DNA from: Porphyromonas pasteri
GTDB lineage: Bacteria; Bacteroidota; Bacteroidia; Bacteroidales; Porphyromonadaceae
Direction: 5' to 3'
NCBI RefSeq assembly: GCF_014647755.1
Contig: NZ_BMPU01000001.1
Coordinates: 850,382-914,381, forward strand
Length of the DNA: 64,000 nt
Under the pieces are notes generated by a model. It had not been told where the DNA came from. It saw nothing but the letters and a program-made list of their open reading frames with translations, and ran no database searches. Positions 1-64,000 of the stretch are shown piece after piece. The position numbers and the translations under genes are program-made. How positions within the stretch are numbered: the first letter of the stretch is position 1; every line of letters begins with the position of its first letter.

Positions 1-210
1 GGCTTTGAGAAAGCCCCCGCCTTAGACTACATCTACTACGGCAACGGGCGACGCAAACCCACCGAGGGCACACGCGAGGAGGTCAATAAACTCCAGCGAC
101 AGTACCACGAGCAGCCCGACCTCTTCAAGTCCGACCTTATCACGCCAGCCCCTGGCACTAAGATCAACCGCAAGCCCCCTAAGCCCTACAACCCCATTGA
201 GCTGGAATAA
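1..210 (+). CDS. GLPGLI family protein, C-terminal fragment (gene starts upstream of window)
   Basis: Frame-1 translation GFEKAPALDYIYYGNGRRKP...KPPKPYNPIELE* is collinear with the C-termini of the next two ORFs, including the shared KPYNPIELE end; stop TAA at 208-210. Confidence 0.6.
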   Translation, partial: GFEKAPALDYIYYGNGRRKPTEGTREEVNKLQRQYHEQPDLFKSDLITPAPGTKINRKPPKPYNPIELE

Positions 211-227
211 CCCCACCCCACAGAACT

Positions 228-1109
228 ATGATACGTTTGCTTCTCCGCACCCTATTCCTCACGATTGGGATGGGGTGCTTGAGCCTTCCCGCCATAGGTC
301 AAAAGCCCAAGGTCTTCCCGGACTACACCTATGTATATGAGCCGAGTGACTCCCTGCAGATGACCATATTCGACTACGCACAGTATCGGGCCTACTATGA
401 GAAGCAGTACCGAGACGACCCATCTACCCCCTCAGCTTATCACTGGATGCAGGTTCTGCAGATAGGCAGGAACTACCAAGCCTTCCTCGACTATGGCGAG
501 CTACGTAGTGACTCGATATGGAATGCGTCGGTGAAGGCGAGGAAGAAATACGGGGAATTTGAGGCGGAGGATAAGGCTGCCTCAAGAGCTGCCTTATCTC
601 ATCTGAAGCTTATCTTCGACCGCTCCAAGGGGATGATCAATGCCCACGAGAAGATCTTCATCAACAAGTACCACTACACCGAGCCCATCCCCCAGCTCCA
701 GTGGACGATGGTGCGGGGCGATAGTACGGTCTTAGGCTACCCATGCCACAAGGCCACGACGCACTTCCGTGGACGAGACTACATCGCTTGGTACACCGAG
801 GAGATCCCCTTCCCCTATGGGCCCTTTAAGTTCGGAGGTCTCCCTGGCCTCATCACCTGCATCTACGACACCCAGCGCGAGCATATCTATACGCTTGTAG
901 GCTTTGAGAAAGCTCCGTCAGAGGACTACATCTACGAGGAAGCGCGACGTATGTGGTGGTTCGAGACCAAGCGGGAAGTGGTGGCGAAGCTCCAGAGGAA
1001 CTACCACGAGCAGCCCGACCTCTTCACCTCCGACATCGTCGTCCGTGACCCCAAGAACAAGCCCGTCAAGCATCATAGTAAGCCCTACAACCCGATCGAA
1101 TTAGAATAA
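228..1109 (+). CDS. GLPGLI family protein (secreted; tandem paralog)
   Basis: 293-aa ORF with N-terminal signal-like hydrophobic stretch. Contains the literal GLPGLITCIYD motif that names the Bacteroidetes GLPGLI family, and ends ...KPYNPIELE like its neighbours. Confidence 0.7.
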   Translation: MIRLLLRTLFLTIGMGCLSLPAIGQKPKVFPDYTYVYEPSDSLQMTIFDYAQYRAYYEKQYRDDPSTPSAYHWMQVLQIGRNYQAFLDYGELRSDSIWNASVKARKKYGEFEAEDKAASRAALSHLKLIFDRSKGMINAHEKIFINKYHYTEPIPQLQWTMVRGDSTVLGYPCHKATTHFRGRDYIAWYTEEIPFPYGPFKFGGLPGLITCIYDTQREHIYTLVGFEKAPSEDYIYEEARRMWWFETKREVVAKLQRNYHEQPDLFTSDIVVRDPKNKPVKHHSKPYNPIELE

Positions 1110-1137
1110 ATCGCCCGTCCACTCCTCCCCGCCCTCT

Positions 1138-2031
1138 ATGAAGACAGTAAGACTCCTCCGAGGCATCGCCTTATCCCTCAGTATGTGCATCCTCTCCGTA
1201 ATGAGCGCTGAGGCACAAGAGACCAACATGGCCCCATTCATCGAGAGCTTGATACGTGCCTTCAAAACAATGAAGGCTGACACCGTAGGCAAGGACGTCA
1301 TTGAGCCCAACCTCTATCGTGCATTCTATAAAGCAGAGTACCATCCTGTCGCGAAAAGCATGGCGCCAGCCTATGAATGGACGCAAGTATTGCAAATCGG
1401 TGAAACGGCCCAGCGCTATATAGACCATGGGACCTTGCTGGCTGACTCCATATTTGACGATGGAGTCAAGACGGGTAAGACCCCTGAAGAGTTCGTCCCA
1501 GGATACTATAAGGCAGGCAAGAGCTCCGTCATGGATAGCCATATACTTTTCCTTCAGAGAGAGGGGAAGATGGAGTACTTCGATCGGATCGTCACCGACC
1601 ACTTCACCTACATAGATAGTATCCCCCAGCAGCAGTGGGAGCTGGTCGCAGGAGATAGTATCATCGCTGGATACACCTGCCACCGCGCCCAGACCCGCTA
1701 CCGAGGGCGCGACTACACGGCTTGGTACACCGAGGAGATCCCGCTGAGCTATGGCCCGTATAAGTTCAGAGGACTCCCTGGACTCATCACCTGTATCTAT
1801 GATAAGGACCGTGACCACGTCTTCACCTTGCAGGGCTTCGAGCGCGCTCCGCGCGGAGAGGTCATTTACCGCAAGAAGAAGTCCTACTTCAAGACGACCA
1901 GGGAGCGCCTCCAGCAGGCCATCCGCAACTACATGACGAACCCCTCGGGCTACAGCACACCGAAGATCAACGTCCAGGGGAAGAAGACCGCCAAGCCTCC
2001 TAAGCCCTACAACCCGATTGAGCTGGAGTAA
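1138..2031 (+). CDS. GLPGLI family protein (tandem paralog)
   Basis: 297 aa with signal peptide. Has the GLPGLITCIYD motif, ...GYTCHRAQTRYRGRDYTAWYTEEIP... collinear with the preceding ORF, and the same KPYNPIELE C-terminus. Confidence 0.7.
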   Translation: MKTVRLLRGIALSLSMCILSVMSAEAQETNMAPFIESLIRAFKTMKADTVGKDVIEPNLYRAFYKAEYHPVAKSMAPAYEWTQVLQIGETAQRYIDHGTLLADSIFDDGVKTGKTPEEFVPGYYKAGKSSVMDSHILFLQREGKMEYFDRIVTDHFTYIDSIPQQQWELVAGDSIIAGYTCHRAQTRYRGRDYTAWYTEEIPLSYGPYKFRGLPGLITCIYDKDRDHVFTLQGFERAPRGEVIYRKKKSYFKTTRERLQQAIRNYMTNPSGYSTPKINVQGKKTAKPPKPYNPIELE

Positions 2032-2060
2032 AAGCCCCTCTCCCACTTCCCGATACCACT

Positions 2061-4676
2061 ATGAGACACTACGACTACACGCCCCGACTCCTTTGGTGCC
2101 TCCTCATGCTGCTCCTCCTGCTCCCCATAGGGCAAGTGCATGGGCAGACGAGTGAGCGCCACGTGACCGCCCGTATCGTCAATGCTGAGACGGGTGCCCC
2201 CATCGTCGATGTCCTTTGCTCAGCATGGGACGGCGAACGGCACCGCACGGCCTTCACGCAGAGCGACGCCAAGGGCGAGGCACGCTTTCGCCTCACGCCC
2301 CAAGACCAGCTTCTCTCCTTCGTCCTCTTAGGCTATACGAAGCAAGAGCTACGCATCAGCGAGCTCTCGGGAGATAGCTTCACCGTGCGTCTCCAGCCCT
2401 CGACGACGCCGATACGTGAGGTACATATCAAGGCACGCCCCATCACCGTGCGGGGCGACACGCTCCGCTACCGCGTCAAGGCCTTTGCAGGCAAGCGAGA
2501 CCGCTACCTCGAGGATGTCATCAAGAAGCTCCCCGGGGTAGAGGTCAAGGAGAATGGACGGATAGAGTATCAGGGTAAGCCTATCAATAAGTTCTACATC
2601 GAGGGGCAAGATCCCTTGGGCAGCAACTACACGCAGGCCTCGCGCAACATCCCCATCAATGCCGTCGATCAGGTCGATGTCATCGAGCACAACCAGCACA
2701 AGCGCGTCCTACAGGGCCTCGTCTCCAGCGACCAGGCAGCGCTGAACATCCGTCTGAGCAAGGCCGCACGCTTCCGTCCCTTCGGGGAGGTCACAGCAGG
2801 GACGGGCCTGCCTGCACCGCTCTGGGAGGGAAAAGCCTTCCTCATGCAGGCCTCACCGACGAACCAACTCATCACCTCACTCAAGGGGAATAATACGGGG
2901 GTAGACCTCTCGTCAGACTTCGAGCAGCAGCACGACGCAGGGAGTGGCCTTCCACAGATCTCCCTTCCCTCGACCGCCCTACAGACCTCCTCCCCACAGC
3001 GCCCACCCCTCGACATCGGGCGCTACCTCGATGACAGAGGCTTCAACTGGGGCATCAATGACCTGCAGAAGCTCGGGGAGTACAGTAACCTCCGCATCAA
3101 CGTCTCGGGCTACCACGACCGCCGACGTCTCAGTTCCGAGAGCGAGACCCACTACCTCGGCACTACACCGCTCGACCTCTACGAGACATCACAGCTGACC
3201 CGAAGCCCCAACTACTACAATGCCGCCCTGCGCTACGAGCACAATGCGCCCAAGCGCTATCTCGTAGGTGAGCTAAGCTTCGGAGGTAGGCGCTCCGACC
3301 AAGCTGAGGGCCTTCGCTCCAATCGCCGTGAGTACACCTTGGGACTACGGCAGGAGCCGCTTTGGCTCCAAGCGGCCCTGCAGACGACCCTCCGCTTAGG
3401 CGGTACGGTCCTCGACTTCGTCTCCTCCACACGTGGCTACACCGCAGGAGAGACGCTCCGTGGCGAGTGGAACGAGGCGGCACTCCCCACGCAGACGCTC
3501 TACGAAGAGCGACGCATCACCCAGCTTCACACGACGCATCAAGCCTCGACGAGCTTCCAGTTCTCCCGCACCACCGCACTTCACACGGGGCTGGCAGCCA
3601 CGGCCGACCTACGGAGCTTTGACACGCCCTACGCGAGCCTTGCCCGCTCCTGCAGCTACCGTGACCTCTCTCTGGCGCTGGATGCGTCCTTCAGCTACCG
3701 CCCCGAGGGCTTCTATCTCTCGGTGGGTACCCCTCTTACCCTCGAGCGGGAGATGCTTCAGGTAGGTACGCGCCACGATGAGGCGACACGCCTACGTATC
3801 GCCCCCTTCTTCAGCATGAGGGCGAGCCTCGGGCAGCACGGAGAGCTATGGCTACGTGGGAGCTACTCCGAGCGCCCCGACCTCGACGGCTACTACAGCC
3901 CCAGCACCCAGAGACGAGGCTACCGCCTCTACTACCAGAGTCTCGAGCACCTCTACAGTCAGCAGACCCTCTCCAGCTCGCTCCGCCTCACCTATCGCAA
4001 CCCGCTGGAGCTCTTCTTCACCTACCTCCATCTGAGCTACAACTACACGACCCACGGCTACTACCGTGACTATACTTATAGTCTTGACCGCACGGTGAGC
4101 ATCCCCATCGACAGCACGCACCACCGCCAGACCTTCTCCGCAGCGGGCGTCGTCGACAAGTCCATCGCACCACTCGGGCTGAGCCTACATGCCGAGCTAC
4201 GATACAGCCACTCGAGCTACATCTCCTCACAAGCACATCGCGTCTATCAGATCCAGAGCGACCTCCTCGTGCCCAGCCTCACGATGACGTGCAACAAGCT
4301 CTCCCCGCTGGAACTGGCCTACACCTTCGAGCTCAGCAGTCTATGGATACATCACCCGCTGACGAAGCTACGCCCCGTCCTCTCCCTGCGTGAGAGCTTC
4401 GAGGCAGGCCTCCCCCTCGGTGATCGCTGGCTCCTCGGCCTGCAGGTCGTCCACTCAATGAATGAGGTCGCTCCAAGAGAGTACAAGCACACCCTCTTCG
4501 GTGACCTCGACGCTGCCTGGACCGTCAGCAAGCGTATCAAGCTCACCGCCCGCTTAGCGAACCTATGGGGTCAGACTGCCTACCAAGTGACCCGCCTCTC
4601 CGACACCGACATCTCGAGCTTCGCCGTACCGCTCCGCCCCCGCGAGCTCATCGTGACGGCTACGCTTCGCATCTAA
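2061..4676 (+). CDS. outer-membrane beta-barrel receptor-like protein with N-terminal carboxypeptidase-regulatory-like domain (TonB-dependent receptor-like)
   Basis: 871 aa. Signal peptide; VTARIVNAETGAPI... (CarbopepD_reg-like); plug-like segment ITVRGDTLRYRVKAFAGKRDRYLEDVIKKLPGVEV; long Tyr/Ser/Thr/Arg-rich beta-strand-like region. GLPGLI genes commonly sit beside such receptor-like OMPs. Confidence 0.6.
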   Translation: MRHYDYTPRLLWCLLMLLLLLPIGQVHGQTSERHVTARIVNAETGAPIVDVLCSAWDGERHRTAFTQSDAKGEARFRLTPQDQLLSFVLLGYTKQELRISELSGDSFTVRLQPSTTPIREVHIKARPITVRGDTLRYRVKAFAGKRDRYLEDVIKKLPGVEVKENGRIEYQGKPINKFYIEGQDPLGSNYTQASRNIPINAVDQVDVIEHNQHKRVLQGLVSSDQAALNIRLSKAARFRPFGEVTAGTGLPAPLWEGKAFLMQASPTNQLITSLKGNNTGVDLSSDFEQQHDAGSGLPQISLPSTALQTSSPQRPPLDIGRYLDDRGFNWGINDLQKLGEYSNLRINVSGYHDRRRLSSESETHYLGTTPLDLYETSQLTRSPNYYNAALRYEHNAPKRYLVGELSFGGRRSDQAEGLRSNRREYTLGLRQEPLWLQAALQTTLRLGGTVLDFVSSTRGYTAGETLRGEWNEAALPTQTLYEERRITQLHTTHQASTSFQFSRTTALHTGLAATADLRSFDTPYASLARSCSYRDLSLALDASFSYRPEGFYLSVGTPLTLEREMLQVGTRHDEATRLRIAPFFSMRASLGQHGELWLRGSYSERPDLDGYYSPSTQRRGYRLYYQSLEHLYSQQTLSSSLRLTYRNPLELFFTYLHLSYNYTTHGYYRDYTYSLDRTVSIPIDSTHHRQTFSAAGVVDKSIAPLGLSLHAELRYSHSSYISSQAHRVYQIQSDLLVPSLTMTCNKLSPLELAYTFELSSLWIHHPLTKLRPVLSLRESFEAGLPLGDRWLLGLQVVHSMNEVAPREYKHTLFGDLDAAWTVSKRIKLTARLANLWGQTAYQVTRLSDTDISSFAVPLRPRELIVTATLRI

Positions 4677-4866
4677 GGCGCTCTCGTTTCAGCCCTTATA
4701 TCCCCACCTTCGCCTCACAGCACACCTTTTCGTAGCGTGCTGTGGGGCGCTTTTTCTACTACCGAAGGAGGTGCTTTTGAGAAGCCTTAAATAGGGTGCA
4801 GAGGAGCGCCCTTATCCCCTTGTCCATTCTCTTGTAACTCGGGCAGTTGAATATCATATATTCGTT

Positions 4867-4874
4867 GTACCTTT
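4867..4874 (+). promoter_or_regulatory. candidate Bacteroidetes sigma-A -7 element (TAccTTTG) upstream of eno
   Basis: TACCTTTG matches the Bacteroidetes -7 consensus TAnnTTTG, ~50 nt upstream of the eno ATG. A TTG lies ~18 nt further upstream at the -33 position. Confidence 0.35.
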
Positions 4875-4899
4875 GTAGGAGACAGAAAAGTCTATATAG

Positions 4900-6207
<1,308 letters not shown>

Positions 6208-6272
6208 TCCACACCGTACGGCCCATCTGCGCTGAGGCAACCCTGCCCGCGCACCGAAGCCGTAGGACATAA

Positions 6273-6308
6273 ATAGCCCCGCAGGATGACCTCCTGCGGG
6301 GCTATTTC
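6273..6308 (+). terminator. rho-independent-type terminator after eno
   Basis: ATAGCCCCGCAGGA-TGACC-TCCTGCGGGGCTAT is a perfect 14-bp stem, followed by TTCGCTTCC. Confidence 0.6.
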
Positions 6309-6435
6309 GCTTCCTGCTGTGCAACAAAGAAGCGGGGAAGAATAGTTATCTTTGTGAGACGGGGCTTTTCAGGTGAGTACATCCCCGAGAGCCCCATATA
6401 TTTAGATAGACTCCATCATCACTCCATAGCGCTGT

Positions 6436-7125
6436 ATGCAACAGTCCTCCTCCGCCTGGACTCGCTGGGCTCCCCCAGTGACCCGCAACTTGATCGTCAT
6501 CAACTTCATCATCTACTTCGCCTCAGTCTTGCTACTGCGTCGAGGCTTTGACCTTGCGGAGGTCGCTGGCCTACACTACTTCGAGTCCTCAGCCTTCCGA
6601 GTGTGGCAGCTCCTGACATATCAGTTCCTCCACAGCACCTCGTCCATCGAGCACGTGCTGTCGAATATGTTCGCACTCTATATGTTCGGCTCGAGCATCG
6701 AGTACTTCTGGGGCAGCAAGCGCTATCTGATCTACTATCTCCTCTGTGGTATTAGTGCAGGGCTGGTGCAGGAGCTGAGCTGGTACTATGAGCTACGCGA
6801 GGTCGTACAGTATGCGAGCGTACAGCTCCCATCGGGGATCGTCCCACTCGACACCTTCCTCAGCATGCTGAATACCGTGGGGGCATCGGGAGCTGTCTTC
6901 GGCATCCTCCTTGCCTCTGGCGTACTCTTCCCCAATTCATACGTCCTCATTGGCTTCGCCATACCGCTGAAGATGAAGTATTTCGTCTTCCTCTACGGCG
7001 CCTTCGAGCTCTTCGCTGGCATCCACAACACTTGGGGTCAGGTAGCCCACTTCGCTCACCTCGGTGGGATGATCGGCGGGGCTATCCTCATCTATCTCTG
7101 GCGTAAGAAGGGGGTTATCCGATAG
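6436..7125 (+). CDS. rhomboid family intramembrane serine protease
   Basis: Polytopic membrane protein with GASGAVFG (GxSG catalytic Ser) and a later AHLGGMIGG (catalytic His) motif. Confidence 0.8.
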   Translation: MQQSSSAWTRWAPPVTRNLIVINFIIYFASVLLLRRGFDLAEVAGLHYFESSAFRVWQLLTYQFLHSTSSIEHVLSNMFALYMFGSSIEYFWGSKRYLIYYLLCGISAGLVQELSWYYELREVVQYASVQLPSGIVPLDTFLSMLNTVGASGAVFGILLASGVLFPNSYVLIGFAIPLKMKYFVFLYGAFELFAGIHNTWGQVAHFAHLGGMIGGAILIYLWRKKGVIR

Positions 7126-7132
7126 CTCTTCG

Positions 7133-7912
7133 ATGAACTGGCAGAAGCTATACAAAGAGTATTGGCAAGAGGGGAGCATCGTCATGCGCCTCCTCATCCT
7201 ACATACCTTCGCCTACCTCCTTATCGGGCTGACCTCTTGGGCCTGCACGCTCATCACACCCTTACGCTGGTGGAATCTCGGGCTCTCACTCTCCTTCTAC
7301 CCTGAGTGGGACAAGGTACTCTACCACCCTTGGTCGCTCGTCACGTATGCCCTCCCCCACCTAAACTTCTTCCATTTCTTTGGCAACATGTGTCTGGTCT
7401 ATGCGCTCCTCCCCGTGATGGCGTATCGACTCGGGACGCGCAGATTCCTCTGGGCCTATATCGGAGGCATCATCGCAGGGGCATTGACCTACCTCTTAGG
7501 CTACCAGCTCCTCGGTGCACAGACTATCCCTCCCCTGTCGCTGCAAGGTGCTTCAGCTGCCATCCTCAGCGTATGCGCTGCGGCAGTCATGGTAGATCGC
7601 AAGATTCTCTCCTCGTTCACCCTGCGCTTTACGGGGAATCGCATCCCACCCATCGCACTCTGGGTCTTCCTATTCCTCGTCTTCCTCGGTGCTGGACGAG
7701 GAAACTTAGGCGGTCACTTGGCGCACCTCGGCGGGCTCCTCTTCGGTATCGCCTGCGGTCTCTACTACCGCAAGCAAGCCAAGCATCCCGCAAGCGTTTT
7801 TACCAGCGACCGAGAGGAACTGCTACGCAAGACCCGTCACTCGAGCTTCTCCAGCCTAAGCCCCGAGGAGCGTCGTCGCTTGATGAAGAACCTCCCCAAA
7901 GACAAGAACTAA
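7133..7912 (+). CDS. rhomboid family protein (second paralog, GxSA variant)
   Basis: Polytopic. GASAAILS in place of GxSG, with AHLGGLLFG His motif. Adjacent to the first rhomboid gene. Confidence 0.7.
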   Translation: MNWQKLYKEYWQEGSIVMRLLILHTFAYLLIGLTSWACTLITPLRWWNLGLSLSFYPEWDKVLYHPWSLVTYALPHLNFFHFFGNMCLVYALLPVMAYRLGTRRFLWAYIGGIIAGALTYLLGYQLLGAQTIPPLSLQGASAAILSVCAAAVMVDRKILSSFTLRFTGNRIPPIALWVFLFLVFLGAGRGNLGGHLAHLGGLLFGIACGLYYRKQAKHPASVFTSDREELLRKTRHSSFSSLSPEERRRLMKNLPKDKN

Positions 7913-7934
7913 CCTCCCCCACGGCAACCCAATA

Positions 7935-9059
7935 ATGAAGCTTCGCGCTCTCTTCACCTTCAGCTCACGTATCGCACGAGTCCTCCTCCTCGTGGGGACA
8001 CTCCTCATCTCTGGGGTCTATCTCCTCGGGGCCTACTCGGGGTACATAGCACCGAAGACCTGGATCCTCCCGAGCTTCTTAGGCCTACTGTTCCCTGGGC
8101 TGATCTTAGCGCAGATCCTTGTGAGCCTCTTTTGGCTCATTGCACTCGACAAGAAGCACCTCATACTCGTAGGTGCCGTATGGCTCATCTCCCTGCCACA
8201 GCTCCTCACCTACTTCCCCATCAGCCGCTCGGCGAAGATCCTCGGCGACGAAGACGATGCGATACGCGTGCTCTCCTACAATGTCTGCGCCTTCGGCTTC
8301 AAGCCTCACAGCAAGACCAGCCCCAACGCGATCCTGCAGTATATCAAGAGCAGTGGTGCCGATTTGGTGTGCCTGCAGGAGGCGATGCTCAATCAGAATC
8401 CTTGGGCAGGTGTCGTCTCAAAGACCCTGCGTAGCTATCTCGATAAGGACTACCCCTACATCAGTGTTAATCGTGTGAATCGTGGTGGAAGTACCCTTGC
8501 GCTTCTCTCAAAATACCCAATCACCGAAGCAAAGGAAATCCCCCTCCCCTCGTGGGTCAATGGGGCTGTCGCCTACAAGGTACTAATCCGTGGCGAAGAG
8601 ACACTCATCATCAACGTACACCTCGAGTCCTTCCACCTGCGTCGCACGGATGGAGAGGACTATCTGCGCTTAGCCTCCCAAGGGCAGGCACTCCGCTTGA
8701 AGGACGCGCTCAGCAGCAAGCTTGCGCCTACCTTCCGTGCCCATGGCGTACAGGCCAACATCATCCACCAGCTCATCCAGAGCTACGGCACCGAGCGTGT
8801 CATCGTCTGTGGCGACTTCAACGACACGCCCCTCTCCTATACCCGCCGTAAGATCGCCGATGGGCTGAAGGACGCCTTCGTCGAGCGTGGCAATGGCTTC
8901 GGCTTTACCTTCACGACGCGCCCCTTCATCGTGCGCATCGACCACATCCTCTACGGCTCTGCCTTCCGTGCTATCAGCTGTGAGGTCGACAAGACCGCCA
9001 GCGAGTCGGACCACCATCCTATCGAGGCCGTGCTCACCATGAGCTCAGCACAAGAGTAA
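7935..9059 (+). CDS. endonuclease/exonuclease/phosphatase (EEP) family membrane protein
   Basis: N-terminal TM helices followed by an EEP fold: LVCLQEAM..., GDFNDTP, SDHHPIEAVL. Confidence 0.75.
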   Translation: MKLRALFTFSSRIARVLLLVGTLLISGVYLLGAYSGYIAPKTWILPSFLGLLFPGLILAQILVSLFWLIALDKKHLILVGAVWLISLPQLLTYFPISRSAKILGDEDDAIRVLSYNVCAFGFKPHSKTSPNAILQYIKSSGADLVCLQEAMLNQNPWAGVVSKTLRSYLDKDYPYISVNRVNRGGSTLALLSKYPITEAKEIPLPSWVNGAVAYKVLIRGEETLIINVHLESFHLRRTDGEDYLRLASQGQALRLKDALSSKLAPTFRAHGVQANIIHQLIQSYGTERVIVCGDFNDTPLSYTRRKIADGLKDAFVERGNGFGFTFTTRPFIVRIDHILYGSAFRAISCEVDKTASESDHHPIEAVLTMSSAQE

Positions 9060-9069
9060 TCCCTGCCCC

Positions 9070-10443
9070 ATGCTCAGCAAGAAGATACGCCAGTACCTCA
9101 TTGACTTCCTCGTCGGCTCGCTCTGGGTACAGAGTGAAGGTGACGATCGCTTCCAGCGCCGCTTCGAAGCCATCGGCTATACCGACGATCCTGAGCAGAT
9201 GAAGCTCTATCCCATCGTCATCATCCCCTCAGGCTTCTTCAAGATGGACGTCTACGGCACCGAGGAGTCGATGCCTACCCTCCCGCTGAAGACGTGGCGA
9301 GGGATACCACTACTCTTCGGCGAGCCCCGAGAGGAGTGGAGTGCTGACGGGAGTCAGCTCATCATCCATGCCGACCTCCTCGCCTCGACCTACTTCCTCA
9401 TCTCCCGCTATGAGGAGATGTACCGACGTAGTGAGCGCGACTCCTATGGGCGCTTCCCTGGGAAGAGTTCGCTCCCCTATCGAGCAGGCTTCCTACACCG
9501 CCCCATCATCGACGAGTACGGCGAAGCCCTCAGACAGATCCTCCTCGAGACGGGTATCGCTGAGCGCCACAACCTACGCCTCGAGGAGCGTCCCCAGACC
9601 TTCAGCAGAGTCAACCTCACCCACGACCTCTCCCGCCCGTACAACTATCGTGGCTGGAGAAGCTTCCTGCGTGCATGGCTCAAGCAGAAGAAGAGTCCCT
9701 TAGAGGCAGCACGCCTAAGCTTCTCGGCAGATGTCGAGGACGACTACTTCACCTTCCCCAAGTTCTTCAAGTGGGATCGTAATACCTGCGATAGCTTGGG
9801 TAGGGATAGATCGGATATCTTCCTTTTCATCCGTATGCCCTCGCGCCACCCGCTGGATAAGCCTTACTATAGTCTCCACTCCCTCTACCTCCGTCGTATC
9901 CTCTCGATAGCCGCCAAGCACAAGGTGCTCTTAGCGCTCCAGTGCAGCTATGCCGCGGGGCACCAGTCGGAGCTCATCAGCAAGGAGCGCCATCAGTTTG
10001 AGAAGGCCTTCCGTCAGCGTCCCCGTGGCCTGCGACACAATAAGCTCACCTCCTGCGAGCCCGAGGACCTCTTTCAGGCCTACGTCTCGGGCTTCCGCAA
10101 TGATTACTCGATGGGCTACGCCGATGTCGTCGGCTTCCGCCTCGGCACCTGCCGTCCGGTGAAGTTCATCAATCCCAATACCCGCCTTCTGACAGAGCTC
10201 ATCCTCCACCCTCTCGTGCTGCGCGACCTGACGCTGAGTGATCAGCGCTACATGGCGCTGGAGCAAGATGAAGCCGAGCGCATCGCACACGACCTCATCC
10301 GCACGACAGCTCGATACAACGGCGAGCTCACGCTCCTCTGGCACAACGACCTGCTCTCGCAGAAGACCCACCCCTGGCACTCCGTCCTCTACCGCTCCAT
10401 GCTCCGTCTCATCGAAGAGCTTGGCGCAGAGCCCCAAGCGTAG
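9070..10443 (+). CDS. hypothetical protein (possibly polysaccharide-deacetylase-like; family not recognised with confidence)
   Basis: 457-aa ORF with strong codon bias and no TM segments. No diagnostic motif recognised. Confidence 0.5.
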   Translation: MLSKKIRQYLIDFLVGSLWVQSEGDDRFQRRFEAIGYTDDPEQMKLYPIVIIPSGFFKMDVYGTEESMPTLPLKTWRGIPLLFGEPREEWSADGSQLIIHADLLASTYFLISRYEEMYRRSERDSYGRFPGKSSLPYRAGFLHRPIIDEYGEALRQILLETGIAERHNLRLEERPQTFSRVNLTHDLSRPYNYRGWRSFLRAWLKQKKSPLEAARLSFSADVEDDYFTFPKFFKWDRNTCDSLGRDRSDIFLFIRMPSRHPLDKPYYSLHSLYLRRILSIAAKHKVLLALQCSYAAGHQSELISKERHQFEKAFRQRPRGLRHNKLTSCEPEDLFQAYVSGFRNDYSMGYADVVGFRLGTCRPVKFINPNTRLLTELILHPLVLRDLTLSDQRYMALEQDEAERIAHDLIRTTARYNGELTLLWHNDLLSQKTHPWHSVLYRSMLRLIEELGAEPQA

Positions 10444-10467
10444 TCCCAGCCCCTCACTCGCTCGCCC

Positions 10468-11538
10468 ATGCAAGCCTCCCCCTTCCGCCCACTCACCCTC
10501 CGTCATCCCTCTCCCTTCCCTTATATAGTCTTTGCTGGCCCTTGTAGTGCCGAGACCGAAGCACAGACCCTCGCGACAGCCGAGGCGCTGCGTGCCCGAG
10601 GTATCCGCCTCTTCCGTGCCAGCCTATGGAAGCCCCGCACACGCCCGGGCTCCTTCGAGGGGGTAGGTAGCGAAGGCCTGCCTTGGCTCCAGCGCGTCGA
10701 GCGTGAGCTGGGTATGCAGGTCGCCACCGAAGTGGCCTCCGCCAGCCATGTGGAGGAAGCACTCGCTGCTGGGCTGGATACCTTCTGGATCGGAGCGCGC
10801 ACGACGACAAGCCCGTTTGCTATGGCAGAGCTTGCCGAAGCCCTCAGCGGAGAGCGCGTCACCGTGCTGGTGAAGAACCCACTTAACCCCGATATCGAGC
10901 TGTGGGAAGGTGCTCTCCTACGCCTCTACCAAGCAGGCATCCCCCAGATAGGGGCTATACACCGCGGCTTCAGCACCTACGCCAAGGGACTCTATCGCAA
11001 TGCCCCCCTCTGGCAAATCCCCATTGAGCTACGCCGTCGCCATCCCGAGCTTACCATCCTCGTTGACCCCAGCCATATCGCTGGGCGCCGAGACCTCGTA
11101 CCGCTGGTCAGCCGTATGGGGCTGGAGATGAACTTCTCCGGCCTGATGGTCGAGACGCACCCCGAGCCCGAGAGTGCTTGGAGCGATGCCGCACAGCAGC
11201 TCACCCCTACCGACCTCATCACGCTCCTCTCCCAGCTGGATCTCCGCCCAGCCCACCCGACCGATGACCGCATGCTCAGCGGACTACGTGAGAAGATAGA
11301 CCACATCGATGCCGAACTCCTGCGCCTGCTGCGGGAGCGCATGATCGTCTCCGAAGAGATCGGGCATATCAAGGCCAGTGCCCACCTCCCTATCGTGCAG
11401 CCCGACCGCTACCGCAGTCTGCTGGAGGACCGCTTAGCGCAGGGCCGAGCCTTGGGACTGGATGAAGGCTTCCTCAGGGAGCTCTTCAGCTCGATCCACG
11501 AGGCCTCTGTACACACCCAGCACACCGACAGCAAGTGA
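10468..11538 (+). CDS. bifunctional 3-deoxy-7-phosphoheptulonate (DAHP) synthase / chorismate mutase
   Basis: KDO8P-synthase-like DAHP synthase region (FAGPCSAETEAQ..., WIGARTTTSP, LMVETHPEPESAWSDAAQQL). C-terminal chorismate-mutase-like helix (DHIDAELLRLLRERMIVSEEIGHIK). This fusion is typical of Bacteroidetes. Confidence 0.8.
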   Translation: MQASPFRPLTLRHPSPFPYIVFAGPCSAETEAQTLATAEALRARGIRLFRASLWKPRTRPGSFEGVGSEGLPWLQRVERELGMQVATEVASASHVEEALAAGLDTFWIGARTTTSPFAMAELAEALSGERVTVLVKNPLNPDIELWEGALLRLYQAGIPQIGAIHRGFSTYAKGLYRNAPLWQIPIELRRRHPELTILVDPSHIAGRRDLVPLVSRMGLEMNFSGLMVETHPEPESAWSDAAQQLTPTDLITLLSQLDLRPAHPTDDRMLSGLREKIDHIDAELLRLLRERMIVSEEIGHIKASAHLPIVQPDRYRSLLEDRLAQGRALGLDEGFLRELFSSIHEASVHTQHTDSK

Positions 11539-11948
11539 CCATGAAGCTCCATCGCTTTGTCTTGACCTTGGGCTCTAATAATGAGCCACAGAAACACCTC
11601 TCTCTGGCCCAAGCGGGGCTCCGCAGTCTCGAGCTGGAGCGCCTCACCTTCTCGCCAGCTCGCGAGTCTGCCCCCATCAGCTTCGGGCTCTCCGATGCGC
11701 TCTTCACCGACCAAGTAGCCGTAGGAGAGACAAGCATGGAGCTGGAGACCTTCGCCACACACCTCAAGGCTCTAGAGCGTCGTACAGGCCGTACCCCCGA
11801 GCAGCGCAAGAAGCACCCCGAAGCTATCCCCGTGGACATCGACCTCATCACCTGGGATCGGGAGATCCTCAAGCCACGGGACATCACTCGCCCCTACCTC
11901 ATCGAAGGTCTACGTGACCTCGGTGAACCACTCCTCCCCGAGGAATAA
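11535..11948 (+). CDS. 2-amino-4-hydroxy-6-hydroxymethyldihydropteridine pyrophosphokinase-like (FolK-like)
   Basis: 137 aa. LTLGSNNEP... and DIDLITWD resemble the HPPK LGSN/IDLDIL motifs. The ATGA start overlaps the upstream stop, suggesting translational coupling. Confidence 0.5.
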   Translation: MTMKLHRFVLTLGSNNEPQKHLSLAQAGLRSLELERLTFSPARESAPISFGLSDALFTDQVAVGETSMELETFATHLKALERRTGRTPEQRKKHPEAIPVDIDLITWDREILKPRDITRPYLIEGLRDLGEPLLPEE

Positions 11949-12024
11949 CCCCACCGCTTTCACTCGAGACTTCGCAGAGTGCTCACAGCCCTCTGCCAGC
12001 TCGCCGTATCTTGAGGTAAAAGCA

Positions 12025-12125
12025 ACCAGTACTGGTCACCGAGCGAAGTAGTACTGGTCACCATTAGTTACCAGTACTGGTCCGAAGCGCGACCAGTACT
12101 GATCGGATCAGTGACCAGTACTGGT
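12025..12125. promoter_or_regulatory. array of five 22-bp-phased palindromic sites (consensus GTGACCAGTACTGGTCAC) upstream of the tandem OMP genes
   Basis: ACCAGTACTGGT or one-mismatch variants start at 12025, ~12047 (left half degenerate), 12070, 12092 and 12114. Flanking GTGACC/GGTCACC extend the dyad. Confidence 0.7.
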
Positions 12126-12252
12126 TCATTTTCCCCTCCCCGCAATGCTCTTTCCCCCTACGACTTACGCCACAGCAGCACACCAACAGAAAAATTCCCT
12201 GAATTCACTAATTTAGCGGTACGATACGACACGATCTATACCTCTATCCATT

Positions 12253-13044
12253 ATGATCAAGAGACTTACTCCTCTGCTCTTTGCTCTCGGCACGCTACCC
12301 GTGCTGGCGCAGCAGACACCTAAGACAGACCCCACACAGGTCTATTCGCTCCTTGATGGGAAGACCATCATCAAGACCAATCCCTTCAGCGACATCTTCG
12401 GGAACCTCAACCTCAAGGTCGAGCGCATCCTGACCGATGGGCTTAGCGCACAGCTATCCATCTTCACCTCTCCTAAGGCCAATCAAGGGCGACAGTTCGG
12501 AGCCTTCAACGACATCACTTCGGTGACGAGTAGTATAGCCCTCTACTCCTTCCAGCCCAAGTATGTCGCCGTCGTGCCGCAAGTACGATGGTATCTCAAT
12601 GATGGCTTGGGCTATGGCTTCTACATGCAGGCGTATTATCACTACCAGCACACTCAGTTTACCAACCAAGAGATCAGCTCGCACCGCACTCTAATTGGCA
12701 GTAATACACCTGAATTTACTCTGGTATATGATGGCCAAGCTACGATGCATGGCTTCGGCTTTGGCGTCGGGGCACAGTGGCTCTTTGGCCGGAGAAAGAA
12801 TGTCGTCTTAGACTGGTACATCGCTGGGATCGGCCGTGGCTTCGTCCGAGGCAAGCTCACGGGGAGCTATACCCCAGGCATCGACCAGCAGAGCTTCACA
12901 GAGCGTATCCGCGAAGAGCTCCCTAACGAAGGAGAGGGCACTGAGTTCTCCTTTGATGCCACACAGCCGAAGGTCACGGTATCGAAGATCAAGTACCAGT
13001 CCTATATCCTTGATATGGGGCTCTCCATCGGCTTCCGTTTCTAA
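12253..13044 (+). CDS. small outer-membrane beta-barrel protein (tandem paralog 1)
   Basis: 263 aa. Signal peptide (LGTLPVLAQQ); alternating amphipathic pattern; C-terminal ...GLSIGFRF ending in Phe, typical of OM beta-barrels. Confidence 0.6.
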   Translation: MIKRLTPLLFALGTLPVLAQQTPKTDPTQVYSLLDGKTIIKTNPFSDIFGNLNLKVERILTDGLSAQLSIFTSPKANQGRQFGAFNDITSVTSSIALYSFQPKYVAVVPQVRWYLNDGLGYGFYMQAYYHYQHTQFTNQEISSHRTLIGSNTPEFTLVYDGQATMHGFGFGVGAQWLFGRRKNVVLDWYIAGIGRGFVRGKLTGSYTPGIDQQSFTERIREELPNEGEGTEFSFDATQPKVTVSKIKYQSYILDMGLSIGFRF

Positions 13045-13094
13045 CGATTCATTATTCGGCTGGGACGCAAAGCCCCAGCCCTATCTACATATTT

Positions 13095-13889
13095 ATGCGA
13101 AAGATATTTACCATCCTTATGCTTGGCCTCGGCACACTCCCCGTGCTGGCACAAGAAGCACCCAAGCCCGACCCTACCCAGCTCTACTCGCTCCTTGATG
13201 GGAGGACCATCGTCAAGACCGATCCCTTGAGCGTGGTCGTTGGGAAGCTCAACCTTCAGGTCGAGCGCCTCCTCGCCCATGGAGTCAGTGCTCAGCTCGG
13301 TCTCTACTTCACCCCTCAGGGAGATGAAGGGACGCAGTCTGGAGCCTTCCACTACCGTAGCTATGCTCTCAGCAACTCCATCGTGTTCTCTCCCGAGCAG
13401 CCGAAGCATATAGCCTTCTCGCCCCAACTAAGATGGTATCTCAATGGAGGCTTAGGACACGGCTTCTACATACAGGGCTACTACAGATTCCAGCATAGCG
13501 ACTTCACCCGCCAGCATATATATGCCCCACACAAGGTGGTAGACGACAAGATGCAGCATATCAGCGTTGACTACGACGGTCAGGCCACGACACACAGCTA
13601 CGGCCTCAGCATCGGGGCACAATGGCTCTTCGGACGACGGAAGAACATCGTCTTAGACTGGCACATCCTCGGTGTAGGACGTGGCTTCACACGCGGGAGT
13701 CTTACAGGCACCTATACTCCTGCGGTTAGCCACGCAGAGGTCGAAAAGGCTCTTCGTCAAGATATCCCCAGAGATATGACGGATGCTGTGTTTACCTTCG
13801 ATGCCACGCAGCCCCAAGTCAAGGTCTCAAAGATCAAGCAGGCATCTGACATCTTCGATATGGGCGTATCCATTGGCTTCCGCTTCTAA
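13095..13889 (+). CDS. small outer-membrane beta-barrel protein (tandem paralog 2)
   Basis: 264 aa, collinear with the preceding ORF: same signal peptide, PDPTQLYSLLDGRTIVKTDP, and ...GVSIGFRF C-terminus. Confidence 0.6.
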   Translation: MRKIFTILMLGLGTLPVLAQEAPKPDPTQLYSLLDGRTIVKTDPLSVVVGKLNLQVERLLAHGVSAQLGLYFTPQGDEGTQSGAFHYRSYALSNSIVFSPEQPKHIAFSPQLRWYLNGGLGHGFYIQGYYRFQHSDFTRQHIYAPHKVVDDKMQHISVDYDGQATTHSYGLSIGAQWLFGRRKNIVLDWHILGVGRGFTRGSLTGTYTPAVSHAEVEKALRQDIPRDMTDAVFTFDATQPQVKVSKIKQASDIFDMGVSIGFRF

Positions 13890-13953
13890 GGCGGACGGGA
13901 GGGATGCTGCACACCTCTTCGTGTAAAGCCCTCCCCATTCTCTCCATCATAGC

Positions 13954-13999
13954 AAAGGCTACATCCGAAGTCAGACTTCGGGTGTAGCCTTTGTTTTGC
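13954..13999 (+). terminator. rho-independent terminator after the OMP pair
   Basis: AAAGGCTACATCCGAAGTC-aga-CTTCGGGTGTAGCCTTT followed by GTTTTG. Confidence 0.7.
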
Positions 14000-14435
14000 T
14001 CCTAAGCGGAGTATCTTATTCGGAAGGGATGAAGAGCACCCCCGAGCGAGGCAGTGCAAACCAATAGTGGTATGGGGCATGAACGAATAGTGGTCTGAGT
14101 GCAAACAACTACTCATTCACACCCCATACCAATAGTCCTTTGCACTTCATCGCCTTCTATAGAGAAGAGGAAGCACTCAGGGAAGCCCCCTCTTCCCTGC
14201 AGAAGACGGAGCTACGGAAGGCCAGCATCTCGAAGTTTTCTCTATCGTGGTAGGCAGGGGTAGTAATAGACGTCGGAGAAATTTGCAGCACACACTACGC
14301 GGGAAGGAGCATAGCGGGTAAAAAGCGTATCTTTGCAGGGTAACTTGGGTGGAGTACTTATCAGCTCGTCCCTACCCCCGCAAGGCAAGGGGTGTGTGGC
14401 CATAGCTGGAGTACGCTTCATCCGATATATAATAG

Positions 14436-16061
<1,626 letters not shown>

Positions 16062-16131
16062 GAGAGCAACGCGACTGTATCACATCGTCTCCAGCGCCCC
16101 ACTGGCGCGTGTGGAGGCATAGTATAGATTA

Positions 16132-17985
16132 ATGGATAAGAATACACTCATCGGAGCCCTACTCATTGGGGCCGTACTCATCGGGTTCACCTGGTTCAGC
16201 AAGCCCGACCCGACTCAGCAGACACCGCCACCAGCGGATACCACCCACGTCGTAGCCCAGCAGCCCGCTGCCCCACAGGCCACGGCTGACACCGCTGCCC
16301 TCGACAGCACGGGTGCTCCCATCCTCCCCCCTTACCAGCAGGCTAAGGAAGAGAAGGTCATCGTACTGAAGAACGAGAAGCTCGCTCTCTCCATCTCCAC
16401 CCGTGGTGGTGCCCCTGTCGAAGCTGTACTCGCAGACTACCTCGACCAGTCGAAGAAGCCCGTACACCTCTTCCGTAAGGGCGACACGCGTCTGGATCTC
16501 CCCCTGCGCACACTTGACAACCGTATGGTGAGCACGGCTGATGCCAACTTCGACATCATCGAAGCTACCGACTCCACTGCTACCCTGCGTATGCAGCTCG
16601 ACGAGTCAGCTTACCTCGACTACGTATATAAGCTCCGCAGCTCCGACTACCGCGTGGACTTCACCATCCGCGGTCACGAGCTTCGTCGCTTCCTCCCCGT
16701 GAACATTGCGCTACAGGATATCGAGTGGCGTCAGCGCATCCCCCAGCAGGAGCAGTCCTGGAAGTTCGAGGGGCAGTATAGCGGTATCTACTACCACTAC
16801 CCTCAGGGCGATGTAGACCGTCTCGAGACGACCAGCGAAGCCAACGAAGATATCCAAGAGACGCTGCGCTGGGTAGCCTTCAAGGACAAGTACTTCAGCT
16901 CCGTACTGATCGCTTCGGCTACGGGCTTCAAGGATAATAAGCTCACCCTCAAGACCGAGGGCGAAGGTAGCGGCTACGTCCGCTCCGGCGACTTCAAGGG
17001 GACCTTCCCCATCTCTGTCAAGGAGACGGAGACCGTCGTGCCCTTTATATTCTTCTTCGGCCCGAACGACTACGACCTCCTGAAGGGCTATGACGAAGGT
17101 GTCGACAAGGCAAACGCCCTGCACCTCGACCACCTCGTCTACCTCGGCATGAGCGTCTTCCGCTGGATCAACCAGTATCTGATCATCCCCGTGGTGACCT
17201 TCCTCTCTGGCTTCCTGTCGAACTGGGGTATCATCATCCTCTTGATGACGCTCTTCATCAAGATGCTTCTCTGGCCCTTCACCTACAAGAGCTACATGTC
17301 GCAGGCGAAGATGCGAGTACTGCGTCCTCAGATCGAGGCCATCAACGCTAAGTACCCCGGCAAGGAGCAGGATCAGATGATGAAGCGTCAGACCGAGACG
17401 ATGAATCTCTATCGCTCTGCTGGTGCCAGCCCGATGAGCGGCTGTCTGCCTATGCTGCTGCAGATGCCCTTCCTCATCGCGCTGTACATGTACTTCCCTA
17501 CCTCCATCCTACTGCGCGGACAGGGCTTCCTCTGGGCTGACGACCTCTCTACCTACGATGCCGTCATCTCGTGGCATGCAAACATCCCCCTCATCTCGTC
17601 CTTCCTGGGCAACCACCTGAGCCTCTTCTGCGTGCTGATGACGGTGACGAACATCCTCTACACGCGCTACACGATGAATCAGAGCCCCACGGGCGAAGGT
17701 ATGGCCGGTATGAAGACCATGCCCTATATCATGGCGATCATGTTCTTCTTCATGTTCAACCAGAACGCCTCGGGTCTTAGCTACTACTACTTCGTCTCTA
17801 CGCTCATCACCATCCTGCAGTACTTCGCCTTCCGCTGGACGCTCAACGAGGACAAGCTCCTCCGCCAGCTCGAAGAGAACAAGAAGAAGCCCCGCAAGAA
17901 GTCTAAGTGGATGCAACGCCTCGAGGAAGCTCAGCGCCTCCAGCAGGAGCAGCAGCGCAAAGCCCAGAAGCAAGGCAAGCGCTAA
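16132..17985 (+). CDS. yidC: membrane protein insertase YidC
   Basis: 617 aa. N-terminal TM, large periplasmic domain, then a C-terminal 5-TM core with a basic, Lys/Arg/Gln-rich tail (KKKPRKKSKWMQRLEEAQRLQQEQQRKAQKQGKR), as in Bacteroidetes YidC. Confidence 0.85.
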   Translation: MDKNTLIGALLIGAVLIGFTWFSKPDPTQQTPPPADTTHVVAQQPAAPQATADTAALDSTGAPILPPYQQAKEEKVIVLKNEKLALSISTRGGAPVEAVLADYLDQSKKPVHLFRKGDTRLDLPLRTLDNRMVSTADANFDIIEATDSTATLRMQLDESAYLDYVYKLRSSDYRVDFTIRGHELRRFLPVNIALQDIEWRQRIPQQEQSWKFEGQYSGIYYHYPQGDVDRLETTSEANEDIQETLRWVAFKDKYFSSVLIASATGFKDNKLTLKTEGEGSGYVRSGDFKGTFPISVKETETVVPFIFFFGPNDYDLLKGYDEGVDKANALHLDHLVYLGMSVFRWINQYLIIPVVTFLSGFLSNWGIIILLMTLFIKMLLWPFTYKSYMSQAKMRVLRPQIEAINAKYPGKEQDQMMKRQTETMNLYRSAGASPMSGCLPMLLQMPFLIALYMYFPTSILLRGQGFLWADDLSTYDAVISWHANIPLISSFLGNHLSLFCVLMTVTNILYTRYTMNQSPTGEGMAGMKTMPYIMAIMFFFMFNQNASGLSYYYFVSTLITILQYFAFRWTLNEDKLLRQLEENKKKPRKKSKWMQRLEEAQRLQQEQQRKAQKQGKR

Positions 17986-18108
17986 TCCTCCGCACCCTCC
18001 TATGCACAAATAGATAAGTCAAAGATGCGCATACTCCCCGCTGCGGGAGGCATGCGCATCTTTACTTCTTTCCTCTATACCGACTCCATAGATTTATCCC
18101 TTCACTCA

Positions 18109-19992
18109 ATGGAACCCCTCAAGCACGAATGTGGCGTGGCAATGATCCGCCTACGTAAGCCCCTCGCCTACTACCAAGAGAAGTATGGCACCTGGATGTA
18201 TGGCCTCAATAAGCTCTATCTCCTCATGGAGAAGCAGCACAACCGTGGTCAGGAAGGTGCTGGGCTCGCTGTCGTCAAGCTCCACGCGGCTCCTGGTGAC
18301 GAATATCTCTTCCGCGAGCGCGCCGAAGGTGCCTCTGCCATCCAAGAGATCTTCAACTCCGTCTACGCCTCCTTCGCTGACGTCCCCGTAGAGAAGCTCG
18401 CCGATGCAGCCTATGCCGAGCGCTATCTGCCCTTCGCTGGCTCCTGCCTCATGGGACACCTGCGCTATAGCACGACGGGCAAGAGTGGCCTGACCTACGT
18501 GCACCCCATGATCCGCCGCAGCAACTGGCGCGCCAAGTGCCTCTCCATCTGCGGTAACTTCAACCTCACGAACGTCACCGACGTCTTCGACGCCATTACC
18601 TCCGTTGGCCAGCATCCCCGCCACGTCTCCGATATGCATATCCTCCTGGAGCAGCTTGGGCACCGCCTTGACCGCGAGGTCGAGCGCCTCTTCAACGAGA
18701 GTCGTACCCACGGCCTCACGGGTATGGATATCACGCACTACATCGAGGAGCGCATCGATCTGGCGAACGTCCTGCGCCAGTGTGCCCCCCTCTGGGACGG
18801 AGGCTTCGTTATGTGCGGGGAGACGGGTAGCGGTGAGACCTACGCCATGCGCGACCCCCACGGCATCCGTCCAGCCTTCTACTATATCGATGATGAAGTC
18901 GTCGTCTTGGCCTCTGAGCGCCCCGTCATCCAGACGGTGATGAACGTCCCCGCCGAGCAGATCACCGAGCTTCGCCCAGGGCAAGCTATCCTCGTCAATC
19001 GTGCTGCCGAGGTCCGCACCGAGCAGATCATCCAGCCTAAGAGGGATCAGGCTTGTAGCTTCGAGCGCATCTACTTCTCCCGTGGTAGTGACGTCGACAT
19101 CTACCGCGAGCGTAAGGCTCTCGGTGAGCAGCTCACGCCCGCTATACTCCGTGCTATCGGTGGCGACCTACGCCACTCGGTCTTCTCCTTCATCCCCAAC
19201 ACGGCCGAAGTCGCTTACTACGGTATGATCGAGGGTATGGACAAGCACCTCACCGAGGAGAAGCTCCGACAGATCAAGAGCACGCCTTCTCTCTCCGACG
19301 AAGCGCTGCGTGAGATCCTCTCCGCACGCGTCCGCACGGAGAAGGTCGCTATCAAGGACATCAAGCTCCGCACCTTCATCTCCGAGGGTAAGAGCCGCAA
19401 TGAGCTCGCAGCGCACGTCTACGACATCACCTACGGCACCGTAGAGCGTGGCGTGGACAACCTCGTCGTCATCGACGACAGTATCGTGCGTGGGACGACC
19501 CTTCGCCAGAGTATCATCGGTATCCTCGACCGCCTCGGTCCGAAGAAGATCGTCATCGTCTCGAGCTGCCCACAGGTCCGCTACCCCGACTACTACGGCA
19601 TCGATATGAGCAAGATGAAGGAGTTCATCGCCTTCCGCGCTGCCATCGCCCTCATCGAAGAGCGAGGCATACAGTACCTCCTCGAGGAGCAGTATCAGAA
19701 GGCACGTGAGCTGGAGAGCGTCTCGCACAACAAGCACGTGGAGAATGTCGTCAAGGCGATCTACGCTCCCTTCTCGCCCGAAGAGATCTCCCGCAAGATG
19801 GTCGAGCTCCTTCGTCCCATAGACACCAAGGCCGAGGTCGAGCTAGTCTTCCAGAGCCTGGAGGGTCTGCACACGGCGATCCCTGGGCACCCTGGTGACT
19901 GGTACTTCAGCGGCAACTACCCCACCGCTGGCGGTTCGCACCTGGTGAACAAGGCCTTCATCGACTACATCGAGCAGGACTACCGCAAGTAA
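18109..19992 (+). CDS. purF: amidophosphoribosyltransferase (class-II glutamine amidotransferase, long Bacteroidetes type)
   Basis: ...HECGVAMIRL... has the class-II GATase N-terminal nucleophile Cys after a short propeptide. PRTase-type DDSIVRGTT motif. Start chosen at MEPLKHECGV; an upstream Met at 18025 extends the ORF and is less likely. Confidence 0.75.
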   Translation: MEPLKHECGVAMIRLRKPLAYYQEKYGTWMYGLNKLYLLMEKQHNRGQEGAGLAVVKLHAAPGDEYLFRERAEGASAIQEIFNSVYASFADVPVEKLADAAYAERYLPFAGSCLMGHLRYSTTGKSGLTYVHPMIRRSNWRAKCLSICGNFNLTNVTDVFDAITSVGQHPRHVSDMHILLEQLGHRLDREVERLFNESRTHGLTGMDITHYIEERIDLANVLRQCAPLWDGGFVMCGETGSGETYAMRDPHGIRPAFYYIDDEVVVLASERPVIQTVMNVPAEQITELRPGQAILVNRAAEVRTEQIIQPKRDQACSFERIYFSRGSDVDIYRERKALGEQLTPAILRAIGGDLRHSVFSFIPNTAEVAYYGMIEGMDKHLTEEKLRQIKSTPSLSDEALREILSARVRTEKVAIKDIKLRTFISEGKSRNELAAHVYDITYGTVERGVDNLVVIDDSIVRGTTLRQSIIGILDRLGPKKIVIVSSCPQVRYPDYYGIDMSKMKEFIAFRAAIALIEERGIQYLLEEQYQKARELESVSHNKHVENVVKAIYAPFSPEEISRKMVELLRPIDTKAEVELVFQSLEGLHTAIPGHPGDWYFSGNYPTAGGSHLVNKAFIDYIEQDYRK

Positions 19993-20011
19993 GCGCGCCC
20001 CGCTCCGCCCT

Positions 20012-20069
20012 ATAATCCATACAAAGCACCCCGCCCCACACCACGAGCCATCAGGCTTACGGTGTGGGG
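20012..20069. terminator. bidirectional terminator hairpin between convergent purF and marR
   Basis: AAAGCACCCCGCCCCACACC-(18 nt)-GGTGTGGGGCGGGGTGCTTT, a perfect 20-bp stem flanked by A/T. Confidence 0.6.
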
Positions 20070-20099
20070 CGGGGTGCTTTATCCCTATTGAGAAGAGAG

Positions 20100-20591
20100 C
20101 TATACTCCGGCCGACTGAGTGAGAGTCTCCAAGCGTGAGATCAGATGATCGAGTTGCTCACGGAGTGCCGATAGTTCGCCCTCGGCACAGCCTGCATCTC
20201 GCAGCTTGGAGGAGAAGAGCGAGGGGATATCCTCAGCCTCCTCGCGCAAGGCCTTCGCCTGAGGTGTGAGACAAAGGATCACCTGCCGGCTATCGACCGT
20301 ACCACGCATACGTGTGACGAAGCCTGCCGCCTCGAGGCGCTTCAGCAGAGGCGTGAGCGTATTCGTATTCAGCCCCAGACGATCTACGATGTGACTGAGG
20401 GGCACCCCGTCCTGCTCCCACAGGACGAGCAAGACCAGATACTGCGGATAGGTCAGCCCCAGACGGTCAAGATGAGGCTGGTAGAGGCGTGTGATCAGCC
20501 GGACGACCGTATAGAAGCGGAAGCACAGCTGATCCTCCAGAAGGAGTGAAGGTGAGGACATACGATGTATATATCTTCGAAGAACGCGCAC
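20100..20591 (-). CDS. MarR family transcriptional regulator (OhrR-like)
   Basis: 163 aa. Winged-helix MarR pattern (LTYPQYLVLLVLWE...; DSRQVILCLTPQAKALREE). Cotranscribed with ohr. Confidence 0.8.
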   Translation of the reverse strand: MRVLRRYIHRMSSPSLLLEDQLCFRFYTVVRLITRLYQPHLDRLGLTYPQYLVLLVLWEQDGVPLSHIVDRLGLNTNTLTPLLKRLEAAGFVTRMRGTVDSRQVILCLTPQAKALREEAEDIPSLFSSKLRDAGCAEGELSALREQLDHLISRLETLTQSAGV

Positions 20592-20665
20592 CCCATAGGC
20601 ACCGAGGGAGGCTACTCCTTCGGCACCTATGGGCTACGCCGTAGATTAGAGTTGAGAGATAGGGC

Positions 20666-21094
20666 TTAGCACTTCGAGCGCTGGCATAGTGCCTTGAGCG
20701 CCCCTGTGGACCACAGAGCCCAGAGGACCAGCAGTGGCTGGAAGAAGAGGCGCACCAAGCGCTTCGTATCCGTATCGAGCCCAAAGGCGCTGATCCCCTC
20801 CGTGTACTGATGAATGTTGCCAGGGAAGATCGCCACGAAGAAGATCGCTACGACCAGCCCGACCCACACGCGCTGACGATAGAGAGCTACGAGGGAGAGC
20901 CCTAAGAGCATCTCCACGACACCCGAGGCCAGCACGACGAAGTCCTTGCTCATCGTGAGCCAGTCGGGCACCTGCGCCACAAAGTCCGCACGGCGGAAGG
21001 TCATGTGGCTGATCCCCGCATAGAGGAGGAAGAGCCCGAGGAGGATACGAAAGGCGTGCTGCGTCTTGCTCGTCGGGAGCGTAGCGGGCATCAT
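20666..21094 (-). CDS. DoxX family membrane protein
   Basis: 142-aa, 4-TM protein with DoxX-like hydrophobic pattern, between marR and ohr. Confidence 0.6.
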   Translation of the reverse strand: MMPATLPTSKTQHAFRILLGLFLLYAGISHMTFRRADFVAQVPDWLTMSKDFVVLASGVVEMLLGLSLVALYRQRVWVGLVVAIFFVAIFPGNIHQYTEGISAFGLDTDTKRLVRLFFQPLLVLWALWSTGALKALCQRSKC

Positions 21095-21510
21095 ACGAGC
21101 TCGAGGGTCACGTCGATGTTACCGCGCGTCGCATTGGAGTAGGGGCATACCTGATGGGCACGCTCCATAGCCTGCTGTGCTGCCTCACGATCGATACCAT
21201 CGACCTCGACACGGAGCTTGACAGCGAGGCCGAAGCCTCCTTCACCATTCTCGCCGAGGCTGACCTCTGCGGTGACGGCCGTCTTCGCATGGAGCTTGCT
21301 CTGGCGCAGGACGAGCCCAAGGGCGCTATCGAAGCAGGCGGCATAGCCAGCTGCAAAGAGTTGCTCGGGGTTGGTACCACCGCCCTGACCACCGAGTTCC
21401 TTGGGCGAACGGAGCTGTACATCGAGTACACCATCATTACTTACTGCGTGGCCTTCGCGGCGGCCACCTTCGACACGAGCCGAAGTCGTGTACAAAACCT
21501 TGATTGACAT
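21091..21510 (-). CDS. ohr: OsmC/Ohr family organic hydroperoxide resistance protein
   Basis: 139 aa. ...GTNPEQLFAAGYAACF... and ...AHQVCPYSNATRGNI... are OsmC/Ohr two-Cys signature regions. Confidence 0.85.
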   Translation of the reverse strand: MSIKVLYTTSARVEGGRREGHAVSNDGVLDVQLRSPKELGGQGGGTNPEQLFAAGYAACFDSALGLVLRQSKLHAKTAVTAEVSLGENGEGGFGLAVKLRVEVDGIDREAAQQAMERAHQVCPYSNATRGNIDVTLELV

Positions 21511-21944
21511 AGCTGAATCTATTTAATGTAAAGTACGACTGGGAGTAAGAGCATCAGGGCGCTCCTTAGAGCTACTTAGCGAGAAAGCAAGAGGTATCGA
21601 GCAGCTTGATAAGACCGCCCCGTTCATTAGAGTCTATTCCTTCCTTATAGCTGATGATCTGTTTCCTCTGCAAAGGTAATACAAATCTTACATATATCGC
21701 ACACGACATAATTAATTCGAAGGGTAAAGCCTGCGAGAATAGCCTACTCTACTTGCCTTCGTCTCACCACTGATCTCCCACTTTCAAGCCACCCAACAGC
21801 CCTATTCAGAGCATTATCTCCCACCCAACTGAGTCGCGTCCACCTAAGTCGCGCAGTCCCTTCCTATACAGCTTCACCCCTCACACACGCTGAGAAAAAG
21901 CCCCATCGCAATAATCAAATAATAGACTTCGTATAGTGTATTTT

Positions 21945-22040
21945 GCTTATCTACGTAGGTAGATTTATCATCCACGCACGTAAACTTTAAGATCCATATG
22001 CGTAGATTTTAGATCCAGGCACGTAGACAGAAGTAATGCT
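21945..22040. repeat. degenerate copy (a) of the ACGT-palindrome repeat family (same orientation as copies b and f)
   Basis: ...ATCTACGTAGGTAGATTT...CACGCACGTAAAC...ATGCGTAGATTTTAGATCCAGGCACGTAGACAG aligns with 28021-28105 and 59120-59205, with many substitutions. Confidence 0.5.
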
Positions 22041-22505
22041 ATACTCGTTCGTGGCTCTACCACTACGCCGTGGAAGCTTTTCCTTCGGCTGCGTGGAACT
22101 TTCCCTGTATAGGAATGCCCTCGCAAGTCAATGAAGACACAAGGGACTCCCGCCCCAATGACGGTAGCTCTCCCCAGCTAATGAGACTCCGACGACGGCA
22201 CAGGCGAAGGCACTCCATCCCCCCCTTCTCGGAGGTATGACACCAAAGCTCCAAGAGGAGACACAGCACAATTCCGGCAATTCTTCACCGAGTCGTTTGG
22301 CACATCTTGGATTTTCAATCTACACTATCACACAGCACATTAAGCATCAAAAAGGAAAATCCTGAGTGGTAGTCACGGCAAATCTTCCACGCTTCATCAA
22401 GGGGTAGAAGGTTCATTTATAAGAGCTGAGCATCGCCCATCCTCGGAGGGAGGAGCTGGTAGGCAAGGGAAAAGACAAGAGAAAAGCGGGGGAAAGCAAT
22501 GAATA

Positions 22506-22537
22506 TTTGGTTGATAACATTTTGTTACCTACCTTTG
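22506..22537 (+). promoter_or_regulatory. candidate Bacteroidetes sigma-A promoter (TTTG-N19-TAccTTTG) for the HU-like gene
   Basis: TTTG at 22506-22509, a 19-nt spacer, then TACCTTTG at 22530-22537. Matches the -33/-7 consensus TTTG/TAnnTTTG. ~65-nt leader to the ATG at 22608. Confidence 0.5.
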
Positions 22538-22607
22538 CATCGCAAATCACCTATGTAAGGTAATTCCATTTACCACACATAGGTCACTCCTAAAAACGAT
22601 AAGAAAT

Positions 22608-23006
22608 ATGATGACTCTTGAGATAAAGAGTAAGGTATCTAAGCAGGGCCTTCGCGCCGGCAAGACGCTTTACTACGCCTACCCCACGAAGCGTGAGAAG
22701 CTAAGCATCGACCAAGTGATGGAGCAGATCAGCAGTATTTGCTCGCTCTCCCGCATCGATGTGGAGTCCGCTCTGCGTGCCTTCGCCGAGGTCGTATGTA
22801 CGAGCTTCGAGCAAGGCGTCGGCGTCGACCTCGGAGAGATGGGTACACTGATGCCCTTCGTCCAAGGCAAGCTGATGAACACCCCCGAGGAGGTCACCGA
22901 AGCGACCCTCCAGCCTGCGAAGATCATCATGCACCCGAAGAAGAATATCCGCCAAGCGCTCGGCCGCATCACCTGCCAGATCAAGCGCGAGCCCTCCCAA
23001 GACTAA
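22608..23006 (+). CDS. HU-family-like DNA-binding protein (Bacteroidetes type)
   Basis: 132 aa, basic, resembling the Bacteroidales HU-like family. Assignment moderate. Confidence 0.5.
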   Translation: MMTLEIKSKVSKQGLRAGKTLYYAYPTKREKLSIDQVMEQISSICSLSRIDVESALRAFAEVVCTSFEQGVGVDLGEMGTLMPFVQGKLMNTPEEVTEATLQPAKIIMHPKKNIRQALGRITCQIKREPSQD

Positions 23007-23028
23007 GTAAGAATAAGAAATAGCTATA

Positions 23029-24399
23029 ATGGATCTACGTTTATCAGTACGCACCAAGCGTATAGCCCTCCTTCTCACAGGGCTCGTGGCCAGCACGTCG
23101 CTGCTCTCTGCCCAAGAGAAGCTCACCCTCGACGAGTGCCGCGAAATGGCCAAGACCCACAGCCGGGTGCTCCAGCAGAAGGACGCCGAGCGCGAAGCTG
23201 CCCACGCCCGCAAGCAAGAGGTCTTCACAAAGTTCTTCCCTCAGGTGACGGCTCGCGGAGCCTACCTGCATATGCAGAAGGAATTCCACCTCATCGACTG
23301 GGACAAGCCCCTGGGCTCCTTCAACTTCCTCATCCCCGATCGTCTGCGTCACCTCGGCACCGTCGACCTGCGCAACGTATGGGTAGCCAACGTCACCGCC
23401 ATCCAGCCCATCTACCTCGGTGGTAAGATCACCACGGGCTATCAGATGGCCTCGCTCGCCGAGCAGCTCCAGGACAACCTCCGTGAGACAGCTGCCACGG
23501 AGATCGAGACGAAGGTCGATGAGACCTATTGGCAGATCATCTCCCTCGACAGCAAGTCCCGCCTACTTGACCAGCTCGTGACCCTACTGACGCAGACCGT
23601 GCGCGACGTAGATGCCTCTATCGCAGCTGGTGTAGCGACGAAGGCCGACGGCCTCTCCGTCCGCACGAAGCTCAGCGAAGCCGAGGTCAAGCGCAGTCAG
23701 GTACAGAATGGCCTCGAGCTCTCGAAGATGCTCTTGGCTGACCTCTGTGGGCTGGAGTCCTCTGCCGACATCCATCTGGCAGACGAAGGACAGATCGAGC
23801 TTGCCCTCCCCGCTCCTACTGAGCGCCTGCAGGCAGAGGACCTTCCCGCCGCCGTCGAGCGTCGTAGCGAAGTGCGCTCCCTGCGTATGGTCGACACCAT
23901 CTATAGCAAGCGCGTGCGTATGGAGACGGCAGAGCTCCTACCTAAGGTCTACGGCTTCGCCAGCTATTCGGCTACGAACCCCAATAGCTTCAATGGTCCG
24001 AAGAAGGAATTTGGCGGACAGTATTACCTCGGTGCGATGCTTCAGGTACCCATCTCCGACCTCTTCTCAGGCTCCTTCCGCCGTCGTCAGGCTAAGGCCG
24101 AGCACCGTGTCAAGCAGCTCGAGCTCGCCGAAGCCCGCAGTAAGATCACCCTGCAGATGAAGCAGGCACTCCGTACAGCTGACGATGCTCGCCGTGCCTA
24201 CCAGACGGCTCTCAAGGCGGTCGAGATGGCACGCGAGAACATGCGCTACGCCGAAGTCGGCTACAAGGAAGGCGTCATCCCCCTGCTCAACTACACTATG
24301 GCGCAGACCGCCTGGATGAGCGCACAAGACAGCCTCATCGACGCGCAGATCCGCGTCCTCCTCTCCGAAAGCAAACTGAAGAATATCCTTGCCCTATAA
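23029..24399 (+). CDS. TolC family outer-membrane efflux protein
   Basis: 456 aa. Signal peptide, then two repeats of the OEP coiled-coil/beta pattern (...TAIQPIYLGGKITTGYQMA...; ...LQVPISDLFSG...). Confidence 0.8.
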   Translation: MDLRLSVRTKRIALLLTGLVASTSLLSAQEKLTLDECREMAKTHSRVLQQKDAEREAAHARKQEVFTKFFPQVTARGAYLHMQKEFHLIDWDKPLGSFNFLIPDRLRHLGTVDLRNVWVANVTAIQPIYLGGKITTGYQMASLAEQLQDNLRETAATEIETKVDETYWQIISLDSKSRLLDQLVTLLTQTVRDVDASIAAGVATKADGLSVRTKLSEAEVKRSQVQNGLELSKMLLADLCGLESSADIHLADEGQIELALPAPTERLQAEDLPAAVERRSEVRSLRMVDTIYSKRVRMETAELLPKVYGFASYSATNPNSFNGPKKEFGGQYYLGAMLQVPISDLFSGSFRRRQAKAEHRVKQLELAEARSKITLQMKQALRTADDARRAYQTALKAVEMARENMRYAEVGYKEGVIPLLNYTMAQTAWMSAQDSLIDAQIRVLLSESKLKNILAL

Positions 24400-25441
24400 A
24401 ACAATGAGTACTCAACCCACCCAGCAGCCCACGCAGAACGAGGCTGCCAATGCATCGTCCAAGAAAAGTATCATCTTCGGCGTCGGTATCGTCGTCGTAG
24501 CTATGGTCCTCTTAGCCCTCTCTGGCTTCATCTTCTTCGGTGAGAAGGAGGATATCATCACCGGCCAAGTAGAGGTCGATGAAGTACGCATCGCGGGCAA
24601 GGTCCCAGGTCGTATCACCGAGTTCCTCGTCAGCGAAGGCCAGAGCGTACATCGTGGCGACACCCTTGTACGCATCTATTCGCCCGAAGTCCTCGCTAAG
24701 CTCGAGCAAGCTCAGGCTGCTAAGTCCGCTGCCGAAGCCCAGAGCCAGAAGGCACAGGCTGGTGCTCGTAAGGAGCAGAAGGAAGGCGCCTACGAGATGT
24801 GGCAGAAGGCTAAGGCTGGCCTCGAGGTCGCAGAGAAGAGCTTCGAGCGCGTCGAGCGCCTCTACAAGGAAGGCGTCCTCCCCGCACAGAAGTACGACGA
24901 AGCCACCGCTCAGCTCAACGCCATGCGCGCTACCGAGCGTGCTGCTCGCAGCCAGTACGATATGGCGATGAACGGTGCTCAGCGTGAGGACAAGTGGGCT
25001 GCTCAGGCTCTCGTCGAGCGCGCTGCAGGTGCTATCACCGAGGTCGACGCTTACCTCAAGGAGGGTGCGCTCATCGCTCCCGTCGACGGTATCATCTCCG
25101 AGATCTACCCTCATCAGGGCGAGCTCGTCGGTACGGGCGCTCCTATCATGAGCATCTCCGACTACCGCGCCGTGCGTGTCCTCTTCGCTGTGCGCGAAGA
25201 CAAGCTCGCCGGCCTACGTCAGGGCAGCAAGCTCCACGGCACTATCCCCGCCCTCGGTGGGAAGAAGGTCGAGCTAACTGTCTCGAAGATGAAGGACATG
25301 GGGAACTACGCCACGTGGAAGGCTACGAAGCCCCGCGACCAGCACGACCTGCGCACCTTCGAAGTAACTGCTCAGCCCACCCAGCCTGTCGAAGGTCTGC
25401 TGGCGGGTATGACGATCGTACTTGACAAGGGTCAGCTCTAA
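24389..25441 (+). CDS. HlyD family membrane-fusion (periplasmic adaptor) protein
   Basis: 350 aa. N-terminal TM, biotinyl/lipoyl-like beta hairpins flanking a long coiled coil. Overlaps the tolC stop by 11 nt. Confidence 0.8.
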   Translation: MPYKTMSTQPTQQPTQNEAANASSKKSIIFGVGIVVVAMVLLALSGFIFFGEKEDIITGQVEVDEVRIAGKVPGRITEFLVSEGQSVHRGDTLVRIYSPEVLAKLEQAQAAKSAAEAQSQKAQAGARKEQKEGAYEMWQKAKAGLEVAEKSFERVERLYKEGVLPAQKYDEATAQLNAMRATERAARSQYDMAMNGAQREDKWAAQALVERAAGAITEVDAYLKEGALIAPVDGIISEIYPHQGELVGTGAPIMSISDYRAVRVLFAVREDKLAGLRQGSKLHGTIPALGGKKVELTVSKMKDMGNYATWKATKPRDQHDLRTFEVTAQPTQPVEGLLAGMTIVLDKGQL

Positions 25442-26615
25442 GATGTCAACCCCCAAGACAGGTCTGGGTGCCGTACTGAGGCGCGAACTCCGCTACCTCA
25501 CGACGCGCCCTATCTACCTCTTCGCCATCTTCGGGGCACCGCTCTTGGTCACCCTTATGCTCCTCTACATGATGGGCGGAGGACTCCCGACCAATATGCC
25601 CGTAGCGGTCGTGGACGAAGACCACACCGCTACCTCGCGTGCCCTCACACGTAGCCTCGACGCCTTCCAGAGCTCTGAGGTAGTCCTCGAGGCAGCCTCG
25701 ATGCCCGAGGCGCTCGAAGCGATGCGCCGTGGGGAGGTCTATGCGATCTTCCACATCCCCTCCGGCCTGCAGGCGGGTGCGGGATCGGCACGTCAGCCCA
25801 AGCTCCACTATTATACCAATAGCGCCTACCTGATGGCAGGGAGCTTCACCTTCCGCGATATGAAGATGCTCTCCGAGCTTGCTTCGGCCAAGGTCGGCCT
25901 TCAGACCGGCCAAGCCAAGGGTAAGACGATGGAGGAGATTATGGCTACCGTGCAGCCCATCGTCGTGCGCAATGAGGTGATGAGTAATCCCTGGCTGAAC
26001 TATTCGGCCTACCTCACCACGACGATCCTCCCTGGTATCCTGCAGCTGATGATCCTACTCCTCACCTCGTACAGCATTGGTCTCGAGATCAAGCGCGGTA
26101 CGGCGAGCGAATGGCTTCGTCTGGCTAAGGGCTCGATGAGCCGTGCGCTCATCGGCAAGCTCCTGCCGCAGACCATCCTCTTCGTCCTCTCGGGCTGGAT
26201 CATCCAGGGTATCCTCTACGGCTGGATGGGCTACCCCCTGCAGTCGGGCTGGGCACCGATGGCGCTTGCCATGCTCTTCCTCGTGCTGGCAGCTCAGGCT
26301 CTCGGTATCTTCTTCATCTCGCTGATCCCCGTGCTCCGCATGGGGATGAGCCTCGGTAGCCTCCTCGGGATGCTGTCCTTCTCGATCTCAGGGATGAGTA
26401 TCCCCGTGAGCTCGATGATCGCACCGATGCAGACGCTGGCCTATATCTTCCCCCTGCGCTACTACTTCCGCATAGGGATCAATCAGGCGCTCATCGGGGC
26501 CCCCTTCGCCGACTCGCTCCCCCAATATATCGGGCTACTCGCCTTCATATTCCTGCCGCTCATCATGCTGCCTCGTCTGAGGAAGTACCTCCTGAATGTC
26601 GGCTATATCGCTTGA
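25422..26615 (+). CDS. ABC-2 type transporter permease
   Basis: 397 aa. N-terminal TM, periplasmic loop, then a 5-TM ABC-2 permease core. Overlaps its neighbours by 20 nt. Confidence 0.75.
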   Translation: MTRVSSKMSTPKTGLGAVLRRELRYLTTRPIYLFAIFGAPLLVTLMLLYMMGGGLPTNMPVAVVDEDHTATSRALTRSLDAFQSSEVVLEAASMPEALEAMRRGEVYAIFHIPSGLQAGAGSARQPKLHYYTNSAYLMAGSFTFRDMKMLSELASAKVGLQTGQAKGKTMEEIMATVQPIVVRNEVMSNPWLNYSAYLTTTILPGILQLMILLLTSYSIGLEIKRGTASEWLRLAKGSMSRALIGKLLPQTILFVLSGWIIQGILYGWMGYPLQSGWAPMALAMLFLVLAAQALGIFFISLIPVLRMGMSLGSLLGMLSFSISGMSIPVSSMIAPMQTLAYIFPLRYYFRIGINQALIGAPFADSLPQYIGLLAFIFLPLIMLPRLRKYLLNVGYIA

Positions 26616-27807
26616 TGCTTCTATGAATATCATCCGATCTCTCAGACTCCGTATGAGTGACCTCTGGCAGGTCTGCCTCAGGGAGTTCCGTCATATCTTC
26701 GCCGACAGCGGGGCTATCCTCTTCTTCCTCGTCGTCCCCTTCGCCTATCCCTTCCTCTACTCCGCCCTCTATGGGAGCGAAGTCGTGCGGGAGGCACCAC
26801 TGGTCGTCATCGACAAGAGCCACACGGCACACTCACGCGAATTCATTCGCCGTGTCGACGCTTCGCCCGATGTACGTGTGGTAGCTCATGTCGCAGGGGA
26901 GTCAGAGGCCTACCGCCTCATCGGGGAGGAGCGTGCCTACGGCATCTTGATTATCCCCGAGGACTTCGATCGTATGCTGATGAGCGGGCGCCAAGCGCAC
27001 GTTGATCTGCATGCGACCTTCGTCTCCGCACTCTACTATAAGGCCTTCTCTCTGGCGACGACCGAGGTAGCGCTGACGATGGGGCGCGAAATCGAAGCGG
27101 AGCGCCACCACGGCCCCTCCAGCGAAGCCACACGTATCTCCGTCCGCCCCATCGAGAGCGAATGGGTCGTACCCTACAACCCGCAAGGGGGCTTCCAAGG
27201 CTTCCTCCTGCCTGGGGTGCTGGTGCTGATCATCCAGCAGACGCTCCTCATCGGCATTGCGATGATGTCGGGTACGCAGCGTGAGCATGGCGGGCTGAGC
27301 ACGCCTGTGCAGTACGTCGGAGGGCACTACGTCAGCGTGATGCGCCTCCTCATAGGTCGTGCGATCTGCTACTTCACCCTCTACTCGGTGACGTCGCTCT
27401 TCACGCTGGTCGTCGCACCCTGGCTCTTCGGCCTGCCACAGCTGACGGACTTCACGACCTATGTGCTGCTCTTCCTGCCGATGATCCTGGCGATGATCTT
27501 CTTCTCTCTCGGCTGTAGTCTCCTGACGCGCCACCGTGAGAAGGCGATGATCCTCTGGGTCTTCACCTCGGTACCCTTCCTCTTCCTCACGGGGCTGTCG
27601 TGGCCTCTGTCGGCTATCCCTGGTCCCTTGCGCGCGCTGGGCTATCTCATCCCCTCGACGCCTGGCGTCCAAGCCTTCGTCGCCGTGAGCAGTATGGGCG
27701 CACAGCTCTCCGACATTCTACCGCAGTACATCACGCTGTGGGTACAGGCTCTGGTCTACTTCCTGATCACGTCCTTCGCCTACGCTCGCGTACTGCGCCG
27801 CTCTTAG
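26596..27807 (+). CDS. ABC-2 type transporter permease (second paralog)
   Basis: 403 aa with the same architecture as the preceding permease. Confidence 0.75.
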   Translation: MSAISLDASMNIIRSLRLRMSDLWQVCLREFRHIFADSGAILFFLVVPFAYPFLYSALYGSEVVREAPLVVIDKSHTAHSREFIRRVDASPDVRVVAHVAGESEAYRLIGEERAYGILIIPEDFDRMLMSGRQAHVDLHATFVSALYYKAFSLATTEVALTMGREIEAERHHGPSSEATRISVRPIESEWVVPYNPQGGFQGFLLPGVLVLIIQQTLLIGIAMMSGTQREHGGLSTPVQYVGGHYVSVMRLLIGRAICYFTLYSVTSLFTLVVAPWLFGLPQLTDFTTYVLLFLPMILAMIFFSLGCSLLTRHREKAMILWVFTSVPFLFLTGLSWPLSAIPGPLRALGYLIPSTPGVQAFVAVSSMGAQLSDILPQYITLWVQALVYFLITSFAYARVLRRS

Positions 27808-27828
27808 CGCATCACTTAGTCGTATCAA

Positions 27829-27874
27829 ACGTGCGAGGCCCGAAGCATCTCTGCTTCGGGCCTCGTACGTTTTA
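27829..27874 (+). terminator. rho-independent terminator after the efflux operon
   Basis: ACGTGCGAGGCCCGAAGC-atctct-GCTTCGGGCCTCGTACGT followed by TTTT. Confidence 0.75.
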
Positions 27875-27982
27875 CACCACCAAGATAAGACTATTTGCGC
27901 TCAAGCTTCATACGGTAGCGCAATTTCGGAGTCCGTCCCTTCGGAGAGAAAAGCTGAAAGTAGTAGTCAAATGATTTCCTCT

Positions 27983-28215
27983 GAGTACGAATAAAAGTTG
28001 CTGACGAATAGCTGATGAGTTTGATCTACGTGCGTGGCTCTAAAATCTACGTGCGTAGTCTTTGGGATTTACGTACATAGTCTTTAAGACTACGTGCGTA
28101 GACAAAGGAAAAGCACTATGGGAAGCTCCCTTTTCCTTCACGAGAATGTAGATTTTGCTCCGCTGGGCAAGAAAAAACCCCGTGATAGGGTTCCCACCAC
28201 CCTCCCACAGCATTA
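27983..28215. repeat. copy (b) of the ACGT-palindrome repeat family, inverted orientation, upstream of the ABC ATPase gene
   Basis: GAGTACGAATAAAAGTTG...ATCTACGTGCGTGGCTCTAAAATCTACGTGCGTAGTCTTTGGGATTTACGTACATAGTCTTTAAGACTACGTGCGTAGAC... is the reverse complement of copies c, d and e with substitutions. Confidence 0.8.
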
Positions 28216-28336
28216 TTCTTGCATCATAAGCTGATAATCCATATCTTGCACGTTGATAATCACGGGGGTGCAGTCGCACAGACCCGCATTTTCCCTCCCC
28301 CAAGAATACAAGCGACTAAGCATAGTCCATCTCTCC

Positions 28337-28981
28337 ATGCAGCAAATCACCCTCTCCCAAGTCCTACCCGAGGTCTTCCGTGAGCGTACCGATCTCATCT
28401 CCGAGGTCTGGCGACAGGAGCTCAGTCTCGAGCGGAGCAAGCACTATCTCATAGAAGCCTCTTCCGGCGCTGGTAAGTCGTCCTTCTGTAGCTTCGTCTA
28501 CGGCTGGCGTGGCGACTACTCGGGGCGCATCGCCTTTGACGGACAAGATATCCGCGCACTCTCCGCCTCAGCCTGGGGGCGCATCCGACGTGAGTCCCTG
28601 AGCTTCCTCTTCCAGGATATGCGCCTCTTCGGCGAGCTAACGGCTTGGGACAACGTGTGGATCAAGAACCAACTCACAGGGCATAAGGACCGCCAGACTA
28701 TCGAGAGCTACTTCGAGGCACTCGGTATTGCCGAGAAGCTCAAGAGCCCCGCACGCCTGCTGTCCCTCGGGCAGCAGCAGCGCCTTGCCGCTATCCGCTC
28801 GCTCTGTCAGCCCTTCGACTTCCTCCTCCTCGACGAGCCCATCAGCCACCTCGATGAGGCGAACGGCCGCACGCTCGCAGGGCTCATCACCACCGAAGCC
28901 ACCGCCCAAGGCGCCTCCGTCATCGTCACCTCCGTAGGCAAGCACCTACCGCTGGAGTATCACCACACCTACCAGCTATAG
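28337..28981 (+). CDS. ABC transporter ATP-binding protein
   Basis: Walker A SGAGKSS, signature LSLGQQQR, Walker B LLLDEP. Start taken at the internal Met; the ORF tracker's 28253 start lies inside the repeat. Confidence 0.8.
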   Translation: MQQITLSQVLPEVFRERTDLISEVWRQELSLERSKHYLIEASSGAGKSSFCSFVYGWRGDYSGRIAFDGQDIRALSASAWGRIRRESLSFLFQDMRLFGELTAWDNVWIKNQLTGHKDRQTIESYFEALGIAEKLKSPARLLSLGQQQRLAAIRSLCQPFDFLLLDEPISHLDEANGRTLAGLITTEATAQGASVIVTSVGKHLPLEYHHTYQL

Positions 28982-28985
28982 CCCT

Positions 28986-30185
28986 ATGAATAGACTTGTC
29001 ATACGCCTGCTGAGCCGTCATATCAGCCCACTGCAGCTCTTCGGCTTCTTCGTCGCCAATCTCATCGGCATGGCTATCATCCTACTCGGATGCCAGTTCT
29101 ACCAAGATGCGACGAGCGTCCTCGGTGCGAAGGATCGCTTCATGAAGGGCGACTACATCATCATCAGCAAGCAGGTACGCGGTGGCATCTTCGGCGGGAA
29201 GAAGAGCAACAGCTTCTCCGCCAGCGAAATCGAAGAGCTATCGAAGCAAGACTTTGCCCTGCGTGTCGGGCGCTTCCTCCCCTCGAAGTTCCGTGTGTCG
29301 GCTGGCCTGACGCTCGGCATCGGGATGTCGACGTATATGTTCTTCGAAGCCGTACCCGAAGAGTTCCTCGACGTGAAGGCCGAGGACTGGAAGTACGACC
29401 CGAATAGCGATGAGGTGCCTATCATCATCCCACGCAACTACCTCGGGCTGTACAACTCTGCCTTCGCGCAGAGCCAGGGCCTTCCGCTTCTCTCCGAGGC
29501 GACGATGAGTAGCCTTCCCCTCCAGCTTGACCTCTCGGGCGCTGGCGAAGAGGTCCAGCTACGTGGCCGTATCGTAGGCTTCTCCAACCGCCTCAATACG
29601 CTACTCGTCCCCCTACCCTTCCTCGAGGCGATGAACGAACGCTTGGCACCTGGTGCCGAAGCCCCCTCGACACGCCTCATCGTCGAGGTCAAGAGTCCTT
29701 CCGATCCAGCCATCACGCTCTACCTGCGTGACCACCACTATGAGAGCGAAGGCGAGCGCCTGGCGTCAGGCGAATCGATGTACCTCCTGCGACTCCTCGC
29801 GGGACTTGTCTTAGCTATCGGGGTACTCATCTCCGCCCTCTCGGTCTATCTGCTTCTCCTCTCGATATACCTGCTCCTGCAGAAGAATACGCGACAGATC
29901 GAGGATCTCCTACTGCTCGGCTACACGCGTAGTGCCGTCATCCGCCCCTACATCGCACTGACGCTCCTCGTACAGTGTGCTGTCCTCGGCCTTAGCCTCG
30001 TCGCTGTAGCCTATGCCCGCGGCTACTATATCGAGGCAGCTCAGCGCCTACTCTCTGACGAAGTGAGCGGAGGGCTTGGTACGACCGCCCTCATCGGTGT
30101 CGGCATCTTCCTCATCACAGCGCTCATCAATACGCTCTCCATCCGCCACAAGGTGCACAGCCTACGCCTCTTCGCTAAGGCATAG
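28986..30185 (+). CDS. FtsX-like ABC transporter permease
   Basis: 399 aa. N-terminal TM, large periplasmic domain, C-terminal 3-TM FtsX-type bundle. Immediately follows the ATPase. Confidence 0.7.
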   Translation: MNRLVIRLLSRHISPLQLFGFFVANLIGMAIILLGCQFYQDATSVLGAKDRFMKGDYIIISKQVRGGIFGGKKSNSFSASEIEELSKQDFALRVGRFLPSKFRVSAGLTLGIGMSTYMFFEAVPEEFLDVKAEDWKYDPNSDEVPIIIPRNYLGLYNSAFAQSQGLPLLSEATMSSLPLQLDLSGAGEEVQLRGRIVGFSNRLNTLLVPLPFLEAMNERLAPGAEAPSTRLIVEVKSPSDPAITLYLRDHHYESEGERLASGESMYLLRLLAGLVLAIGVLISALSVYLLLLSIYLLLQKNTRQIEDLLLLGYTRSAVIRPYIALTLLVQCAVLGLSLVAVAYARGYYIEAAQRLLSDEVSGGLGTTALIGVGIFLITALINTLSIRHKVHSLRLFAKA

Positions 30186-30202
30186 CCTCCACTAAGCGCC
30201 AC

Positions 30203-30252
30203 AAAAGCATAAGCCCGTGCCCCCAGATATGGGAGCACGGGCTTATGCTTTT
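30203..30252. terminator. bidirectional terminator hairpin between ftsX-like gene and merR
   Basis: AAAAGCATAAGCCCGTGC-ccccagatatgggagc-ACGGGCTTATGCTTTT. Confidence 0.7.
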
Positions 30253-30285
30253 ATCGGCTTTTCAGCTGACTACGGCGAGGGGCGA

Positions 30286-30606
30286 TTAGCCGAGTGCCTT
30301 ACGCAGCTCATCGAGCTGCTGACGGATCTGCCGTAGGCGGAGCAGCGTGTCGGCGCGCGACTCGAGGGAGGACTGACGGACGCGAAGCTGGGCATTCGCC
30401 CCCTCGATCGTCATCCCCTTCTCTCGCAGGAGGAGCTGTATGGTGCGTAGCGTCTCGATATCCCGCTCGGTGTACTGCCGCACGCCCTTAGGGGAGATGT
30501 GAGGCGATACCTGCGGGAAGACCGTCTCCCAGTAGCGGACGGTCGAGACGGGCTCACCGAGCTGGTGCGCCACCTCCTTGATGCGGTAGAAGAGTCGCTT
30601 AGCCAT
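30286..30606 (-). CDS. MerR family transcriptional regulator
   Basis: 106 aa. N-terminal HTH (YRIKEVAHQLGEPVSTVRYWE) plus coiled-coil dimerisation helix. Confidence 0.75.
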   Translation of the reverse strand: MAKRLFYRIKEVAHQLGEPVSTVRYWETVFPQVSPHISPKGVRQYTERDIETLRTIQLLLREKGMTIEGANAQLRVRQSSLESRADTLLRLRQIRQQLDELRKALG

Positions 30607-30618
30607 AGCTGCGAGAGC

Positions 30619-31668
30619 TTACTTTGCTGCGGGGATGTAGGTCTCGAGGAGCTTGACCTTGCCCACGGGTGTGAGGGTGAGCGAAGGATTGGAAGCAGGG
30701 ACGAGTACGCTCTGACCCTGATGCAGCTCGACGACCGTGCCGTCAGCATCCGTCAGACGTACGCCACCCTCCATACAGATGTAGATGACGAAGCTATCCA
30801 GCTTAGACCAGTCGCGAGCAAGTGGGGCATCGAGGTCGAGGAGGTTCGTCTCGAAGTAGCGGCAAGATACCAGCTCTACGGGAGCATCTACCTGAGGCGT
30901 GTAAGCCGTGCGGTAGTCCTCCTCGAGGTGATAGTCGATGGCGTCCTTCGCCAGCTCGGTGTGGAGCTCACGCTTGTTGCCCGCAGCATCCGTACGATCA
31001 TAGTCGTAGATACGGTAGGTGATATTAGAGGTCTGCTGGATCTCAGCGATGAAGCAGCCTGCACCGATAGCGTGGACACGGCCTGCGGGGAGGAAGAAGA
31101 CGTCACCAGCATTCACTTCGTACTCGGCGAGAGCCTCGACGATGGTGCCTTCTTCGATACGGCGCACGTAGTCCTCGGGCGAAGACTGCACGGCGAAGCC
31201 ACTATAGAGCTTAGCCCCTGGGGTCGCGTTGATGACGTACCACATCTCGGTCTTCCCGAAGGAATTGTGACGCTTGAGACCGAGGGCATCATCGGGATGC
31301 ACCTGGATAGAGAGGTAGTCGCGGGCATCGATGAACTTGATGAGCAGGGGGAAGCGGCGACCAAAGCGCTCGAGGACGCTCTTACCGACGAGCTCTTCGC
31401 CGTAGGTATGGATCAGTTCGTCGAGGTTCTTCCCAGCGAGCGGGCCAGCTGCGACGACGGAGTAATTGTCGTCGACGTGAGAGATTTCCCAGCTCTCACC
31501 GACCTTCTTATCGTCGGGGGTAAGACCTTTGAATGGGCGGATAGCACTGCCGCCCCAGATGACTTCCTTCAAGAGAGGCTCGAAGGTCAGGGGATATAGT
31601 TTATTGATAGACATAATGGGATGTATGATATCGTGGAGATATACGTGGATTGTCGGATGACGGTGCAA
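30619..31668 (-). CDS. manA: mannose-6-phosphate isomerase, class I
   Basis: 349 aa. Cupin PMI type-I pattern (WGGS..., QVHPDD, GDVFFLPAGRVHAIGAG). Confidence 0.8.
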   Translation of the reverse strand: MHRHPTIHVYLHDIIHPIMSINKLYPLTFEPLLKEVIWGGSAIRPFKGLTPDDKKVGESWEISHVDDNYSVVAAGPLAGKNLDELIHTYGEELVGKSVLERFGRRFPLLIKFIDARDYLSIQVHPDDALGLKRHNSFGKTEMWYVINATPGAKLYSGFAVQSSPEDYVRRIEEGTIVEALAEYEVNAGDVFFLPAGRVHAIGAGCFIAEIQQTSNITYRIYDYDRTDAAGNKRELHTELAKDAIDYHLEEDYRTAYTPQVDAPVELVSCRYFETNLLDLDAPLARDWSKLDSFVIYICMEGGVRLTDADGTVVELHQGQSVLVPASNPSLTLTPVGKVKLLETYIPAAK

Positions 31669-31730
31669 AGGTAGTCATTATAGCCTCTACACCCTATTTA
31701 TACATAGGTACAAAGAGAAGAAGCGAGCGC

Positions 31731-33137
31731 TTAGACCGCAGGGAGGTTCATCCCCGTGATGCGGCGATAGAGGTCGAGGGCATAGATATCCGTCATCCCC
31801 GAGATATAGTCCAGCGTGCTCTGGATGCGTCCGTACATCGAGGACTGCCCCATCTCATACTGGCTACTTACGCGACTGAGGAGCGTGCGGCTGTACTGGT
31901 AGTCGGGGTGAAGCTGTGCCTCGAGGAGCTGATCCAGCAGGGCGGTGAAGATACGATGCCCTGCGAGCTCGACGTCGACGACCTCGCGAGCCCGATAGAT
32001 GCGGGCATAGGCCGTCTGGCTACATGCCTCGTAGGCAGCCTTCGTGCGTGGCTCGAGGTGATGGATGAGGCTACCAGAGAAGGTCCCCGCGAGGATCTCC
32101 CGCTCAGCATCGAGGAAGATACCTGCGGCCTCCTCGACCAAGAGGTTGATGACCTTGGAGCGCAGGTAAGCCGTCTGCTCGTTGGGATCAGTGATATGCC
32201 GAAGGCCCTGCTGCACCTCCCGAAGCTCCGCCTCGGAGAAGAAGGCCGAGAGCAACCCCTGTGCCTCCTCACGACTCAGGATGTGGAGCTTCGCGGCATC
32301 CTCGATGTCCATAATCTGATAGCATATATCGTCTGCGGCCTCCACGAGGTAGACCAGCGGATGGCGGGCATAGCTCAGCGCTGAGGCGGTGCGTCGCTCG
32401 AGACCCAGCTCTGTGGCGACCTCCTTCATCGTCTCCTCTTCGGTGGCGAAGAAGCCGAACTTACTCTTCCCCCCTGCCAAGAGACTGCTGTAGGGATACT
32501 TCACGATGCTCGCCACCGTGCTATACGTCAGGGCAAAGCCCCCAGGACGGCGACCACGGAACTGATGTGTCAGGAGGCGGAAGGCATTCGCATTCCCCTC
32601 GAAGTAGAGGAAGTCCTCCCAGCGTCCGCCCTCGGCACGTACCAAAGGCTCCCAGCGCTTCCCTGGGCCTTCACCGAAGTAAGCGCTGATCGCACGCTCT
32701 CCGCTGTGTCCGAAGGGCGGATTCCCCATATCGTGTGCCAGACACGCAGCGCTGACGATGGCACTGATCCCCGAGCGGAAGGGCGTCTCACGATCGGAGG
32801 GATAGCGCTCGGAGAGCACCTCCCCGACGATGTTGCCCAGCGAGCGCCCGAGGCAGCTCACCTCGAGGCTATGCGTCAGGCGGTTGTGCACGAAGATGTT
32901 CCCAGGGAGTGGGAAGACCTGCGTCTTATTCTGTAGGCGACGGAAGGCAGGCGAGAAGACTAAGCGGTCATAGTCCCGCTCGAAGTCGCTTCGTGCCCAG
33001 CCCCGCGACTGGGGGCGCTCTGCGCGGTCTGCACCCAGACGGCGGTCAGAGAGGAGTTGGGTCCAATGCATTGGCTTAGGATCGAGAGCGAGCAGGGAGA
33101 CTCCCCGCTCGTAGTAAGGAGATGAATGATACCACAA
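31731..33137 (-). CDS. dGTP triphosphohydrolase-like HD-domain protein (dGTPase family)
   Basis: 468 aa. HD motif region ...FVHNRLTHSLEVSCLGRSLG... and ...ACLAHDMGNPPFGHSGE... are typical of the Dgt family. Confidence 0.8.
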   Translation of the reverse strand: MWYHSSPYYERGVSLLALDPKPMHWTQLLSDRRLGADRAERPQSRGWARSDFERDYDRLVFSPAFRRLQNKTQVFPLPGNIFVHNRLTHSLEVSCLGRSLGNIVGEVLSERYPSDRETPFRSGISAIVSAACLAHDMGNPPFGHSGERAISAYFGEGPGKRWEPLVRAEGGRWEDFLYFEGNANAFRLLTHQFRGRRPGGFALTYSTVASIVKYPYSSLLAGGKSKFGFFATEEETMKEVATELGLERRTASALSYARHPLVYLVEAADDICYQIMDIEDAAKLHILSREEAQGLLSAFFSEAELREVQQGLRHITDPNEQTAYLRSKVINLLVEEAAGIFLDAEREILAGTFSGSLIHHLEPRTKAAYEACSQTAYARIYRAREVVDVELAGHRIFTALLDQLLEAQLHPDYQYSRTLLSRVSSQYEMGQSSMYGRIQSTLDYISGMTDIYALDLYRRITGMNLPAV

Positions 33138-33194
33138 AGGTAGTGCATCTAAGCGCTTTAACCCTCATCTCCCCCGAGATCAGGATACATGCCC

Positions 33195-33670
33195 CGAAGG
33201 AGGTGATGTGAACTAATATAGGTCGGCGCGCTGACCTATATTGAGATTGTTGCACAGAGTCCTGTTTCCTATTTAGAGTGCTAAGGCATCGTGCGCCCAG
33301 CTCCCCGATACACCTCTCCGAAGTGACCGAGCAAGCCCTACGCCTTATCACATATATTCCTCTTATCCTGCGAAGGAAAAAGTGTCCTTCTCATGAAGGA
33401 AAGAGCGCCTTCACATAGTGGTTTTTCAGTATCTATGCACGTAGTCTTAAAGACTAGGTACGTAAATCCAAATGTCCACGTACGTAGATATTAGAGCCAC
33501 GTACGTAGCCCAAACTTATTTGCCACTCGTCCACAACTTTTATCCCTACGCGGAGCAACAGTCTCATATTGGTCGAGAAGCGAAGCTATATAGGTCGATA
33601 TATGTGACCTATATTGGTTCGAGCAGTGACCTATATAGGTTCGTCCGGTGACCTATATAGGTCGCTATCC
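33195..33670. repeat. copy (c) of the ACGT-palindrome repeat family (forward orientation) with 5 x 22-bp-phased TGACC-TATATA-GGTCA sites at its right end
   Basis: Left boundary hairpin AATATAGGTC-ggcgcgc-TGACCTATATT (33215-33242). Core 33263-33560 is collinear with 40801-41095. Phased sites start at ~33561, 33582, 33604, 33626 and 33648. Confidence 0.8.
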
Positions 33671-33923
33671 CCCTCCTCCACAGCTCGGAGCAGCGAAGCG
33701 ATATACATCTGAATATCAATCACTAACGAAGCGCCTTTAGTCTCCCATTTCCCCGCTCTACTCTTCGGCACAGCGACATCCTTTGCTCCCAGGATAATAG
33801 GAGGAGCGAAATGCCCGTTTGAGCTAGTAGCTAAGTGATCACACGGAGCGGCCTCTTTTGTGGATATATCCCTATATTTGCAGTATATAGATGCCCCCAA
33901 TTAACTACACATCATAGCGACTT

Positions 33924-35591
33924 ATGAAACGAATCAAACATTACCTTCTCCTCTTAGCAGTCCTTGCCCTCGGGCTCTCCAGCTGTAGCAAGGACCAAGC
34001 TTACCAGCATGCCCTGCCGGCTGATGCCTTCTCGGTATGCTCCTTCGACCTCAAGTCCATGGCCAAGAAAGCCGGCGTCACCAACAGTAAGGATGGCGAG
34101 CTACAGAAGCGTCTCACCGAGATGCTGAGCGACAGCGAGGAGGCCGAAGCCTACTACAAGGAGCTCATCCAAAACCCCAGCAAGAGCGGTGTCGACCTCA
34201 AGAGCCCCGTCTTCCTCTTCTCCAATGAAAAGGTCAGCCTCGGCTACCTCCTGCGTGTAGATGACAAGAGCAAGCTCGAGGCCTGTGTGAACAAGCTCCG
34301 TAAGCTCCGCAACAAGGATGCTGCAGCTCTCAAGGCCGAGGACGGCATCTTCTTCGATATCGACGAAGACTCCACCGAACCCGAAGATGTCGAATACGAT
34401 GAGAGTGAGTACGACACCATCGAAGAGACCAGCGACACGACAGCCCACCAGTCCCCGATCTCTACCTATCATGCCTCAGGGAATGTCACGGTCTACGCCT
34501 TCAATGACAAGGCTTTCATCTCCCTCAACACCAGCGAGTCGACCATCGAAGAGACGAAGCAGCTCGCTAAGCAGTACCTCAGCCAGACCAAGGACAAGAG
34601 CTATGTAGCTACCCCAGCCTTCCGTGACCTCGAGGACCAGAAGGGCGATATCCGCGGTGTCCTCTCGATGTCAAAGTTCCTGGACTCCAGCTATGGCAAA
34701 TCAATGACTAAGAACATTGTAGGCCTTTCGGATGCCACCAACTTCGATGGCATCGATATGAAGAAGTGCTACATGCTCTACTCAGTCTCCTTCGAGACGG
34801 GCGAAGTCGTAGGTACCATGACCTATGGTAGCGAAGACAAGGAGATCCTTAAGAAGCTCAAGAAGATCGCCGAGGAAGTCTCTCCCAAGTCCGTACAGGA
34901 TGACCTCGTGAAGTACCTCCCCAAGGATAGCTACATAACCGCTGCTGCTACGATCAGCGCACAGAAGCTCCTCGAGCACTACAGCAAGCTCCCTACCTTC
35001 AAGGAAGCACTCTCAAACCTCAAGGAGGAAGGTATCGATATCGAAGCTATTGCTCCCACCCTCGGAGAGGAGATCGCCTTCACCTTCCCCCACATCAACG
35101 CGGAGCAGTCGGAATTCGGCCTCGTAGGCTACCTCAAGACGAAGGATGCTACGCTCGTGGACATGCTCTACCAGCAGGCTGAGAAGGAGCACTCTGGCAG
35201 ATACATCAAGGACGGTGGTGAGCACCGCTATCGCAATGCGGATGATCCCTTCTTCTTCGGCTACCAAGATGGTGTGACCTATATGGCCTACGGCGGTATG
35301 GGAAGAGAGCTGCTCTTCAAGACGTCGGGTGAGAACTTCACGAAGCACAGCGACTACAGCTCGCTCAAGAAGGGCAACAGCTTCTCCTACATCGACCTGA
35401 AGAAGCTCCTGACGACGGCTCCTACCTCTGATCTGCTCCAGATGTTTATCGGCGAGAAGGCCAAGGCCTTCCGCGTCCTCCAGTCCCTGAGCTTCACGGC
35501 CACCAATCTCGATGGTAAGATGAGCCTGAAGATCGACTCGAAGGAGAACTCGCTGAAGACGCTCGCAGACCTCTTCGCCGCCCTGCGATAA
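33924..35591 (+). CDS. hypothetical lipoprotein (Bacteroidetes DUF-type, ~555 aa)
   Basis: Signal peptide with lipobox (LALGLSSCSKD). Acidic low-complexity segment; no enzymatic motif recognised. Confidence 0.6.
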   Translation: MKRIKHYLLLLAVLALGLSSCSKDQAYQHALPADAFSVCSFDLKSMAKKAGVTNSKDGELQKRLTEMLSDSEEAEAYYKELIQNPSKSGVDLKSPVFLFSNEKVSLGYLLRVDDKSKLEACVNKLRKLRNKDAAALKAEDGIFFDIDEDSTEPEDVEYDESEYDTIEETSDTTAHQSPISTYHASGNVTVYAFNDKAFISLNTSESTIEETKQLAKQYLSQTKDKSYVATPAFRDLEDQKGDIRGVLSMSKFLDSSYGKSMTKNIVGLSDATNFDGIDMKKCYMLYSVSFETGEVVGTMTYGSEDKEILKKLKKIAEEVSPKSVQDDLVKYLPKDSYITAAATISAQKLLEHYSKLPTFKEALSNLKEEGIDIEAIAPTLGEEIAFTFPHINAEQSEFGLVGYLKTKDATLVDMLYQQAEKEHSGRYIKDGGEHRYRNADDPFFFGYQDGVTYMAYGGMGRELLFKTSGENFTKHSDYSSLKKGNSFSYIDLKKLLTTAPTSDLLQMFIGEKAKAFRVLQSLSFTATNLDGKMSLKIDSKENSLKTLADLFAALR

Positions 35592-35778
35592 TCCCTCACG
35601 ATCAGCGCTCTGCACCGAGCGCCCCCCTTACGCAGTGCCTCGCCCCTCGATCTGAGGAGCGGGGCACTGCGCATTTAGCGGGCACTCACCCGCCAGATAG
35701 TCGGAATAGAATGCGTACCTTTGTGCCACTGTGCAAGGGATTTGCACGACGTACATTCCATCATTTACTCCCTCCCGC

Positions 35779-37086
35779 ATGCAGCAAGATACCCCTACAT
35801 TTTCGCCGAAGCGATGGGGCTGGTTCGGTCTGAGCCCTCTCATCGTCTTCCTCTCCGTCTATCTACTGACCTCGATTTGTGCAGGGGACTTCTATAAGAT
35901 GCCCATCACGGTGGCCTTCACAGTAGCCTCGATCTATGCCGTCGCTATCACCCGCGGCATCAAGCTCGAGGAGCGTATCCGCCAGTACTCACGTGGTGCC
36001 TCCGACCCGAATATCCTCCTGATGATCTGGATCTTCGTCTTGGCTGGTGCCTTCGCTACAGGTGCTAAGAGTATGGGTGCCATTGACGCGACCGTGAACC
36101 TCATCCTCTCGCTCCTCCCCTCCTCGCTCCTCCTCCCTGGACTCTTCATCGCGGCGTGCTTCATCTCCCTCTCCATCGGCACGAGTGTCGGCACGGTCAT
36201 CGCCCTCGTACCCATCGCCCTCGGGCTCGGTGAGAGCCTCGGGCTATCGAATGCCTATGTAGCTGCCGTCGTCACGGGGGGCGCCTTCTTCGGCGACAAC
36301 CTCTCGTTCATCTCCGACACGACTATCGCTGCGACCCGCACACAGGGCTGTAGCATGAAGGATAAGTTCCGTGCGAACATCGCTATCGTCCTACCAGCCG
36401 CCATCATCGCTCTCGTCCTCTACTTCGTCGTCGGGCTGGAGCTCCCTGCCGTACGTCCCTCGGGCGAAGGCTCCTTCCTCCTCACCCTCCCCTACCTCCT
36501 TGTCCTCGTGGCGGCCGTCGCTGGAATGAACGTGCTGGGCGTCCTCACCCTCGGCATCATCGCCTGCGGTGCTGTCGGGCTGGGTACAGGTACGCTACCC
36601 GCCTGGGACTGGATAGCCGCTCTCGGCAGTGGTATCACGGGCATGGGCGAGCTAATCATCGTGACACTGATGGCAGGCGGTGTACTCGAGCTCATCCGCT
36701 ACAACGGCGGTATCGATTACCTCCTCAGGCACCTCACGCGTGGCATCAGTGGCAAGCGCGGGGCTGAGCTGACTATCGCTATCCTAGTCTCTGTGGCCAA
36801 CCTCTGCACAGCAAACAATACGATCGCTATCCTCACCACGGGCAAGGTATCCCGTGAGATCACGAAGCAGTACGGCCTCGATCCTCGCAAGACGGCAAGT
36901 ATCCTCGATACCTTCTCCTGCTTCGTGCAGGGACTCATCCCCTATGGTGCACAGCTCCTCCTTGCTTCGAAGCTCGCAGGTGTGTCGCCCATGGACATCG
37001 TCCCCAACCTCTACTATCCCTTCATCATGGGTGGCTGCGCACTGCTCTCGATCCTCCTGCGCTTCCCACGCCGCTACTCCCGCTGA
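35779..37086 (+). CDS. Na+/H+ antiporter NhaC family protein
   Basis: Polytopic membrane protein with NhaC-like glycine-rich TM helices. Start is uncertain (an upstream Met at 35731 also exists). Confidence 0.65.
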   Translation: MQQDTPTFSPKRWGWFGLSPLIVFLSVYLLTSICAGDFYKMPITVAFTVASIYAVAITRGIKLEERIRQYSRGASDPNILLMIWIFVLAGAFATGAKSMGAIDATVNLILSLLPSSLLLPGLFIAACFISLSIGTSVGTVIALVPIALGLGESLGLSNAYVAAVVTGGAFFGDNLSFISDTTIAATRTQGCSMKDKFRANIAIVLPAAIIALVLYFVVGLELPAVRPSGEGSFLLTLPYLLVLVAAVAGMNVLGVLTLGIIACGAVGLGTGTLPAWDWIAALGSGITGMGELIIVTLMAGGVLELIRYNGGIDYLLRHLTRGISGKRGAELTIAILVSVANLCTANNTIAILTTGKVSREITKQYGLDPRKTASILDTFSCFVQGLIPYGAQLLLASKLAGVSPMDIVPNLYYPFIMGGCALLSILLRFPRRYSR

Positions 37087-37092
37087 CCCGTC

Positions 37093-37638
37093 ATGCCTAC
37101 CATCGAGCTATACCCTATACCTTGGGGACAAGAGCCCCCAGCACATCTGCGACAGATCTATGAGGAAGCCTTCCCTCCCGAAGAGCGTCGTCCGTGGACG
37201 CAGCTCTTCGGCCCAGAGCGCTGCGAACATATAGCTCAGCTCATCCTCTCCGATGACGAGGTCGTGGGCTTCGTCGTAGGCTGGGAGCTACCTTCATCAC
37301 ATTACTTTGAGTACCTTGTCATTGATCCCAATCGAAGAGGACAAGGCCTTGGTAGTAAGGTACTCCAGCTGCTGGGACAGCTCTACGATGACGAATATCC
37401 CATCGTCCTCGAAGCCGAACCAGCGGGCTACTCACCGATGGCGGAGCGACGCTTAGCCTTCTATGCACGCTTTGGGCTCATCGTACAGCCCTTCGACTAC
37501 CGCCAGCCACCCTATGGAGCAGACCTCCCCTGGGTCGATCTACACTTACTCTCTAATCGCTCTCTGCAGGAAGCAGACTTCCTCCGCATCCAGCAGGAGA
37601 TCCACCGCCAAGTCTACCGTATCTCTTCAGACAAGTAA
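37093..37638 (+). CDS. GNAT family N-acetyltransferase
   Basis: 181 aa. ...NRRGQGLGSKVL... matches the acetyl-CoA-binding motif A (Q/RxxGxG/A). Confidence 0.7.
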   Translation: MPTIELYPIPWGQEPPAHLRQIYEEAFPPEERRPWTQLFGPERCEHIAQLILSDDEVVGFVVGWELPSSHYFEYLVIDPNRRGQGLGSKVLQLLGQLYDDEYPIVLEAEPAGYSPMAERRLAFYARFGLIVQPFDYRQPPYGADLPWVDLHLLSNRSLQEADFLRIQQEIHRQVYRISSDK

Positions 37639-37662
37639 TGTCTATCCAACAAGTAAAGCCCT

Positions 37663-38811
37663 ATGAATAACTTCACCTTCCGCAATCCCACCAAGCTCGT
37701 CTTCGGCAAAGACAGCATCCTGGAGCTCCCGAAGCTCCTTCCCTCAGATGCCAAGATCCTCCTCACCTTCGGCGGGGGTAGCGTCAAGCGTAATGGTGTC
37801 TACGAAGCCGTCATCAGTCAGCTCAGTGGCTTCCAGACCGTAGAGTTCTGGGGCATCGAACCTAACCCCAAGGTAGAGACCCTGCGTAAGGCTATCGCAC
37901 TTGGGAAGCAGGAGGGAGTCACCTTCGTCCTCGCAGTGGGCGGAGGGAGTGTCCTCGATGCCAGCAAGCTTATCGTCAATGCTATCCCCTCGGAGCGTGA
38001 TGCTTGGGATCTCGTACTACATGGGGCTGACCGAAGCGTCCAGACCCTTCCACTTGGCACCGTGCTGACGATCCCCGCTACGGGCTCAGAGATGAACCGT
38101 GGAGCCGTGATCTCCAGCGAAGCGACACATGAGAAGTTCGGCTTCTACAACGAATATCCTCTATTCTCGATCCTCGATCCGAGCTATACCTATTCCCTAC
38201 CCGACTACCAGATAGCGTGCGGTATCGCCGATAGCTTCATCCACGTCGTAGAGCAGTACCTCACCCGTGTCGGGGAGAGTCCTCTCATGGATCGCTGGGC
38301 AGAAGGCATTCTACTCACCCTCATCGAGGAGGCAGACAAGATCAAGGCTCAGCCTGCAGACTACGATGCACGTGCCACCTTCATGCTCTCGGCGACGATG
38401 GCACTCAATGGCTTCATCTCTATGGGCGTGACACAAGACTGGGCGACCCATCGCATAGGGCATGAGATCACGGCTCTCACGGGGCTAACGCATGGTCACA
38501 CACTGGTCATCGTCCTACCCGCCCTCCTCAGAGAGCAGGCTGGCAAGGGGAAGCATGCCAAGCTCCTGCAGTATGCCTCCCGTATCTGGGGTCTTACCGA
38601 GGGTAGTGAGGACGAACGCATCACTCAGGCTATCGACAAGACGGAAGCATTCTTCCGTTCGCTTGGTCTCGAGACGCGTCTCGCTGAGCGTGGCTTCGGA
38701 GATGACCTACGCGAAGAGGTCGTCCGTCGCTTCCGTGAGCGTGGCACCCTCCTCGGTGAAGATCAAGACATCGACCACGAAGCAGTAGCACGCATCCTTG
38801 CTCGCTGCTAA
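37663..38811 (+). CDS. iron-containing (group III) alcohol dehydrogenase
   Basis: 382 aa. GGGSVLDASK (NAD-binding GGGS motif) and a metal-binding His cluster (HRIGHEITALTGLTHG). Confidence 0.8.
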   Translation: MNNFTFRNPTKLVFGKDSILELPKLLPSDAKILLTFGGGSVKRNGVYEAVISQLSGFQTVEFWGIEPNPKVETLRKAIALGKQEGVTFVLAVGGGSVLDASKLIVNAIPSERDAWDLVLHGADRSVQTLPLGTVLTIPATGSEMNRGAVISSEATHEKFGFYNEYPLFSILDPSYTYSLPDYQIACGIADSFIHVVEQYLTRVGESPLMDRWAEGILLTLIEEADKIKAQPADYDARATFMLSATMALNGFISMGVTQDWATHRIGHEITALTGLTHGHTLVIVLPALLREQAGKGKHAKLLQYASRIWGLTEGSEDERITQAIDKTEAFFRSLGLETRLAERGFGDDLREEVVRRFRERGTLLGEDQDIDHEAVARILARC

Positions 38812-38841
38812 TCCCCCCTTATCATACACAAAACCTCCTCT

Positions 38842-40662
38842 ATGACTCTTGCCATCCTTGCCGTCTCACCCCAAGGGATCCAGACGGCTAAGCCAATCCT
38901 ATCCAACTATCCCGATGCTCGCCTCTTCTCCACTCACCCTGGGGAAGGGGTCGAGCACATCGATCATATCCAGTCGTTCGTAGCCGAGCAGTTCACCGCA
39001 TTCGAAGGGTGGATCTTCATCGGAGCTATGGGTATCTGTGTGCGTAGCATCGCTCCACTGATCGGGCACAAGTACACCGATCCAGCGGTGATCAACATCG
39101 ACAGCACGGGGCGCCACGTCGTCTCCGTCCTCTCTGGACACATCGGCGGTGCCAACGAGCTGACACGTGACCTCGCCGCCCTCCTCAGTGCCGAGCCCGT
39201 CATCAGCACGCAGACTGACAATACAGGCCTGTGGGCTCTGGATCTCTTCTCTCGCCGCTATGGCTGGGTGACCAAGGCCAGCTCCGAGGGGCTGAACCGC
39301 CCCATCGCTCTCTATACAAATGGAGAGAAGACCGCCCTCCTCCTCGAGGTGCAGGACAAGGGTACAAGCGAGCTGGAGCGTACCAAGGCCGACCATGTCG
39401 ACGTCTATTACTCACGTGAGGAGCTTATCCCTCGTCTCTCCGAGTACGCGCTGCTCCTCGTCGTCTCCTACCGAGCACTGGAGACCGACCTACTCCCCGT
39501 CGTGCACTTCATCCCGCCCGTATTGAGCCTCGGCCTCGGCTGCCGCTATCAGTGCGACCCCAAGGATATTGTCAGCTATATCCTCGGTGAGATACACCGT
39601 CACGGCTTCTTCCCCGAGGCCATCCACCATTTGGCGACCATCGATCTCAAGAAGGACGAGCCGCTCCTGCATGAGCTCGCCGCGACCCTCCAGCTCACTC
39701 CCGAGATCTACACCGCAGCCGACCTGGCAGACGTAGAGGTCGCTAATCCCTCGAAGAAGGTCCACGAGGTGACGGGCGTATGGGGCGTAGCTGAGAGCAC
39801 GGCACGCTATGCTGCCTCCCTCGGCAGTCTTGTCCTCGAGAAGCAGAAGGGCATGCTCCACAATGGCAATGACTTCACCTTCGCTCTGGCTGTAGAGCGC
39901 AGTGCAGAGCGCCGCGGACATATCGAGATCGTCGGTGCAGGTCCTGGTGACCCCGACCTCATCTCCATCCGTGGTCGTCAGTGGCTGGAGATCGCTGACC
40001 TCATCCTCTATGCGGGAAGCCTCGTCCCTCGTGCTCTCACGCTATGCGCTAAGCCAGGTGCTACGGTGCGTAGCTCTGCTGACATGAACCTCGAGGAGCA
40101 GTTCGCTCTGATGAAGGAGTTCTACGACAAGGGTCTCATCGTCGCCCGCCTTCACACCGGTGACCCCTGTATCTACGGGGCTATCCAGGAGCAGATGGCC
40201 TTCTTCGATGCCTATGGGATGAGCTACCATATCACCCCAGGGATCTCGTCCTTCCAGGCGGCAGCTGCAGAGCTCCGCTCACAGTTCACCATCCCCGAGA
40301 AGACGCAGACCATCATCTTGACGCGTGGCGAAGGCCGCACGAAGATGCCCGAGACGGAGCAGCTTCACCTCTTGGCTCGCTCACAGAGCACGATGTGTAT
40401 CTTCCTCAGCGCGGGTATCGTCGACGACGTACAGCGCCAGCTCCTTGAGCACTATCCCGAGGATACGCCCGTCGCGGCCTGCTACCACCTGACGTGGCCT
40501 GACCAGCGTATCTACCGTGGCGTACTGCGTGACCTCGCACAGATTGTCCACGAGAACAAGCTCACCCTGACGACGATGATCGTCGTCGGCGAAGCCATCG
40601 ACAATCGCAAGGGGCTCTCTCGCCTCTATGCCGATGAGTTCAAGCACCTCTTCCGCAAGTAG
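38842..40662 (+). CDS. bifunctional cobalamin-biosynthesis CbiG / precorrin C17-methyltransferase (CbiH/CobJ-like) fusion
   Basis: N-terminal CbiG-like half. C-terminal class-III SAM methyltransferase (tetrapyrrole methylase) with IEIVGAGPGDPDLISIRG motif. Confidence 0.75.
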   Translation: MTLAILAVSPQGIQTAKPILSNYPDARLFSTHPGEGVEHIDHIQSFVAEQFTAFEGWIFIGAMGICVRSIAPLIGHKYTDPAVINIDSTGRHVVSVLSGHIGGANELTRDLAALLSAEPVISTQTDNTGLWALDLFSRRYGWVTKASSEGLNRPIALYTNGEKTALLLEVQDKGTSELERTKADHVDVYYSREELIPRLSEYALLLVVSYRALETDLLPVVHFIPPVLSLGLGCRYQCDPKDIVSYILGEIHRHGFFPEAIHHLATIDLKKDEPLLHELAATLQLTPEIYTAADLADVEVANPSKKVHEVTGVWGVAESTARYAASLGSLVLEKQKGMLHNGNDFTFALAVERSAERRGHIEIVGAGPGDPDLISIRGRQWLEIADLILYAGSLVPRALTLCAKPGATVRSSADMNLEEQFALMKEFYDKGLIVARLHTGDPCIYGAIQEQMAFFDAYGMSYHITPGISSFQAAAAELRSQFTIPEKTQTIILTRGEGRTKMPETEQLHLLARSQSTMCIFLSAGIVDDVQRQLLEHYPEDTPVAACYHLTWPDQRIYRGVLRDLAQIVHENKLTLTTMIVVGEAIDNRKGLSRLYADEFKHLFRK

Positions 40663-40702
40663 TCTCTCGCGCTACCCAAGAGAGTAGCCAACGAGAGCAA
40701 AA

Positions 40703-40751
40703 GGTCACGGCCTCCATCCCTACCGAGTAGAGATGGAGGCCGTGACCTTTT
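40703..40751. repeat. 45-bp palindromic hairpin element, copy 1 (also serves as cbiG terminator)
   Basis: GGTCACGGCCTCCATCCCTAC-cgag-TAGAGATGGAGGCCGTGACC, preceded by CAAAA and followed by TTTTAT. Near-identical to 44071-44117. Confidence 0.75.
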
Positions 40752-40800
40752 ATATGGGGAGCGTATATCTGCTTAGATGAGGCTGTAGCCGAGAGTCCAG

Positions 40801-41215
40801 CCCTCTATTTAGAGTGCTAAGGCATCGTGCGCCCAGCTCCCCGATATACCTCTCCGAAGTGATACGCAAGCCCTTCGCCTTATCGCGAGTATTCCTCTTA
40901 TCCAGCGAAGGGAAAAGCATTGTTCTCGTGAAGAAAAAAGTGCCTTCACATAGTGGTTTTCTCTATCTACGTACGTAGTCTTAAAGACCAGGCACGTCAA
41001 TCTAAATATCCACGTACGTAGATATTAGAGCCACGTACGTAGCCCAAACTTATCTGCCACTCGTCCACAACTTTTATCCCTACGCGGAGCAACAACCTAA
41101 TATAGATCACTTCACAAAGCTATATAGGAAGCAGTCCAAAGCCATATAGCTTTGGACTGCTTCCTATATAGTTCTACCTACGCACCCATATACCTATATA
41201 TGGGATCATTGCGCA
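40801..41215. repeat. copy (d) of the ACGT-palindrome repeat family (forward) with 5 phased TATATA-core sites including a 23-bp perfect hairpin
   Basis: Core has CTACGTACGTAG at 40967-40978, CCACGTACGTAG at 41010-41021 and 41031-41042, plus a half-site remnant at ~40989. Right end has phased sites starting ~41096, 41118, 41140, 41162 and 41184; sites 2 and 4 form CTATATAGGAAGCAGTCCAAAGC-catata-GCTTTGGACTGCTTCCTATATAG. Confidence 0.8.
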
Positions 41216-41225
41216 AGGCTATCTC

Positions 41226-43803
41226 TTAGATATCGAAGGTCGCCGAGAGATAGAGGCGACGAGGACGGTTAGGCCCATAGATGTAGTCCGAAGCTCGTCC
41301 AGGACCCATATCGGTATCCTTCTGATAAGCATTGAGGAAGTTCTGTACCCCCGCATCCAGCGTGAGCTTCACCAGCGAAGTGAGGCTGATGGCATAGCTC
41401 ACACGGAAGTCAAGATCAACAAAGGGCTTTGCCTTGTATAGGTAAGCTGACCCTGCATTCTGCCCACGATAGTGCGTCCCATCACGCACGACATCAAAGT
41501 GCCCCAGAGCATTCAGCTCATTAGCTTGGAGGTTGAGATCCCCCACTCCTTCGTAGGCGGCATGAGGTACCTTCATCGAGCCCGTATAGGTGCCCGAGAG
41601 GACGAAGCTCAGAGCAGAGGTAGGACGAAGCGTAGCGGTCAGATAGCCGTAGAGATTAGGGGTACGCTCGTAGTCTCGTGTGGTGACCTTGGCCTGCGTA
41701 GGATTGTCTTCATCAGCATCGAAGAGCACCTTGTCCTGCCCGTAGAGGCTGCGCTGTAGGGTCACGCCGCCCTGCAGGTCGAAGAGGCGCTGGTACGCCA
41801 GACGAGCCTCGAAGCTCAGGCCATAGACCTTGCTCATCCCGTCACGAGCGTTGATGATCGTGATGACCTTGCGCCCCGTCTTGGGGTCGAGGACACCATC
41901 CTCGTTGTCTGGAGTGAACTTGTCTCGGATCCAGGTAGCGAAGCCTTCACCCATGAGGTTGAGCTGCCAGCCCTTCCCCAGCGTGGTGTACCAGTCGAAG
42001 GAGGCGCTGAGACTGCGAGAGCGCTCTTCCTTCAGATCCTTCGCTAGGACACGCTCCTTGGGCTCACCACCCGCCAGCGTGACATGCATCTCCTCATCGA
42101 AGAACTGAGGAGCACGGAAGCCTTCGCTGTAAGAGAGGCGCAGACTGAGGTCCTTGGTAGGATTGAAGCGTACGTTTGCTCTGGGGCTGAAGATGAGGAG
42201 CGGGTCAATGCTCTTCTGCCCCCCTTGCGTCAGACGGACATAGTCGAAGCGCCCACCGAGGAGGAAGTTCCACCGGTCGGTCGAATACTCCAGCTGGTCG
42301 TACTGAGACCAAGTCGTTGTGACCTGATCGATCCCATGAGCACGGTAGCCACTCTTATCGTTGAGCGTCGAGTAAGCACCCTCAGCACCTACCGTAAGAG
42401 TAAGTGACTTGGGGAACTTGTGGACATAGGTACCGCCCCCCTGGAAGTCAAAGCCCTTGGTCTCGCCATAGGCTGTCAGTGCCTTGAGAGCATCGTCATA
42501 GGCCTTCTGATACACCTCGGCCTGCTTCTTCTCCTCGTCAGTGCCTTGGGCATTACCACGAGGGAGGTTGATCAGGGGCTTCAGAAGCTCATCGGCGTAG
42601 TTGCCCCCACCATAGTAGCTCTTACGCAGGACCTTCTGCCCCGAGGCATAGAGACTGAAGCTGTCGTTGCCCTCAGCAGTCGTCTGGTCGAAGCGTAGGC
42701 TTCCCCCATCGACGAAGTGCTGGAGGTACTCAGCGATACGAGCTTGGAAGGGTGCTTCGCTCAGGCGATCACCACCACGACGATACTCGTGCATGGAGCG
42801 GTATTCAGCCGTCAGCTTGCCATAGATGCCCGTCTTGTAGTAGGCACGGAAGCCGAGGGCTCTATTCTTCAGTTCGGGAATATCGGTGAAGTCATCCCCA
42901 TCGACATCCACGATCCCTCGAGAGGAATGCTGACCGAAGATCATCGCAGCAGCACGGCGGTCTTCGCTGACCAGAGAACCGTTGAACGAGGTGGTAGGCA
43001 TCAGCGAAGTGTATGCCCCCTTGTTCTGCTGGAAGGAAGTATAGCTCTGGCGAAGGCTAGCGGTATTGCGCAGAGGCTCTCTTGTGATCACATTGATCAC
43101 CCCACCGACGGCATTAGCACCGAAGAGGGCTGATCCACCCCCACGTACCACCTCGACACGCTCGATCATAGAGGCAGGGATCTGCTCCAGACCATAAACG
43201 CCAGCAAGCGAGCTGAAGATAGGACGGCTATCGATGAGGATCTGAGAATAAGCCCCTTCAAGCCCGTTGATACGCACTTGGTTGAAGCCACAGTTCTGAC
43301 AGTTGTCCTCGATGCGAAGACCTGGCTGGAAGCGGAGACCTTGGCTGAGGTTCTCCGAATTGGTCTTCTTGAAGATCTCCTGCGAGAGGACGGTGACAAG
43401 GCTCGGTGCATGACGGCGAAGCGTCTCCTGACGATTAGCCGAGACGACGACCCCATCGAGGTCAATACTCTGCTGCTGGAGGTAGAGATCGAGGTGGCGA
43501 CTATTCCCAGCTTCGATACCGACACGGCTCTCCTCCACCCCATAGCCCACGAGACGTGCTTGGATGGTATAAGAGCCCGGAGCAAGGCCTTGGATGGAGA
43601 ATGCTCCATGGACATCGGTCGTCGTACCAATAGTCGTCCCCTTGATGAGAACCTGGACATTAGGAAGGGCTTCGTGAGTCGAAGCATCGACGACGGTACC
43701 CACGATACTCCCCGTCGTCGCTGAGTGCTGTGCCTGAGCTTGCCCAAGGGCCACAAGGACAAGGCTCAGCAGTAGTGCCATACGGCAAATAATACTCTTC
43801 ATG
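41226..43803 (-). CDS. TonB-dependent receptor with N-terminal carboxypeptidase-regulatory-like domain
   Basis: Signal peptide (MKSIICRMALLLSLVLVALGQAQA) and CarbopepD_reg-like domain (TGSIVGTVVDASTHEALPNVQV). Plug region (VSANRQETL...NLSQGL, DSRPIFSSL...GLEQIPASMIERVEVVRGGGSALFGANAVGGVINVITR), then a 22-strand-type barrel. Start taken at the internal Met. Confidence 0.85.
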
Positions 43804-44070
43804 TATACTATAAGTTGATTATACGAATCGGACCAACAACAGAGCAAGACGTAGTCCTCCCAGCGCAACTCACCCGTCAAAGGATCCAGGGAAAGGGCTA
43901 CATGTCGAGCGGAGAGAGAGGCTTTCTCGAGAGCGATTCCTCGGTAGAGCGAGGGATCTTGTTCTGTTTAGGTCTACACAAAGTTAAACACAGAAAGCAC
44001 AACTATGGATCACCTACCCACAAAATACCTATTGCTGGGGATAGACTGATACCCGCTAATAAGCTAATAA

Positions 44071-44117
44071 ATAGGTCACGGCCTCCATCTCTACTCGGTA
44101 GAGATGGAGGCCGTGAC
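44071..44117. repeat. 45-bp palindromic hairpin element, copy 2
   Basis: GGTCACGGCCTCCATCTCTAC-tcg-GTAGAGATGGAGGCCGTGACC, a perfect 21-bp stem. Lies between the minus-strand small-membrane-protein gene end and the TonB receptor start. Confidence 0.75.
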
Positions 44118-44140
44118 CTATTATTATTAAGGAATAGTCC

Positions 44141-44386
44141 TTAGTCCTTCTTGCGCTGAGCGATAGAGCCCGAAGACTTATCGTAGCGGTTGGAGCGACC
44201 GCCGAAGAAGAAGGGCAGGATGACCGTGAAGACCAAGAGAGCCCCCAGCACGACGAGGCCCGTGATCCAGGCCTTGGTCAAGTCGGCAGAGGTGATGGGG
44301 AGTTCGACACCCCACATCCCAAGGAGATAGAAGGCCAGCGTGGCCAGGAGAAGCAGCGTGATGATGCCGCCAAAGATGTACTTCAT
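44141..44386 (-). CDS. small two-TM membrane protein (possible SPFH partner)
   Basis: 81 aa with two hydrophobic helices and a basic C-terminal tail. Last gene of the operon. Confidence 0.5.
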   Translation of the reverse strand: MKYIFGGIITLLLLATLAFYLLGMWGVELPITSADLTKAWITGLVVLGALLVFTVILPFFFGGRSNRYDKSSGSIAQRKKD

Positions 44387-44407
44387 AAGTCAGATCTGTC
44401 TGAGGGG

Positions 44408-45463
44408 TTAGAGTTGATCAAGAATCTCTTGCTTCTTCTTGTCGTAGTCTTCCTGCGTGATGACGCCCTCGCTGAGGAGGAGCTTGAGCTGCGTGAGGCG
44501 ACGAAGCAGTGGATCATCGGAGCCGAGGTCCTCGGTCTTTACCTGAGGAGCCTCGGGTGCAGGAGTTGCAGGAGCAGGCTCTTCGCCATTTATGGTCTGA
44601 GTGAGCTTCTTACCCAGCTCCAGACCAAGCCCCATCTGCAGACCTGCGGCACCGATACCACCTTCGTTACGAGCAGCATCGCGCAGAGCCTCGAGACGCT
44701 GCATCTCTTCGTAGCTGATACCGGCTTCACTGGCAGCAAGGCTCTCGGCCGTGATGTCTGCTACGCGAGCGATACGCTGGCTCGTAGCCTTATCATAGTG
44801 GGTACCTGTGATACGCACATCCGTCAGCTCAATACCCAGCTCGTTGAGGATGGGTGCCATCGTAGATTGGAGTTCGCGAGAGATCTCGGGCAGGCGGCCG
44901 TCGATCTCGGTGATGGGATACTGATGCGCATGGAGGATAGAGGCGATCTGCTGGTAGGCACGCTCGACGATGACACTCTGGAGTGCACTTACCTCATAGT
45001 TAGCGACACCGGCACCGATGAACTGCGTGAAGAAGTGGCTGGGATCAGCGACACGGAAGGCATAGACCCCATGTACACCGAGCTCTACAGGCACCTTGTA
45101 GATCGGGTCGACGATGAGGATAGGCGTAGCCGTTCCCCAAGGGATATTGACGATCTGCGTGGTACGGAAGAAGTAGATCTGGAGCTTGTGCTCGCTCTCA
45201 AAGCCCTGACGCAGACGCACCAGCGTAGTGAAGAAGGGATGGTTGTCCGTCTTCAGCTGGAAGGAGCCTGCCTCGGTCAAGACCTCGGCGACCTTGCCTT
45301 CGTAGACGAGGAGGGCACCCTGACCAGGGGCGACGATGAGCTTACTGCCATCCTTGATTTCATCAAGTGAGGAGGGGAAGCGATACCAGAGATCGCCTGG
45401 GCGTGGATCAGCCCACTGGATGACCTGCGCCAGCTGCCCCTTGAAAACATTGAATAGACCCAT
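44408..45463 (-). CDS. SPFH/band-7 domain protein with C-terminal SHOCT domain
   Basis: 351 aa. N-terminal SPFH-like alpha/beta region, Gly/Ala/Pro-rich linker, C-terminal LLSEGVITQEDYDKKKQEIL matching the SHOCT consensus (LxxGxITxEEYxxKK). Confidence 0.7.
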   Translation of the reverse strand: MGLFNVFKGQLAQVIQWADPRPGDLWYRFPSSLDEIKDGSKLIVAPGQGALLVYEGKVAEVLTEAGSFQLKTDNHPFFTTLVRLRQGFESEHKLQIYFFRTTQIVNIPWGTATPILIVDPIYKVPVELGVHGVYAFRVADPSHFFTQFIGAGVANYEVSALQSVIVERAYQQIASILHAHQYPITEIDGRLPEISRELQSTMAPILNELGIELTDVRITGTHYDKATSQRIARVADITAESLAASEAGISYEEMQRLEALRDAARNEGGIGAAGLQMGLGLELGKKLTQTINGEEPAPATPAPEAPQVKTEDLGSDDPLLRRLTQLKLLLSEGVITQEDYDKKKQEILDQL

Positions 45464-45512
45464 AGGAAGTATTGTATGTGTGGGGTTAGAGTTATCGTGT
45501 TATCTGCTTGTG

Positions 45513-46901
45513 TTAGTCTTCGCCCTCGACGACCTTGTGGAAGTCCGTGCCTTCCTTGAGCTTACCATCATTAGTAAGCACCCAGGCCTCAGAGGAGCTC
45601 GCCACGACATAGCCACCAGAGAAGCGAGTAGTCTTCAGCGTATAAGCGAAGTGATCTTCTTCATCAGAATAGCTCCACAGCACCTTGCCCGTCTGGGCAT
45701 CCAGGCATCGGAGGATCCTTGTCGCATCAGAGGCTGCCGTGGGCTTGAAAGAAATGAGGACTCGGTCAGCTGCCTCATGAAGGACCGCAGGAGAGAAGTA
45801 GTAAGCCCCTGGGGTAAAGTCTTCGTAGCCCTGCAGGCGTGAGCGCTCTGCTGTATAAGGCAAGACGAAGACCTTGCGATAGGGCGAGGCATCAGTGAAG
45901 ATCCCAGAGCCACCATAGTCTTTCTGCCAGCCGAAGTCTGGCTCATCGTACGGATAACCGACCTGCTCAAGCGTACGGTAGCGCACCAGCTGGATCTGCT
46001 GATCCTCATAGTCAGTAGTCTGACGTGAGAAGGTAAAGTGCGTGCCGACCTTAGGAGCGGGGAGCTTCTCCAGATAGCCCTTATAGGCCATCTTCTCGCC
46101 ATAGAGCTTATTGGGGATAGGATAGTAGACAAAGCTCTTACCCAGATTTGTCATGACCTTCAGGCCATCACCATTGTCCCTATAGACGAACTCTACCGTC
46201 GCAAAGCCCTCGCTGAACTCAGCTACCTTATAGTCCTCGCCATGGATCTCCTTCATATCGAGCGTCGAGGGATCGATACGATAGAGGTGCTTCTTATTGA
46301 GGATAAGGTAAACTGACCCATCTCCGAACTGACGTAAGCCCGTCACATCGACGCTCCCCTTCAGATCAGGGAGCTGGATATCCTTGAGGACCTTCTTTGT
46401 CTCTCCATCATAGAGCCGCACAAAGCCTTGGGCATTCTTTGAGCTCGTATTCATCTGATAGGCAGAGCCACAGACCACCACGACGGGGCGCCCTGCTGCA
46501 CTGGCAAAGAGCTCGATGGGCTCCAAGTCATAGGACATACGCTCCTTCAGAGTACCGGTATAGCCGTAGCCTCCCTGTGAGGCCGCGATACGCTCGGCCA
46601 CACGGTCCATCGAGCGACTGGAGGTGAGATTACCGATGATGACCAGGAGGAAGAATGCAAACGATGCCCCTCCTGCGATGAGGAGGCTGCGCTTGGGGTG
46701 TGCTGAGAACTGCGACTGGATGAAGGAGAAGGGATTCGAGTTATCGGGTACCGTCTCATGCTTGTGATGGATGGTGATATCATCCGAGTCGAGGAAGAAC
46801 TCCGTCGAGCAGCTATCACAGCGGTAGTGATCCTCGCGGATCAGCGTGGCGCGCGTGCTACCGCACTGGGGGCATTTCAGAGCTTTGATGTGCTTGGGCA
46901 T
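45513..46901 (-). CDS. zinc-ribbon / single-TM / beta-propeller-like membrane protein, paralog A
   Basis: N-terminal MPKHIKALKCPQCGSTRATLIREDHYRCDSCSTEF (CxxC-N17-CxxC zinc ribbon), one TM (LLIAGGASFAFFLLVIIGNL), ~370-aa extracytoplasmic domain ending in a PQQ/BamB-like blade motif (RCLDAQTGKVLWSYS). Confidence 0.65.
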   Translation of the reverse strand: MPKHIKALKCPQCGSTRATLIREDHYRCDSCSTEFFLDSDDITIHHKHETVPDNSNPFSFIQSQFSAHPKRSLLIAGGASFAFFLLVIIGNLTSSRSMDRVAERIAASQGGYGYTGTLKERMSYDLEPIELFASAAGRPVVVVCGSAYQMNTSSKNAQGFVRLYDGETKKVLKDIQLPDLKGSVDVTGLRQFGDGSVYLILNKKHLYRIDPSTLDMKEIHGEDYKVAEFSEGFATVEFVYRDNGDGLKVMTNLGKSFVYYPIPNKLYGEKMAYKGYLEKLPAPKVGTHFTFSRQTTDYEDQQIQLVRYRTLEQVGYPYDEPDFGWQKDYGGSGIFTDASPYRKVFVLPYTAERSRLQGYEDFTPGAYYFSPAVLHEAADRVLISFKPTAASDATRILRCLDAQTGKVLWSYSDEEDHFAYTLKTTRFSGGYVVASSSEAWVLTNDGKLKEGTDFHKVVEGED

Positions 46902-47020
46902 ACTGGGTATGAGCTATGCGAAGAGCTATAAATATGTGTAAGTTACGAACGTGATAAAGTCCTGTATTCGTATGGGGCAAAGCCTCTACAAGGACAAATT
47001 TAAGTAAGAAATACGAGTAG

Positions 47021-48331
47021 TTAAGAGCGGCCTTCGATGAGCTTACGATAATCCGTGCTGCTCACGAGCTTACCCTCGTTGGAGATGACGTAGGACGAAC
47101 GGTTGTTCACCACGACATAGCCACCCGCGAAGCGTGATGCGACGGACCCACCATGGAGATTATTTTCATCATCGGAGTAGCTCCACAGCACCTTCCCGGT
47201 CTGGGCATCCAAGCATCGGAGCATTTGCTTAGCGTCATCGGCTGCTGTGGGCTTGAAGGTGATGAGGATCTGGTCTTCCGACTCATCAAGGACCCCAGGC
47301 GAGAAGTAATAAGCCCCAGGAGTCAGATCTTCATACCCCTGCAGACGCGCACGCTTCTCACTGGTGGAGCTGATCAAAAAGTCCTCACCATCCCAGCTCC
47401 GCCATTGGAACCTTGGGTATTCGCAAGGATAGCCGTCCTGCTCGAGTCTACGGTAGCGTATGAGCTGGAGCTGCTTATTGGGATAGTCTGAGGACTCAAG
47501 CGAAAAGGAGAAGTGTGTAGCTACCTGAGGAGCTGGGAGCGTCTCCAGAGGAGCAAAATAAGCCTCCCTCTCCGTATAGATCTTATCAGCAATGGGATAG
47601 TAGACGAAGCTCTCACCCAGATTTGTCTTGACCTCCAAGGCATCCCCAAACTGAGAGTAATAAAATACCACCTTTGCAAATCCCTGAGTGAGCTCAGGGC
47701 GCTTATAGTCCTCACCATGGACCTCCGTCATATCGAGCGTCGAGGGATCGAGCCTATAAAGGTGAGCCTCATTGAAGACAATGTAAAAAGCCCCATCCCC
47801 AAATCGGCGCATATCCATATTCTGGATTCGCCCCTTCACGTCAAGGAGCTCAATCTTCTTAACCAGCTTTTGAGTCTCCCCATCAAAGAAGGACACGAAG
47901 CTCTTAGCATCATCGACATTGCTTGAGCTGGCCGGACGAGCAGTGCCAAAGATCACGACGATCGGACGTCCCGCTGTAGTGGTAAAGGTAGCGAGCTCCT
48001 CAATACTGTAGGACATCCCCTCCTCTCCGCTACCCATCCCCGAGCTTCCTGCACGGGATCTTCCGAAGGTAATAAGCCCTATGATAATGAGTGAGAAGAA
48101 GACCGTCACCGCAAGGAGGACGAGGAAGAAGCGCTTGAACTTCGCTGCGAAGGTATTTCCGAGGGGAGATCCATTGCGCTCCGTCTCAAACTTGTGATGG
48201 ATAGTGATATCATCCGAGTCGAGATAAAACTCTGTCGAGCAGCTGTCGCAGCGGTAGTGATCCTCGCGAAGCAGTGTGGCACGCGTACTACCACACTGCG
48301 GACATTTGATCGTTTTGATATGCGTGGGCAT
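47021..48331 (-). CDS. zinc-ribbon / single-TM / beta-propeller-like membrane protein, paralog B
   Basis: MPTHIKTIKCPQCGSTRATLLREDHYRCDSCSTEFYLDSDDITIHHK; TM (FFLVLLAVTVFFSLIIIGLITF); conserved C-terminal ...PGAYYFSPGVL...FKPTAADDAKQMLRCLDAQTGKVLWSYSD. Confidence 0.65.
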   Translation of the reverse strand: MPTHIKTIKCPQCGSTRATLLREDHYRCDSCSTEFYLDSDDITIHHKFETERNGSPLGNTFAAKFKRFFLVLLAVTVFFSLIIIGLITFGRSRAGSSGMGSGEEGMSYSIEELATFTTTAGRPIVVIFGTARPASSSNVDDAKSFVSFFDGETQKLVKKIELLDVKGRIQNMDMRRFGDGAFYIVFNEAHLYRLDPSTLDMTEVHGEDYKRPELTQGFAKVVFYYSQFGDALEVKTNLGESFVYYPIADKIYTEREAYFAPLETLPAPQVATHFSFSLESSDYPNKQLQLIRYRRLEQDGYPCEYPRFQWRSWDGEDFLISSTSEKRARLQGYEDLTPGAYYFSPGVLDESEDQILITFKPTAADDAKQMLRCLDAQTGKVLWSYSDDENNLHGGSVASRFAGGYVVVNNRSSYVISNEGKLVSSTDYRKLIEGRS

Positions 48332-48407
48332 CCTGTATATGAGCTATGCAAAGAGGTATGTTTAGGTGAGAGGGCACATACTATGCAGGGGGAGGCTGGA
48401 GTTCGTG

Positions 48408-49709
48408 TTACCTAAAGCGGCTATGGATATCCACACAAGTCATCACCTTACCCTCACTGGAGATCAGCCAAGAGTGAGAGTAGTCTACCAATACATAGCC
48501 GCCAGAGAAGCGCGCTACGCCTAAGCAGAAGTCGAGGCCGTCCAGCCCCTCAGAGCAGCTCCACAGCACCTTACCCGTCTGAGCATCCAGACATCGGAGC
48601 ATCTTCTTGGCATCAGCGGCTGCCGTGGGCTTGAAGGAAATGAGGATCTGGTCAGCCGACTCATAAAGGACGGTAGGCGAGAAGTAGTAGGACCCTGGAG
48701 TAAAGTCCTCGTAGCTCTGTAAGCGTGACTGCTCTACGACGTACTGGCTGACAAAGATCTTTTTCGGATAGTATGAATGCCTGTCATTCTCCCAGCCAAA
48801 AGATGGGATATAACGAGGATATCCGAGCTGCTCCAGTGCCTGATAGCGTACAAGCTGGATCTGCTCATCCTGGTAGTCAGATCCCGTCATCTGCTCTGAG
48901 AAGGTAAAGTGAGTCCTGAGCTGAGGCGCGGGAAGCTTATCCTCATAAGCCTTGAAAATTGACCGATCAGTGTAGAGCTTATTAGCTATGGGATAGTAGA
49001 CAAACTTCTTTCCCAGATTCGTCTCGACCTCCAGGGCATCCCCATATTTGTAGAAGTAAAGCCCGACCTTACCAAAGCCCTCAGTGAACTCTGGTAGCTT
49101 ATAGTCCTCACCATGGATCTCCTTCACATCAAGCGTCGAGCGATCAATCGCAAAGAGGCGCTTCTTATTGAGGACGACATAGTAAGTCCCGTCCTCGAAC
49201 TGACGTGCATCCGTCACACTGACACTCCCCGTCACATCAGGGAGCTCAAGCTTCTTGATGATCTCATAAGTCTCTCCATCGAAGAAGTACATGAAGCCCT
49301 TAGCATGATCCCAGTCCCCACTGGAGTCGTCACGGCGCGCAGCACCACAGAGCACGACGATGGGGCGCCCTGCCGTACTGGAGAAGGCCATGAGCCGCTC
49401 ACAGGCATAGGACATATGCTCCTCACCATCCCTCTCCCTCGAGGTCTCTTCTCGAGAGCTTCCCCAGACGATGAGCCCTATAGTAATGAGCGAGAAGAAG
49501 GCCGCCGGCGCAAGGATGATGAGGAGTAGACGCCTAAGGAAGGTATTGGGAGCTGGCTTCGTCTCTACCTTGTGATGGATGGTGATATCATCCGAGTCGA
49601 GATAGAACTCCGTCGAGCAGCTGTCGCAGCGGTAGTGGTCCTCGCTAATCTTTGTAGCGCGCGTGCTACCACACTGGGGACATTTCAGAGCTTTGATATG
49701 CGTGGGCAT
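48408..49709 (-). CDS. zinc-ribbon / single-TM / beta-propeller-like membrane protein, paralog C
   Basis: Start taken at MPTHIKALKCPQCGSTRATKISEDHYRCDSCSTEFYLDSDDITIHHK (the ORF tracker's 20-codon N-terminal extension is probably spurious). TM (LLLIILAPAAFFSLITIGLIVW); conserved C-terminal block ...LRCLDAQTGKVLWSCSE. Confidence 0.65.
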   Translation of the reverse strand: MPTHIKALKCPQCGSTRATKISEDHYRCDSCSTEFYLDSDDITIHHKVETKPAPNTFLRRLLLIILAPAAFFSLITIGLIVWGSSREETSRERDGEEHMSYACERLMAFSSTAGRPIVVLCGAARRDDSSGDWDHAKGFMYFFDGETYEIIKKLELPDVTGSVSVTDARQFEDGTYYVVLNKKRLFAIDRSTLDVKEIHGEDYKLPEFTEGFGKVGLYFYKYGDALEVETNLGKKFVYYPIANKLYTDRSIFKAYEDKLPAPQLRTHFTFSEQMTGSDYQDEQIQLVRYQALEQLGYPRYIPSFGWENDRHSYYPKKIFVSQYVVEQSRLQSYEDFTPGSYYFSPTVLYESADQILISFKPTAAADAKKMLRCLDAQTGKVLWSCSEGLDGLDFCLGVARFSGGYVLVDYSHSWLISSEGKVMTCVDIHSRFR

Positions 49710-49847
49710 CCGAACGATTAAGCTAAGTGGTGAGCTGTGTAAGGGGGTGCTACAGCCCTTACATAACAAGAGGATACACCAAGAGAGCCCGCCTCTATAT
49801 GGGCAGGCTCACTTGGTGCATACTATAGTGGGTGTGAAAATGCAGAG

Positions 49848-50483
49848 CTACTTGATGAAGGTCGCGAACTCTTCCATCGAGTTGCGCACCTTCTTCATCT
49901 TACCCAGCCAGTCGCGCTCGGGGTCAGCGTAGCCGAGGTAAAGGAGCGAGACGCTACGCAGGCCCTTCTCACGCAGACCGAGGAGCTCGTCGACGAGCTT
50001 GGGGTCGAAGCCACCGATAGGCGTGCTATCGATCTTCAGCTCAGCTGCCTGTGCCAGCGCCAGACCGAGGGCGATGAAGCTCTGGTTAGCAGCGTGCTGG
50101 AACTGCTCTTCCTTAGGCATCTTACCGAACGTCTCCTTCAGCATATCGGTGTAGCGCTTGAAGCGACCACGTACCAGACCACGCTCATCGGTCGTCAGGT
50201 CGTAGATCTCATCGATACGCTCGGGCGTGTACTCATCCCAAGCAGCGAAGACGATGACGTGTGAGCACTCGCGCATGCAGTCAGGGTTCAGAGCCCCTTC
50301 GACCATCTTCTCCTTCAGCTCTTGGTTGCCGACGACGATCAGACGGAACTGCTGCAGGCCCGATGACGTGGGAGCCAGACGTGCTGCCTCGACGATCTTC
50401 ATCAGGTCTTCTTCACGGAGCTTCTTGGTGGGGTCGTAGGCCTTCGTGGCGTGGCGCCACACGAGGTCATCTAATAGTGCCAT
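49848..50483 (-). CDS. nitroreductase family NAD(P)H-dependent oxidoreductase
   Basis: 211 aa. N-terminal ...RHATKAYDP... and mid-protein nitroreductase fold motifs. Immediately upstream of paralog C on the same strand. Confidence 0.75.
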   Translation of the reverse strand: MALLDDLVWRHATKAYDPTKKLREEDLMKIVEAARLAPTSSGLQQFRLIVVGNQELKEKMVEGALNPDCMRECSHVIVFAAWDEYTPERIDEIYDLTTDERGLVRGRFKRYTDMLKETFGKMPKEEQFQHAANQSFIALGLALAQAAELKIDSTPIGGFDPKLVDELLGLREKGLRSVSLLYLGYADPERDWLGKMKKVRNSMEEFATFIK

Positions 50484-50687
50484 ATTATTTGTCTTTATAT
50501 TTAATTAATAGTGTCCTATACGTATGTAAAGATAATCACTCTCGGCGACCTAAGCTACACGGCCGGACGAAGTTCATCGTGACCGCAGAGAGAAGCCTTC
50601 ATCACGCACTCGACACCAAGCCTATCAAGGCGCATGCCCCCCGCTATCAGCACGTCACCACAGCAGCTCTACGATAGGGGCAGTACG

Positions 50688-50995
50688 AACCTATATTGGT
50701 CAAGCAAACCCTTCTTATCGCGAGGATTCTTCTTATCCAGCGGAGGGAAAAGTGTCCTTCTCGTGAAGAAAAAAGCGCTTTCACGTAGTGGTTTTTCTCT
50801 GTCTATGCACGTAGTCTTAAAGACCAGGCACGCAAATCCAAATATCCACGTACGTAGATATTAGGACCACGTACGTAGCCCAAACTTATCTGCCACTCGT
50901 CCACAACTTTTTTATCCCGACGCGAAGCAACAACCTAATAGAGGTCACTTATCAATGCTATATAGCTTCGCCCGCTGACCCATATAGGTTCACAC
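50688..50995. repeat. copy (e) of the ACGT-palindrome repeat family (forward) with 3 phased TATATA-type sites
   Basis: Left: CGAACCTATATTGGTCAAG. Core: ...CTATGCACGTAGTCTTAAAGACCAGGCACGCAAATCCAAATATCCACGTACGTAGATATTAGGACCACGTACGTAGCCCAAACTTATCTGCCACTCGTCCACAACTTTTTTATCCC. Right sites start at ~50934, 50955 and 50976. Confidence 0.8.
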
Positions 50996-51115
50996 CACCC
51001 TCCCCTATTCGTACACCGAGCGCCCTCCCGTGAGCGGGGTATAAACATGAAGAGAGGCTACCACTGCTCCCATAGAAGCAGTGATAGCCTCTGCTATCGA
51101 AATAGAGTGAAGGGA

Positions 51116-53362
51116 CTAACGCGTACCCTTACGTGACCAGCCGAACTGCAGGCCGAAGATGAAGACCACCAGCAGCAGCTCCCCGATACCGAGGAGGAGG
51201 TCACCTGGCATACGCATCCAGCGGATCAGCTGCATGTGATCCTGCTGCATAAACTCTGCCGAGCGAGCTGACCAGTAGGCATTCGTGATCGATTCGTGCG
51301 CCTGCAGGATACCAATGGGCAGGACGCTCACCGTCACCATCAGGAAGAGCCCGATATTGATCATCCAGAAGGCCGTACCGATAAGCTTGTCATTCCACTT
51401 GTAGTCGGGGTAGAGACCGCGCAGGCAGAAGAGCATCAGCCCGATACCCAGGATACCATAGACCCCGAAGAGCGCAGCGTGACCATGCACAGCCGTCGTA
51501 TTCAGCCCCTGCAGGTAGTACAGTGCGATAGGAGGATTGATAGCGAAGCCGAAGATGCCTGCCCCGAGGAAGTTCCAGAAGCACATAGCGATGAAGCAGT
51601 AGATCGGCCACTTATAGGCTTCGATCCAGTCGGTAGACTTCGAGAGCTTATAGTTGTGGTAAGCCTCCATACCGATGAGCACCAGCGGCACGATCTCCAG
51701 CGCGCTGAAGGTAGCACCAAGTGCCAGCACCGCCGTCGGCGTAGCGCTGAAGTAGAGGTGGTGGAAGGTACCGAGGATCCCCCCCGAGAGGAAGATGATC
51801 GTCGAGAAGAGTACCGAGACCGTAGCCGACTGGATACGCAGCAGCCCAAGACGGCAGAAGAGGAAGGCGGCAACGACCGTAGCAAAGACTTCGAAGAAGC
51901 CTTCTACCCAGAGGTGCACGACCCACCAGCGCCAGTACTCGGCGATAGCCATGTGCGTCTGACGACCGTACATCAGCCCAGCAGCGTAGAAGAAGGCGAT
52001 AGCCAGCGAGGCGATGATGAAAAGCGTCAGGAGGTGGCGATTCTCATCCTTGCGCTTGAGAGCGGGGATCAGTGCGCGGATCATGAGGAAGAGCCACAGC
52101 ACAAGGCCAACCAGCAGCAGGATCTGCCACAGACGGCCAAGCTCTACGTACTCGTAGCCCTGATGGCCGAGCCAGAAGTTCTCGATGAGGCCGAGCTTCT
52201 GCATGACCCCGAACCACTGACCGACGAGTGAGCCGACGACGACAAAGAGGAGCGCACCGAAGAGCACATTCACCCCGAGGCGCTGGAACTTAGGCTCGAC
52301 ACCCGACACAGCAGGTGCGATGTAGAGCCCCGTAGCCAGCCAAGAGGTAGCGATCCAGAGGATAGCCAGCTGGACGTGCCAGCTACGTGATACCGCCTGA
52401 GGGAGGAAGTCCTGGATAGGCAGCCCGAAGAGTGCGTCACCCTCGACCCCATAGTGTGCCGTGATCGCCCCGAGGACCATCTGCACGAGGATGAGGATCG
52501 ACACGATCCAGATGTACTTCGTCGTGGCGCGCATCGAGGGCGTCGGCTTCATACCACGCAGCGGATCAGAGGTGGGCAGGACGCCTACCTCGTCTTCCTT
52601 CGACTGAGCATAGTAGTAGACGAGGATACCGACGCAAGTCAGCAGCATCAGCACGCTGAAGCCCGACCAGAGGTGGAGCGAAGTGGGAGCGATATTGCCG
52701 ATCGTGGGGTCGTGAGGCCAGTTGTTGGTATAGCTGACATCCGTACCTGGGCGGTTCGTGACGCAGACCCAAGAAGCCCAAGCGAAGAAGGCGTTCATCT
52801 GCTCCATCTTGCGGGGATCTTCGATGCTCTTATCGCGCAGGGCGTAGGCCGAGCGGAGCTTCACGAACTCAGGTGAAGCGTCGCCGAGGAAGAGCTTCGC
52901 GTAGTAGGCACCCAGCTCGCGAGCGACCTCAGCACGCAGCGGCGAGTACGTGATGACGCCCGTCGCTTCGTCGAAGGTATTCTTACGCACCTCCTCACGT
53001 AGGAGGACCTGATACTTAGCCTGCTCAGCGGCAGGGAGTGAGGCATAGTCCAGACCGTCACGCTCGGCGAGCTTCTTCAGCAGGAGCTCAGCCTCACGGT
53101 GCAGGTAGTCAGCGGACCAGTCGGGAGCGATATACGCCCCGTGGCCCCATACGCTACCTACGGTCTGACCACCGATGGACTGCCATACATTTTGGCCGTC
53201 CTTAATGTCTTGACCTTCGAAGAGCGTCGTGCCATCCGTCGTCACCACCTTCGTTGGGAAGGGTGGCATCGTGCGGAAGATCTCCAGCCCAAAGAAGCCA
53301 AGTACACCGAACGACAGCAGGATGACTGCCGCCAGTGCATACCATAGTTTCTTAGGAGTCAT
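51116..53362 (-). CDS. norZ: nitric-oxide reductase large subunit, quinol-dependent type (qNOR/NorZ)
   Basis: 748 aa, the size of qNOR. N-terminal TM plus periplasmic extension (…QSIGGQTVGSVWGHGAYIAPDWSADYLHREA…) followed by a 12-TM heme-copper-oxidase-like core with conserved His clusters (HGHAALFGVYG, WVVHLWVEGFFE). Confidence 0.8.
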   Translation of the reverse strand: MTPKKLWYALAAVILLSFGVLGFFGLEIFRTMPPFPTKVVTTDGTTLFEGQDIKDGQNVWQSIGGQTVGSVWGHGAYIAPDWSADYLHREAELLLKKLAERDGLDYASLPAAEQAKYQVLLREEVRKNTFDEATGVITYSPLRAEVARELGAYYAKLFLGDASPEFVKLRSAYALRDKSIEDPRKMEQMNAFFAWASWVCVTNRPGTDVSYTNNWPHDPTIGNIAPTSLHLWSGFSVLMLLTCVGILVYYYAQSKEDEVGVLPTSDPLRGMKPTPSMRATTKYIWIVSILILVQMVLGAITAHYGVEGDALFGLPIQDFLPQAVSRSWHVQLAILWIATSWLATGLYIAPAVSGVEPKFQRLGVNVLFGALLFVVVGSLVGQWFGVMQKLGLIENFWLGHQGYEYVELGRLWQILLLVGLVLWLFLMIRALIPALKRKDENRHLLTLFIIASLAIAFFYAAGLMYGRQTHMAIAEYWRWWVVHLWVEGFFEVFATVVAAFLFCRLGLLRIQSATVSVLFSTIIFLSGGILGTFHHLYFSATPTAVLALGATFSALEIVPLVLIGMEAYHNYKLSKSTDWIEAYKWPIYCFIAMCFWNFLGAGIFGFAINPPIALYYLQGLNTTAVHGHAALFGVYGILGIGLMLFCLRGLYPDYKWNDKLIGTAFWMINIGLFLMVTVSVLPIGILQAHESITNAYWSARSAEFMQQDHMQLIRWMRMPGDLLLGIGELLLVVFIFGLQFGWSRKGTR

Positions 53363-53582
53363 GGTTAGTTGTGAGAATAATTACGCTTATACTTAACTTT
53401 GCTTTACAACTACTTGCGCAATGCAAATAGAAACCATTCAAATATAAGTGTTATTTATTTATTCCCACTCATCAACTCGATGAAATTGGTGAAAACCATG
53501 CATACACCCCTACCGCACAGGGGGTAGCGATTTACATATTCGCCCCACGGAAATAGGAGGAGGGGGCTGCGGCTTGGTACAA

Positions 53583-53613
53583 AAAGCCCCGAAGACCTGA
53601 GGCCTTCGGGGCT
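53583..53613 (-). terminator. terminator hairpin downstream of lrgB (minus strand)
   Basis: Plus strand ACAAAAAGCCCCGAAGacctgaggCCTTCGGGGCTTAT. On the minus strand the stem is followed by TTTTTGT. Confidence 0.6.
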
Positions 53614-53639
53614 TATGATAGCGAGTTGGGGATATGCGC

Positions 53640-54347
53640 TTAGCCGAACCAGCGAGCAAAGAGCGGCAGGAGGATGGAGGTCATCAGCCCCATGATCCCG
53701 ATCGCCAGCCCACTCAGAGCACCTTCGATAGCGCCCATCTGGATAGCAGCAGCCGTACCGATACCATGCGACGAAGCACCCATCGCCAGCCCCTTCGCCA
53801 CGGGGCTCTTGATCTTCATCAGCTTCATGATCGGAGGGCCGATGATACTACCGATGATACCCGCACAGACGACGATGACGGCCGTCAGCCCGGGGATACC
53901 ACCGTTGTGACCTGCCAGCTCCATCGCGATAGGCGTCGTCACGGACTTCGGTGCAAGCGAAGCGATGAGCGAGCTCTTTACGCCGAGGAGATGACCGACA
54001 CCGACGATAGAGCCGATACCCACCATAGCACCGATGGTGATAGCTACGATGATAGAGATCGCGTTCTTCTTCAGATGTGCCACCTGCTCATAGAGGATGT
54101 AGCCGAGAGCGACGACCGAAGGGCCGAGCATGAAGTGAATCATACGGCTCCCCTCGCGGAAGGTCTCGTAGGGTACCTTCAGTGCGGTGAGGATGAGGAT
54201 CAGCTCGATGATCGTCACCAGCACGGGGTGCAGCAGCGAGTGCAGTACAGGTACTTGCACCCAGCGATGGATCTTGATATTGATGAGGTAGAGGCCGATG
54301 ACGAACGTGATCGTGAAGACCTCGCTGTGGAAGAAGTGCTCGAGCAT
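53640..54347 (-). CDS. lrgB: LrgB family membrane protein
   Basis: 235-aa polytopic protein downstream of the lrgA-like gene. Confidence 0.75.
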   Translation of the reverse strand: MLEHFFHSEVFTITFVIGLYLINIKIHRWVQVPVLHSLLHPVLVTIIELILILTALKVPYETFREGSRMIHFMLGPSVVALGYILYEQVAHLKKNAISIIVAITIGAMVGIGSIVGVGHLLGVKSSLIASLAPKSVTTPIAMELAGHNGGIPGLTAVIVVCAGIIGSIIGPPIMKLMKIKSPVAKGLAMGASSHGIGTAAAIQMGAIEGALSGLAIGIMGLMTSILLPLFARWFG

Positions 54348-54349
54348 GA

Positions 54350-54703
54350 TTACTTACGCCTCCTTTCCATTTGATCCTGTACATAGGCCACCGAAGCGAT
54401 GACGAGGATAGAGCTGACGATGACCGCCACCAGGATGACCCACCAATTGGCCACCACGGTATCCAGCTGCGCCATCAGCCCCACACCGGCGGGGATGAAG
54501 AAGAGCCCCATGTTGTCCGTCAGAGCACGGGCAGGGGAGTCAATCTGATGCACCTTGACGAGCTTCAGCTGCAGCGCAAGGAAGAGAAGGAGCATCCCGA
54601 GGACGCTGCCAGGTACAAATCCCCTCATCAGATAGGAGAGAAATTCGCCTATCCAGTAGAAGAGGAAGATGAAGAATATCTTGATAAGTGTCTGCATAAG
54701 CAA
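54350..54703 (-). CDS. lrgA: CidA/LrgA family holin-like protein
   Basis: 117 aa, 4 TM. Stop is 3 nt from the lrgB start. Confidence 0.75.
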   Translation of the reverse strand: MLMQTLIKIFFIFLFYWIGEFLSYLMRGFVPGSVLGMLLLFLALQLKLVKVHQIDSPARALTDNMGLFFIPAGVGLMAQLDTVVANWWVILVAVIVSSILVIASVAYVQDQMERRRK

Positions 54704-54759
54704 GCGTAGTTTGCTACACCTCGCGGAGGATACAAAGCGGAGTGCAGCGAAGGAGTGGC

Positions 54760-56178
54760 CTATACGAGGTCACGCAGTAGGACGTCCGCACGCTCACGGA
54801 CGGCAGCATAGGCACGGGTACGCGCCTGCCATGCAGCAGCATGCACGCCGCTGAGCTTGAGCGAAAGGAGTTCGCCACCGAAGCGATCGATATGATCGAG
54901 GAGCACACCGAGCGTGAGGCGGTCGGGCGCGATGTTGGGGCAGTAGTAGCCGCCCATGACTTCGTCCTTGCCGTAGTTCACCTCGATGAGTACGCCCATA
55001 CGCGTCAGCTGGCTCAGCGCCTCCTGCGTCTGTCTCAGCGGAAGGTCGCAGGCAGCAGCCAAGGTCTCCGCACGGTAAGGCTCGGGATCCTCCGAGGTAT
55101 AGCGCGCCGTGATACGTGCCGTGAGGGCGATGAAGACGGTATCGGCATAGCGGCGCGAGAGTGGACGGCTATTGGGAGGCGAGGTGAAGTGCCAGACGTG
55201 CTGTATGGAGTAGGAGATCTCAGCACCAAGCAGGATGATGATCCACGAGAGCTGGATCCAGAGGAGCGCCAGTGGCACGGCAGCGAAGCTCCCGTAGATC
55301 GCGTTGTAGCGTGAGATCCACAGCACCCCATTGATGTAGAGAGCCTGGAAGATCTGGAAGGCAATCCCCGCGATAAGCCCTGCGATGAGGGCGGGGATGA
55401 AGTGTACCCGCACGTTCGGCACGAAGAAGTACAGGCAGACGAAGCCGAGCGTCACGAGGACATAGGGCAGGAGACCGAGGATCTGTGTCGTGAGGGCTGA
55501 GATGATCCCCAGCTCACCGAGGTAGGTATTACTCAGGGTGGAGAGGAAGAGGGTCGTACCGCTGGAGATGGTGAGCAGTAGCGGGAAGAGGATGAAGGCG
55601 CCGAGGTAGTTGATCACACGGCGTGACCAAGGGCGGGCATAGGGTGCTTGCCAGAGGCGGTTGAAGGCATCTTCGATGGTCGAGATCAGCATCAGCACCG
55701 TGTAGAAGAGTACCGCCAGACCGACCCCGATGAAGAGGCCGCCCTGCACCTGCGATAGGTAGTTCTCGACGTAGGCAAAGGCCTTCCCGAACTCCACCTC
55801 ATGCCCTGGGAGGGCACGCATCAAGGCATCACGCACCGTCTCCTGCAGTCCGAAGCCCTTAGCGATACCGATGATGATCGCCAGAATAGGCACCAGCGAA
55901 AGCACCGTACTGTAGGTAAGCGAACCCGCAAGCAAACCAATACCCTCCTCGATATAGGCCTGTACCGTCATGTAGAGCACACGCAGCGTCGCCACCCCGA
56001 GACGGGCAGGAGCAGCGAGCGAAGCACGCGTCAGGCGCCACATATCGAGCGTCACAAAGCGCCAAGCAGCGAGGGCTTGTGCCTCTATATGCCGCAGTAC
56101 GTTAGGCATGGGGTGAGGGTAATGAGGATAGGATAAGTGATCTCGTCGGAAGGGAAGGAGGATGGGAGCGGGACACAC
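54760..56178 (-). CDS. YihY/BrkB family membrane protein
   Basis: 472 aa. N-terminal ~300-aa polytopic YihY-like region plus a C-terminal soluble extension. Confidence 0.6.
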   Translation of the reverse strand: MCPAPILLPFRRDHLSYPHYPHPMPNVLRHIEAQALAAWRFVTLDMWRLTRASLAAPARLGVATLRVLYMTVQAYIEEGIGLLAGSLTYSTVLSLVPILAIIIGIAKGFGLQETVRDALMRALPGHEVEFGKAFAYVENYLSQVQGGLFIGVGLAVLFYTVLMLISTIEDAFNRLWQAPYARPWSRRVINYLGAFILFPLLLTISSGTTLFLSTLSNTYLGELGIISALTTQILGLLPYVLVTLGFVCLYFFVPNVRVHFIPALIAGLIAGIAFQIFQALYINGVLWISRYNAIYGSFAAVPLALLWIQLSWIIILLGAEISYSIQHVWHFTSPPNSRPLSRRYADTVFIALTARITARYTSEDPEPYRAETLAAACDLPLRQTQEALSQLTRMGVLIEVNYGKDEVMGGYYCPNIAPDRLTLGVLLDHIDRFGGELLSLKLSGVHAAAWQARTRAYAAVRERADVLLRDLV

Positions 56179-56224
56179 CCGCTACCATGAGAGGGATATG
56201 AAGAAGAAGCGCGCAATAGAAGCA

Positions 56225-56612
56225 GTGGAGCTATAAGCCGAGTTCTGTACCCGTGGGCGGTCACCCACCCGATGGGTGTCTGTCATTTATCTGGGATGGT
56301 AGTCACCTACCACCTCGTGCGGTCTACCCTCCGACTGGGGCGAGCAACCCTCGTAGCGTCGGTTTACATGACCTTGCAACCCATAGGATGTACGGCAGCA
56401 TGTATTGCTACACACTCCGGTGAGCTCTTACCTCACCTTTTCACCATCACCGCGGGGGAGCGAGTCCTCCGTGGCTGTCATTCTCTGTTACACCTACCTA
56501 CCCTCACGGATAGCTTCCCGTTAGGAAGTATGGCGCTCTGCGTTGCCCGGACGTTCCTCACACGCCCTTCAGCCCAAGGGCCAAAGGGGTGCGCGACAGA
56601 CCGCCCCACTGC
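56225..56612 (-). ncRNA. rnpB: RNase P RNA (bacterial type A)
   Basis: Reverse complement contains the universally conserved blocks: ...GAGGAACGUCCGGGCAAC... (the P4 5' strand, GGAAAGUCCGGGC-like), ...GGUGAAAAGGUGAGGUAAGAGCUCACC..., and the 3' ...ACAGAACUCGGCUUAUAG. Terminal P1 pairing GAGCAGUGGGGC/GCUCCACUGCUUC. Confidence 0.85.
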
Positions 56613-56628
56613 TCTATAGCGTCTTCTT

Positions 56629-57741
56629 TTATTTCTGTAGCTCTACGCGCTGGGTCGGAGCTTGCTCAGCGTTGCGACGCTCGATCTGCTCGACGACATT
56701 GCGTGCCAGCGTGCGGAAGTAGATACCCATCAGGCTATCGCGCTGCGTGGCGATGGGCTCACCGCCGTCACCGCATTCGCAGATACTCTGGATGAGGGGG
56801 ATCTGCCCAAGTAGAGGAATGTCCAGCTCTTCAGCCAGCTCCTTACCGCCATCACGCCCGAAGATATAGTATTTGTTCTGTGGGAGCTCGGCAGGAGTGA
56901 ACCATGCCATATTCTCCACCAGCCCAAGGATGGGGACTTGTACGTGCTCGTCGAGGAACATCCCCACGCCCTTGATGGCATCAGCCAGGGCTACCTGCTG
57001 GGGCGTCGTGACGATGAGTGCGCCCGTCAGACCGAGCGTCTGCACCAGCGTCAGGTGAATATCGCTCGTCCCTGGAGGCAGGTCGATGAGCAGATAGTCC
57101 AGCTCACCCCAGTTCGTCTCCGTGAGGAGCTGCTTGAGGGCGTTGCTCGCCATGCTACCGCGCCAGAGCACGGGGCTCTCCTTGTTGACGAAGAAGCCGA
57201 TAGAGAGCATGCGCACGCCGAAGCGCTCGACGGGTGCGATGAGCTCCTGCCCGTCGACGTCCTCGAGGACGGGACGCTCATCTTCGCAGCCGAACATCTT
57301 AGGCTGCGAAGGGCCGAAGATATCGGCATCCAGCAGCCCGACCTTATACCCTGCTTGGGCTAAGGCTACGGCGAGGTTGGCCGAGACAGTGCTCTTCCCG
57401 ACGCCTCCTTTACCCGAGAAGATCGCCAGCGTATTCTTTACCTTCGGCAGCAGGGGTAGGCTATCCTGAGGCACGACCTCGGGGACCTTCACGCTGATAT
57501 TCCCCTCGATCTGGACCTCAGGGCTGACGTAGGTGAGGATGGCTTTCTCAGCGGCCTTGACGACCGACTTGATGAAGGGGGAATTGGGCTTGTCGAAGAT
57601 AAGCGAGAAGCTCACCTTCATACCCTCGATACGGATATCGTCCTCGACCATACCGGCCGTGACTAAGTCCTGACCCGTACCTGGGTAGCGGACACGGCGC
57701 AGGGCGTCGAGGATGAGGTTGGGATATAGTGTGATGGACAT
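56629..57741 (-). CDS. apbC: Mrp/NBP35 (ApbC) family iron-sulfur cluster carrier ATPase
   Basis: N-terminal DUF59-like domain; P-loop ILSGKGGVGKSTVSANLAVALA; CxxC (CECGDGGEP) near the C-terminus. Start taken at MSITLY...; the longer ORF overlaps trmB. Confidence 0.85.
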   Translation of the reverse strand: MSITLYPNLILDALRRVRYPGTGQDLVTAGMVEDDIRIEGMKVSFSLIFDKPNSPFIKSVVKAAEKAILTYVSPEVQIEGNISVKVPEVVPQDSLPLLPKVKNTLAIFSGKGGVGKSTVSANLAVALAQAGYKVGLLDADIFGPSQPKMFGCEDERPVLEDVDGQELIAPVERFGVRMLSIGFFVNKESPVLWRGSMASNALKQLLTETNWGELDYLLIDLPPGTSDIHLTLVQTLGLTGALIVTTPQQVALADAIKGVGMFLDEHVQVPILGLVENMAWFTPAELPQNKYYIFGRDGGKELAEELDIPLLGQIPLIQSICECGDGGEPIATQRDSLMGIYFRTLARNVVEQIERRNAEQAPTQRVELQK

Positions 57742-57751
57742 AGGAGTAGTG

Positions 57752-58498
57752 CTATTGGACTCTGCGTGAGCGGCTGAAGCTGCGGTAGCTATCGGGCTCG
57801 ATCTCGATGTCGGGCTCGACGAAGCCACCAGCAGGCTCCTTGGGGACGAAGTGTAGGTACTTGATCGTCAGACCACGGCTCAGCCACTGACGCTCGTAGT
57901 ACGTCCTGATCCCGAGGATCTTATCCTCGAAGGCACCGTCATAGAGATCGGCCGTATCGGTCAGGATCTCCTGATGGTTCAGCTCAACGAAAGCCTTAGT
58001 ATAGGTGTAGAGGAAGGGGCTATCGGTCTTGAGATGGATCGAGCCACCAGGGCGCAGCACCTCGAGATAGCGACAGATGAAGCGCGAGGAGGTCAGGCGC
58101 TTCGTCACCTTCTTCATCTGAGGGTCGGGGAAGGTGATCCAGATCTCATCGACTTCTCCAGGAGCGAAGAAGCTCGTCAGGGACTCGATCTCCCCACGCA
58201 GGAAGGCGACATTCGTCATACCCGCCTCGTGCGAAGCCTTCGCACCCGTCCAGATGCGAGCGCCCTTGACGTCCACACCGATGAAGTTCTTCTCTGGATA
58301 CAGCTCACCGAGACCTACGGTGTACTCGCCCTTACCACAGCCGAGCTCCAAGACGATGGGGCGGTCGTTGTGGAAGAAGTCCTCACGCCAGCGACCACGC
58401 AGGGGGAAGGCCTCCTGCTGCAGACGTGCGAAGGGATACTGGAGCACATGGGGGAAGGTCTCCATCTCGGCGAACTTCGCCAGCTTGTTCTTTCCCAC
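57752..58498 (-). CDS. trmB: tRNA (guanine46-N7)-methyltransferase
   Basis: 248 aa. ...[17 protein letters not shown]... SAM-binding motif and a TrmB-like C-terminal region. Confidence 0.8.
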
Positions 58499-58504
58499 AG
58501 GCGA

Positions 58505-58990
58505 TTAGTCGAAGAGGTTAATGCTCTCGCAGTACCCGAGCTCACCCTGCACGACAAAGCGGATCTGGTCGGGATCGAACTTCCCTACCCCATCCTTCTG
58601 AGCGTTGCGCACGACATAGTCAACCAGCTCGTCCTCATCGATCTCGATGGGCTCTTCGTCATCGGCATCATCATCACTCAGATAGCCACGGCTCTCGTAG
58701 TAGTCATAGATGAGGTCTACGAAGTAAACGATATCATCATCGGAGAGGAGCTCCTTGAGCTCCTGGGGGATATAGTTGCGGATGAAGGCCACCGAAGCGG
58801 TATCATCATATCCAAGCAGTTCGTCTTCTACCATAATATTTATAGGGAGGGGCTTGCCCAGTGAGGCAAGGCTATAGTTACCCGTGCAAAGGTAATAAAA
58901 AGCCCCCACGGCTGGGGCGGAAGGGAGATATTCACACCCACTCCATAAGCCATCTATGGTAGGCGCAAAGGAGCCTACCCGATCAGCCAC
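58505..58990 (-). CDS. hypothetical acidic protein
   Basis: 161 aa, strongly acidic (DDDADDEEPIEIDEDE). No recognisable motif. Shares codon bias with the window and is tightly packed with trmB. Confidence 0.45.
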   Translation of the reverse strand: MADRVGSFAPTIDGLWSGCEYLPSAPAVGAFYYLCTGNYSLASLGKPLPINIMVEDELLGYDDTASVAFIRNYIPQELKELLSDDDIVYFVDLIYDYYESRGYLSDDDADDEEPIEIDEDELVDYVVRNAQKDGVGKFDPDQIRFVVQGELGYCESINLFD

Positions 58991-59080
58991 CCTCTGCGAC
59001 CTCCCCCCACGCAGCTGTGCCCTACGGCATTTACTTCCTCGGAGGAAAAATCAAGGAATAGCAGTGGTATGACTTCTTAT

Positions 59081-59290
59081 GAGGACGAATAAAAGTGGCG
59101 AACCTATAGCTGATAAGCTGAATCTATGTGCGTGGCTCTAAAATCCACGTACATAGTCGTTCGGATTTACGCACCTGGTCTTTAAGACTACGTACATAGA
59201 CAGCAAAAAAGCACTGCGGGACGCTACTTTTTTCTTCACGGGAATAGCGTTTTCCCCTCTGCTGAATCAAGACGTATGCTATATCGTGAA
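59081..59290. repeat. copy (f) of the ACGT-palindrome repeat family, inverted orientation, upstream of the TPR gene
   Basis: GAGGACGAATAAAAGTGGCGAACCTATAGCTGATAAGCTGAATCTATGTGCGTGGCTCTAAAATCCACGTACATAGTCGTTCGGATTTACGCACCTGGTCTTTAAGACTACGTACATAGACAGC... aligns with copy b. Confidence 0.75.
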
Positions 59291-59352
59291 TGAGCAGTAT
59301 CTTTGATAGATAGGGGAGGCTCATTCACTTAGCCCCTCCCCCACTCCATTCG

Positions 59353-60219
59353 ATGACTCGCTCCAGACAGATAATTTCCTTTGCCCTCATAGCCCTCTGC
59401 ATAGGTCTCTTCTTAGCACCACTCCGTGCCTCCGCCCAAGAGCAGACGACTCAGGCTATTGATAGCACCCGCTATACCCGTCTCATCGACTCCTGCTTCA
59501 CAGCAGGCAACCGAGGTGACTACGCTGCAGCCGAGGCCTTCCTCGCAGAGGCTCTGCGACTCAATCCCCCTGCAGCCCTGCAGCCTATGCTCCTCAATAA
59601 CCTCGGGGGGCTTCAGCTCCTGCAGGGCAAGGACGATGCCGCGCTCCTCTCCTTCTCCTCCGCTCTCAGTAAGGATCCCCACGAAGCGACGACACGCTTC
59701 AATCGTGCCAAGCTCTTCGTCCAGCGCAAGGAGTACAAGGCAGCCCTCACGGACTTCGCCCTCCTTCTCAGCGACCATCCGAAGAACGAGCTCTACCGCT
59801 ACCAGCGCGCGATGGTCTACCTACTGACGAAGGAGTATGACCTGGCCGAGGCCGACCTCAAGACCATCATCGAGGAGAATGACGGCTCGCTCAAGGCACG
59901 CATAGGCTATGCCCTGCTGGAGACGATGCGCGGACGCTACGACGAGGCTGAGCGCCTCTATGCCTTCCTCACGGACAAGCTCCCGAAGAACGCCGAGGTC
60001 CTCGAGGGACGCGCACGTATGTATATGGCTAAGGGTATGCGTGGCTTCGCCCAGCGCGATATCCGTCAGGCCTTCGAGCTCCTCGGAGGTCGTGCACCAG
60101 CTACCCTCTACCGCCTGCGAGCCGAGCTGAATACCACCCTTGGCAACACCAAGGAGGCAGCCGAAGACCTGCGCCGTGCCGAAGAGCTGGAGAATCCCAA
60201 GAACACAGCCAAGCGCTAA
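59353..60219 (+). CDS. tetratricopeptide (TPR) repeat protein, secreted
   Basis: 288 aa. Signal peptide, then several 34-residue TPR units (e.g. AEAFLAEALRLNP, DDAALLSFSSALSKDP, YKAALTDFALLLSDHP). Confidence 0.75.
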   Translation: MTRSRQIISFALIALCIGLFLAPLRASAQEQTTQAIDSTRYTRLIDSCFTAGNRGDYAAAEAFLAEALRLNPPAALQPMLLNNLGGLQLLQGKDDAALLSFSSALSKDPHEATTRFNRAKLFVQRKEYKAALTDFALLLSDHPKNELYRYQRAMVYLLTKEYDLAEADLKTIIEENDGSLKARIGYALLETMRGRYDEAERLYAFLTDKLPKNAEVLEGRARMYMAKGMRGFAQRDIRQAFELLGGRAPATLYRLRAELNTTLGNTKEAAEDLRRAEELENPKNTAKR

Positions 60220-63200
60220 TGAATCATATCGATCCCTTCCTCAAGCAAGTCGCGGCCCACTACTATCAGCAAGGGGCCGAAGAGCTTGCCAAGCTGCGCT
60301 TCATCTTCCCCTCGAAGCGTGCCCTCTCCTTCTTCCGCCATCACCTGAGCCAGCTGGCTACGGCACGCCCCCTCTTCGCCCCACGGATGGAGACGGTGAG
60401 CGAATTCGTGCATAGCCTCCAGCCTCAGGTGCAGATCCTCGACAAGACAGCACTCCTCTTCAAGCTCTACCAGACCTACTGCGAGGTACGTACCGAGCGA
60501 GGCGAGATGACCGAGAGCTTCGATGAGTTCCTCTACTGGGGCAACATTATCCTCAAGGACTTCGAGACCTGCGACCGCTATCTGGTGCGCACCGACCACC
60601 TCTATCGCAATCTGAGAGACATCAAGGAGATCTCCGACGACTTCAGCTACCTCACCGAAGAAGCCCGCGAGATGATCCAGGGCTTCTGGGGTGACTTACC
60701 CAGCCTTCAGAGCATCAGCGAGGACGACGACAAGGGCTACAAGAAGCGCTTCCTCTCCTTCTGGGAGTGCCTCGCCCCGCTATATAAGCGGTTCACCACC
60801 AGCCTACAGGCAGAGGGCTACGTCTATGACGGGCTGCTCTATCGCCGTGCCGCCGAGGCGAAGGAAGAGGTACTTAATCAGCTGGCGGGGGATGAGAAGC
60901 TCATCTTCGTCGGGCTCTTCTATCTCACACCCTCCGAGGAGAAGCTCTTTAAGACCCTCACGAAGGCAGAGCGTGCTGAGTTCTGCTGGGATGCCGCCGT
61001 CGAGGTCGTGCACGACACCAACCACCCTGCGAGCAAGTACTTCCACAAGCTCTGTAAGGAGTTCGGTCAAGTCGATGGCCCGTGGACACAAGGAGGTAGC
61101 GCACAGCATCTCCCTCGCGAGGTACAGGTCATCGAGTGCTCCAGCCTCCTCTCACAAGCCAAGGGACTCCCGACGCTCCTCCAAGAGCTGAACATCGCCG
61201 AGGCGACGGAGAACCTCGAGGCAGCTATTATCCTGCCCGACGAAGGGCTCCTTCTGCCCACCGTCAGCTCGATACCTGACGACATCGGCAGTATCAACAT
61301 CACCCTCGGCTATCCGCTGGATCGCACACCCATCGCCCTCATGCTGAAGCGATGGATCACGCTCATCTCCTTCAACCTCAAGCGCTCGGAGAGCTCGGCA
61401 CGCTACCCCGCTGACCAGCTCCTCGGGCTACTGGGCCAAGGACTGATCACGGCACACGCCCCCGAGGCCACACGCCTCATGGAGCATATCCGCCAGAGCA
61501 AGCGCTTCTTTGTCCCCGCCAAGGATCTTTGGACGGATAAGACGGAAGCTGAGTTCCTGCACCTCCTCCTTGACCCGCTCTCCGAGACGAGCGACCCACT
61601 GCAGCGCATCGAGGCCGTACTGCTCCACCTCATCCAATCGGCCCAGCAGGAGATACGTACCAGTGAGCACCACGAAGAGGAGGGCGAAGAGCAAGACACA
61701 GTGCTCGTATATGAAGGGCTCTCGTCCTTCGACCTTGAGTTCATCCACCACTACCTGCGCCTCATCAACCGCCTGCAGGGGCTCATCCAGCAGCATCAGA
61801 TGGTACTGGGCTTCGAGGCGATGATACATCTTTTAGAGGGCTTAGTGGGGACTGTGACCATTCCCTTCGAAGGCGACCCACTGCAAGGACTGCAGGTCAT
61901 GGGGCTTCTCGAGACACGACTGCTCCACTTCCCCACGATGATCTACCTCTCCGCTCAGGAGGGCGCCCTTCCCACGAAGCGCTACAGCGATACGCTCGTC
62001 CCCTACACGCTCCGCCGAGGCTTCGGCCTTCCTACGGGGCGCGCCGAGGAAGATCCAGGGCAGGACTACACCTTCTTCCAGAGTATCGCACGTGCCGAGC
62101 GTCTGACCTTCGTCGTAGCGCCCGCCAGCGACGGCTACAACCTCGGCGAAGAGAGCCGCTACATCAGCCTACTCCAGTACATCTACGGCTGCGACATCAA
62201 GCGCCGCTCCCTCCGCCTTGAAGCCAAGGCCAAGGAGAGTGCCGATATCTCGAAGCGTAAAGAGGGGGAGCTATGGGAGCAGTTCGTCTACCGTACGACG
62301 ACCGACCCCAAGGTGGATCCCGAGCGTAAGACCATCCGCCCACTCTCTCCAAGTAGCCTCTCGAAGTACGTCGCCTGTCCGCTACGCTTCTACTACGAGG
62401 CGATCTGCCGCTACCGCGAAGAGGATTCTCCCAGCCTCCTGTTGGCTTCGAATGAGTTCGGTACCGTACTGCACCGCGTCATGGAGGAGTTCTACTCGGA
62501 CCTTACTAAGAGCCCAAGCACGGGAGAGCAACTTACCTTCACCACCATCACCAAGGAGATGATCGATAAGGAGCTCAGGGCTAAGGACAACATCAGGCAG
62601 CGTGTAGAGAAGGCCTATCGTGACGAGCTGAAGCTCAAGCCGGGTGCACCGCTCAGCGGACTCTCGCGCATCTATTGCCAGACCATCGAGCGCTACGCAC
62701 GCGAGCTCCTCGAGTGGGACAGTGCGCATGCTGCATCCTTTAGCTACGCTGCGAGCGAGAGCGAGGTCTATGCCGCCTTCACGCTCCCCAGTGGCAAGAC
62801 CGCCTATCTCGGTGGTATCATCGACCGCATCGATCAAGTCGATGGCAAGTATCGCGTCGTAGACTACAAGACAGGGAATGCTGCGCTTACGATCTCCACG
62901 CCCAAGAAGAAGCCCGTAGACTTCCGATGGGAAGAGCGGCTCAAGGATCCCAAGAACAAGGCGATCCTCCAGACGCTCATCTATTGCGCGGGCTTGGCTC
63001 AAACCTATAAGCTCGACGAGTCGCAGATCCACTCTGCTATCTTCCGCTTCAAAGGAAACGATGGCTTGGTGACGAAGCAAAAGAAGTACGATCCCCTCCT
63101 CACCTTCCCTATTGGTGAAAAGCAAAGCAAAGTAGCAGCCCCTTATGCGGAAGTCAAAGAGTCCTTCGAAGCGCTCCTCGTAGATGAGCTCTTAGCCGAA

Positions 63201-63287
63201 CTCTACGATACAGACAAGCCCTTCACGCAGACCGAGGACGATGAGCAGTGCGCCTACTGTCCCTTCGCCCTTAGCTGCGGCCGCTAA
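60219..63287 (+). CDS. PD-(D/E)XK nuclease family protein (AddB-like, ~1000 aa)
   Basis: 1022 aa. C-terminal nuclease-like region (IIDRIDQVDGKYRVVDYKTG) and terminal Cys cluster (CAYCPFALSCGR) as in AddB/RecB-family nuclease domains. No intact Walker A. Confidence 0.6.
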   Translation: MNHIDPFLKQVAAHYYQQGAEELAKLRFIFPSKRALSFFRHHLSQLATARPLFAPRMETVSEFVHSLQPQVQILDKTALLFKLYQTYCEVRTERGEMTESFDEFLYWGNIILKDFETCDRYLVRTDHLYRNLRDIKEISDDFSYLTEEAREMIQGFWGDLPSLQSISEDDDKGYKKRFLSFWECLAPLYKRFTTSLQAEGYVYDGLLYRRAAEAKEEVLNQLAGDEKLIFVGLFYLTPSEEKLFKTLTKAERAEFCWDAAVEVVHDTNHPASKYFHKLCKEFGQVDGPWTQGGSAQHLPREVQVIECSSLLSQAKGLPTLLQELNIAEATENLEAAIILPDEGLLLPTVSSIPDDIGSINITLGYPLDRTPIALMLKRWITLISFNLKRSESSARYPADQLLGLLGQGLITAHAPEATRLMEHIRQSKRFFVPAKDLWTDKTEAEFLHLLLDPLSETSDPLQRIEAVLLHLIQSAQQEIRTSEHHEEEGEEQDTVLVYEGLSSFDLEFIHHYLRLINRLQGLIQQHQMVLGFEAMIHLLEGLVGTVTIPFEGDPLQGLQVMGLLETRLLHFPTMIYLSAQEGALPTKRYSDTLVPYTLRRGFGLPTGRAEEDPGQDYTFFQSIARAERLTFVVAPASDGYNLGEESRYISLLQYIYGCDIKRRSLRLEAKAKESADISKRKEGELWEQFVYRTTTDPKVDPERKTIRPLSPSSLSKYVACPLRFYYEAICRYREEDSPSLLLASNEFGTVLHRVMEEFYSDLTKSPSTGEQLTFTTITKEMIDKELRAKDNIRQRVEKAYRDELKLKPGAPLSGLSRIYCQTIERYARELLEWDSAHAASFSYAASESEVYAAFTLPSGKTAYLGGIIDRIDQVDGKYRVVDYKTGNAALTISTPKKKPVDFRWEERLKDPKNKAILQTLIYCAGLAQTYKLDESQIHSAIFRFKGNDGLVTKQKKYDPLLTFPIGEKQSKVAAPYAEVKESFEALLVDELLAELYDTDKPFTQTEDDEQCAYCPFALSCGR

Positions 63288-63326
63288 GGATCGCTATCAA
63301 TAAGTCGCAGCCCCCCCCCAAAAAAT

Positions 63327-63378
63327 AAATACGCATCCCGCACCCTGTGGAAGTTCCACAGGATGCGGGATGCGTATT
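63327..63378. terminator. bidirectional terminator hairpin between the nuclease gene and the rRNA operon
   Basis: AATACGCATCCCGCACCCTGTGGAAgTTCCACAGGATGCGGGATGCGTATT, a ~25-bp near-perfect stem. Preceded by C8A6 and followed by ATATATAT. Confidence 0.65.
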
Positions 63379-63737
63379 ATATATATGTAGAGGAAAGCCT
63401 ATCCGCCCTTGAAGATAGGGCTCCCATAGGGGGAACCGAGCCTATCCGTATCCGCTCCACGGCTATCCTACGAGCTACAAAAACGAACCTATACAGGGGC
63501 GCCGCTCCGACCAGTATTGGTCACGATACGAAGCAATATAGGTTACTTTCCTCTCCTCGCAGGTATGCGTCTGCAGTGAGCTGGTGGGATATGCTCGTTC
63601 TTCCGCGAGCTAGTGGGTGCGAGTTGGTGGAGTACTGATGCGAGTGCCGTGCGGAGGCTATGCGCTGCCCTCACGGCGGTAGGCATATAAACGGCGATAG
63701 GGTGACGAAGCTTGCACTCCATCACCCTACCTCTTAA

Positions 63738-63846
<109 letters not shown>

Positions 63847-63927
63847 ATATCTCTGTATTTAGACAATCATTGACTTGATAAAAACGCACAATACTCACTC
63901 ACGTATCGCTAAGTCGGTATACAACCT

Positions 63928-64000
63928 CAAGCAAAAACTTTCGGGCAATTAGTACTACTCGGCTATGACGTCACCGCCTTTACACCTGTAGCCTATCAAG
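63928..64000 (-). rRNA. rrl: 23S ribosomal RNA, 3' end (partial; continues beyond window)
   Basis: Reverse complement CUUGAUAGGCUACAGGUGUAAAGGCGGUGACGUCAUAGCCGAGUAGUACUAAUUGCCCG matches the conserved 23S 3'-terminal domain (…GAUAGGCU…GUACUAAU…). The exact 3' end (~63925-63935) is uncertain. Confidence 0.8.

Follow-up and report, generated by a model that had tools for sequence, protein, structure and literature searches.

The REP/BIME elements of Enterobacteria and Pseudomonas are high-copy, strictly extragenic palindromic units, each an imperfect hairpin of 20–40 nt, which occur in regularly spaced clusters with characteristic flanking motifs and linkers that are themselves conserved motifs. 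They are dispensable at any one locus and are targets of specific insertion sequences: IS1397 and ISKpn1 insert specifically into the palindromic units of E. coli. Gyrase binds to BIME-2 clusters, which can serve as topological insulators. Cooperative operator and iteron arrays, such as OR/OL of lambda, oriV of RK2 (five 17-bp iterons at 22–23 bp) and the parC centromeres of plasmids, consist of short protein-sized sites in helical phase, in which spacer length is kept and spacer sequence is free; these arrays are single-copy and adjoin the gene for their binder. CRISPR arrays have repeats of ~24–48 nt, unique spacers of similar size, a variable number of repeats and cas genes. The BrickBuilt and MITEPgRS/MITE464 elements of P. 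gingivalis are found only in intergenic regions, at ~20 copies per genome (PMC4596501, PMC2575886). BrickBuilt elements are built of 23-nt tandem repeats with partial dyad symmetry, the unit being AGACCATAGTATCCTCTCATATG (paper's supplement), which are arranged head-to-tail without a variable spacer in 1 to 22.8 near-identical copies (95% matches in BrickBuilt_5) between defined leader and tail segments that bear IS5-type terminal repeats (PMC4596501, PMC2575886). The terminal repeats of ISPg4 and MITEPgRS/MITE464 are likewise GAGACTGTTGCA (PMC4596501, Table 2).

The array at 12025–12125 of the window, the whole 64-kb stretch of P. pasteri DNA that was analysed, is one instance of a module that recurs, dispersed between genes, in oral and related Porphyromonas. 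Its closest analogues are REP/BIME and BrickBuilt/MITEPgRS, yet it departs from each of them in its defining features, and a search of the literature on Porphyromonas and P. pasteri found no description of such arrays. The array reads aACCAGTACTGGTcaccgagcgaAGTAGTACTGGTcaccattagttACCAGTACTGGTccgaagcgcgACCAGTACTGATcggatcagtgACCAGTACTGGTtcattttcccctcccc (units in capitals; direct reading of 11700–12500), and its five 12-bp cores (Table 1) are spaced 22, 23, 22 and 22 bp. An earlier note, made from the sequence alone, had described five copies of a palindrome phased perfectly at 22 bp, each perfect or with one mismatch. The five sites are real and a 22-bp period is detected there by Tandem Repeats Finder, but one interval is 23 bp; three of the five cores match the consensus ACCAGTACTGGT perfectly and a fourth has one mismatch, but that at 12047 has two. 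The 18-bp dyad GTGACCAGTACTGGTCAC, into which several sites had been said to extend, is complete in none of the five copies, and the conserved entity in the array is the 12-bp core with R/Y at the flanking positions. When one mismatch is allowed, ACCAGTACTGGT has five matches in the window, four in the array and one at 63510, versus 0.14 expected, and none of 100 shuffles attained five.

As the same note had reported, the array lies just after folK and ~130 bp upstream of the first of two paralogous outer-membrane protein (OMP) genes: it starts 77 bp past the stop codon of the HPPK/folK gene (11535–11948) and ends 128 bp short of the ATG of the leading gene in a pair of DUF3575 paralogues (12253–13044 and 13095–13889), after which come the genes for CTP synthase and YidC. 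The genes around the array are housekeeping genes with conserved synteny. Exact protein matches place the window in P. pasteri. The candidate −7 box of the OMP gene (Table 1) was matched to TAnnTTTG, the Bacteroidota −7 promoter consensus; it reads TAAYTTAG in L001, L002 and nearly all recovered strains, with a 1-nt insertion in L086. At the array locus, scans for intrinsic terminators and for sigma-70 promoters, the latter excluding the Bacteroidota promoter types, gave no match, and an exact-sequence look-up of the OMP protein returned no record.

Table 1. Array units, flanks and associated elements in the window.
Feature	Position	Strand	Basis or remark
Left flank GGTAAAAGCA	12015..12024	+	Partial inverted repeat of right flank
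Unit 1, ACCAGTACTGGT, perfect core	12025..12036	.	Sequence reading, motif scan
Unit 2, AGTAGTACTGGT, two mismatches	12047..12058	.	Variant fixed in 15/15 strains
Unit 3, ACCAGTACTGGT	12070..12081	.	Preceded by the array's single 11-nt spacer
Unit 4, ACCAGTACTGAT, one mismatch	12092..12103	.	Variant fixed in the population
Unit 5, ACCAGTACTGGT	12114..12125	.	Sequence reading, motif scan
Right flank TCATTTTCCCCTCCCC, C-rich	12126..12141	+	Sequence reading, strain comparison
TAATTTAG, candidate −7 promoter box of OMP gene	12209..12216	+	TAnnTTTG with one mismatch; putative assignment
Degenerate two-unit remnant ACCAATAGTGGT, ACGAATAGTGGT, 23-bp spacing	14060..14094	.	
Left part of second array: unit ACTAATATAGGT, then MITE-cut ACCTATAT	33212..33241	.	
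IS5-type MITE copy 1 (324 bp), TIRs TGAGATTGTTGC / GCAACAGTCTC	33242..33565	+	
Right part of second array, W type, TATATA/TATATT centres, then CCCCCTCCTCC	33562..33662	.	
MITE copy 2 (~40778–41099), then unit-like CTATATAG sequences forming a long hairpin	40778..41190	+	
Third array, one unit left and three right of MITE, then CCCTCCCC	50689..50992	.	
Three-unit array ACCTATACAGGG, ACCAGTATTGGT, AGCAATATAGGT, then CTTTCCTCTCCTC	63487..63543	.	
Further MITE copies	near 27941–28190, 59039–59280	minus	

Elsewhere in the window, the strict motif A[CG]C[AT][AGC]TA[TCG][AT]G[GC]T has 11 matches (12025, 12070, 12114, 14060, 33584 to 33651, 50689, 63510 and 63532) versus 0.55 expected, and all 11 are intergenic. 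The TATATA-centred relative said to recur beside dispersed repeats is also confirmed, at 33562–33662, 41096–41190, 50689 and 50934–50992. The third array is split by a 5'-truncated MITE copy (~50705–50937), the three-unit array is bordered by a PD-(D/E)XK nuclease gene on one side and by the 3' end of the 5S rRNA gene on the other, and the two-unit remnant is within a 410-bp segment that is missing from some strains. In total, the window carries 5–6 MITE copies with 66–88% identity.

A scan of one genome per prokaryotic species (185,579 species), with two units 22 bp apart as the query, recovered at least 54 loci, of which at least 25 are in two related MAGs, with at least 16 in one Porphyromonadaceae MAG (CAURNJ01) and at least nine in one Porphyromonas MAG (CAKMOP01). 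The same two-unit scan of viral-collection contigs found the module in several human-oral contigs with ~50% GC. Chaining of the recovered loci and the window by script yielded 31 arrays among the matches listed. All 31 are intergenic, and 18 have exactly five units spanning 99–101 bp, so that five is the canonical number and not an accident of the locus at 12025; most calls of six to eight units resemble over-extension from relaxed scoring. The units follow the model (R)A[C/G]C-W-N-T-A-N-W-G[G/C]T(Y), with R and Y favoured directly outside the ACC-W-N-TA-N-W-GGT unit. In 300 half-sites of 30 arrays, the half-site reads A (98%), C (79%) or G (18%), C (98%), A/T, A/G/C and T (99.7%), positions 1, 3 and 6 being at least 98% invariant and the central TA invariant. 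The spacers are 10 nt long, often with one of 11 nt between units 2 and 3, and have 68% GC; their sequence is free, carrying hardly any information apart from the two terminal bases, and a weak position-specific consensus is found in the outer spacers S1 and S4 (0.43 and 0.50 vs 0.36) and in none of the inner ones.

The arrays are oriented by their flanks, which are G-rich on the left (e.g., GGAGGGTGGTGTGA) and C-rich on the right (TCACACCACCCTTC) and form loose mutual inverted repeats. They fall into two classes, with half-sites that are nearly all AGT/ACT (S type, e.g., 12025) or TAT/AAT (W type, e.g., 33562); the S-type counts per array have a variance of 15.7 versus 2.3 in shuffles, and none of 5000 shuffles is as high. 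The flanks tend to differ by class, AAAAGCA...TCATTTT for S and GGTGGTGTGA...TCACACCACC for W, and the (G)GGAAAAGCA of the left flank at 12015 is common to S-type arrays elsewhere. A more distant related species (L104–L108) has 13-bp units (ACC-N7-GGT) at a period of 23 bp, so that the 10-nt spacer is kept.

In an alignment of the region upstream of the OMP gene from 15 P. pasteri strains with an intact array, none of the 60 core positions is variable, versus 41 of 191 neighbouring non-coding positions (7/41 in the spacers and 34/150 in the flanking DNA, the latter split into 5/23 upstream and 29/127 downstream; p = 5e-6). This invariance is not the result of homogenisation among units, because the "defective" units 2 and 4 are fixed too. 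Between the array part at 33562–33662 and its orthologue in CAKMOP01 (L006, 4014–4113), 52 of 60 core positions (87%) and 15 of 40 spacer positions (38%) are identical, and the coding DNA flanking the orthologous array is ~85% identical. As far as these alignments reach, the cores appear to be under purifying selection that is limited to the sites. The spacer identity between 29 arrays has a mean of 0.41 and a maximum of 0.78, the top pair coming from two different metagenome samples; since no two of the 29 arrays have similar spacers, there is no sign of recent whole-module copying.

The "dispersed repeat" of the window is an IS5-type MITE that has been inserted into the centres of array units. 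This 324-bp repeat has TIRs, a short target-site duplication (TSD), multiple copies and strain polymorphism at the OMP locus, and its TIRs match the ends of ISPg4 and MITEPgRS/MITE464 of P. gingivalis. ATAT is found on both sides of copy 1 (33238–33241 and 33566–33569), and excision in silico restores the perfect unit ACCTATATTGGT. In five other strains, the left MITE–array junction of the OMP locus reads ACCAGTAC followed directly by TGAGCCTGTTGCA, at the same within-unit position as in copy 1, and the junction of ACC...... with TGAG.. is identical in copy 1 and all five strains. In L091, L093 and L102, the MITE follows ACCAGTAC in a unit preceded by a spacer that matches the one before unit 3; L081 and L085 have the same junction and a shortened array. 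Units are found at the ends of the dispersed repeat because the MITE targets their centres, and, judged from these junctions, array units are a preferred insertion target, much as E. coli palindromic units are for IS1397. TA-centred repeated palindromes would, as a by-product, offer both a target for the MITE and a hotspot of unit loss and recombination. The arrays explain the landing sites of the IS5-type MITE in P. pasteri, a very common oral commensal, and the structural polymorphism that its strains show ahead of a surface-protein gene.

The extent of this polymorphism is seen at the OMP locus, for which the metagenome scan recovered 34 loci, including 31 strains with the upstream region. 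The comparison of array copy number across strains that the earlier note had called for shows that the array is intact in ~15 strains and MITE-interrupted or shortened in ~11 of the 31, about a third, with either a ~350-nt element inserted or most units missing and with the OMP gene intact in the disrupted alleles. These alleles keep the last 1–3 units, the C-rich flank and the promoter-proximal sequence, and the right flank TCATTTTCCCCTCCCC is kept in every strain with the upstream region recovered, those with disrupted arrays included. At the DUF4836 locus, one strain lacks one 22-bp unit and another lacks four units together with the C-rich flank; in both, the gene is unchanged. As the MITE has disrupted it in other strains, the array is dispensable at the OMP locus.

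Based on these results, we propose that the module most likely serves a DNA-binding protein as a docking platform, rather than being a switch dedicated to the OMP genes. The fuller proposal, that the dispersed five-unit module is a DNA-level protein platform with a genome-wide architectural role and does not regulate the adjacent OMP genes, has in our judgement about an even chance of being correct. Approximately five dimers of a sequence-specific DNA-binding protein would line up next to one another along one face of the helix, with each monomer reading an ACCWNT half-site across the flexible central TA step; the half-site triplets are 9 bp apart over this step, a geometry that would be compatible with dimers in two successive major grooves. 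Binding by dimers is supported by the dyad symmetry of the sites, the fixed length and free sequence of the spacers and the invariant cores, and this mode of binding is suggested by the likeness to the cooperative operator and iteron arrays. The resulting nucleoprotein block may function as a transcriptional or topological insulator or as a roadblock between neighbouring genes, as has been proposed for the BIME/REP clusters of E. coli.

A dimeric protein that binds cooperatively along one face of the DNA is favoured over a selected secondary structure, because the units need not be self-complementary and the covariation expected of hairpins was not found. The array has a predicted fold of −59.8 kcal/mol (z = −7.3 as RNA and −7.8 as DNA), but any repeated palindromes would fold so. 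Positions 4 and 9, each a W, complement one another in just 74 of 150 units, from which it follows that units need not be palindromic. Within arrays, the reverse-complement identity of units 1:5 and 2:4 and of spacers 1:4 and 2:3 does not exceed the between-array baseline. Co-variation of positions 2 and 11 is weak (odds ratio 4, p = 0.005) and arises in part because the middle unit favours AGC...GCT. A hairpin or cruciform as the selected feature was rejected, as the complementarity tests gave no signal beyond this weak co-variation. The near-invariant half-site positions 1, 3 and 6 and the 10-nt spacer kept at the 23-bp period agree with this, and recognition of two half-sites by a dimer fits the features of the units better than a maintained helix does.

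Several observations count against a protein platform. The window array can fold into a long hairpin and positions 2 and 11 do co-vary; the array is dispensable in nature; and a significant bias in intergenic type is absent. The S and W classes have different flanks, as descent from two mobile-element master copies would give, and they would require either one tolerant protein or two paralogous ones. A candidate binder gene was not found beside the arrays, as no DNA-binding gene recurs there in the window and the loci examined. The nearest such gene to the array at 12025 encodes a MarR-family protein (20100–20591), in agreement with the report that no regulator gene is adjacent; this gene and the HU-HIG gene (22608–23006) were considered as binders and set aside, since nothing links either to the arrays.

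The proposal that the array is a cooperative operator, with five dyads that bind a repressor or activator of both DUF3575 genes, is the reading closest to that of the earlier note, which had suggested a cooperative operator for a dimeric protein. The anatomy does fit cooperative dimer binding, with dyad-symmetric sites in helical phase, and the array lies ~97–197 bp upstream of the presumed start site. However, the array is not an OMP-specific operator. The same module has many unrelated genes as neighbours and is also found between convergent genes and after the 5S rRNA gene, rather than being confined to one regulon, and it is not retained with the gene in the disrupted natural alleles described above, in which gene and promoter region are intact. 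By Pfam annotation, the 20 array-facing genes in the MAG loci are functionally unrelated and a coherent regulon was rejected; they include those for DUF4254, acetyl-CoA hydrolase, acyl-CoA ligase, a Kelch protein, DAP dehydrogenase, a BspA-type LRR protein, a TonB-dependent receptor, lipoamide dehydrogenase, CvpA, a SIS protein, gcvT, a P-type ATPase and a PLP enzyme. An array followed by a C-rich motif does recur ahead of orthologous or homologous OMP genes from relatives, at 77% and ~40% protein identity, but OMP-locus arrays of different species differ in all five cores, with only 38 of 60 core positions identical in the 77% relative; this fits a module retained at the locus rather than a conserved operator sequence. 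The outcome that the earlier note had named as refuting its reading, a dispersed element that shows no preference for promoters, is essentially what we find. The distribution over intergenic types is not significantly biased: of the intergenic regions ≥150 bp, arrays are present in 20% of the convergent, 32% of the tandem and 44% of the divergent ones (biased sample, p = 0.47). With no regulator gene adjacent, we regard gene-specific control as very improbable. Hardly more credible, and improbable in our view, is an element that acts as RNA, either as the 3' end of the upstream operon, with hairpins that terminate transcription or shield mRNA from exonucleases in the manner of E. coli REP sequences, or as a structured non-coding RNA. 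The distance of 77 nt to the folK stop, with no other terminator detected, the strong predicted fold, the frequent location of arrays 43–105 nt after the upstream stop in tandem gene contexts and the short T-runs that flank S-type arrays on both strands would all suit such an element, but seven of 21 sampled arrays are between divergent genes, where no 3' end exists, and W-type arrays are without T-tracts. A compensatory pattern for any particular helix is likewise absent, the terminator scan gave no match, and Rfam returned only RNase P RNA and 5S rRNA for the whole window (gathering threshold) and only noise matches for 11900–12300 at E up to 10.

The chief rival explanation is a selfish REP/REPIN- or MITE-like origin, in which the whole module would be mobilised by a transposase (e.g., a RAYT-type HUH enzyme acting on single-stranded hairpins) and the units would be transposase sites with no host function. 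High copy number, dispersal and strictly intergenic location, the inversion of the G-rich flank relative to the C-rich one, the split into S and W subfamilies that differ in their flanks, the weak consensus of the outer spacers, a strong hairpin potential and the presence of modules inside an integrase-bearing mobile region are all as expected of such an element. Recently duplicated copies are absent, however, as the spacer comparison shows, and arrays are kept at orthologous sites across species with conserved cores and scrambled spacers. Decaying selfish copies would not show cores that are invariant within a species while the flanking DNA varies. The five-unit module also differs from a MITE in that its flanks are only loosely inverted and that neither a TSD nor near-identical copies nor presence/absence polymorphism of the whole module was seen; its units are often not self-complementary, and no gene for RAYT or another transposase was seen in the loci examined. 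The absence of young copies and the selection on cores disfavour a selfish origin as the complete explanation, and we consider it unlikely as such; a selfish origin and a protein platform are not exclusive, because domesticated repeats are common. The possibility, also raised in the earlier note, of an iteron-like array, i.e., an iteron-type replication origin or the partition centromere of an integrated plasmid or phage, can be given almost no credence. Five repeats at a 22–23-bp period do resemble the iteron clusters of RK2 oriV and R6K gamma, and some arrays are within an integrase/Bro-N/topoisomerase region. This possibility is effectively refuted by copy number and genomic context: the units are dyad-symmetric rather than directional, the module occurs at several other sites in the window and at dozens of loci in related genomes, including those in the two MAGs with unrelated genes alongside, and at the OMP locus a rep or par gene, DnaA boxes and an AT-rich unwinding region are all absent among housekeeping neighbours in conserved synteny.

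The protein platform that we prefer can be compared with the systems introduced above. Like REP/BIME, the module is high-copy and strictly extragenic, with palindromic units in regularly spaced clusters and characteristic flanking motifs, is dispensable at a given locus and is the target of a specific mobile element, and the insulator role of BIME-2 clusters serves as the model proposed for it. Unlike REP/BIME, it has units of 12–16 bp that are frequently not self-complementary and not stem-loops of 20–40 nt with compensatory changes, linkers that are fixed in length and free in sequence, and a number fixed at five per copy; its arrays are common in divergent (promoter-side) regions, and the GTAG/CGTC tag and RAYT gene of REP systems were not seen in the window or the loci examined. 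The module has in common with lambda OR/OL, RK2 oriV and parC its protein-sized sites in helical phase, but it is multi-copy and has no cognate gene nearby. With 12-nt repeats, 10-nt spacers, a fixed number of five and many loci, it is also distinct from CRISPR arrays.

If the arrays are occupied in vivo, they would constitute a new site-specific architectural system in Bacteroidota, in which nucleoid organisation and intergenic repeats are little studied, and the 101-bp fragment could be used as bait for the binding protein. The interest rests with the array family and not with the OMP locus, and annotators should avoid treating such arrays as operators of individual genes. More speculatively, oral Porphyromonas may possess an undescribed genome-wide system of approximately a hundred or more five-site arrays per chromosome, a number extrapolated from ~5 array loci in 64 kb, with each array bound by an oligomer of approximately five dimers of one protein, or of two paralogues matching S and W, and acting as an insulator, domain boundary or nucleoid anchor, and with the BrickBuilt minisatellites as degenerate, expanded descendants. 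Taken as a whole, this scheme is rather doubtful. The arrays are a possible origin of the BrickBuilt/PgRS repeat elements of P. gingivalis. The module is not itself a BrickBuilt element: the period is similar and GACC is common to both, yet its spacers are unrelated to one another, its number is fixed at five and it is without leader and tail. Both belong to the same genus, and the TIRs of BrickBuilt/MITEPgRS are those of the MITE inserted into the P. pasteri arrays. The start of the BrickBuilt unit, GACCATAGTATCC, also resembles GACCTACNGTAGGTC, the 13-bp variant with a 23-bp period of L104–L108, a resemblance that we treat as a lead only to possible homology between the two.

Array length varies naturally at the DUF4836 locus in other P. 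pasteri strains: one 22-bp unit is missing in L110, and in L111 a deletion that starts within a unit (AGCTATATA) and ends at a downstream GCGATATA has cost the array four units along with its C-rich right flank. Strains also differ by the 410-bp segment that follows OMP2, the second of the tandem DUF3575 genes, which includes the terminator hairpin of OMP2 as well as a pair of degenerate array units; it is missing in strain L075 and the related species L103 and is found in other strains.

In the IMG/VR contigs L057 and L064, a tyrosine integrase gene is followed 240–290 bp downstream by an S-type array (AGT/ACT half-sites), and a W-type array (TAT/AAT half-sites) separates a Bro-N gene from a topoisomerase gene. 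The L057 array has five units and its L064 counterpart is a four-unit version. Because the arrays adjoin integrase, Bro-N and topoisomerase genes, the modules are found within an integrative element too.

In the Porphyromonas-like species of L104–L108, the unit is the 13-bp GACCTACNGTAGGTC with a 23-bp period. Here too a DUF3575 homologue lies downstream of the array, and TTTTTACCCCC comes after the units. This unit resembles the start, GACCATAGTATCC, of the 23-nt unit of the P. gingivalis repeat BrickBuilt. In P. gingivalis, BrickBuilt_8 adjoins gcvT, as does an array of the CAURNJ01 MAG (L025), but on the opposite side, and the shared neighbourhood may be a coincidence.

The IS5-type MITE contains its own set of four CCACGTACGTAG-like palindromes phased at 21–22 bp, and its presence differs among P. 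pasteri strains, an insertion polymorphism.

Features of the window and arrays at other loci (coordinates within the window unless a locus is named)
Feature	Position	Strand	Remarks
13-bp-unit arrays	L104–L108, about 2764–2846; L106, 5631–5689		other Porphyromonas-like species
Array	L025, 3223–3323		P-type ATPase gene on one side, gcvT on the other
IMG/VR arrays	L057, 6047–6147; L064, 8916–8994, 10276–10398
410-bp segment	13899–14308		between OMP2 and pyrG
IS5-type MITE	33242–33565; 40778–41099; 50705–50937		TIRs resembling ISPg4/MITEPgRS
IS5-type MITE	27941–28190; 59039–59280	-	TIRs resembling ISPg4/MITEPgRS
IS5-type MITE, partial	21950–22050
Self-complementary hairpin, 53–55 nt	40699–40753; 44070–44124		AAAAGGTCACGGCCTCCATC...GATGGAGGCCGTGACCTTTT
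TonB-dependent receptor gene	41226–43880
Three tandem paralogous genes	45513–49769	-	462, 436, 453 aa
Porph_ging (PF09697) tandem paralogues	228–2031	+	plus partial ORF before 210
MarR-family regulator gene	20100–20591	-
Bacteroidota HU-HIG histone-like gene	22608–23006	+
RNase P RNA	56218–56612	-
5S rRNA	63737–63846	-

The two hairpin copies, 89% identical as direct repeats and 94% as inverted ones, flank the TonB-dependent receptor gene. The three tandem paralogues share 65–83% nucleotide identity, in blocks, and the two scanned against Pfam (45513–46901 and 47021–48331) had no match. The Porph_ging paralogues, including the partial ORF, have a conserved C-terminal ...KPYNPIELE motif in common. 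No evidence ties the RNase P RNA, 5S rRNA, MarR-family or HU-HIG genes of the window to the arrays.

Follow-up and report, generated by a model that had tools for sequence, protein, structure and literature searches.

Why does a short repeat element in the chromosome of Porphyromonas pasteri appear to carry, at its boundary, a variable number of dyad-symmetric sites in a 22-bp phase? A preliminary description of a 64,000-nucleotide stretch of this chromosome (the window) placed such arrays at one end of each repeat element and read them as nucleoprotein-assembly sites, possibly regulatory or partition-like. We suggest that the arrays are probably a lineage-specific, dispersed intergenic family in oral Porphyromonas, and that they are pre-existing landing sites for IS5-family MITEs, with formation of composite elements and change in copy number by 22-bp units.

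Structure of Locus c

At locus c, a 323-bp MITE (MITE-A copy c) lies in the center of one unit of an array and is bordered by a 5-bp target duplication, ATATT. The element lacks an open reading frame (ORF) of its own. The features of the locus are:

33211-33242, no strand: left part of the chromosomal T-type array (from the sequence and from L126 and L127, empty-site alleles in which the unit GACCTATATTGGTC is intact)
33211-33224: unit 1, AACTAATATAGGTC, then the spacer ggcgcgct
33233-33242: left part of split unit 2, GACCTATATT
33238-33242: left copy of the target duplication ATATT
33243-33565, plus strand: MITE-A copy c, 323 bp (from its TIRs and from empty and filled alleles)
33243-33253 and 33555-33565: TIRs of MITE-A copy c, GAGATTGTTGC and GCAACAGTCTC
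About 33437-33510: four palindromes (C)CACGTACGTAG in the interior of the element, in a phase of ~21 bp
33566-33663, no strand: right part of the array (from the sequence and from repeat and motif searches)
33561-33574: unit that straddles the element end, GTCTCATATTGGTC
33566-33570: right copy of the target duplication ATATT, which with GGTC completes unit 2
33583-33596: unit AAGCTATATAGGTC
33606-33619: unit GACCTATATTGGTT
33628-33641: unit GACCTATATAGGTT
33650-33663: unit GACCTATATAGGTC
33604-33662: tandem repeat (Tandem Repeats Finder) with a period of 22, 2.7 copies, and 89% matches

The spacers of the right part are gagaagcg, gatatatgt, cgagcagt, and cgtccggt.

Across the alleles of locus c, the MITE is absent from L105, L073, L121-L123, L126, and L127 and present in L124 and L128. 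The latter two are filled alleles that resemble the window. In L126 and L127, flanks and spacers are as in the window and the intact unit stands in place of the MITE; strains of the same species have the empty unit intact in this array. The preliminary description misplaces the arrays: they flank elements on either side and are found where there is no element, and the MITE inserted into an array that already existed, as L126 and L127 reveal. The element does not stop at TTTTATCCC, as had been proposed, and its actual end is at 33565. Of the five sites originally listed for this copy, the 22-bp phase of the units stands, but in the first, at 33561, one half is MITE inverted repeat and the other half belongs to the split unit. 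An everted pair is present at 33215-33242, as described.

Identity and Target Preference of the MITEs

The TIRs of MITE-A are identical to those of ISPg4 (GAGACTGTTGCA/CGCAACAGTCTC) and to those of MITEPgRS (compared with Table 2 of PMC4596501). The ends of a second element, MITE-B, which ranges in size from 22 to 128 bp, are those of ISPg1 and ISPg9 (PMC4596501). The copy c element has the TIRs, the target duplication, and the empty site of an IS5-family MITE, and it is small, noncoding, and multicopy, with 5-6 copies in the window and occurrences at more than 112 loci in metagenomes.

Four copies retain both TIRs intact, and in every one of them a 5-bp duplication restores a single in-phase 14-bp unit (ATATT, ATATT, (A/C)TATT, and CAGTA). 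A half unit adjoins 24 of the 45 MITE-A ends and 7 of the 17 MITE-B ends, against a background of 0.6%, in a sample where the association of MITEs with arrays is partly ascertained, since the 118 comparison loci were selected for carrying MITE-A. The low background and the empty sites argue that the association is real. Arrays are found on either side of MITEs and also free of any MITE.

Searches of the window and of ~1 Mb of sampled loci found no autonomous IS5-family element with these ends. A search for full-length ISs with such ends recovered only a MITE-bounded hydrolase gene in L047. Locus L131 has a possible junction with an integrase element.

Units, Spacers, and Phase

The consensus of the unit is R-ACC-W-R-TA-Y-W-GGT-Y, a 14-bp quasi-palindromic dyad, and units are separated by unconstrained spacers of 8 (sometimes 9) bp. 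The dyad-symmetric sites reported previously are genuine. When up to three mismatches are allowed, TGACCTATATAGGTCA has 5 matches versus 0.14 expected. For ACCNNTANNGGT, there are 11 versus 0.48 expected, a number reached in 0 of 100 shuffles. The 22/23-bp phase is strict at 33561-33663 and in both copy d and copy e, as it is across related metagenome contigs that total ~1 Mb. Among 271 perfect-arm sites in these contigs, spacings are restricted to 22 or 23 bp and their multiples (98 of 22 bp, 7 of 23 bp, 57 of 44 bp, 20 of 45 bp, 30 of 66 bp, and so on). The phasing originally noted is conserved in more than 100 copies.

Information is concentrated in the cores, and in a sequence logo the spacers hold at most 0.34 bits. 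Neighboring spacers of an array resemble each other no more than spacers paired at random do, which, together with their near lack of information, shows that the arrays are not a simple slipped microsatellite. Arrays number about 8 in the 64-kb chromosomal window and 132 in the ~1 Mb of related contigs, and 91 of 94 arrays with at least three units are intergenic.

CRISPRs have repeats of at least 23 bp, spacers of ~30 bp, and cas genes; here, cores are 14 bp, spacers are 8 bp, and cas genes are absent from the window. In a scan of the window with Rfam gathering scores, the only known structured RNAs were RNase P and 5S rRNA. We also rejected tandem copies of a 22-bp, TIR-only MITE-B as the source, because MITE-B has a 10-bp interior and a 4-bp junction, as opposed to the 6-bp center and 8-bp spacer of the array.

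Other Copies and Free-Standing Arrays

The remaining copies in the window differ in how much of MITE-A and of an array they retain, and three arrays are free standing:

40772-41231, plus strand: copy d with its flanking repeats (read from the sequence)
40779-41224, plus strand: copy d composite element
41095-41196: internal 22-bp array of copy d, five units, with family-conserved spacers
41202-41224: TIR-only MITE-B remnant of copy d, GGGATCATTGCGCAAGGCTATCT
40772-40778 and 41225-41231: direct repeat CTTAGAT that flanks copy d
50688-50990, plus strand: copy e, a boundary unit, then a 5'-truncated MITE-A body, then three units
50688-50701: boundary unit of copy e, AACCTATATTGGTC
50933-50990: three-unit array of copy e
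27976-28190, minus strand: copy b, an inverted MITE-A core that is truncated and has neither TIRs nor a phased array
59124-59244, minus strand: copy f, an inverted MITE-A core that is truncated and has no phased array
12024-12127, no strand: free-standing S-type array, five units with AGTACT centers, no MITE
14059-14140, no strand: free-standing array, four units with mixed centers AATAGT/ACTACT, downstream of a terminator hairpin
63486-63544, no strand: free-standing array, three units with centers TATACA, AGTATT, and AATATA, downstream of the terminator of a gene encoding a 1022-aa nuclease

Copy d is a composite in which a MITE-A body, degenerate at its right end, is followed by the internal array and then by the MITE-B remnant. 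Its leader, variable repeat, and tail are bounded by TIRs and mobilized as a unit. The flanking CTTAGAT repeat includes the stop codon of a TonB-dependent receptor gene. In other composites, the same internal spacers recur in loci with different flanks, and duplications likewise surround the whole composite ((A/C)ATAT in L015 and GAAGG in L101).

The five units assigned to copy d in the preliminary description are confirmed, and this copy has a hairpin at 41120-41171 with 26-nt arms that are 96% complementary. The three sites of copy e and the AGTACT array at 12024 were recovered as well. The single sites assigned to copies b and f, by contrast, are unconvincing, as they lie inside the core and align to sequence in copy c that is not a site.

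Variation between Strains

Orthologous loci were paired by a two-flank criterion. In 13 of 36 orthologous comparisons, lengths differ, each time by about a multiple of 22 bp, and the number of units at a given locus varies from 1 to 7 between strains, in agreement with the reported variation in site number. L047, which is orthologous to the copy e locus, has 1 unit and is 44 bp shorter. Across 76 copies of MITE-A, 0-9 units are located to the right of the element. Some gains are recent: L075 has at least five consecutive AAGCTATATAGGAAtccaagta units, an identical tandem duplication, and in L126, cgagcagtGACCTATATAGGTT is duplicated in tandem.

The units of an array tend to share one type of center, and between alleles this type switches as a block. 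At two orthologous loci, all centers are AGTACT in some strains and TATATA in others, with arms and spacers kept.

A Model of Landing Sites and Its Alternatives

According to the explanation we prefer, the arrays would pre-exist in the chromosome and serve as preferred landing sites for IS5-family MITEs. MITE-A, with its ISPg4/PgRS-type ends, and MITE-B, with its ISPg1-type ends, would insert in the TA-rich center of a unit and duplicate 5 bp, so that dyad sites seem to belong to the boundaries of the "repeat element". Two MITE ends that enclose part of an array would together make a composite mobile element, with a 22-bp minisatellite of variable copy number inside it, as in copy d. Whole units would be gained or lost by recombination or slippage between conserved cores. 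This explanation builds on the anatomy, the polarity of insertion, the target duplications and empty sites, and the copy-number polymorphism and intergenic restriction that we observed. Simple tandem duplication does not explain the arrays because adjacent spacers are unrelated. The conservation of arms beside free spacers makes sequence-specific protein recognition plausible, and we infer that a dimeric protein that reads the arms and central TA maintains them. The best candidate for this reader, as judged from sequence, would be an IS5-family transposase, given that bases 3-7 of the MITE-B end GAGACCATTGC recur in the arm GACCA/TGGTC. Alternatively, the reader would be a DNA-binding protein of the host.

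It is possible, albeit unlikely, that the arrays are cooperative operators or nucleoid-organizing sites of a host dimeric protein and that insertion of MITEs is secondary. In that case, a nucleoprotein filament assembled on five in-phase 14-bp palindromes along a single helical face would regulate or insulate neighboring genes. The conserved arms and central TA, free spacers, and strict two-turn phasing are consistent with such a role, as are the modal number of five units in free-standing arrays (IMG/VR contigs included) and the relatively high frequency of arrays in divergent intergenic regions (20 of 67, compared with 51 of 389 for all intergenic regions). Uniform center types and block switching would suit two paralogous readers. 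However, neighbors of arrays are functionally unrelated housekeeping genes, arrays also occur between convergent genes and downstream of terminators, and no candidate regulator was found. A range of 1 to 7 units per locus between strains is unusual for a tuned operator, and this strong copy-number polymorphism argues against a fixed operator architecture.

The concerted switch between TATATA and AGTACT at two orthologous loci is not predicted by the landing-site model. A switch in block that keeps the spacers points either to a specificity code of DNA-binding proteins or to a mechanism of short-patch conversion. We regard as doubtful a more extensive reading, in which an IS5-family transposase or domesticated relative forms a dedicated protein system whose recognition sites are the cores. 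Such a system would steer MITEs, passenger genes bounded by MITEs, and perhaps integrase elements toward intergenic landing pads where they do no harm, and would also rewrite the six central bases of all units in concert across an array, with arms and spacers left as they are. If true, it would amount to core-limited, site-directed sequence conversion, and we know of no description of this kind of process for bacterial repeats.

Palindromes could instead matter as hairpins in DNA or RNA rather than as binding sites in duplex DNA, with arrays resembling REPs or REPINs that owe their origin and spread to a tyrosine (RAYT/IS200-type) transposase or to an enzyme of similar kind. We consider this improbable. 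The arrays are short, dense, intergenic clusters of imperfect palindromes, and their single strands, in which units pair with one another, fold far more stably than shuffles do (z = -7.4 to -11.1). Complementary bases are in excess at unit positions 5/10 (310 vs. 224 expected) and 6/9 (321 vs. 223), outermost spacers are weakly mirror-complementary (3.65 vs. 3.25 matches, p = 0.006), and free-standing arrays lie in inverted frames with a G-rich and a C-rich side. Yet ~40% of units have nonpalindromic centers (AATATA, TATATT, AATAGT, and AGTAGT) and so could form a self-hairpin of only 4 bp, a conserved 5' GTAG-type tetranucleotide is absent, and a search of ~1 Mb for RAYT-like genes gave no unit-flanked ORF of at least 90 aa. 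Overall mirror complementarity of spacers is at chance (3.29 vs. 3.25 matches), on which ground we also rejected arrays as whole hairpin elements.

A neutral slipped-strand minisatellite, with no function in recognition and with a dyad symmetry that is an accident of the founding unit, is very improbable. Length polymorphism in multiples of 22 bp and the occasional recent duplications in L075 and L126 are compatible with it, but the spacers of an array are unrelated to one another, while conservation of the cores holds across many loci and hundreds of units. Comparison of old alleles shows differences at 3 of 40 arm positions and 9 of 33 spacer positions, whereas neutral decay would affect both equally.

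Hardly tenable is the reading of arrays as plasmid-type replication iterons or centromere-like partition sites, the main analogy of the preliminary description. Direct phasing of 22 bp combined with dyad symmetry does resemble iterons and parC/parS arrays, and the shared phase of ~22 bp suggests binding on one helical face. But these arrays are chromosomal, numerous (about 8 in the window alone), and polymorphic in copy number between strains, and they consist of palindromic cores with free spacers rather than whole direct repeats. Instead of one array per replicon with a rep gene and an AT-rich unwinding region or DnaA boxes, there is a housekeeping context; neither an adjacent parA/parB-type operon nor a small number of sites per replicon is seen in the window. 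No rep, par, or other plasmid genes and no transposase gene lie near the arrays, and the sole ParA-like match (56629-57828) is an Mrp/NUBPL Fe-S protein that no array adjoins.

Comparison with Known Systems

Literature searches found no description of these palindrome arrays. Their closest analogues, by likeness of layout, appear to be REP/BIME arrays and the dRS3/NIME arrays of Neisseria that are used as insertion targets. In enterobacteria, REPs and BIMEs are intergenic clusters of imperfect palindromes, and IS1397 and ISKpn1 insert specifically in the center or loop of the palindrome. REP units are ~35 bp and alternate in orientation, with defined linkers between them, and they are associated with RAYT transposases and with binding of gyrase and IHF. 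The arrays share with REPs, BIMEs, and REPINs a high copy number and intergenic clustering, but differ in their 14-bp, fixed-phase units, and in being entered by IS5-family MITEs; the search of ~1 Mb gave no RAYT.

Neisseria dRS3 units (ATTCCC-N8-GGGAAT) number in the hundreds per genome and form clustered intergenic arrays (PMC3898611). These arrays are integration targets of prophage Nf1, are associated with MITEs (Correia, ATR), and differ between strains (PMC3898611). Conserved inverted arms, a variable middle, and intergenic arrays that act as integration targets are common to both systems. In contrast, RS segments of 30-160 bp lie between dRS3 units, whereas here spacers are 8-9 bp, the phase is fixed at 22 bp, and arms are ACC/GGT. 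The known user of dRS3 is an IS110-type recombinase or phage rather than an IS5-type MITE, and block switching of centers is not reported for dRS3. What appeared to be a regulatory iteron array may be explained as a meeting of REP/NIME-like arrays and IS5-type MITEs.

The elements themselves resemble two of P. gingivalis: MITEPgRS (MITE464), with up to 14 internal repeats (PMC2575886), and BrickBuilt, with 1-22.8 repeats of 23 nt and the consensus AGAYCATARTATCCTCTCRTRTG (PMC4596501). Compared by ends and layout, all are Porphyromonas elements with IS5-family TIRs of the GAGAC(C/T)NTTGC type that are always intergenic, noncoding, and present in many truncated copies. A layout of leader, variable-number tandem repeat, and tail is shared by BrickBuilt (23 nt), PgRS ("Repeat C"), copy d, and many d-type loci. 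The repeats differ, as the one described here is RACCWRTAYWGGTY+N8, 22 bp with a dyad core, while that of BrickBuilt has another length, lacks dyad arms, and is at most a degenerate relative. Free-standing chromosomal arrays that are targets of MITE insertion occur here and are not described for P. gingivalis. The class of minisatellite-bearing MITEs would extend from P. gingivalis to commensal oral Porphyromonas, and we suggest that such MITEs originate when a target array is captured between two MITE ends. Center-specific insertion offers a tractable case of target choice by IS5-family transposases. The arrays are hypervariable between strains, in 22-bp steps, and cause breaks in short-read assemblies, which is relevant to strain typing and to metagenome binning of abundant oral taxa.

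We also dropped two other interpretations of the element. An inverton, with inverted repeats that flank a promoter, was set aside because the target duplication and empty sites showed transposition. A shared promoter or 5' leader of a regulon does not fit the flanking genes, which are unrelated (OsmC, ABC transporter, dGTPase-like HD protein, nitroreductase, and TPR protein), or the location of copy d between convergent genes. The sole remnant of the promoter idea is a putative Bacteroidetes -7-like motif, TAAGTTTG, on the minus strand.

Phased units and their setting

The stretch at 33561–33665 holds five elements in 22-bp steps, four of which are complete 14-bp dyad units (AAGCTATATAGGTC, GACCTATATTGGTT, GACCTATATAGGTT and GACCTATATAGGTC, as read from the sequence). 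We call this quasi-palindromic core a unit, the 8–9 bp between cores a spacer, and the six middle bases of a core its centre, which is TATATA-like in T-type arrays. Tandem Repeats Finder gives a period of 22 with 89% matches across 33604–33662. The frequency of palindromes is far above chance, with 5 matches to TGACCTATATAGGTCA at three or fewer mismatches (0.14 expected) and 11 to the frame ACCNNTANNGGT (0.48 expected). As in the preliminary description, which placed iteron-like sites at one end of a repeat element, copies d and e of that element, the everted pair at 33215–33242 and the AGTACT array at 12024–12126 are as reported; copy d does form a long hairpin (26-nt arms, 96% complementary), site number varies both between copies and between strains, the 22-bp phasing is retained, and a symmetry-free microsatellite is ruled out. 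The single sites assigned to copies b and f are rejected, lying within the element core and aligning to non-site sequence of copy c, and the first site (33561) is half an inverted repeat of the element and half a split unit.

The window represents ordinary Bacteroidales chromosome (57% G+C), with CTP synthase, YidC, cobalamin genes, a NorB-like oxidase, RNase P and 5S rRNA; its 64 kb include no gene for a transposase and no rep or par gene. Among GTDB species representatives, a 23-nt core pattern matched only six contigs, and two uncultured Porphyromonas MAGs account for four of these. A slightly looser pattern had more than 112 metagenome contigs among the matches listed. The comparison sample comprises metagenome loci and the window (∼1 Mb, 124 element copies), the loci having been chosen because they contain the element, a selection that affects some statistics. 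Short-read metagenome contigs often stop at or just beside arrays and MITEs (for example, at the ends of contigs L119, L124 and L125), and the repeats leave assemblies of this taxon fragmented.

MITEs insert into pre-existing units

Arrays pre-exist, and IS5-type MITEs enter unit centres with a 5-bp duplication. Its ends, duplications and empty sites identify the repeat element as a recently mobile IS5-family MITE, hereafter MITE-A. Copies aligned on their core start with GAGACTGTTGC and finish with GCAACAGTCTC, rather than at ...CCACAACTTTTATCCC as previously described; these are the same terminal inverted repeats as Table 2 of PMC4596501 gives for P. gingivalis ISPg4 and MITEPgRS/MITE464. 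In copy c, they lie at:

33243–33253, first end of MITE-A
33555–33565, opposite end of MITE-A

The four copies that retain both ends intact measure 323–324 bp, each with a 5-bp flanking direct repeat (ATATT, ATATT, (A/C)TATT and CAGTA). Taking out MITE-A and one repeat copy restores precisely a single 14-bp unit that keeps phase with both neighbours. Alleles of the c locus, the surroundings of copy c, were obtained from other strains via homologues of the neighbouring DUF4836 lipoprotein. Contigs L126 and L127 have an intact GACCTATATTGGTC at the position of the window's MITE-A and share its flanks and spacers, whereas L124 and L128 are occupied by MITE-A as in the window; therefore, MITE-A inserted. 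By the ends, duplication, empty site, size and copy number tested, it belongs to the IS5-derived Porphyromonas MITEs.

MITE-A itself contains a second phased array, unlike the 14-bp units in sequence, of four ∼21-bp phased (C)CACGTACGTAG palindromes with variable spacers:

33437–33510, palindrome series
40964–41020, palindrome series
21959–22027, palindrome series
21927–22026, copy a, a degenerate remnant of this part alone
22608–23006, outside MITE-A, HU-HIG family DNA-binding protein gene (PF18291), after a 1.1-kb intergenic region with copy a
33513–33520, minus strand, TAAGTTTG, fitting the Bacteroidetes −7 promoter motif TAnnTTTG

The last is conserved in most copies and points to the left end of MITE-A, the direction in which the start of the next gene lies for five of six window copies. 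It is a putative outward promoter; one is reported for BrickBuilt.

Composite elements

Many arrays terminate in GAGACCATTGCGCAAG...CTTGCGCAATGGTCTC, a second element (MITE-B; 113–128 bp) with ISPg1/ISPg9-type ends that is also located in unit centres; L047 has a 22-bp variant consisting of just the two ends. Across the ∼1-Mb sample, a half unit adjoins 24 of 45 MITE-A ends and 7 of 17 MITE-B ends, against a random-position background of 0.6%. Composites bear captured arrays, and whole units are gained and lost. Copies of the d type run from a degenerate MITE-A right end through units to MITE-B, and their spacers (acttcaca, tcagtcca, tcttcgcc and tacccacg) reappear in loci with differing flanks. 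Duplications flanking the whole composite read (A/C)ATAT in L015, where they lie inside a unit, and GAAGG in L101. The window has one such composite:

40779–41224, copy d, with a TIR-only MITE-B at its end
40772–40778 and 41225–41231, CTTAGAT flanks

The leader–minisatellite–tail layout is shared with BrickBuilt (1–22.8 copies of a 23-mer; PMC4596501) and MITEPgRS (up to 14 "Repeat C"; PMC2575886). The BrickBuilt 23-mer, AGAYCATARTATCCTCTCRTRTG, differs from the unit of these arrays; the composites function like both elements, though with another repeat unit.

At L047 9620–11094, a 1474-bp segment encoding a 311-aa alpha/beta hydrolase (PF12146) lies between a 113-bp MITE-B and a 22-bp TIR-only MITE-B, with a split unit at its flanks (AACCTATAT and AATATAGGTT); it has the appearance of a passenger gene that is bounded by MITEs and was inserted in an array. 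Another element (L087, reverse complement, 7404–7620; also L034) has an ISPg1-type start, GAGACCATTGCA, and contains six AACGTATACGT palindromes in 22-bp phase, separated by variable spacers. Arrangements of short palindromes in phase seem to recur among the MITEs of this lineage.

Free-standing arrays and maintenance of cores

Arrays also stand free of MITEs in many comparison loci, most commonly with five units, and in the window at:

12024–12127, free-standing array
14059–14140, free-standing array
63486–63544, free-standing array

Among arrays of at least three units, 91 of 94 are intergenic, and their contexts may be tandem, divergent or convergent. On each side, the outward flank is C-rich (C 36–41%, G 12–17%), giving an inverted frame of G-rich, array, C-rich. 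All five array-bearing IMG/VR contigs have five units. T-type five-unit arrays occur in predicted viral contigs (L131 7304–12949, from IMG/VR, and L129, L130, L132 and L133); that of L131 (10308–10420) lies exactly between a tyrosine integrase and Bro-N module (∼50% G+C) and a host-like topoisomerase gene (∼60% G+C). Integrative elements may also use arrays as attachment sites.

Cores are specifically maintained by something. The 271 perfect-arm sites (ACC-NN-TA-NN-GGT) in the ∼1-Mb sample are spaced solely by 22 or 23 bp and multiples. The logo of 293 units is R-ACC-W-R-TA-Y-W-GGT-Y, in which positions 1, 5, 6, 9, 10 and 14, outside the unit selection, remain informative and symmetric, and each of the eight spacer positions holds at most 0.34 bit. 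Neighbouring spacers resemble each other no more than random pairs do (3.35 vs 3.24 matches), and mirror-image spacers are at chance overall (3.29 vs 3.25), with only the outermost pair slightly raised (3.65 matches, p = 0.006). The arrays thus represent neither recent tandem duplications nor long perfect hairpins, and the contrast between cores and spacers contradicts a purely neutral minisatellite. Folding of arrays as single strands is far more stable than that of shuffles (z = −7.4 to −11.1) because units pair with each other.

Recognition by a dimeric sequence-specific protein would explain why the cores are kept. Since the arm GACCA/TGGTC equals bases 3–7 of the MITE-B end GAGACCATTGC, the simplest candidate reader is the transposase itself, which, if true, would account for target choice. 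The main rival reader is a host protein with a nucleoid or operator role. A hairpin mechanism of the REP/RAYT type is possible but lacks support, as no gene is flanked by units in the ∼1-Mb sample and ∼40% of unit centres are non-palindromic. The initial suggestion of iterons or partition sites is excluded by array multiplicity and gene context.

REP/BIME clusters are targets of IS1397-type elements, and the free-standing arrays function similarly. They also resemble Neisseria dRS3/NIME arrays, which are intergenic integration targets whose inverted arms are conserved and whose middle varies (PMC3898611). Unlike either system, the arrays here have a fixed 22-bp phase, 8-bp free spacers, a five-unit module and block switching of centres. 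No description of the free-standing arrays was found in the literature searched.

Variation in unit number and centre type

With orthology defined by both flanks, length differs in 13 of 36 comparisons, always by approximately a multiple of 22 bp (±1, 2, 3 or 4 units). Orthologous loci have three units in the window and one in L047 (copy e), five in L024 and two in L020, and five in L084 and one in L056. The c locus has five, six or seven units by strain, and the right-hand array beside 76 MITE-A copies has 0–9.

Centres at the c locus switch as a block. They are TATATA/TATATT in the window, L124, L126, L127 and L128, and all AGTACT in five same-species contigs lacking the MITE (L105, L073, L121, L122 and L123), each with five units. 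Both haplotypes share the right flank, spacers 2–4 and the unit-3 arm variant AAG; AGTACT- and TATATA-type spacers read aagaagcg vs gagaagcg (spacer 2), gatatatgc vs gatatatgt (spacer 3) and cgatcggt vs cgtccagt (spacer 4). Differences amount to 3 of 40 arm positions, 0 of 10 in the central TA and 9 of 33 in spacers vs 17 of 20 at centre positions 5, 6, 9 and 10, and no intermediate centre allele is present among ten c-locus contigs. The pattern recurs at a second, unrelated locus (L083 vs L011: centres 10/12, spacers 5/16, arms 5/24). Neutral divergence cannot make centres differ more than spacers, and uniformly. The pattern might reflect selection favouring arrays of uniform type, with different proteins reading each, short-patch or template-switch conversion limited to palindromes, or a rewriting process of another kind.

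Other repeats in the window

Two further repeats were observed:

40699–40753 and 44070–44124, 55-nt perfect-hairpin palindromes (AAAAGGTCACGGCCTCCATC...GATGGAGGCCGTGACCTTTTAT), 89% identical
45513–49769, minus strand, three tandem paralogous genes (436–462 aa)

The hairpins bracket a TonB-dependent receptor gene and MITE copy d, and look terminator-like, yet are duplicated 3.4 kb apart. The paralogues share 65–83% identical DNA blocks at ∼1.4-kb spacing, and their sole domain match is a weak DUF5074.

Follow-up and report, generated by a model that had tools for sequence, protein, structure and literature searches.

Six intergenic repeat copies and their surroundings

The stretch of DNA analysed here, referred to as the window, comprises 64,000 nucleotides with a G+C content of approximately 57%; Bacteroidota TAnnTTTG promoter motifs are visible in it, and it encodes proteins of the Porph_ging family. 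These features, and the matches of the core pattern in a Porphyromonas MAG described below, give it the appearance of a chromosome of the Porphyromonas type. Repeat finding and alignment revealed six copies of one repeat, designated a to f, which align collinearly with four ACGTAG-type boxes and are all intergenic. The gene pairs that flank them encode ordinary and unrelated functions, i.e., OsmC/HU-HIG, ABC-2 permease/ABC ATPase, HD-domain protein/DUF4836, CbiG-type protein/TonB-dependent receptor, nitroreductase/NorB, and hypothetical protein/TPR protein. A sequence-only reading of the window had proposed six intergenic copies that share a collinear core and represent a non-autonomous element, with no transposase or integrase nearby. 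All six were recovered at or near the positions proposed, their collinearity and intergenic location were borne out, and, according to Pfam, none of the major ORFs in the window encodes a transposase or integrase. The location of the copies was also correct, but the ranges given for copies c, d, and e had taken in flanking 22-bp palindrome repeats, and that for copy d a second small element as well.

The identities of the copies refer to a 322-nt consensus that was derived from 87 fully flanked copies in metagenome contigs matching the core pattern; L-numbers (e.g., L099) are labels of related contigs or loci, with L126-L130 denoting IMG/VR contigs. Copies c, d, and e are young, and copies a, b, and f are decaying relics. 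Copy c (33243-33565, plus strand, 89% identity) is a complete 323-bp MITE with the left inverted repeat GAGATTGTTGCA (33243-33254), the right inverted repeat GCAACAGTCTC (33555-33565), and boxes starting at 33433, 33454, 33476, and 33497, all on the plus strand. It is flanked by the target duplication ATATT (33238-33242 on the left, 33566-33570 on the right), which splits the palindrome GACCTATATTGGTC. Copy d matches the consensus at 40779-41094 (plus strand, 94% identity) and is part of a composite of 447 bp (40779-41225) in which three modules follow one another on the plus strand. The first module, the MITE proper (40779-41099), carries the left inverted repeat GAGGCTGTAGC and the degenerate right inverted repeat GCAACAACCTA (41089-41099). 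The second (41100-41201) consists of 22-bp palindrome repeats of the CTATATAG type and includes a long hairpin at 41117-41174, and the third (41202-41225, 24 bp) is a collapsed second MITE, GGGATCATTGCGCAAGGCTATCTC, in which two GAGACCATTGCGCAA-type inverted repeats are fused. The perfect direct repeat TTAGAT (40773-40778 on the left, 41226-41231 on the right) flanks the entire 447-bp composite, and its right copy includes the stop codon of a TonB-dependent receptor ORF (41226..43880, minus strand); the flanks of this composite in L118 are identical to those in the window. Copy e (50704-50937, consensus match 50704-50932, plus strand, 93% identity) is 5'-truncated, with positions 88-322 of the consensus still present; its right end is the degenerate GCAACAACCTA (50927-50937), and palindromes flank it at 50689-50700 and 50978-50989.

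The relics lack recognisable ends. Only the four-box array can be recognised in copy a (21941-22026, plus strand), which is 72% identical to consensus positions 179-265. Copies b (27941-28215, consensus match 28190-27976, 76% identity) and f (59039-59290, consensus match 59280-59089, 74% identity), both on the minus strand, have a tail of their own in common and belong to the same divergent subfamily.

Besides the repeat family, several other features were encountered in the window. Two 55-nt perfect hairpins (40699-40753 and 44070-44124; AAAAGGTCACGGCCTCCATC...GATGGAGGCCGTGACCTTTT, 89-94% identical) bracket composite d and the TonB-dependent receptor gene; these hairpins look like terminators yet form a repeat family of their own. 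Three tandem paralogous ORFs of 436-462 aa, with a weak DUF5074 match and 70-83% nucleotide identity, occupy 45513-49769 on the minus strand, and additional tandem paralogue sets were found at 228-2031 and 12253-13889. The tandem sets include two Porph_ging-family ORFs as well as two ORFs of approximately 263 aa, the second of which has a weak DUF3575 match and the first no Pfam match. Moreover, Rfam searches of the window identified a class A RNase P RNA (56218-56612, minus strand, 237 bits) and a 5S rRNA (63737-63846, minus strand); the end of the window is therefore the edge of an rRNA operon.

Ends, composite forms, and mobility of the element

The element consensus is 322 bp long and non-coding, with indels in individual copies, and no conserved ORF with a start codon was found in it. 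Terminal inverted repeats of 11 bp (GAGACTGTTGC...GCAACAGTCTC) occupy constant positions in copy c as well as in many of the metagenome copies; in many copies, GAGACTGTTGC forms the start, approximately 189 nt ahead of box 1, and GCAACAGTCTC forms the end, approximately 133 nt behind it, which yields elements of 320-328 bp. Most copies have a degenerate right end (AACCTA), the intact form being AGTCTC. Target duplications of 5-6 bp were observed, including ATATT (copy c and several other loci), CATAG (L047/L055), CAGTA (L080), and TTAGAT (composite d). A clean duplication is missing in 9 of 21 flank groups, and duplications are absent or imperfect in about half; short flank matches may also be due to chance, because the target is AT-rich. 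Among the IS5-family ends that have been tabulated for P. gingivalis, those of ISPg4 are GAGACTGTTGCA and CGCAACAGTCTC, and those of MITEPgRS are given as GAGACTGTTGCA/TGCAACGGTCTC (Klein et al. 2015, Table 2, PMC4596501). The ends of the present element match the tabulated ISPg4 sequences GAGACTGTTGCA and CGCAACAGTCTC (PMC4596501) at 11 of 12 positions at either end. An IS or MITE with inverted repeats that match a known transposase, which the sequence-only reading had treated as the contrary case, is essentially what such ISPg4/MITEPgRS-type ends represent.

The right-hand side of the element distinguishes two forms. Copies with the intact right end AGTCTC have diverse right flanks, and those with the degenerate right end AACCTA, which form the majority, mostly continue with ATAKAGGTCACTTCACAAAGCTAT and then with a second small MITE that has GAGACCATTGCGCAA-type ends. 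The distance to this second MITE amounts to 57-59, 77-79, 101-103, or 145-146 nt, in steps of approximately 22, and the resulting composites measure 445-595 bp. Composites in L014 and L075 possess their own flanking half-palindromes; the composites have their own flanking duplication and therefore moved as one piece. Elements of 515-531 bp were considered as versions with extra boxes, which was rejected, as they consist of the MITE, 22-bp repeats, and the second MITE. The second MITE family has ISPg1-like ends (GAGACCATTGCGCAA...TTGCGCAATGGTCTC) and sizes of 113-130 bp, and it also occurs as end-to-end fusions of 22-24 bp with nothing in between; its members were found in the window (41202-41225), in L045 (9621-9733 and 11073-11094), in L014 (9637-9764), and in L075. 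The earlier description of a 250-450-bp element was correct as to a non-autonomous mobile repeat and is refined as to its extent: the repeat is a 322-bp MITE that occurs either by itself or linked with 22-bp repeats and a further MITE.

At the site of copy e, L045 has a full-length copy of the element and a composite insertion of 1.47 kb. This composite (L045 9621-11094) is bounded by two second-MITE elements, contains a 311-aa ORF, lies in a split palindrome with ATATT/ATATA flanks, and is missing from the window at the same site beside copy e. Judged by the impression its sequence gives, the ORF may encode an alpha/beta-hydrolase, in DNA that appears lower in G+C.

The core pattern was found in more than 112 metagenome contigs, the flanks of which are unrelated and represent about 70 distinct contexts, and in five stretches of the reference-genome collection, three of which are in one 'uncultured Porphyromonas sp.' MAG. 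The presence of six copies within 38 kb could point to a local segmental duplication within this chromosome region. However, the spread over more than 112 metagenome contigs, the approximately 70 flank contexts, and the mutually unrelated flanks of the window copies refute this explanation, which is left with practically no probability. Comparison of related loci provided direct support for insertion. Copies c and d are present in all of L118-L125, which are contigs with an identical acetyltransferase gene, and the copy c site, filled in the window and in L118-L125, is empty in L099 and L069, which represent a lineage that is 95-97% identical to the window. In the empty allele of L099 and L069, the insertion point is occupied by one uninterrupted 14-bp palindrome. 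At a second polymorphic site, L010 has the insertion and L078 lacks it. The view of a dispersed mobile family rather than a local duplication was thereby upheld by more than 112 metagenome contigs and two filled/empty sites.

The relics have a different history. Copy a is present at the same site in L111, copy b is kept at its site in L099, L069, and L111, and copy f is kept in L045. Compared with their orthologues, copies a, b, and f differ at 5-9% of positions, and the rest of the same intergenic regions differs at 2-10%. No host selection on these relics was detected, their divergence being that of the neighbouring intergenic DNA. Since they are shared with a diverged lineage and diverge at the intergenic rate, the relics are old and apparently neutral.

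Small size (less than approximately 600 bp), lack of coding capacity, inverted repeats, target duplication, and dispersed copies with filled and empty sites are generic features of prokaryotic MITEs, all of which are found here. Taken together, the six repeats are very probably copies of a non-autonomous MITE that is moved in trans via IS5-type ends and is designed like the MITEs of P. gingivalis.

Two groups of metagenome contigs show particular contexts of the element. Five contigs from IMG/VR that are classified as viral (L126-L130) carry the MITE, and three of these have the right flank ...ATAACCACCAAATGTGCAGTA in common with the chromosomal-looking L005, L030, and L104; they may represent prophage regions or misclassified host DNA. 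In three independent assemblies (L003 at 7684, L049 at 996, and L074 at 1767), the MITE is cut a few bases past box 4 and joined to DNA of approximately 30% G+C, which encodes DUF308, three paralogous unknown proteins of approximately 315 aa, and a Band_7/SHOCT protein. This junction may be the edge of an inserted island, which probably explains the binning of one of the three contigs as Flavobacteriaceae.

The internal four-box array

Allowing at most one mismatch, ACGTACGTAG occurs 26 times in the window, exclusively inside the six copies, against 2.28 expected occurrences, and none of 100 shuffles reached 26. In copy d, on the plus strand, box 1 is CTACGTACGTAG (40967-40978), box 2 is CAGGCACGTCAA (40989-41000), and boxes 3 and 4 are CCACGTACGTAG (41010-41021 and 41031-41042). 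The spacing of 22, 21, and 21 bp confirms the grid of approximately 21.5 bp that had been noticed, including the half-site near 40989, and Tandem Repeats Finder independently detected a period of 21 in copies a and d (21959-22027 and 40964-41020, respectively). The perfect 12-bp palindrome that had been emphasised is indeed present in copy d at 40967-40978, but it is atypical: CTACGTACGTAG serves as box 1 in only 4 of the 87 copies, whereas box 1 usually reads CTATGCACGTAG or is closely similar to it. The imperfect CCACGTACGTAG is found as boxes 3 and 4 in 61-66 of the 87 copies, and box 2 amounts to half a box. With the perfect palindrome rare, boxes 3 and 4 imperfect, and box 2 halved, the conserved feature is therefore a direct 21-22-bp repeat with YACGTAG and partial dyad symmetry.

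Conservation of the boxes depends on the age of the copies. Spacers are conserved as well as boxes in the young copies. In the five most divergent copies, identity to the consensus is 73-85% for the boxes, 51-76% for the spacers, 59% for the leader, and 52% for the tail, which contradicts the earlier impression that substitutions are concentrated in the palindromes. Orthologue comparison of the box stretch revealed relaxed evolution in copies a and f, and only relic b is unusually conserved, with just 1-3 differences from its orthologues. The better keeping of the boxes in divergent copies and in relic b leaves room for some function of the boxes. Repetition is not confined to the boxes, as the leader of the MITE contains two 23-nt direct units with the internal inverted repeat GAAGG-N9-CCTTC (33372-33416 in the window, and likewise in every young copy). 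We infer that the box array is a built-in minisatellite module of the element and not a host regulatory device.

Alternatively, a dimeric host transcription factor could use the phased boxes as operators, which would lie immediately downstream of a Bacteroidota-type promoter on the reverse strand, so that spread of the element would wire genes into a regulon as a portable regulatory module. The 21-22-bp spacing puts the boxes on one helix face, and a reverse-strand TAnnTTTG -7 motif (TAAGTTTG) lies beside box 4 in 60 of the 87 copies. In five of the six window copies this reverse strand is aimed at a gene start, the tail-to-leader direction has been published as that of the strongest promoter activity of BrickBuilt in E. 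coli, and old copies keep their boxes better than their spacers. However, orientation is evenly divided (12 versus 12) in 24 tandem gene contexts, and the chance probability for the window is 0.25, because only copies b and e are informative there. Moreover, the neighbouring genes are functionally unrelated, young copies conserve spacers as much as boxes, box positions decay at the intergenic rate in relics a and f, and the -7 motif has been lost in copies b and f. A regulatory role of this kind is accordingly judged to be distinctly unlikely.

A second alternative holds that the repeats are structured non-coding RNA genes or cis-regulatory RNA leaders in which the self-complementary boxes pair. 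RNAalifold does pair box 1 with box 3, and BrickBuilt regions are, according to published work, transcribed in P. gingivalis. Against this stand the weak consensus fold of 10 diverse copies (-8 kcal/mol, with a covariation term of 0.02 and double changes in only 2 of 19 pairs), the lack of any Rfam family at the gathering or E-value thresholds, with only sub-threshold miRNA-hairpin noise for 40700-41260, and the random orientation relative to genes. An RNA gene would also leave the inverted repeats, duplications, and empty sites unexplained, and this alternative is considered highly improbable.

Four direct repeats at two-turn spacing resemble iterons; the array could in that case be an iteron- or centromere-like remnant of a plasmid, ICE, or phage, bound by a protein of the Rep or ParB type. 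The conserved part of the unit, i.e., the direct motif ACGTAG rather than a perfect dyad, and the presence of the element on five IMG/VR contigs are in line with such an origin. However, no rep, par, or integrase gene adjoins any of the window copies, BLAST searches of 72,556 plasmids and 50,697 phage records were negative, and the copies lie between housekeeping genes, with the array always inside the same MITE. The chance that this explanation applies is very small.

Restriction-site logic did not single out the boxes in the window: ACGT (observed/expected 0.68) and GTAC (0.82) display a mild deficit, and TACGTA and CGTACG are unremarkable. Independently, CTAG is nearly missing from the window (7 sites, observed/expected 0.04) and CCGG has an observed/expected ratio of 0.22; neither occurs in the boxes, and their avoidance suggests restriction-modification pressure.

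Insertion target, related elements, and palindrome arrays

The element is mostly flanked by the halves of a 14-bp palindrome, with ...ACCTATAT on its left and ATATAGGT... on its right. Many insertions are located in the AT-rich palindrome centre, although this preference is not absolute, copy d being inserted at CTTAGAT. The palindromes occur in arrays; over all sequence examined, 214 spacings of 22 bp and 31 of 23 bp were counted. The insertion target of copy c is such an array, with palindromes of the GACCTATATAGGTC type at 22-23-bp spacing (33584-33662, continuing at 33212-33242 across copy c); Tandem Repeats Finder reported a period of 22 at 33604-33662. Another palindrome array is present in the window at 12015-12135.

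The closest parallels are found in the same genus. MITEPgRS (MITE464) of P. gingivalis contains Repeats A and B inside both ends and a 41-nt Repeat C that is repeated in tandem up to 14 times (Naito et al. 2008, PMC2575886). Its ends were assigned to ISPg1 in that study (PMC2575886), and they equal those of ISPg4 in the later Table 2 (Klein et al. 2015, PMC4596501). As judged by description and ends, the two elements are both non-autonomous, with IS5-family-type ends and an interior of repeat modules that includes a tandem repeat; they differ in that the tandem unit of MITEPgRS measures 41 nt, whereas the element described here has four 21-22-nt units and two 23-nt units in an asymmetric arrangement. 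In the BrickBuilt elements of P. gingivalis and P. gulae, which have IS5-type ends, a 23-nt unit repeated 1 to 22.8 times stands between a leader and a tail (Klein et al. 2015, PMC4596501). The composites reproduce this layout, with a leader, a variable number of tandem repeats of approximately 22-23 nt, a tail, and short IS5-type inverted ends, and with a gap of 57-146 nt between the MITE and the second MITE that grows in steps of approximately 22 nt. Both families are always intergenic, include partial and repeat-only copies, and have flanking duplications of inconsistent length. Identity with BrickBuilt was nevertheless rejected, as its 23-nt unit AGACCATAGTATCCTCTCATATG had no match with up to five mismatches in 1.15 Mb of sequence of this organism and was also absent from IMG/VR. 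The BrickBuilt ends, GAGACCTTTGCA, are different as well; in addition, the leader here is a complete MITE with its own four-box array, and the tandem repeats are 14-bp palindromes that are also found as free-standing arrays. The literature searched yielded no description of MITEs in other Porphyromonas species.

More distant parallels exist outside the genus. IS1397 and ISKpn1, which belong to the IS3 or IS110 families, insert into enterobacterial REPs of approximately 35 nt. Both these IS and the present element insert centrally into short chromosomal palindromes that are organised in arrays; the present element differs by its IS5-type ends, the 14-bp palindrome, the 22-bp period, and the 5-bp duplication. 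The Correia elements (CREE) of Neisseria are likewise short, abundant intergenic MITEs, with possible promoter content, protein-binding sites, and a TA duplication; their sequence, ends, and duplication are unrelated, and they lack an internal phased repeat array.

For the non-autonomous MITE favoured here, it can be proposed that a DDE transposase of the IS5 family (ISPg4/ISPg1 type) mobilises it in trans. This enzyme would bind to the terminal repeats and cut the two strands approximately 5 bp apart, and the parent is envisaged as an IS5-family element with GAGACTGTTGC or GAGACCATTGCG as its ends. The putative link to this transposase derives from the published terminal-repeat table (PMC4596501). 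The parent was sought among pairs of terminal repeats 0.9-2.5 kb apart in all loci, and neither the window nor 1.15 Mb of related loci yielded an autonomous IS with the element's ends. The sole match with MITE-type ends, a pair of 1,774 bp in L031, spans housekeeping genes and was dismissed as a chance pair; the long pair in L045 was rejected as well, since it has second-MITE ends and encloses the composite with the putative hydrolase ORF, without a transposase. The four-box array, with YYAYGYACGTAG every 21-22 bp, or two helical turns, would be a minisatellite module like those of MITEPgRS and BrickBuilt. If the boxes are bound at all, our guess is that the likeliest partner would be a dimeric protein that acts on the element, or a nucleoid protein.

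The family is a genuine mobile MITE and, with some details unexplained, fairly ordinary selfish DNA. It extends the design of a MITE with built-in tandem repeats, so far encountered in P. gingivalis and P. gulae, to a Porphyromonas lineage of higher G+C content that is frequent in metagenome assemblies. The design is modular, in that the leader is itself a mobile MITE, and a preferred landing site has been identified in the centre of 14-bp palindromes in 22-bp arrays. Elements of this kind break assemblies and create spurious ORFs, and their filled and empty sites can be used as strain markers.

The sole feature that could open new biology is the concerted difference between orthologous palindrome arrays. 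At both polymorphic sites (window 33212-33662 versus L099 10250-10400 and L069; L010 6430-6900 versus L078 10400-10620), every unit of the array reads ACC-TATATA-GGT in the filled allele and ACC-AGTACT-GGT in the empty allele, and the spacers between the units are largely the same in the two alleles. Because whole arrays differ in concert, spacers are kept, and the MITE sits in the TATATA allele at both loci, the boxes and array palindromes could be read as binding-site arrays for sequence-specific dimeric proteins of discrete specificity types, which is regarded as unlikely. If true, this would imply that entire arrays are rewritten or converted in a single process coupled to transposon targeting, loosely like REP/RAYT systems, the architecture of which is different. 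One explanation for the concerted difference is replacement by a paralogous array. Exact-protein look-ups returned no orthologues of the array at approximately 12 kb. Arrays at different loci do have spacers in common, as is the case for the window array at 12015-12135 and L099, and the TATATA and AGTACT types coexist in the window. Finally, the commonest perfect 12-mers in 1.1 Mb are ACCTATATAGGT (59 occurrences), AGCTATATAGCT (46), ACCAGTACTGGT (43), and CTACGTACGTAG (16).

Follow-up and report, generated by a model that had tools for sequence, protein, structure and literature searches.

A conserved zinc-ribbon/propeller, SPFH and small membrane protein gene module in Bacteroidota

Three adjacent genes, annotated only as hypothetical, are conserved across the phylum Bacteroidota. 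They encode a protein with a zinc ribbon, a single transmembrane (TM) helix and a predicted beta-propeller, an SPFH protein, and a small protein with two TM helices, which we name F, S and M, respectively. In Porphyromonas pasteri, where we analyzed a stretch of 64,000 nucleotides (the window), F is present in three copies (C, B and A). Our best reading is that these genes form a Bacteroidota-specific variant of the YdjGHI/SamGHI type of SPFH module. An earlier note on this DNA presented the cluster as a candidate undescribed module, and no paper or family model describing F-S-M was found in the literature and databases searched.

Organization of the locus in P. pasteri

The five open reading frames claimed in the earlier note are all present on the minus strand (Table 1). 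The distances between them had been given as 45-76 bp; the computed gaps are 76 bp between C and B, 119 bp between B and A, 49 bp between A and the SPFH gene, and 21 bp between the latter and the small gene. For paralog C, the mechanical ORF begins 20 codons further upstream than the ATG used here, at a TTG. The nitroreductase gene and the repeat copy described upstream of the cluster were both confirmed, and a TonB-dependent receptor is encoded on the other side. In the protein records of P. pasteri, paralog A matches exactly WP_188807712.1, annotated as "hypothetical protein", and S matches exactly WP_188807711.1.

The only strong terminator-like hairpin between positions 43900 and 50700 follows the last gene, which makes it plausible, as judged from the sequence, that the five genes are cotranscribed as an operon. 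A second copy of the terminator palindrome occurs at 40699-40753. A promoter-like motif, TAAATTTG, sits in the gap between B and A, 94 nt ahead of the start codon of A.

Table 1. Features of the cluster and its surroundings in the window
Feature	Position	Strand	Basis or remark
Paralog C: zinc ribbon / 1 TM / beta-propeller (predicted), 433 aa	48408..49709	-	ORF, ATG at 49709
Paralog B: zinc ribbon / 1 TM / beta-propeller (predicted), 436 aa	47021..48331	-	ORF
Paralog A: zinc ribbon / 1 TM / beta-propeller (predicted), 462 aa	45513..46901	-	ORF; adjoins SPFH gene
SPFH protein S (Band_7_1), Gly-rich segment and SHOCT-like C-terminal helix pair, 351 aa	44408..45463	-	ORF and Pfam
Small 2-TM protein M, 81 aa	44141..44386	-	ORF and hydropathy
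Zinc ribbon and acidic motif of C, residues 1-47, predicted cytoplasmic	49569..49709	-	Cys 10, 13, 28, 31
Zinc ribbon and acidic motif of B, residues 1-47, predicted cytoplasmic	48191..48331	-	Sequence, AlphaFold2 model, conservation
Zinc ribbon and acidic motif of A, residues 1-47, predicted cytoplasmic	46761..46901	-	Paralog comparison, conservation
Single TM helix of B, residues 60-88	48068..48154	-	Hydropathy and AlphaFold2 helix 60-88
Terminator-like hairpin, 20-bp stem, 12 G-C pairs	44073..44119	-	Hairpin search; 3' of last gene
TAAATTTG, match to Bacteroidetes -7 consensus TAnnTTTG	46995..47002	-	Pattern search; consensus match only
Nitroreductase	49848-50483		Upstream of cluster
Repeat copy	50714-50965		Upstream of cluster

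Conservation of the gene neighborhood

Using F alone as the query, we retrieved 80 loci, of which 78 could be assessed, the other two being contig ends. The S gene lies immediately 3' of the F gene and on the same strand in 78/78 loci, which span Bacteroidales, Sphingobacteriales, Chitinophagales, Cytophagales, and Flavobacteriales. Hence, the linkage to an SPFH gene that the earlier note saw in one genome extends to five orders. The genes are tightly packed, with a median F-S gap of 5 nt (at most 100 nt in 69 of 73) and a median S-M gap of 18 nt, and a homologue of M follows the S gene in at least 68 of the 80 loci. When the ORFs of the 80 loci were clustered, F, S and M were the only gene clusters conserved across genera, with no conserved fourth gene.

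The genes around the trio are unrelated housekeeping genes. Synteny is stable inside genera, and the neighborhood varies between them. No Pfam family recurs in the flanks of more than 3 of the 41-42 sampled loci; a TPM_phosphatase protein is the upstream neighbor in 1 of 42. PspA is absent both between the nitroreductase and the TonB-dependent receptor genes and among the flanking families of the 41-42 loci. The nitroreductase/NO-reductase neighborhood is confined to close relatives within Porphyromonas and therefore offers no functional clue.

The earlier note regarded the triplication of F as part of the module. It is instead a trait of the Porphyromonas lineage, since F is present as a single copy in 69/80 loci. 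The three paralogs are 55-58% identical in protein (58% for C and B, 57% for C and A) and 66-68% in DNA. A separate orthologue of each occurs in another Porphyromonas species, with 62-71% identity (71% for C and its orthologue in an uncultured Porphyromonas MAG), which indicates that the paralogs are old and have been maintained. In a neighbor-joining tree, A clusters with the one F protein of Porphyromonas sp. oral taxon 278, to which it is 67% identical. A adjoins the SPFH gene and is probably the ancestral copy.

The three proteins

The F family has 412 representatives (50% identity, E<=1e-3) among 1.84 billion proteins, and nearly all of the best 150 of these align from residue 1 to about 430. 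The zinc-ribbon / single-TM / beta-propeller architecture that had been proposed for F holds. In each of the three paralogs, CPQC occupies residues 10-13 and CDSC residues 28-31 (12 residues separate CPQCGS from CDSC, where 13 had been counted), and in the AlphaFold2 model these cysteines belong to a 3-stranded Cys4 ribbon of ~25 residues. Together with an acidic motif, FLDxDDININH, the ribbon makes up an N-terminal part of ~47 residues. One hydrophobic helix follows at about residues 60-93 by hydropathy, with a modest positive-inside bias around it (2.6 vs 1.8 K+R residues), and then an all-beta ectodomain of about 340-370 aa whose predicted structure is a beta-propeller. We infer that F is a bitopic inner-membrane protein, in which the ribbon would be nearly the only cytoplasmic part and the propeller would be periplasmic.

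Conservation in F is highest at residues 1-47, with a majority fraction of 0.76 vs 0.49 for the propeller. Among the paralogs, they are 80-96% identical, and the remainder of the protein ranges roughly from 15 to 75% per stretch of 25 columns. Residues 42-48 are conserved and yet modeled with low confidence in the AlphaFold2 monomer, as expected of a segment that becomes ordered on a partner.

The relations of the propeller to known families are distant. The blade motif LRCLDAQTGKVLWS, at about residues 371-384, was thought to end the ectodomain but actually lies in the region of the penultimate blade. It gives sub-threshold matches to PQQ_2/BamB in Pfam (E 0.005-0.04, with 14-17 bits vs a cutoff of 27.6), such that F does not reach membership in these families. 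The motif also gives hits to designed "Cake" propellers. The best named match is NF041516 (the PA2928 family of NCBIfam), which covers the ectodomain except for its N-terminal third (E 1e-8 at profile positions 154-338 for B, E 1e-7 at 155-375 for A), with scores far below the cutoff of 70 bits for all paralogs (C 18.2, B 34.6, and A 31.4 bits). PA2928 itself is a hypothetical protein of Pseudomonas aeruginosa that appears just in the list of a colistin-susceptibility screen (PMC4244539).

The assignment of S to the SPFH/band-7 proteins is clear by sequence, with 139.7 bits to Band_7_1 (PF13421; cutoff 24, E 1.3e-40, residues 27-221) and 38.5 bits to PF01145 (cutoff 23.6, E 1.6e-9). It has a conserved, hydrophobic Gly-rich segment, and no TM segment was found by hydropathy. 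As to the C-terminal SHOCT helix of the earlier note, the motif KLxKLKLLLdExIITQEEFDxKKKxxL is kept in all S orthologues and is SHOCT-like, but the match to SHOCT (PF09851, residues 322-348) scores 25.4 bits, below the cutoff of 27. The Ralstonia homologue of S scores 26.9 bits. SHOCT is most often fused to PF13421, and a role in oligomerization was proposed for it (PMC3581485). The AlphaFold2 monomer of S has a pLDDT of 39, from an alignment of just 7 sequences, and no sequence relative of S was found in the PDB at E<0.01.

M has the two hydrophobic helices previously described, as judged by hydropathy, and a basic C-terminal tail with a conserved GYD...G.vAqpK motif. It has no Pfam match to an NfeD, protease or TPM domain, and neither M nor F matches NfeD at E<=0.1. 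One source names M "outer membrane assembly protein", an unverified automatic label.

Comparison with known SPFH systems

The closest known arrangement is the pspA-ydjGHI (samGHI) operon of Bacillus subtilis, which also combines a soluble PF13421 SPFH protein, a zinc-ribbon membrane protein, and a second membrane protein. Here as well, the gene of a soluble Band_7_1 protein adjoins that of a zinc-ribbon membrane protein. In Bacillus, YdjI depends on YdjH and on YdjG, a membrane protein with a zinc ribbon, to be localized at the membrane (PMC8581546; bioRxiv 10.64898/2026.02.06.704340), and SamI restrains SamG-SamH signaling (bioRxiv 10.64898/2026.02.06.704340). The differences are nevertheless considerable. 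PspA belongs to the Bacillus operon, whereas the F-S-M module has neither PspA nor a TPM-domain protein nor a transcription factor. According to the description in PMC11237479, YdjG combines an NTF2-like domain and a TM segment with two zinc ribbons, whereas in F a single ribbon is followed by a TM helix and by a propeller predicted to be periplasmic. YdjH is a TPM-domain protein, and M is an 81-aa protein with two TM helices and without a TPM match. YdjI ends in a zinc finger and S in a SHOCT-like helix pair. Finally, the phyla and envelope types differ, the Bacteroidota being diderm. The earlier note proposed either a Bacteroidetes counterpart of ydjGHI or a distinct sensing/scaffolding system; we reject the former in the sense of homology, given the lack of PspA and of a TPM protein like YdjH in the module, and a propeller protein unlike YdjG as described.

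Similar pairs occur elsewhere. In replicons of Ralstonia, Vibrio, and Tsukamurella, a Band_7_1 gene is followed by that of a protein with N-terminal CxxC...CxxC zinc ribbons and a TM anchor; these YdjG-like partners come from three further phyla and lie mostly in the cytoplasm, the anchor being at the C-terminus. Zinc ribbons are common, and their recurrence beside Band_7_1 in the four sampled contexts is thus suggestive, not statistical. The "ydjI" locus of the Ralstonia solanacearum megaplasmid resembles the module in having Band_7_1, the Gly-rich AARNEGG...G.G and a SHOCT-like tail in the S homologue, and a zinc-ribbon membrane protein encoded next door. Yet, this partner joins its zinc ribbons to DUF4178 and to TM helices at the C-terminus, is accompanied by a DUF350 protein and lacks a propeller, and the gene order is reversed, S preceding its partner. 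The operons of SPFH and NfeD proteins (stomatin/NfeD, flotillin/YuaF/YqiJ, QmcA-YbbJ) share the association of an SPFH protein with a small multi-TM partner (PMC2636767). They differ from the Bacteroidota module, in which S itself lacks an anchor in the membrane, M carries neither the OB-fold of NfeD nor a protease domain, and there is an additional large propeller protein.

Interpretation

We favor, with moderate confidence, the view that the F-S-M operon encodes a membrane-associated SPFH complex of Bacteroidota in which the propeller protein anchors or senses and the SPFH protein scaffolds or restrains. S would be a soluble Band_7_1 protein of the YdjI/SamI type. F, probably with M, would bring S, as an oligomer, to the inner membrane by physical contact with the zinc ribbon and the acidic motif, and the propeller would bind or monitor a component of the envelope, possibly under stress. 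S would in turn scaffold or restrain these membrane proteins, in the manner of SamI with SamG-SamH in B. subtilis. The basic tail of M may be cytoplasmic, and the SHOCT-like tail of S may serve in oligomerization.

Other readings were weighed against this one. SPFH proteins classically regulate membrane proteases and share operons with small membrane partners (PMC2636767; bioRxiv 10.64898/2026.02.06.704340), and M could be such a partner. S might then assemble into a cage and control a protease whose gene lies elsewhere, as in the HflK/C-FtsH or stomatin-NfeD types, with F as substrate or adaptor. We consider such a role in proteolysis or quality control unlikely: neither M nor the flanks provide a protease or NfeD domain, and S is without the TM helix that HflK/C and stomatins have at the N-terminus and falls in the soluble Band_7_1 group rather than in the core Band_7 families. 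We give just as little weight to the idea that F acts alone in the periplasm, as a BamB/TolB-like factor of envelope biogenesis or tethering, with S and M as co-regulated housekeeping proteins having no direct contact between F and S. The weak BamB/PQQ_2 matches, the generic propeller fold, and the automatic label of M go in this direction, but an adjacency without exception across five orders, with gaps of a few nucleotides, is typical of the subunits of one complex, and the strongest constraint is on the short, predicted cytoplasmic ribbon and not on the propeller.

The layout of F, with a zinc-binding N-terminus, one TM helix, and a periplasmic domain, is also that of zinc-binding anti-sigma factors with a periplasmic sensor, here the propeller. 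This explanation is largely refuted and now hardly credible, since the N-terminus is a Cys4 beta ribbon and not a helical HxxxCxxC domain, and F matches no anti-sigma Pfam family. The earlier note saw no sigma factor nearby, and this extends to the flanks of 41-42 diverse loci and to the ORF clustering of the 80, where sigma-factor families are absent. Slightly less implausible, but still very unlikely, is an anti-phage or abortive-infection module, or a part of a mobile element. The ribbon has sub-threshold matches to transposase zinc-ribbon families in Pfam, one Sphingobacterium record calls the F homologue "transposase", and the neighborhood differs between genera. Against this, no defense-system HMM of PADLOC-DB 2.0 matches any of the five proteins, F homologues are absent from 72,556 plasmids and 50,697 phage records, a transposase catalytic domain is absent, and, as shown above, synteny is stable within genera with housekeeping flanks.

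A complex for sensing or scaffolding in the envelope is the most likely identity of the Bacteroidota module, and complexes of this kind have so far been studied just in Bacillus. In P. pasteri, the three F proteins have near-identical ribbons and diverged propellers, and several periplasmic inputs could in this way share one SPFH scaffold.

Conservation of the module across Bacteroidota

The zinc-ribbon/propeller membrane protein (F), the soluble Band_7_1 SPFH protein (S), and the 81-aa protein with two transmembrane (TM) helices (M) are encoded by a real gene module, which is kept across the phylum Bacteroidota and is unannotated. F, present in the window as three paralogs (A, B, and C), is named "hypothetical protein" in public records, and we found no description of the module in the searched literature. 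Using a profile of A, B, and C, we searched 1.84 billion proteins and retrieved 412 representatives of the F family at 50% identity (E<=1e-3), with a full-length match in nearly all of the best 150 relatives listed. With the zinc-ribbon family as the sole query, 214 matching stretches were confirmed in a scan of one genome per species. All of the best 80 loci belong to Bacteroidota, among them Porphyromonas, Tannerella, Prevotella/Hoylesella, Proteiniphilum, Sphingobacterium, Pedobacter, Mucilaginibacter, Niabella, Hymenobacter, Flavobacterium, Chryseobacterium, and Capnocytophaga. An orthologue of S (39-80% identity) lies directly downstream of F on the same strand in 78 of these 80 loci, and the remaining two stop at a contig edge. 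The linkage to an SPFH gene, which the earlier note had raised for Bacteroidales, is thus phylum-wide.

The genes are tightly packed, with a median gap of 5 nt between F and S and of 18 nt between S and M. When every ORF in the 80 loci was clustered all-against-all, only three clusters crossed genera: F (80 loci), S (77), and M (68). The next real clusters reach at most 18 loci and reflect the synteny of close relatives, chiefly Sphingobacterium. We also scanned with Pfam the largest flanking gene on each side of 41-42 diverse loci. These genes have unrelated housekeeping functions, no Pfam family occurs more than three times, and neither a sigma factor nor PspA is among them. Directly upstream of the module, a protein with a TPM_phosphatase domain, the domain of Bacillus subtilis YdjH, was seen in one of the 42 loci whose upstream neighbours were aligned; this may be a coincidence.

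Organization of the locus in Porphyromonas pasteri

The intergenic gaps along C-B-A-S-M measure 76, 119, 49, and 21 bp. A hairpin search found a terminator-like structure just past M (44073-44119), the sole strong one in 43900-50700, and by pattern search the B-A gap contains TAAATTTG, which fits the Bacteroidetes -7 promoter consensus. On this pattern evidence, a single transcription unit that stops at the hairpin is plausible, and A may have an internal promoter ahead of it. The module ends in a 55-nt G+C-rich palindrome (44070-44124), and a second copy, 89-94% identical, lies at 40699-40753, on the far side of the TonB-dependent receptor gene. The palindrome looks like a REP-like bidirectional terminator element. 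Upstream of the module, the synteny with the nitroreductase and quinol-type nitric-oxide reductase genes is common to close Porphyromonas relatives (L001-L004 and L007 among the homologous loci) and is not found in other genera. A nitrosative-stress link based on these neighbours was therefore dropped as a functional clue.

Features of the window and of the compared Band_7_1 loci (locus coordinates for the last three rows)
Feature	Position	Strand	Evidence or remark
Paralog C	48408-49709	minus	ORF, 433 aa
Paralog B	47021-48331	minus	ORF, 436 aa
Paralog A	45513-46901	minus	ORF, 462 aa; exact match to WP_188807712.1
SPFH protein S	44408-45463	minus	ORF, 351 aa; exact match to WP_188807711.1
Small protein M	44141-44386	minus	ORF, 81 aa
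Nitroreductase gene, upstream flank	49848-50483		ORF and Pfam
Quinol-type nitric-oxide reductase gene, upstream	51116-53362		NorB cytochrome-c-like domain and COX1
TonB-dependent receptor gene, other flank of the five-ORF cluster	41226-43880		
Intergenic repeat copies (three in one orientation, two in the other)	27941-28147, 33344-33593, 40878-41127, 50714-50965, 59039-59267		
Band_7_1 context with zinc-ribbon partner, L085 (Ralstonia solanacearum megaplasmid)	5112-6560		
Band_7_1 context with zinc-ribbon partner, L086	5096-6154		
Band_7_1 context with zinc-ribbon partner, L087	5311-6408		

A repeat of about 200-250 nt also occurs in five intergenic places of the window, its copies being 66-88% identical; that at 50714-50965 is the "repeat copy e" of the earlier note. 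Three of the five carry a promoter-like motif, TAAGTTTG, and four lie upstream of a gene. The other (40878-41127) sits between convergent genes, so a promoter role alone does not account for the repeat. Rfam gave no match in 40000-54000, a stretch that includes two of the copies. Two more sets of tandem divergent repeats occur at 63-2031 and 12251-13720. In one of them, three copies follow at intervals of about 900 bp, and every copy ends in KPYNPIELE-stop; in the other, two copies are spaced by about 845 bp. Both are probably tandem paralogous genes.

Architecture of the three proteins

The paralogs A, B, and C share 55-58% protein identity and 66-68% DNA identity in pairwise comparisons. A Cys4 ribbon (C10-P-x-C13 ... 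C28-x-x-C31) and then an acidic FLDSDDITIHHK motif form the start of each protein; a linker, short and variable, leads from there to a single hydrophobic helix, after which about 340-370 residues remain. The AlphaFold2 model of B, built from a 44-sequence family alignment, has a mean pLDDT of 89.3 and shows a three-stranded ribbon (18-36), a helix (60-88), and around 25 beta strands (106-427), mostly with pLDDT above 90. Matches of the F ectodomain to PQQ_2/BamB, DUF5074, and the NCBIfam PA2928 family all fall under the family cutoffs. Considering the modelled strands and these sub-cutoff matches, the ectodomain is predicted to be a propeller in a protein that belongs to no named family. The Cys4 motif, hydropathy, and the model together bear out the zinc-ribbon, single-TM, propeller architecture read earlier from the sequence. 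From the Cys4 ribbon, together with a positive-inside bias of modest size, we infer that the N-terminus is cytoplasmic and the propeller periplasmic.

S matches Pfam Band_7_1 (E 1.3e-40) as well as Band_7, and hydropathy revealed no hydrophobic helix in it. Its C-terminus is a SHOCT-like helix pair scoring just under the cutoff (25.4 bits vs 27); the combination of Band_7_1 and SHOCT was already known (PMC3581485). This tail is kept in all orthologues, as is a Gly-rich segment, ALRDAARNEGGxAGAGxQxGxGxExGK, a hydrophobic, glycine-zipper-like stretch at residues ~255-285, outside the Pfam Band_7_1 domain. The segment is recognisable also in proteobacterial and actinobacterial Band_7_1 proteins (Ralstonia, Vibrio, Tsukamurella), and throughout the Band_7_1 family it may serve in membrane contact or in oligomerisation. 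The AlphaFold2 model of S, built on 7 aligned sequences, was too poor to use (pLDDT 39). M has two hydrophobic helices; its C-terminal tail is basic, and a GYD...G.vAqpK motif is conserved there.

Paralog history

Most loci have a single copy of F (69 of 80), ten have two, and one, in Ginsengibacter, has three. A clusters with the gene that Porphyromonas sp. oral taxon 278 has in single copy. For B and C, separate orthologues occur in another uncultured Porphyromonas, apparently a carrier of four F copies; A, B, and C are therefore not recent copies. Given the prevalence of single-copy loci and the separate orthologues, the triplication is a lineage-specific, long-maintained expansion, in which the short cytoplasmic module is kept constant and the periplasmic domain diverges. 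Across 74 family members, residues 1-47 are the most conserved part of F (mean majority fraction 0.76), ahead of the propeller (0.49) and the linker and TM region (~0.3). Among A, B, and C, residues 1-50 are 80-96% identical, and other 25-column stretches range from ~15% to 75%. Recent gene conversion was considered as a source of these near-identical ribbons and found no support, since third-position identity in the zinc-ribbon region (67-91%) is only somewhat raised over the gene-wide value (65-73%) and the paralogs have separate orthologues. Purifying selection explains the ribbons better. In four Pedobacter and Flavobacterium loci (L045, L048, L053, and L058), a second, divergent F copy (F') lies past M, in the order F-S-M-F', rather than in tandem ahead of S; these copies have 21-26% identity to B.

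Comparison with other Band_7_1 systems

The closest studied system is the pspA-ydjGHI operon of B. subtilis, renamed samGHI, where membrane localisation of the soluble Band_7_1 protein YdjI/SamI requires the zinc-ribbon protein YdjG and YdjH, and where YdjI/SamI ties PspA to the membrane and holds SamG-SamH signalling in check (PMC8581546; bioRxiv 10.64898/2026.02.06.704340). By comparative genomics, YdjG has been described as carrying two zinc ribbons, an NTF2-like domain, and one TM segment, and YdjH as having a TPM domain (PMC11237479). A 2009 survey of prokaryotic SPFH proteins listed no documented members or partners for the soluble subfamilies (PMC2636767). Our comparison rests on these published descriptions and on YdjG-like partners in three other phyla. 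We sampled Band_7_1 genes in three further contexts, on a plasmid of Vibrio, on one of Tsukamurella, and on a Ralstonia megaplasmid. The gene after each of them encodes a zinc-ribbon partner, whose CxxC...CxxC ribbons lie at the N-terminus or close to it and whose TM anchor is C-terminal. DUF4178 is an additional domain of the Ralstonia partner. The SPFH proteins themselves differ in their C-terminal domain, which is SHOCT in Ralstonia and GYF_2 in both Vibrio and Tsukamurella. In four phyla, then, Band_7_1 proteins are found paired with zinc-ribbon membrane proteins, a theme that the Bacteroidota module shares.

The earlier note had proposed either a Bacteroidetes counterpart of the ydj operon or a distinct sensing/scaffolding system. 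What stands is the shared theme, as S is likewise paired with a zinc-ribbon membrane protein. However, the partner is different: unlike YdjG as described, F has one ribbon, an N-terminal TM helix, and a periplasmic propeller. The module also lacks PspA and a TPM protein, and its third gene encodes a tiny 2-TM protein. F-S-M is best classed as a fresh variation on the theme of an SPFH protein with a membrane partner, not as a new principle, although it is a clearly delimited system that can be tested and that comes with its own series of paralogs.

Proposed mechanism and alternatives

As the simplest model, we propose that F, with M, would dock an oligomer of S at the inner membrane, that the propeller would read or bind something periplasmic, and that S would scaffold or restrain the F-S-M complex. 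The docking model follows from the ribbon and acidic motif being nearly the sole cytoplasmic part of F and its most constrained one, and from S being soluble although its family acts at the membrane through zinc-ribbon partners. That the three proteins form a physical and functional complex of this kind seems to us slightly better than an even bet; the specific docking role of the zinc ribbon is held with less assurance. The rival readings are that S controls a protease, or that F has a periplasmic function independent of S and M. A zinc-binding N-terminus ahead of a single helix also recalls anti-sigma factors, but this reading is largely excluded, since no sigma factor occurs in any flank examined (ORF clustering of 80 loci, Pfam in 41-42) and the zinc domain modelled in B is of the wrong type. 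A defence system or mobile element is also largely excluded: the PADLOC models match none of the five window proteins, and the F family has no relatives in plasmid or phage collections.

A further-reaching version of the docking model, which we regard as rather unlikely, is a Bacteroidota-specific trans-envelope signalling device with interchangeable propeller "receptors", a shared cytoplasmic ribbon/acidic dock, and a cytoplasmic SPFH cage that M keeps at the membrane. Such a device would work without a kinase or a sigma factor: a periplasmic ligand would shift the SPFH assembly, and this in turn would act on a downstream effector or on how the membrane is organised. The expansions of F paralogs in Porphyromonas and Ginsengibacter would then be receptor repertoires diversified on one scaffold.

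SPFH/flotillin-like proteins are ubiquitous, and to our knowledge the targeting and regulatory role of the soluble Band_7_1 type is known from one Bacillus operon only. This work defines a compact three-gene module, phylum-wide in Bacteroidota, whose carriers include oral or opportunistic pathogens (Tannerella forsythia, Prevotella/Hoylesella, Capnocytophaga, Porphyromonas) and the genetically tractable Flavobacterium, Pedobacter, and Sphingobacterium. It suggests a testable general rule, that Band_7_1 SPFH proteins partner zinc-ribbon membrane proteins, and the Porphyromonas locus, where a single scaffold is encoded with three periplasmic domains that have diverged, offers a natural experiment on what such systems sense. 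If the docking model is true, the SamGHI principle of an SPFH-restrained sensor complex would reach diderm bacteria.
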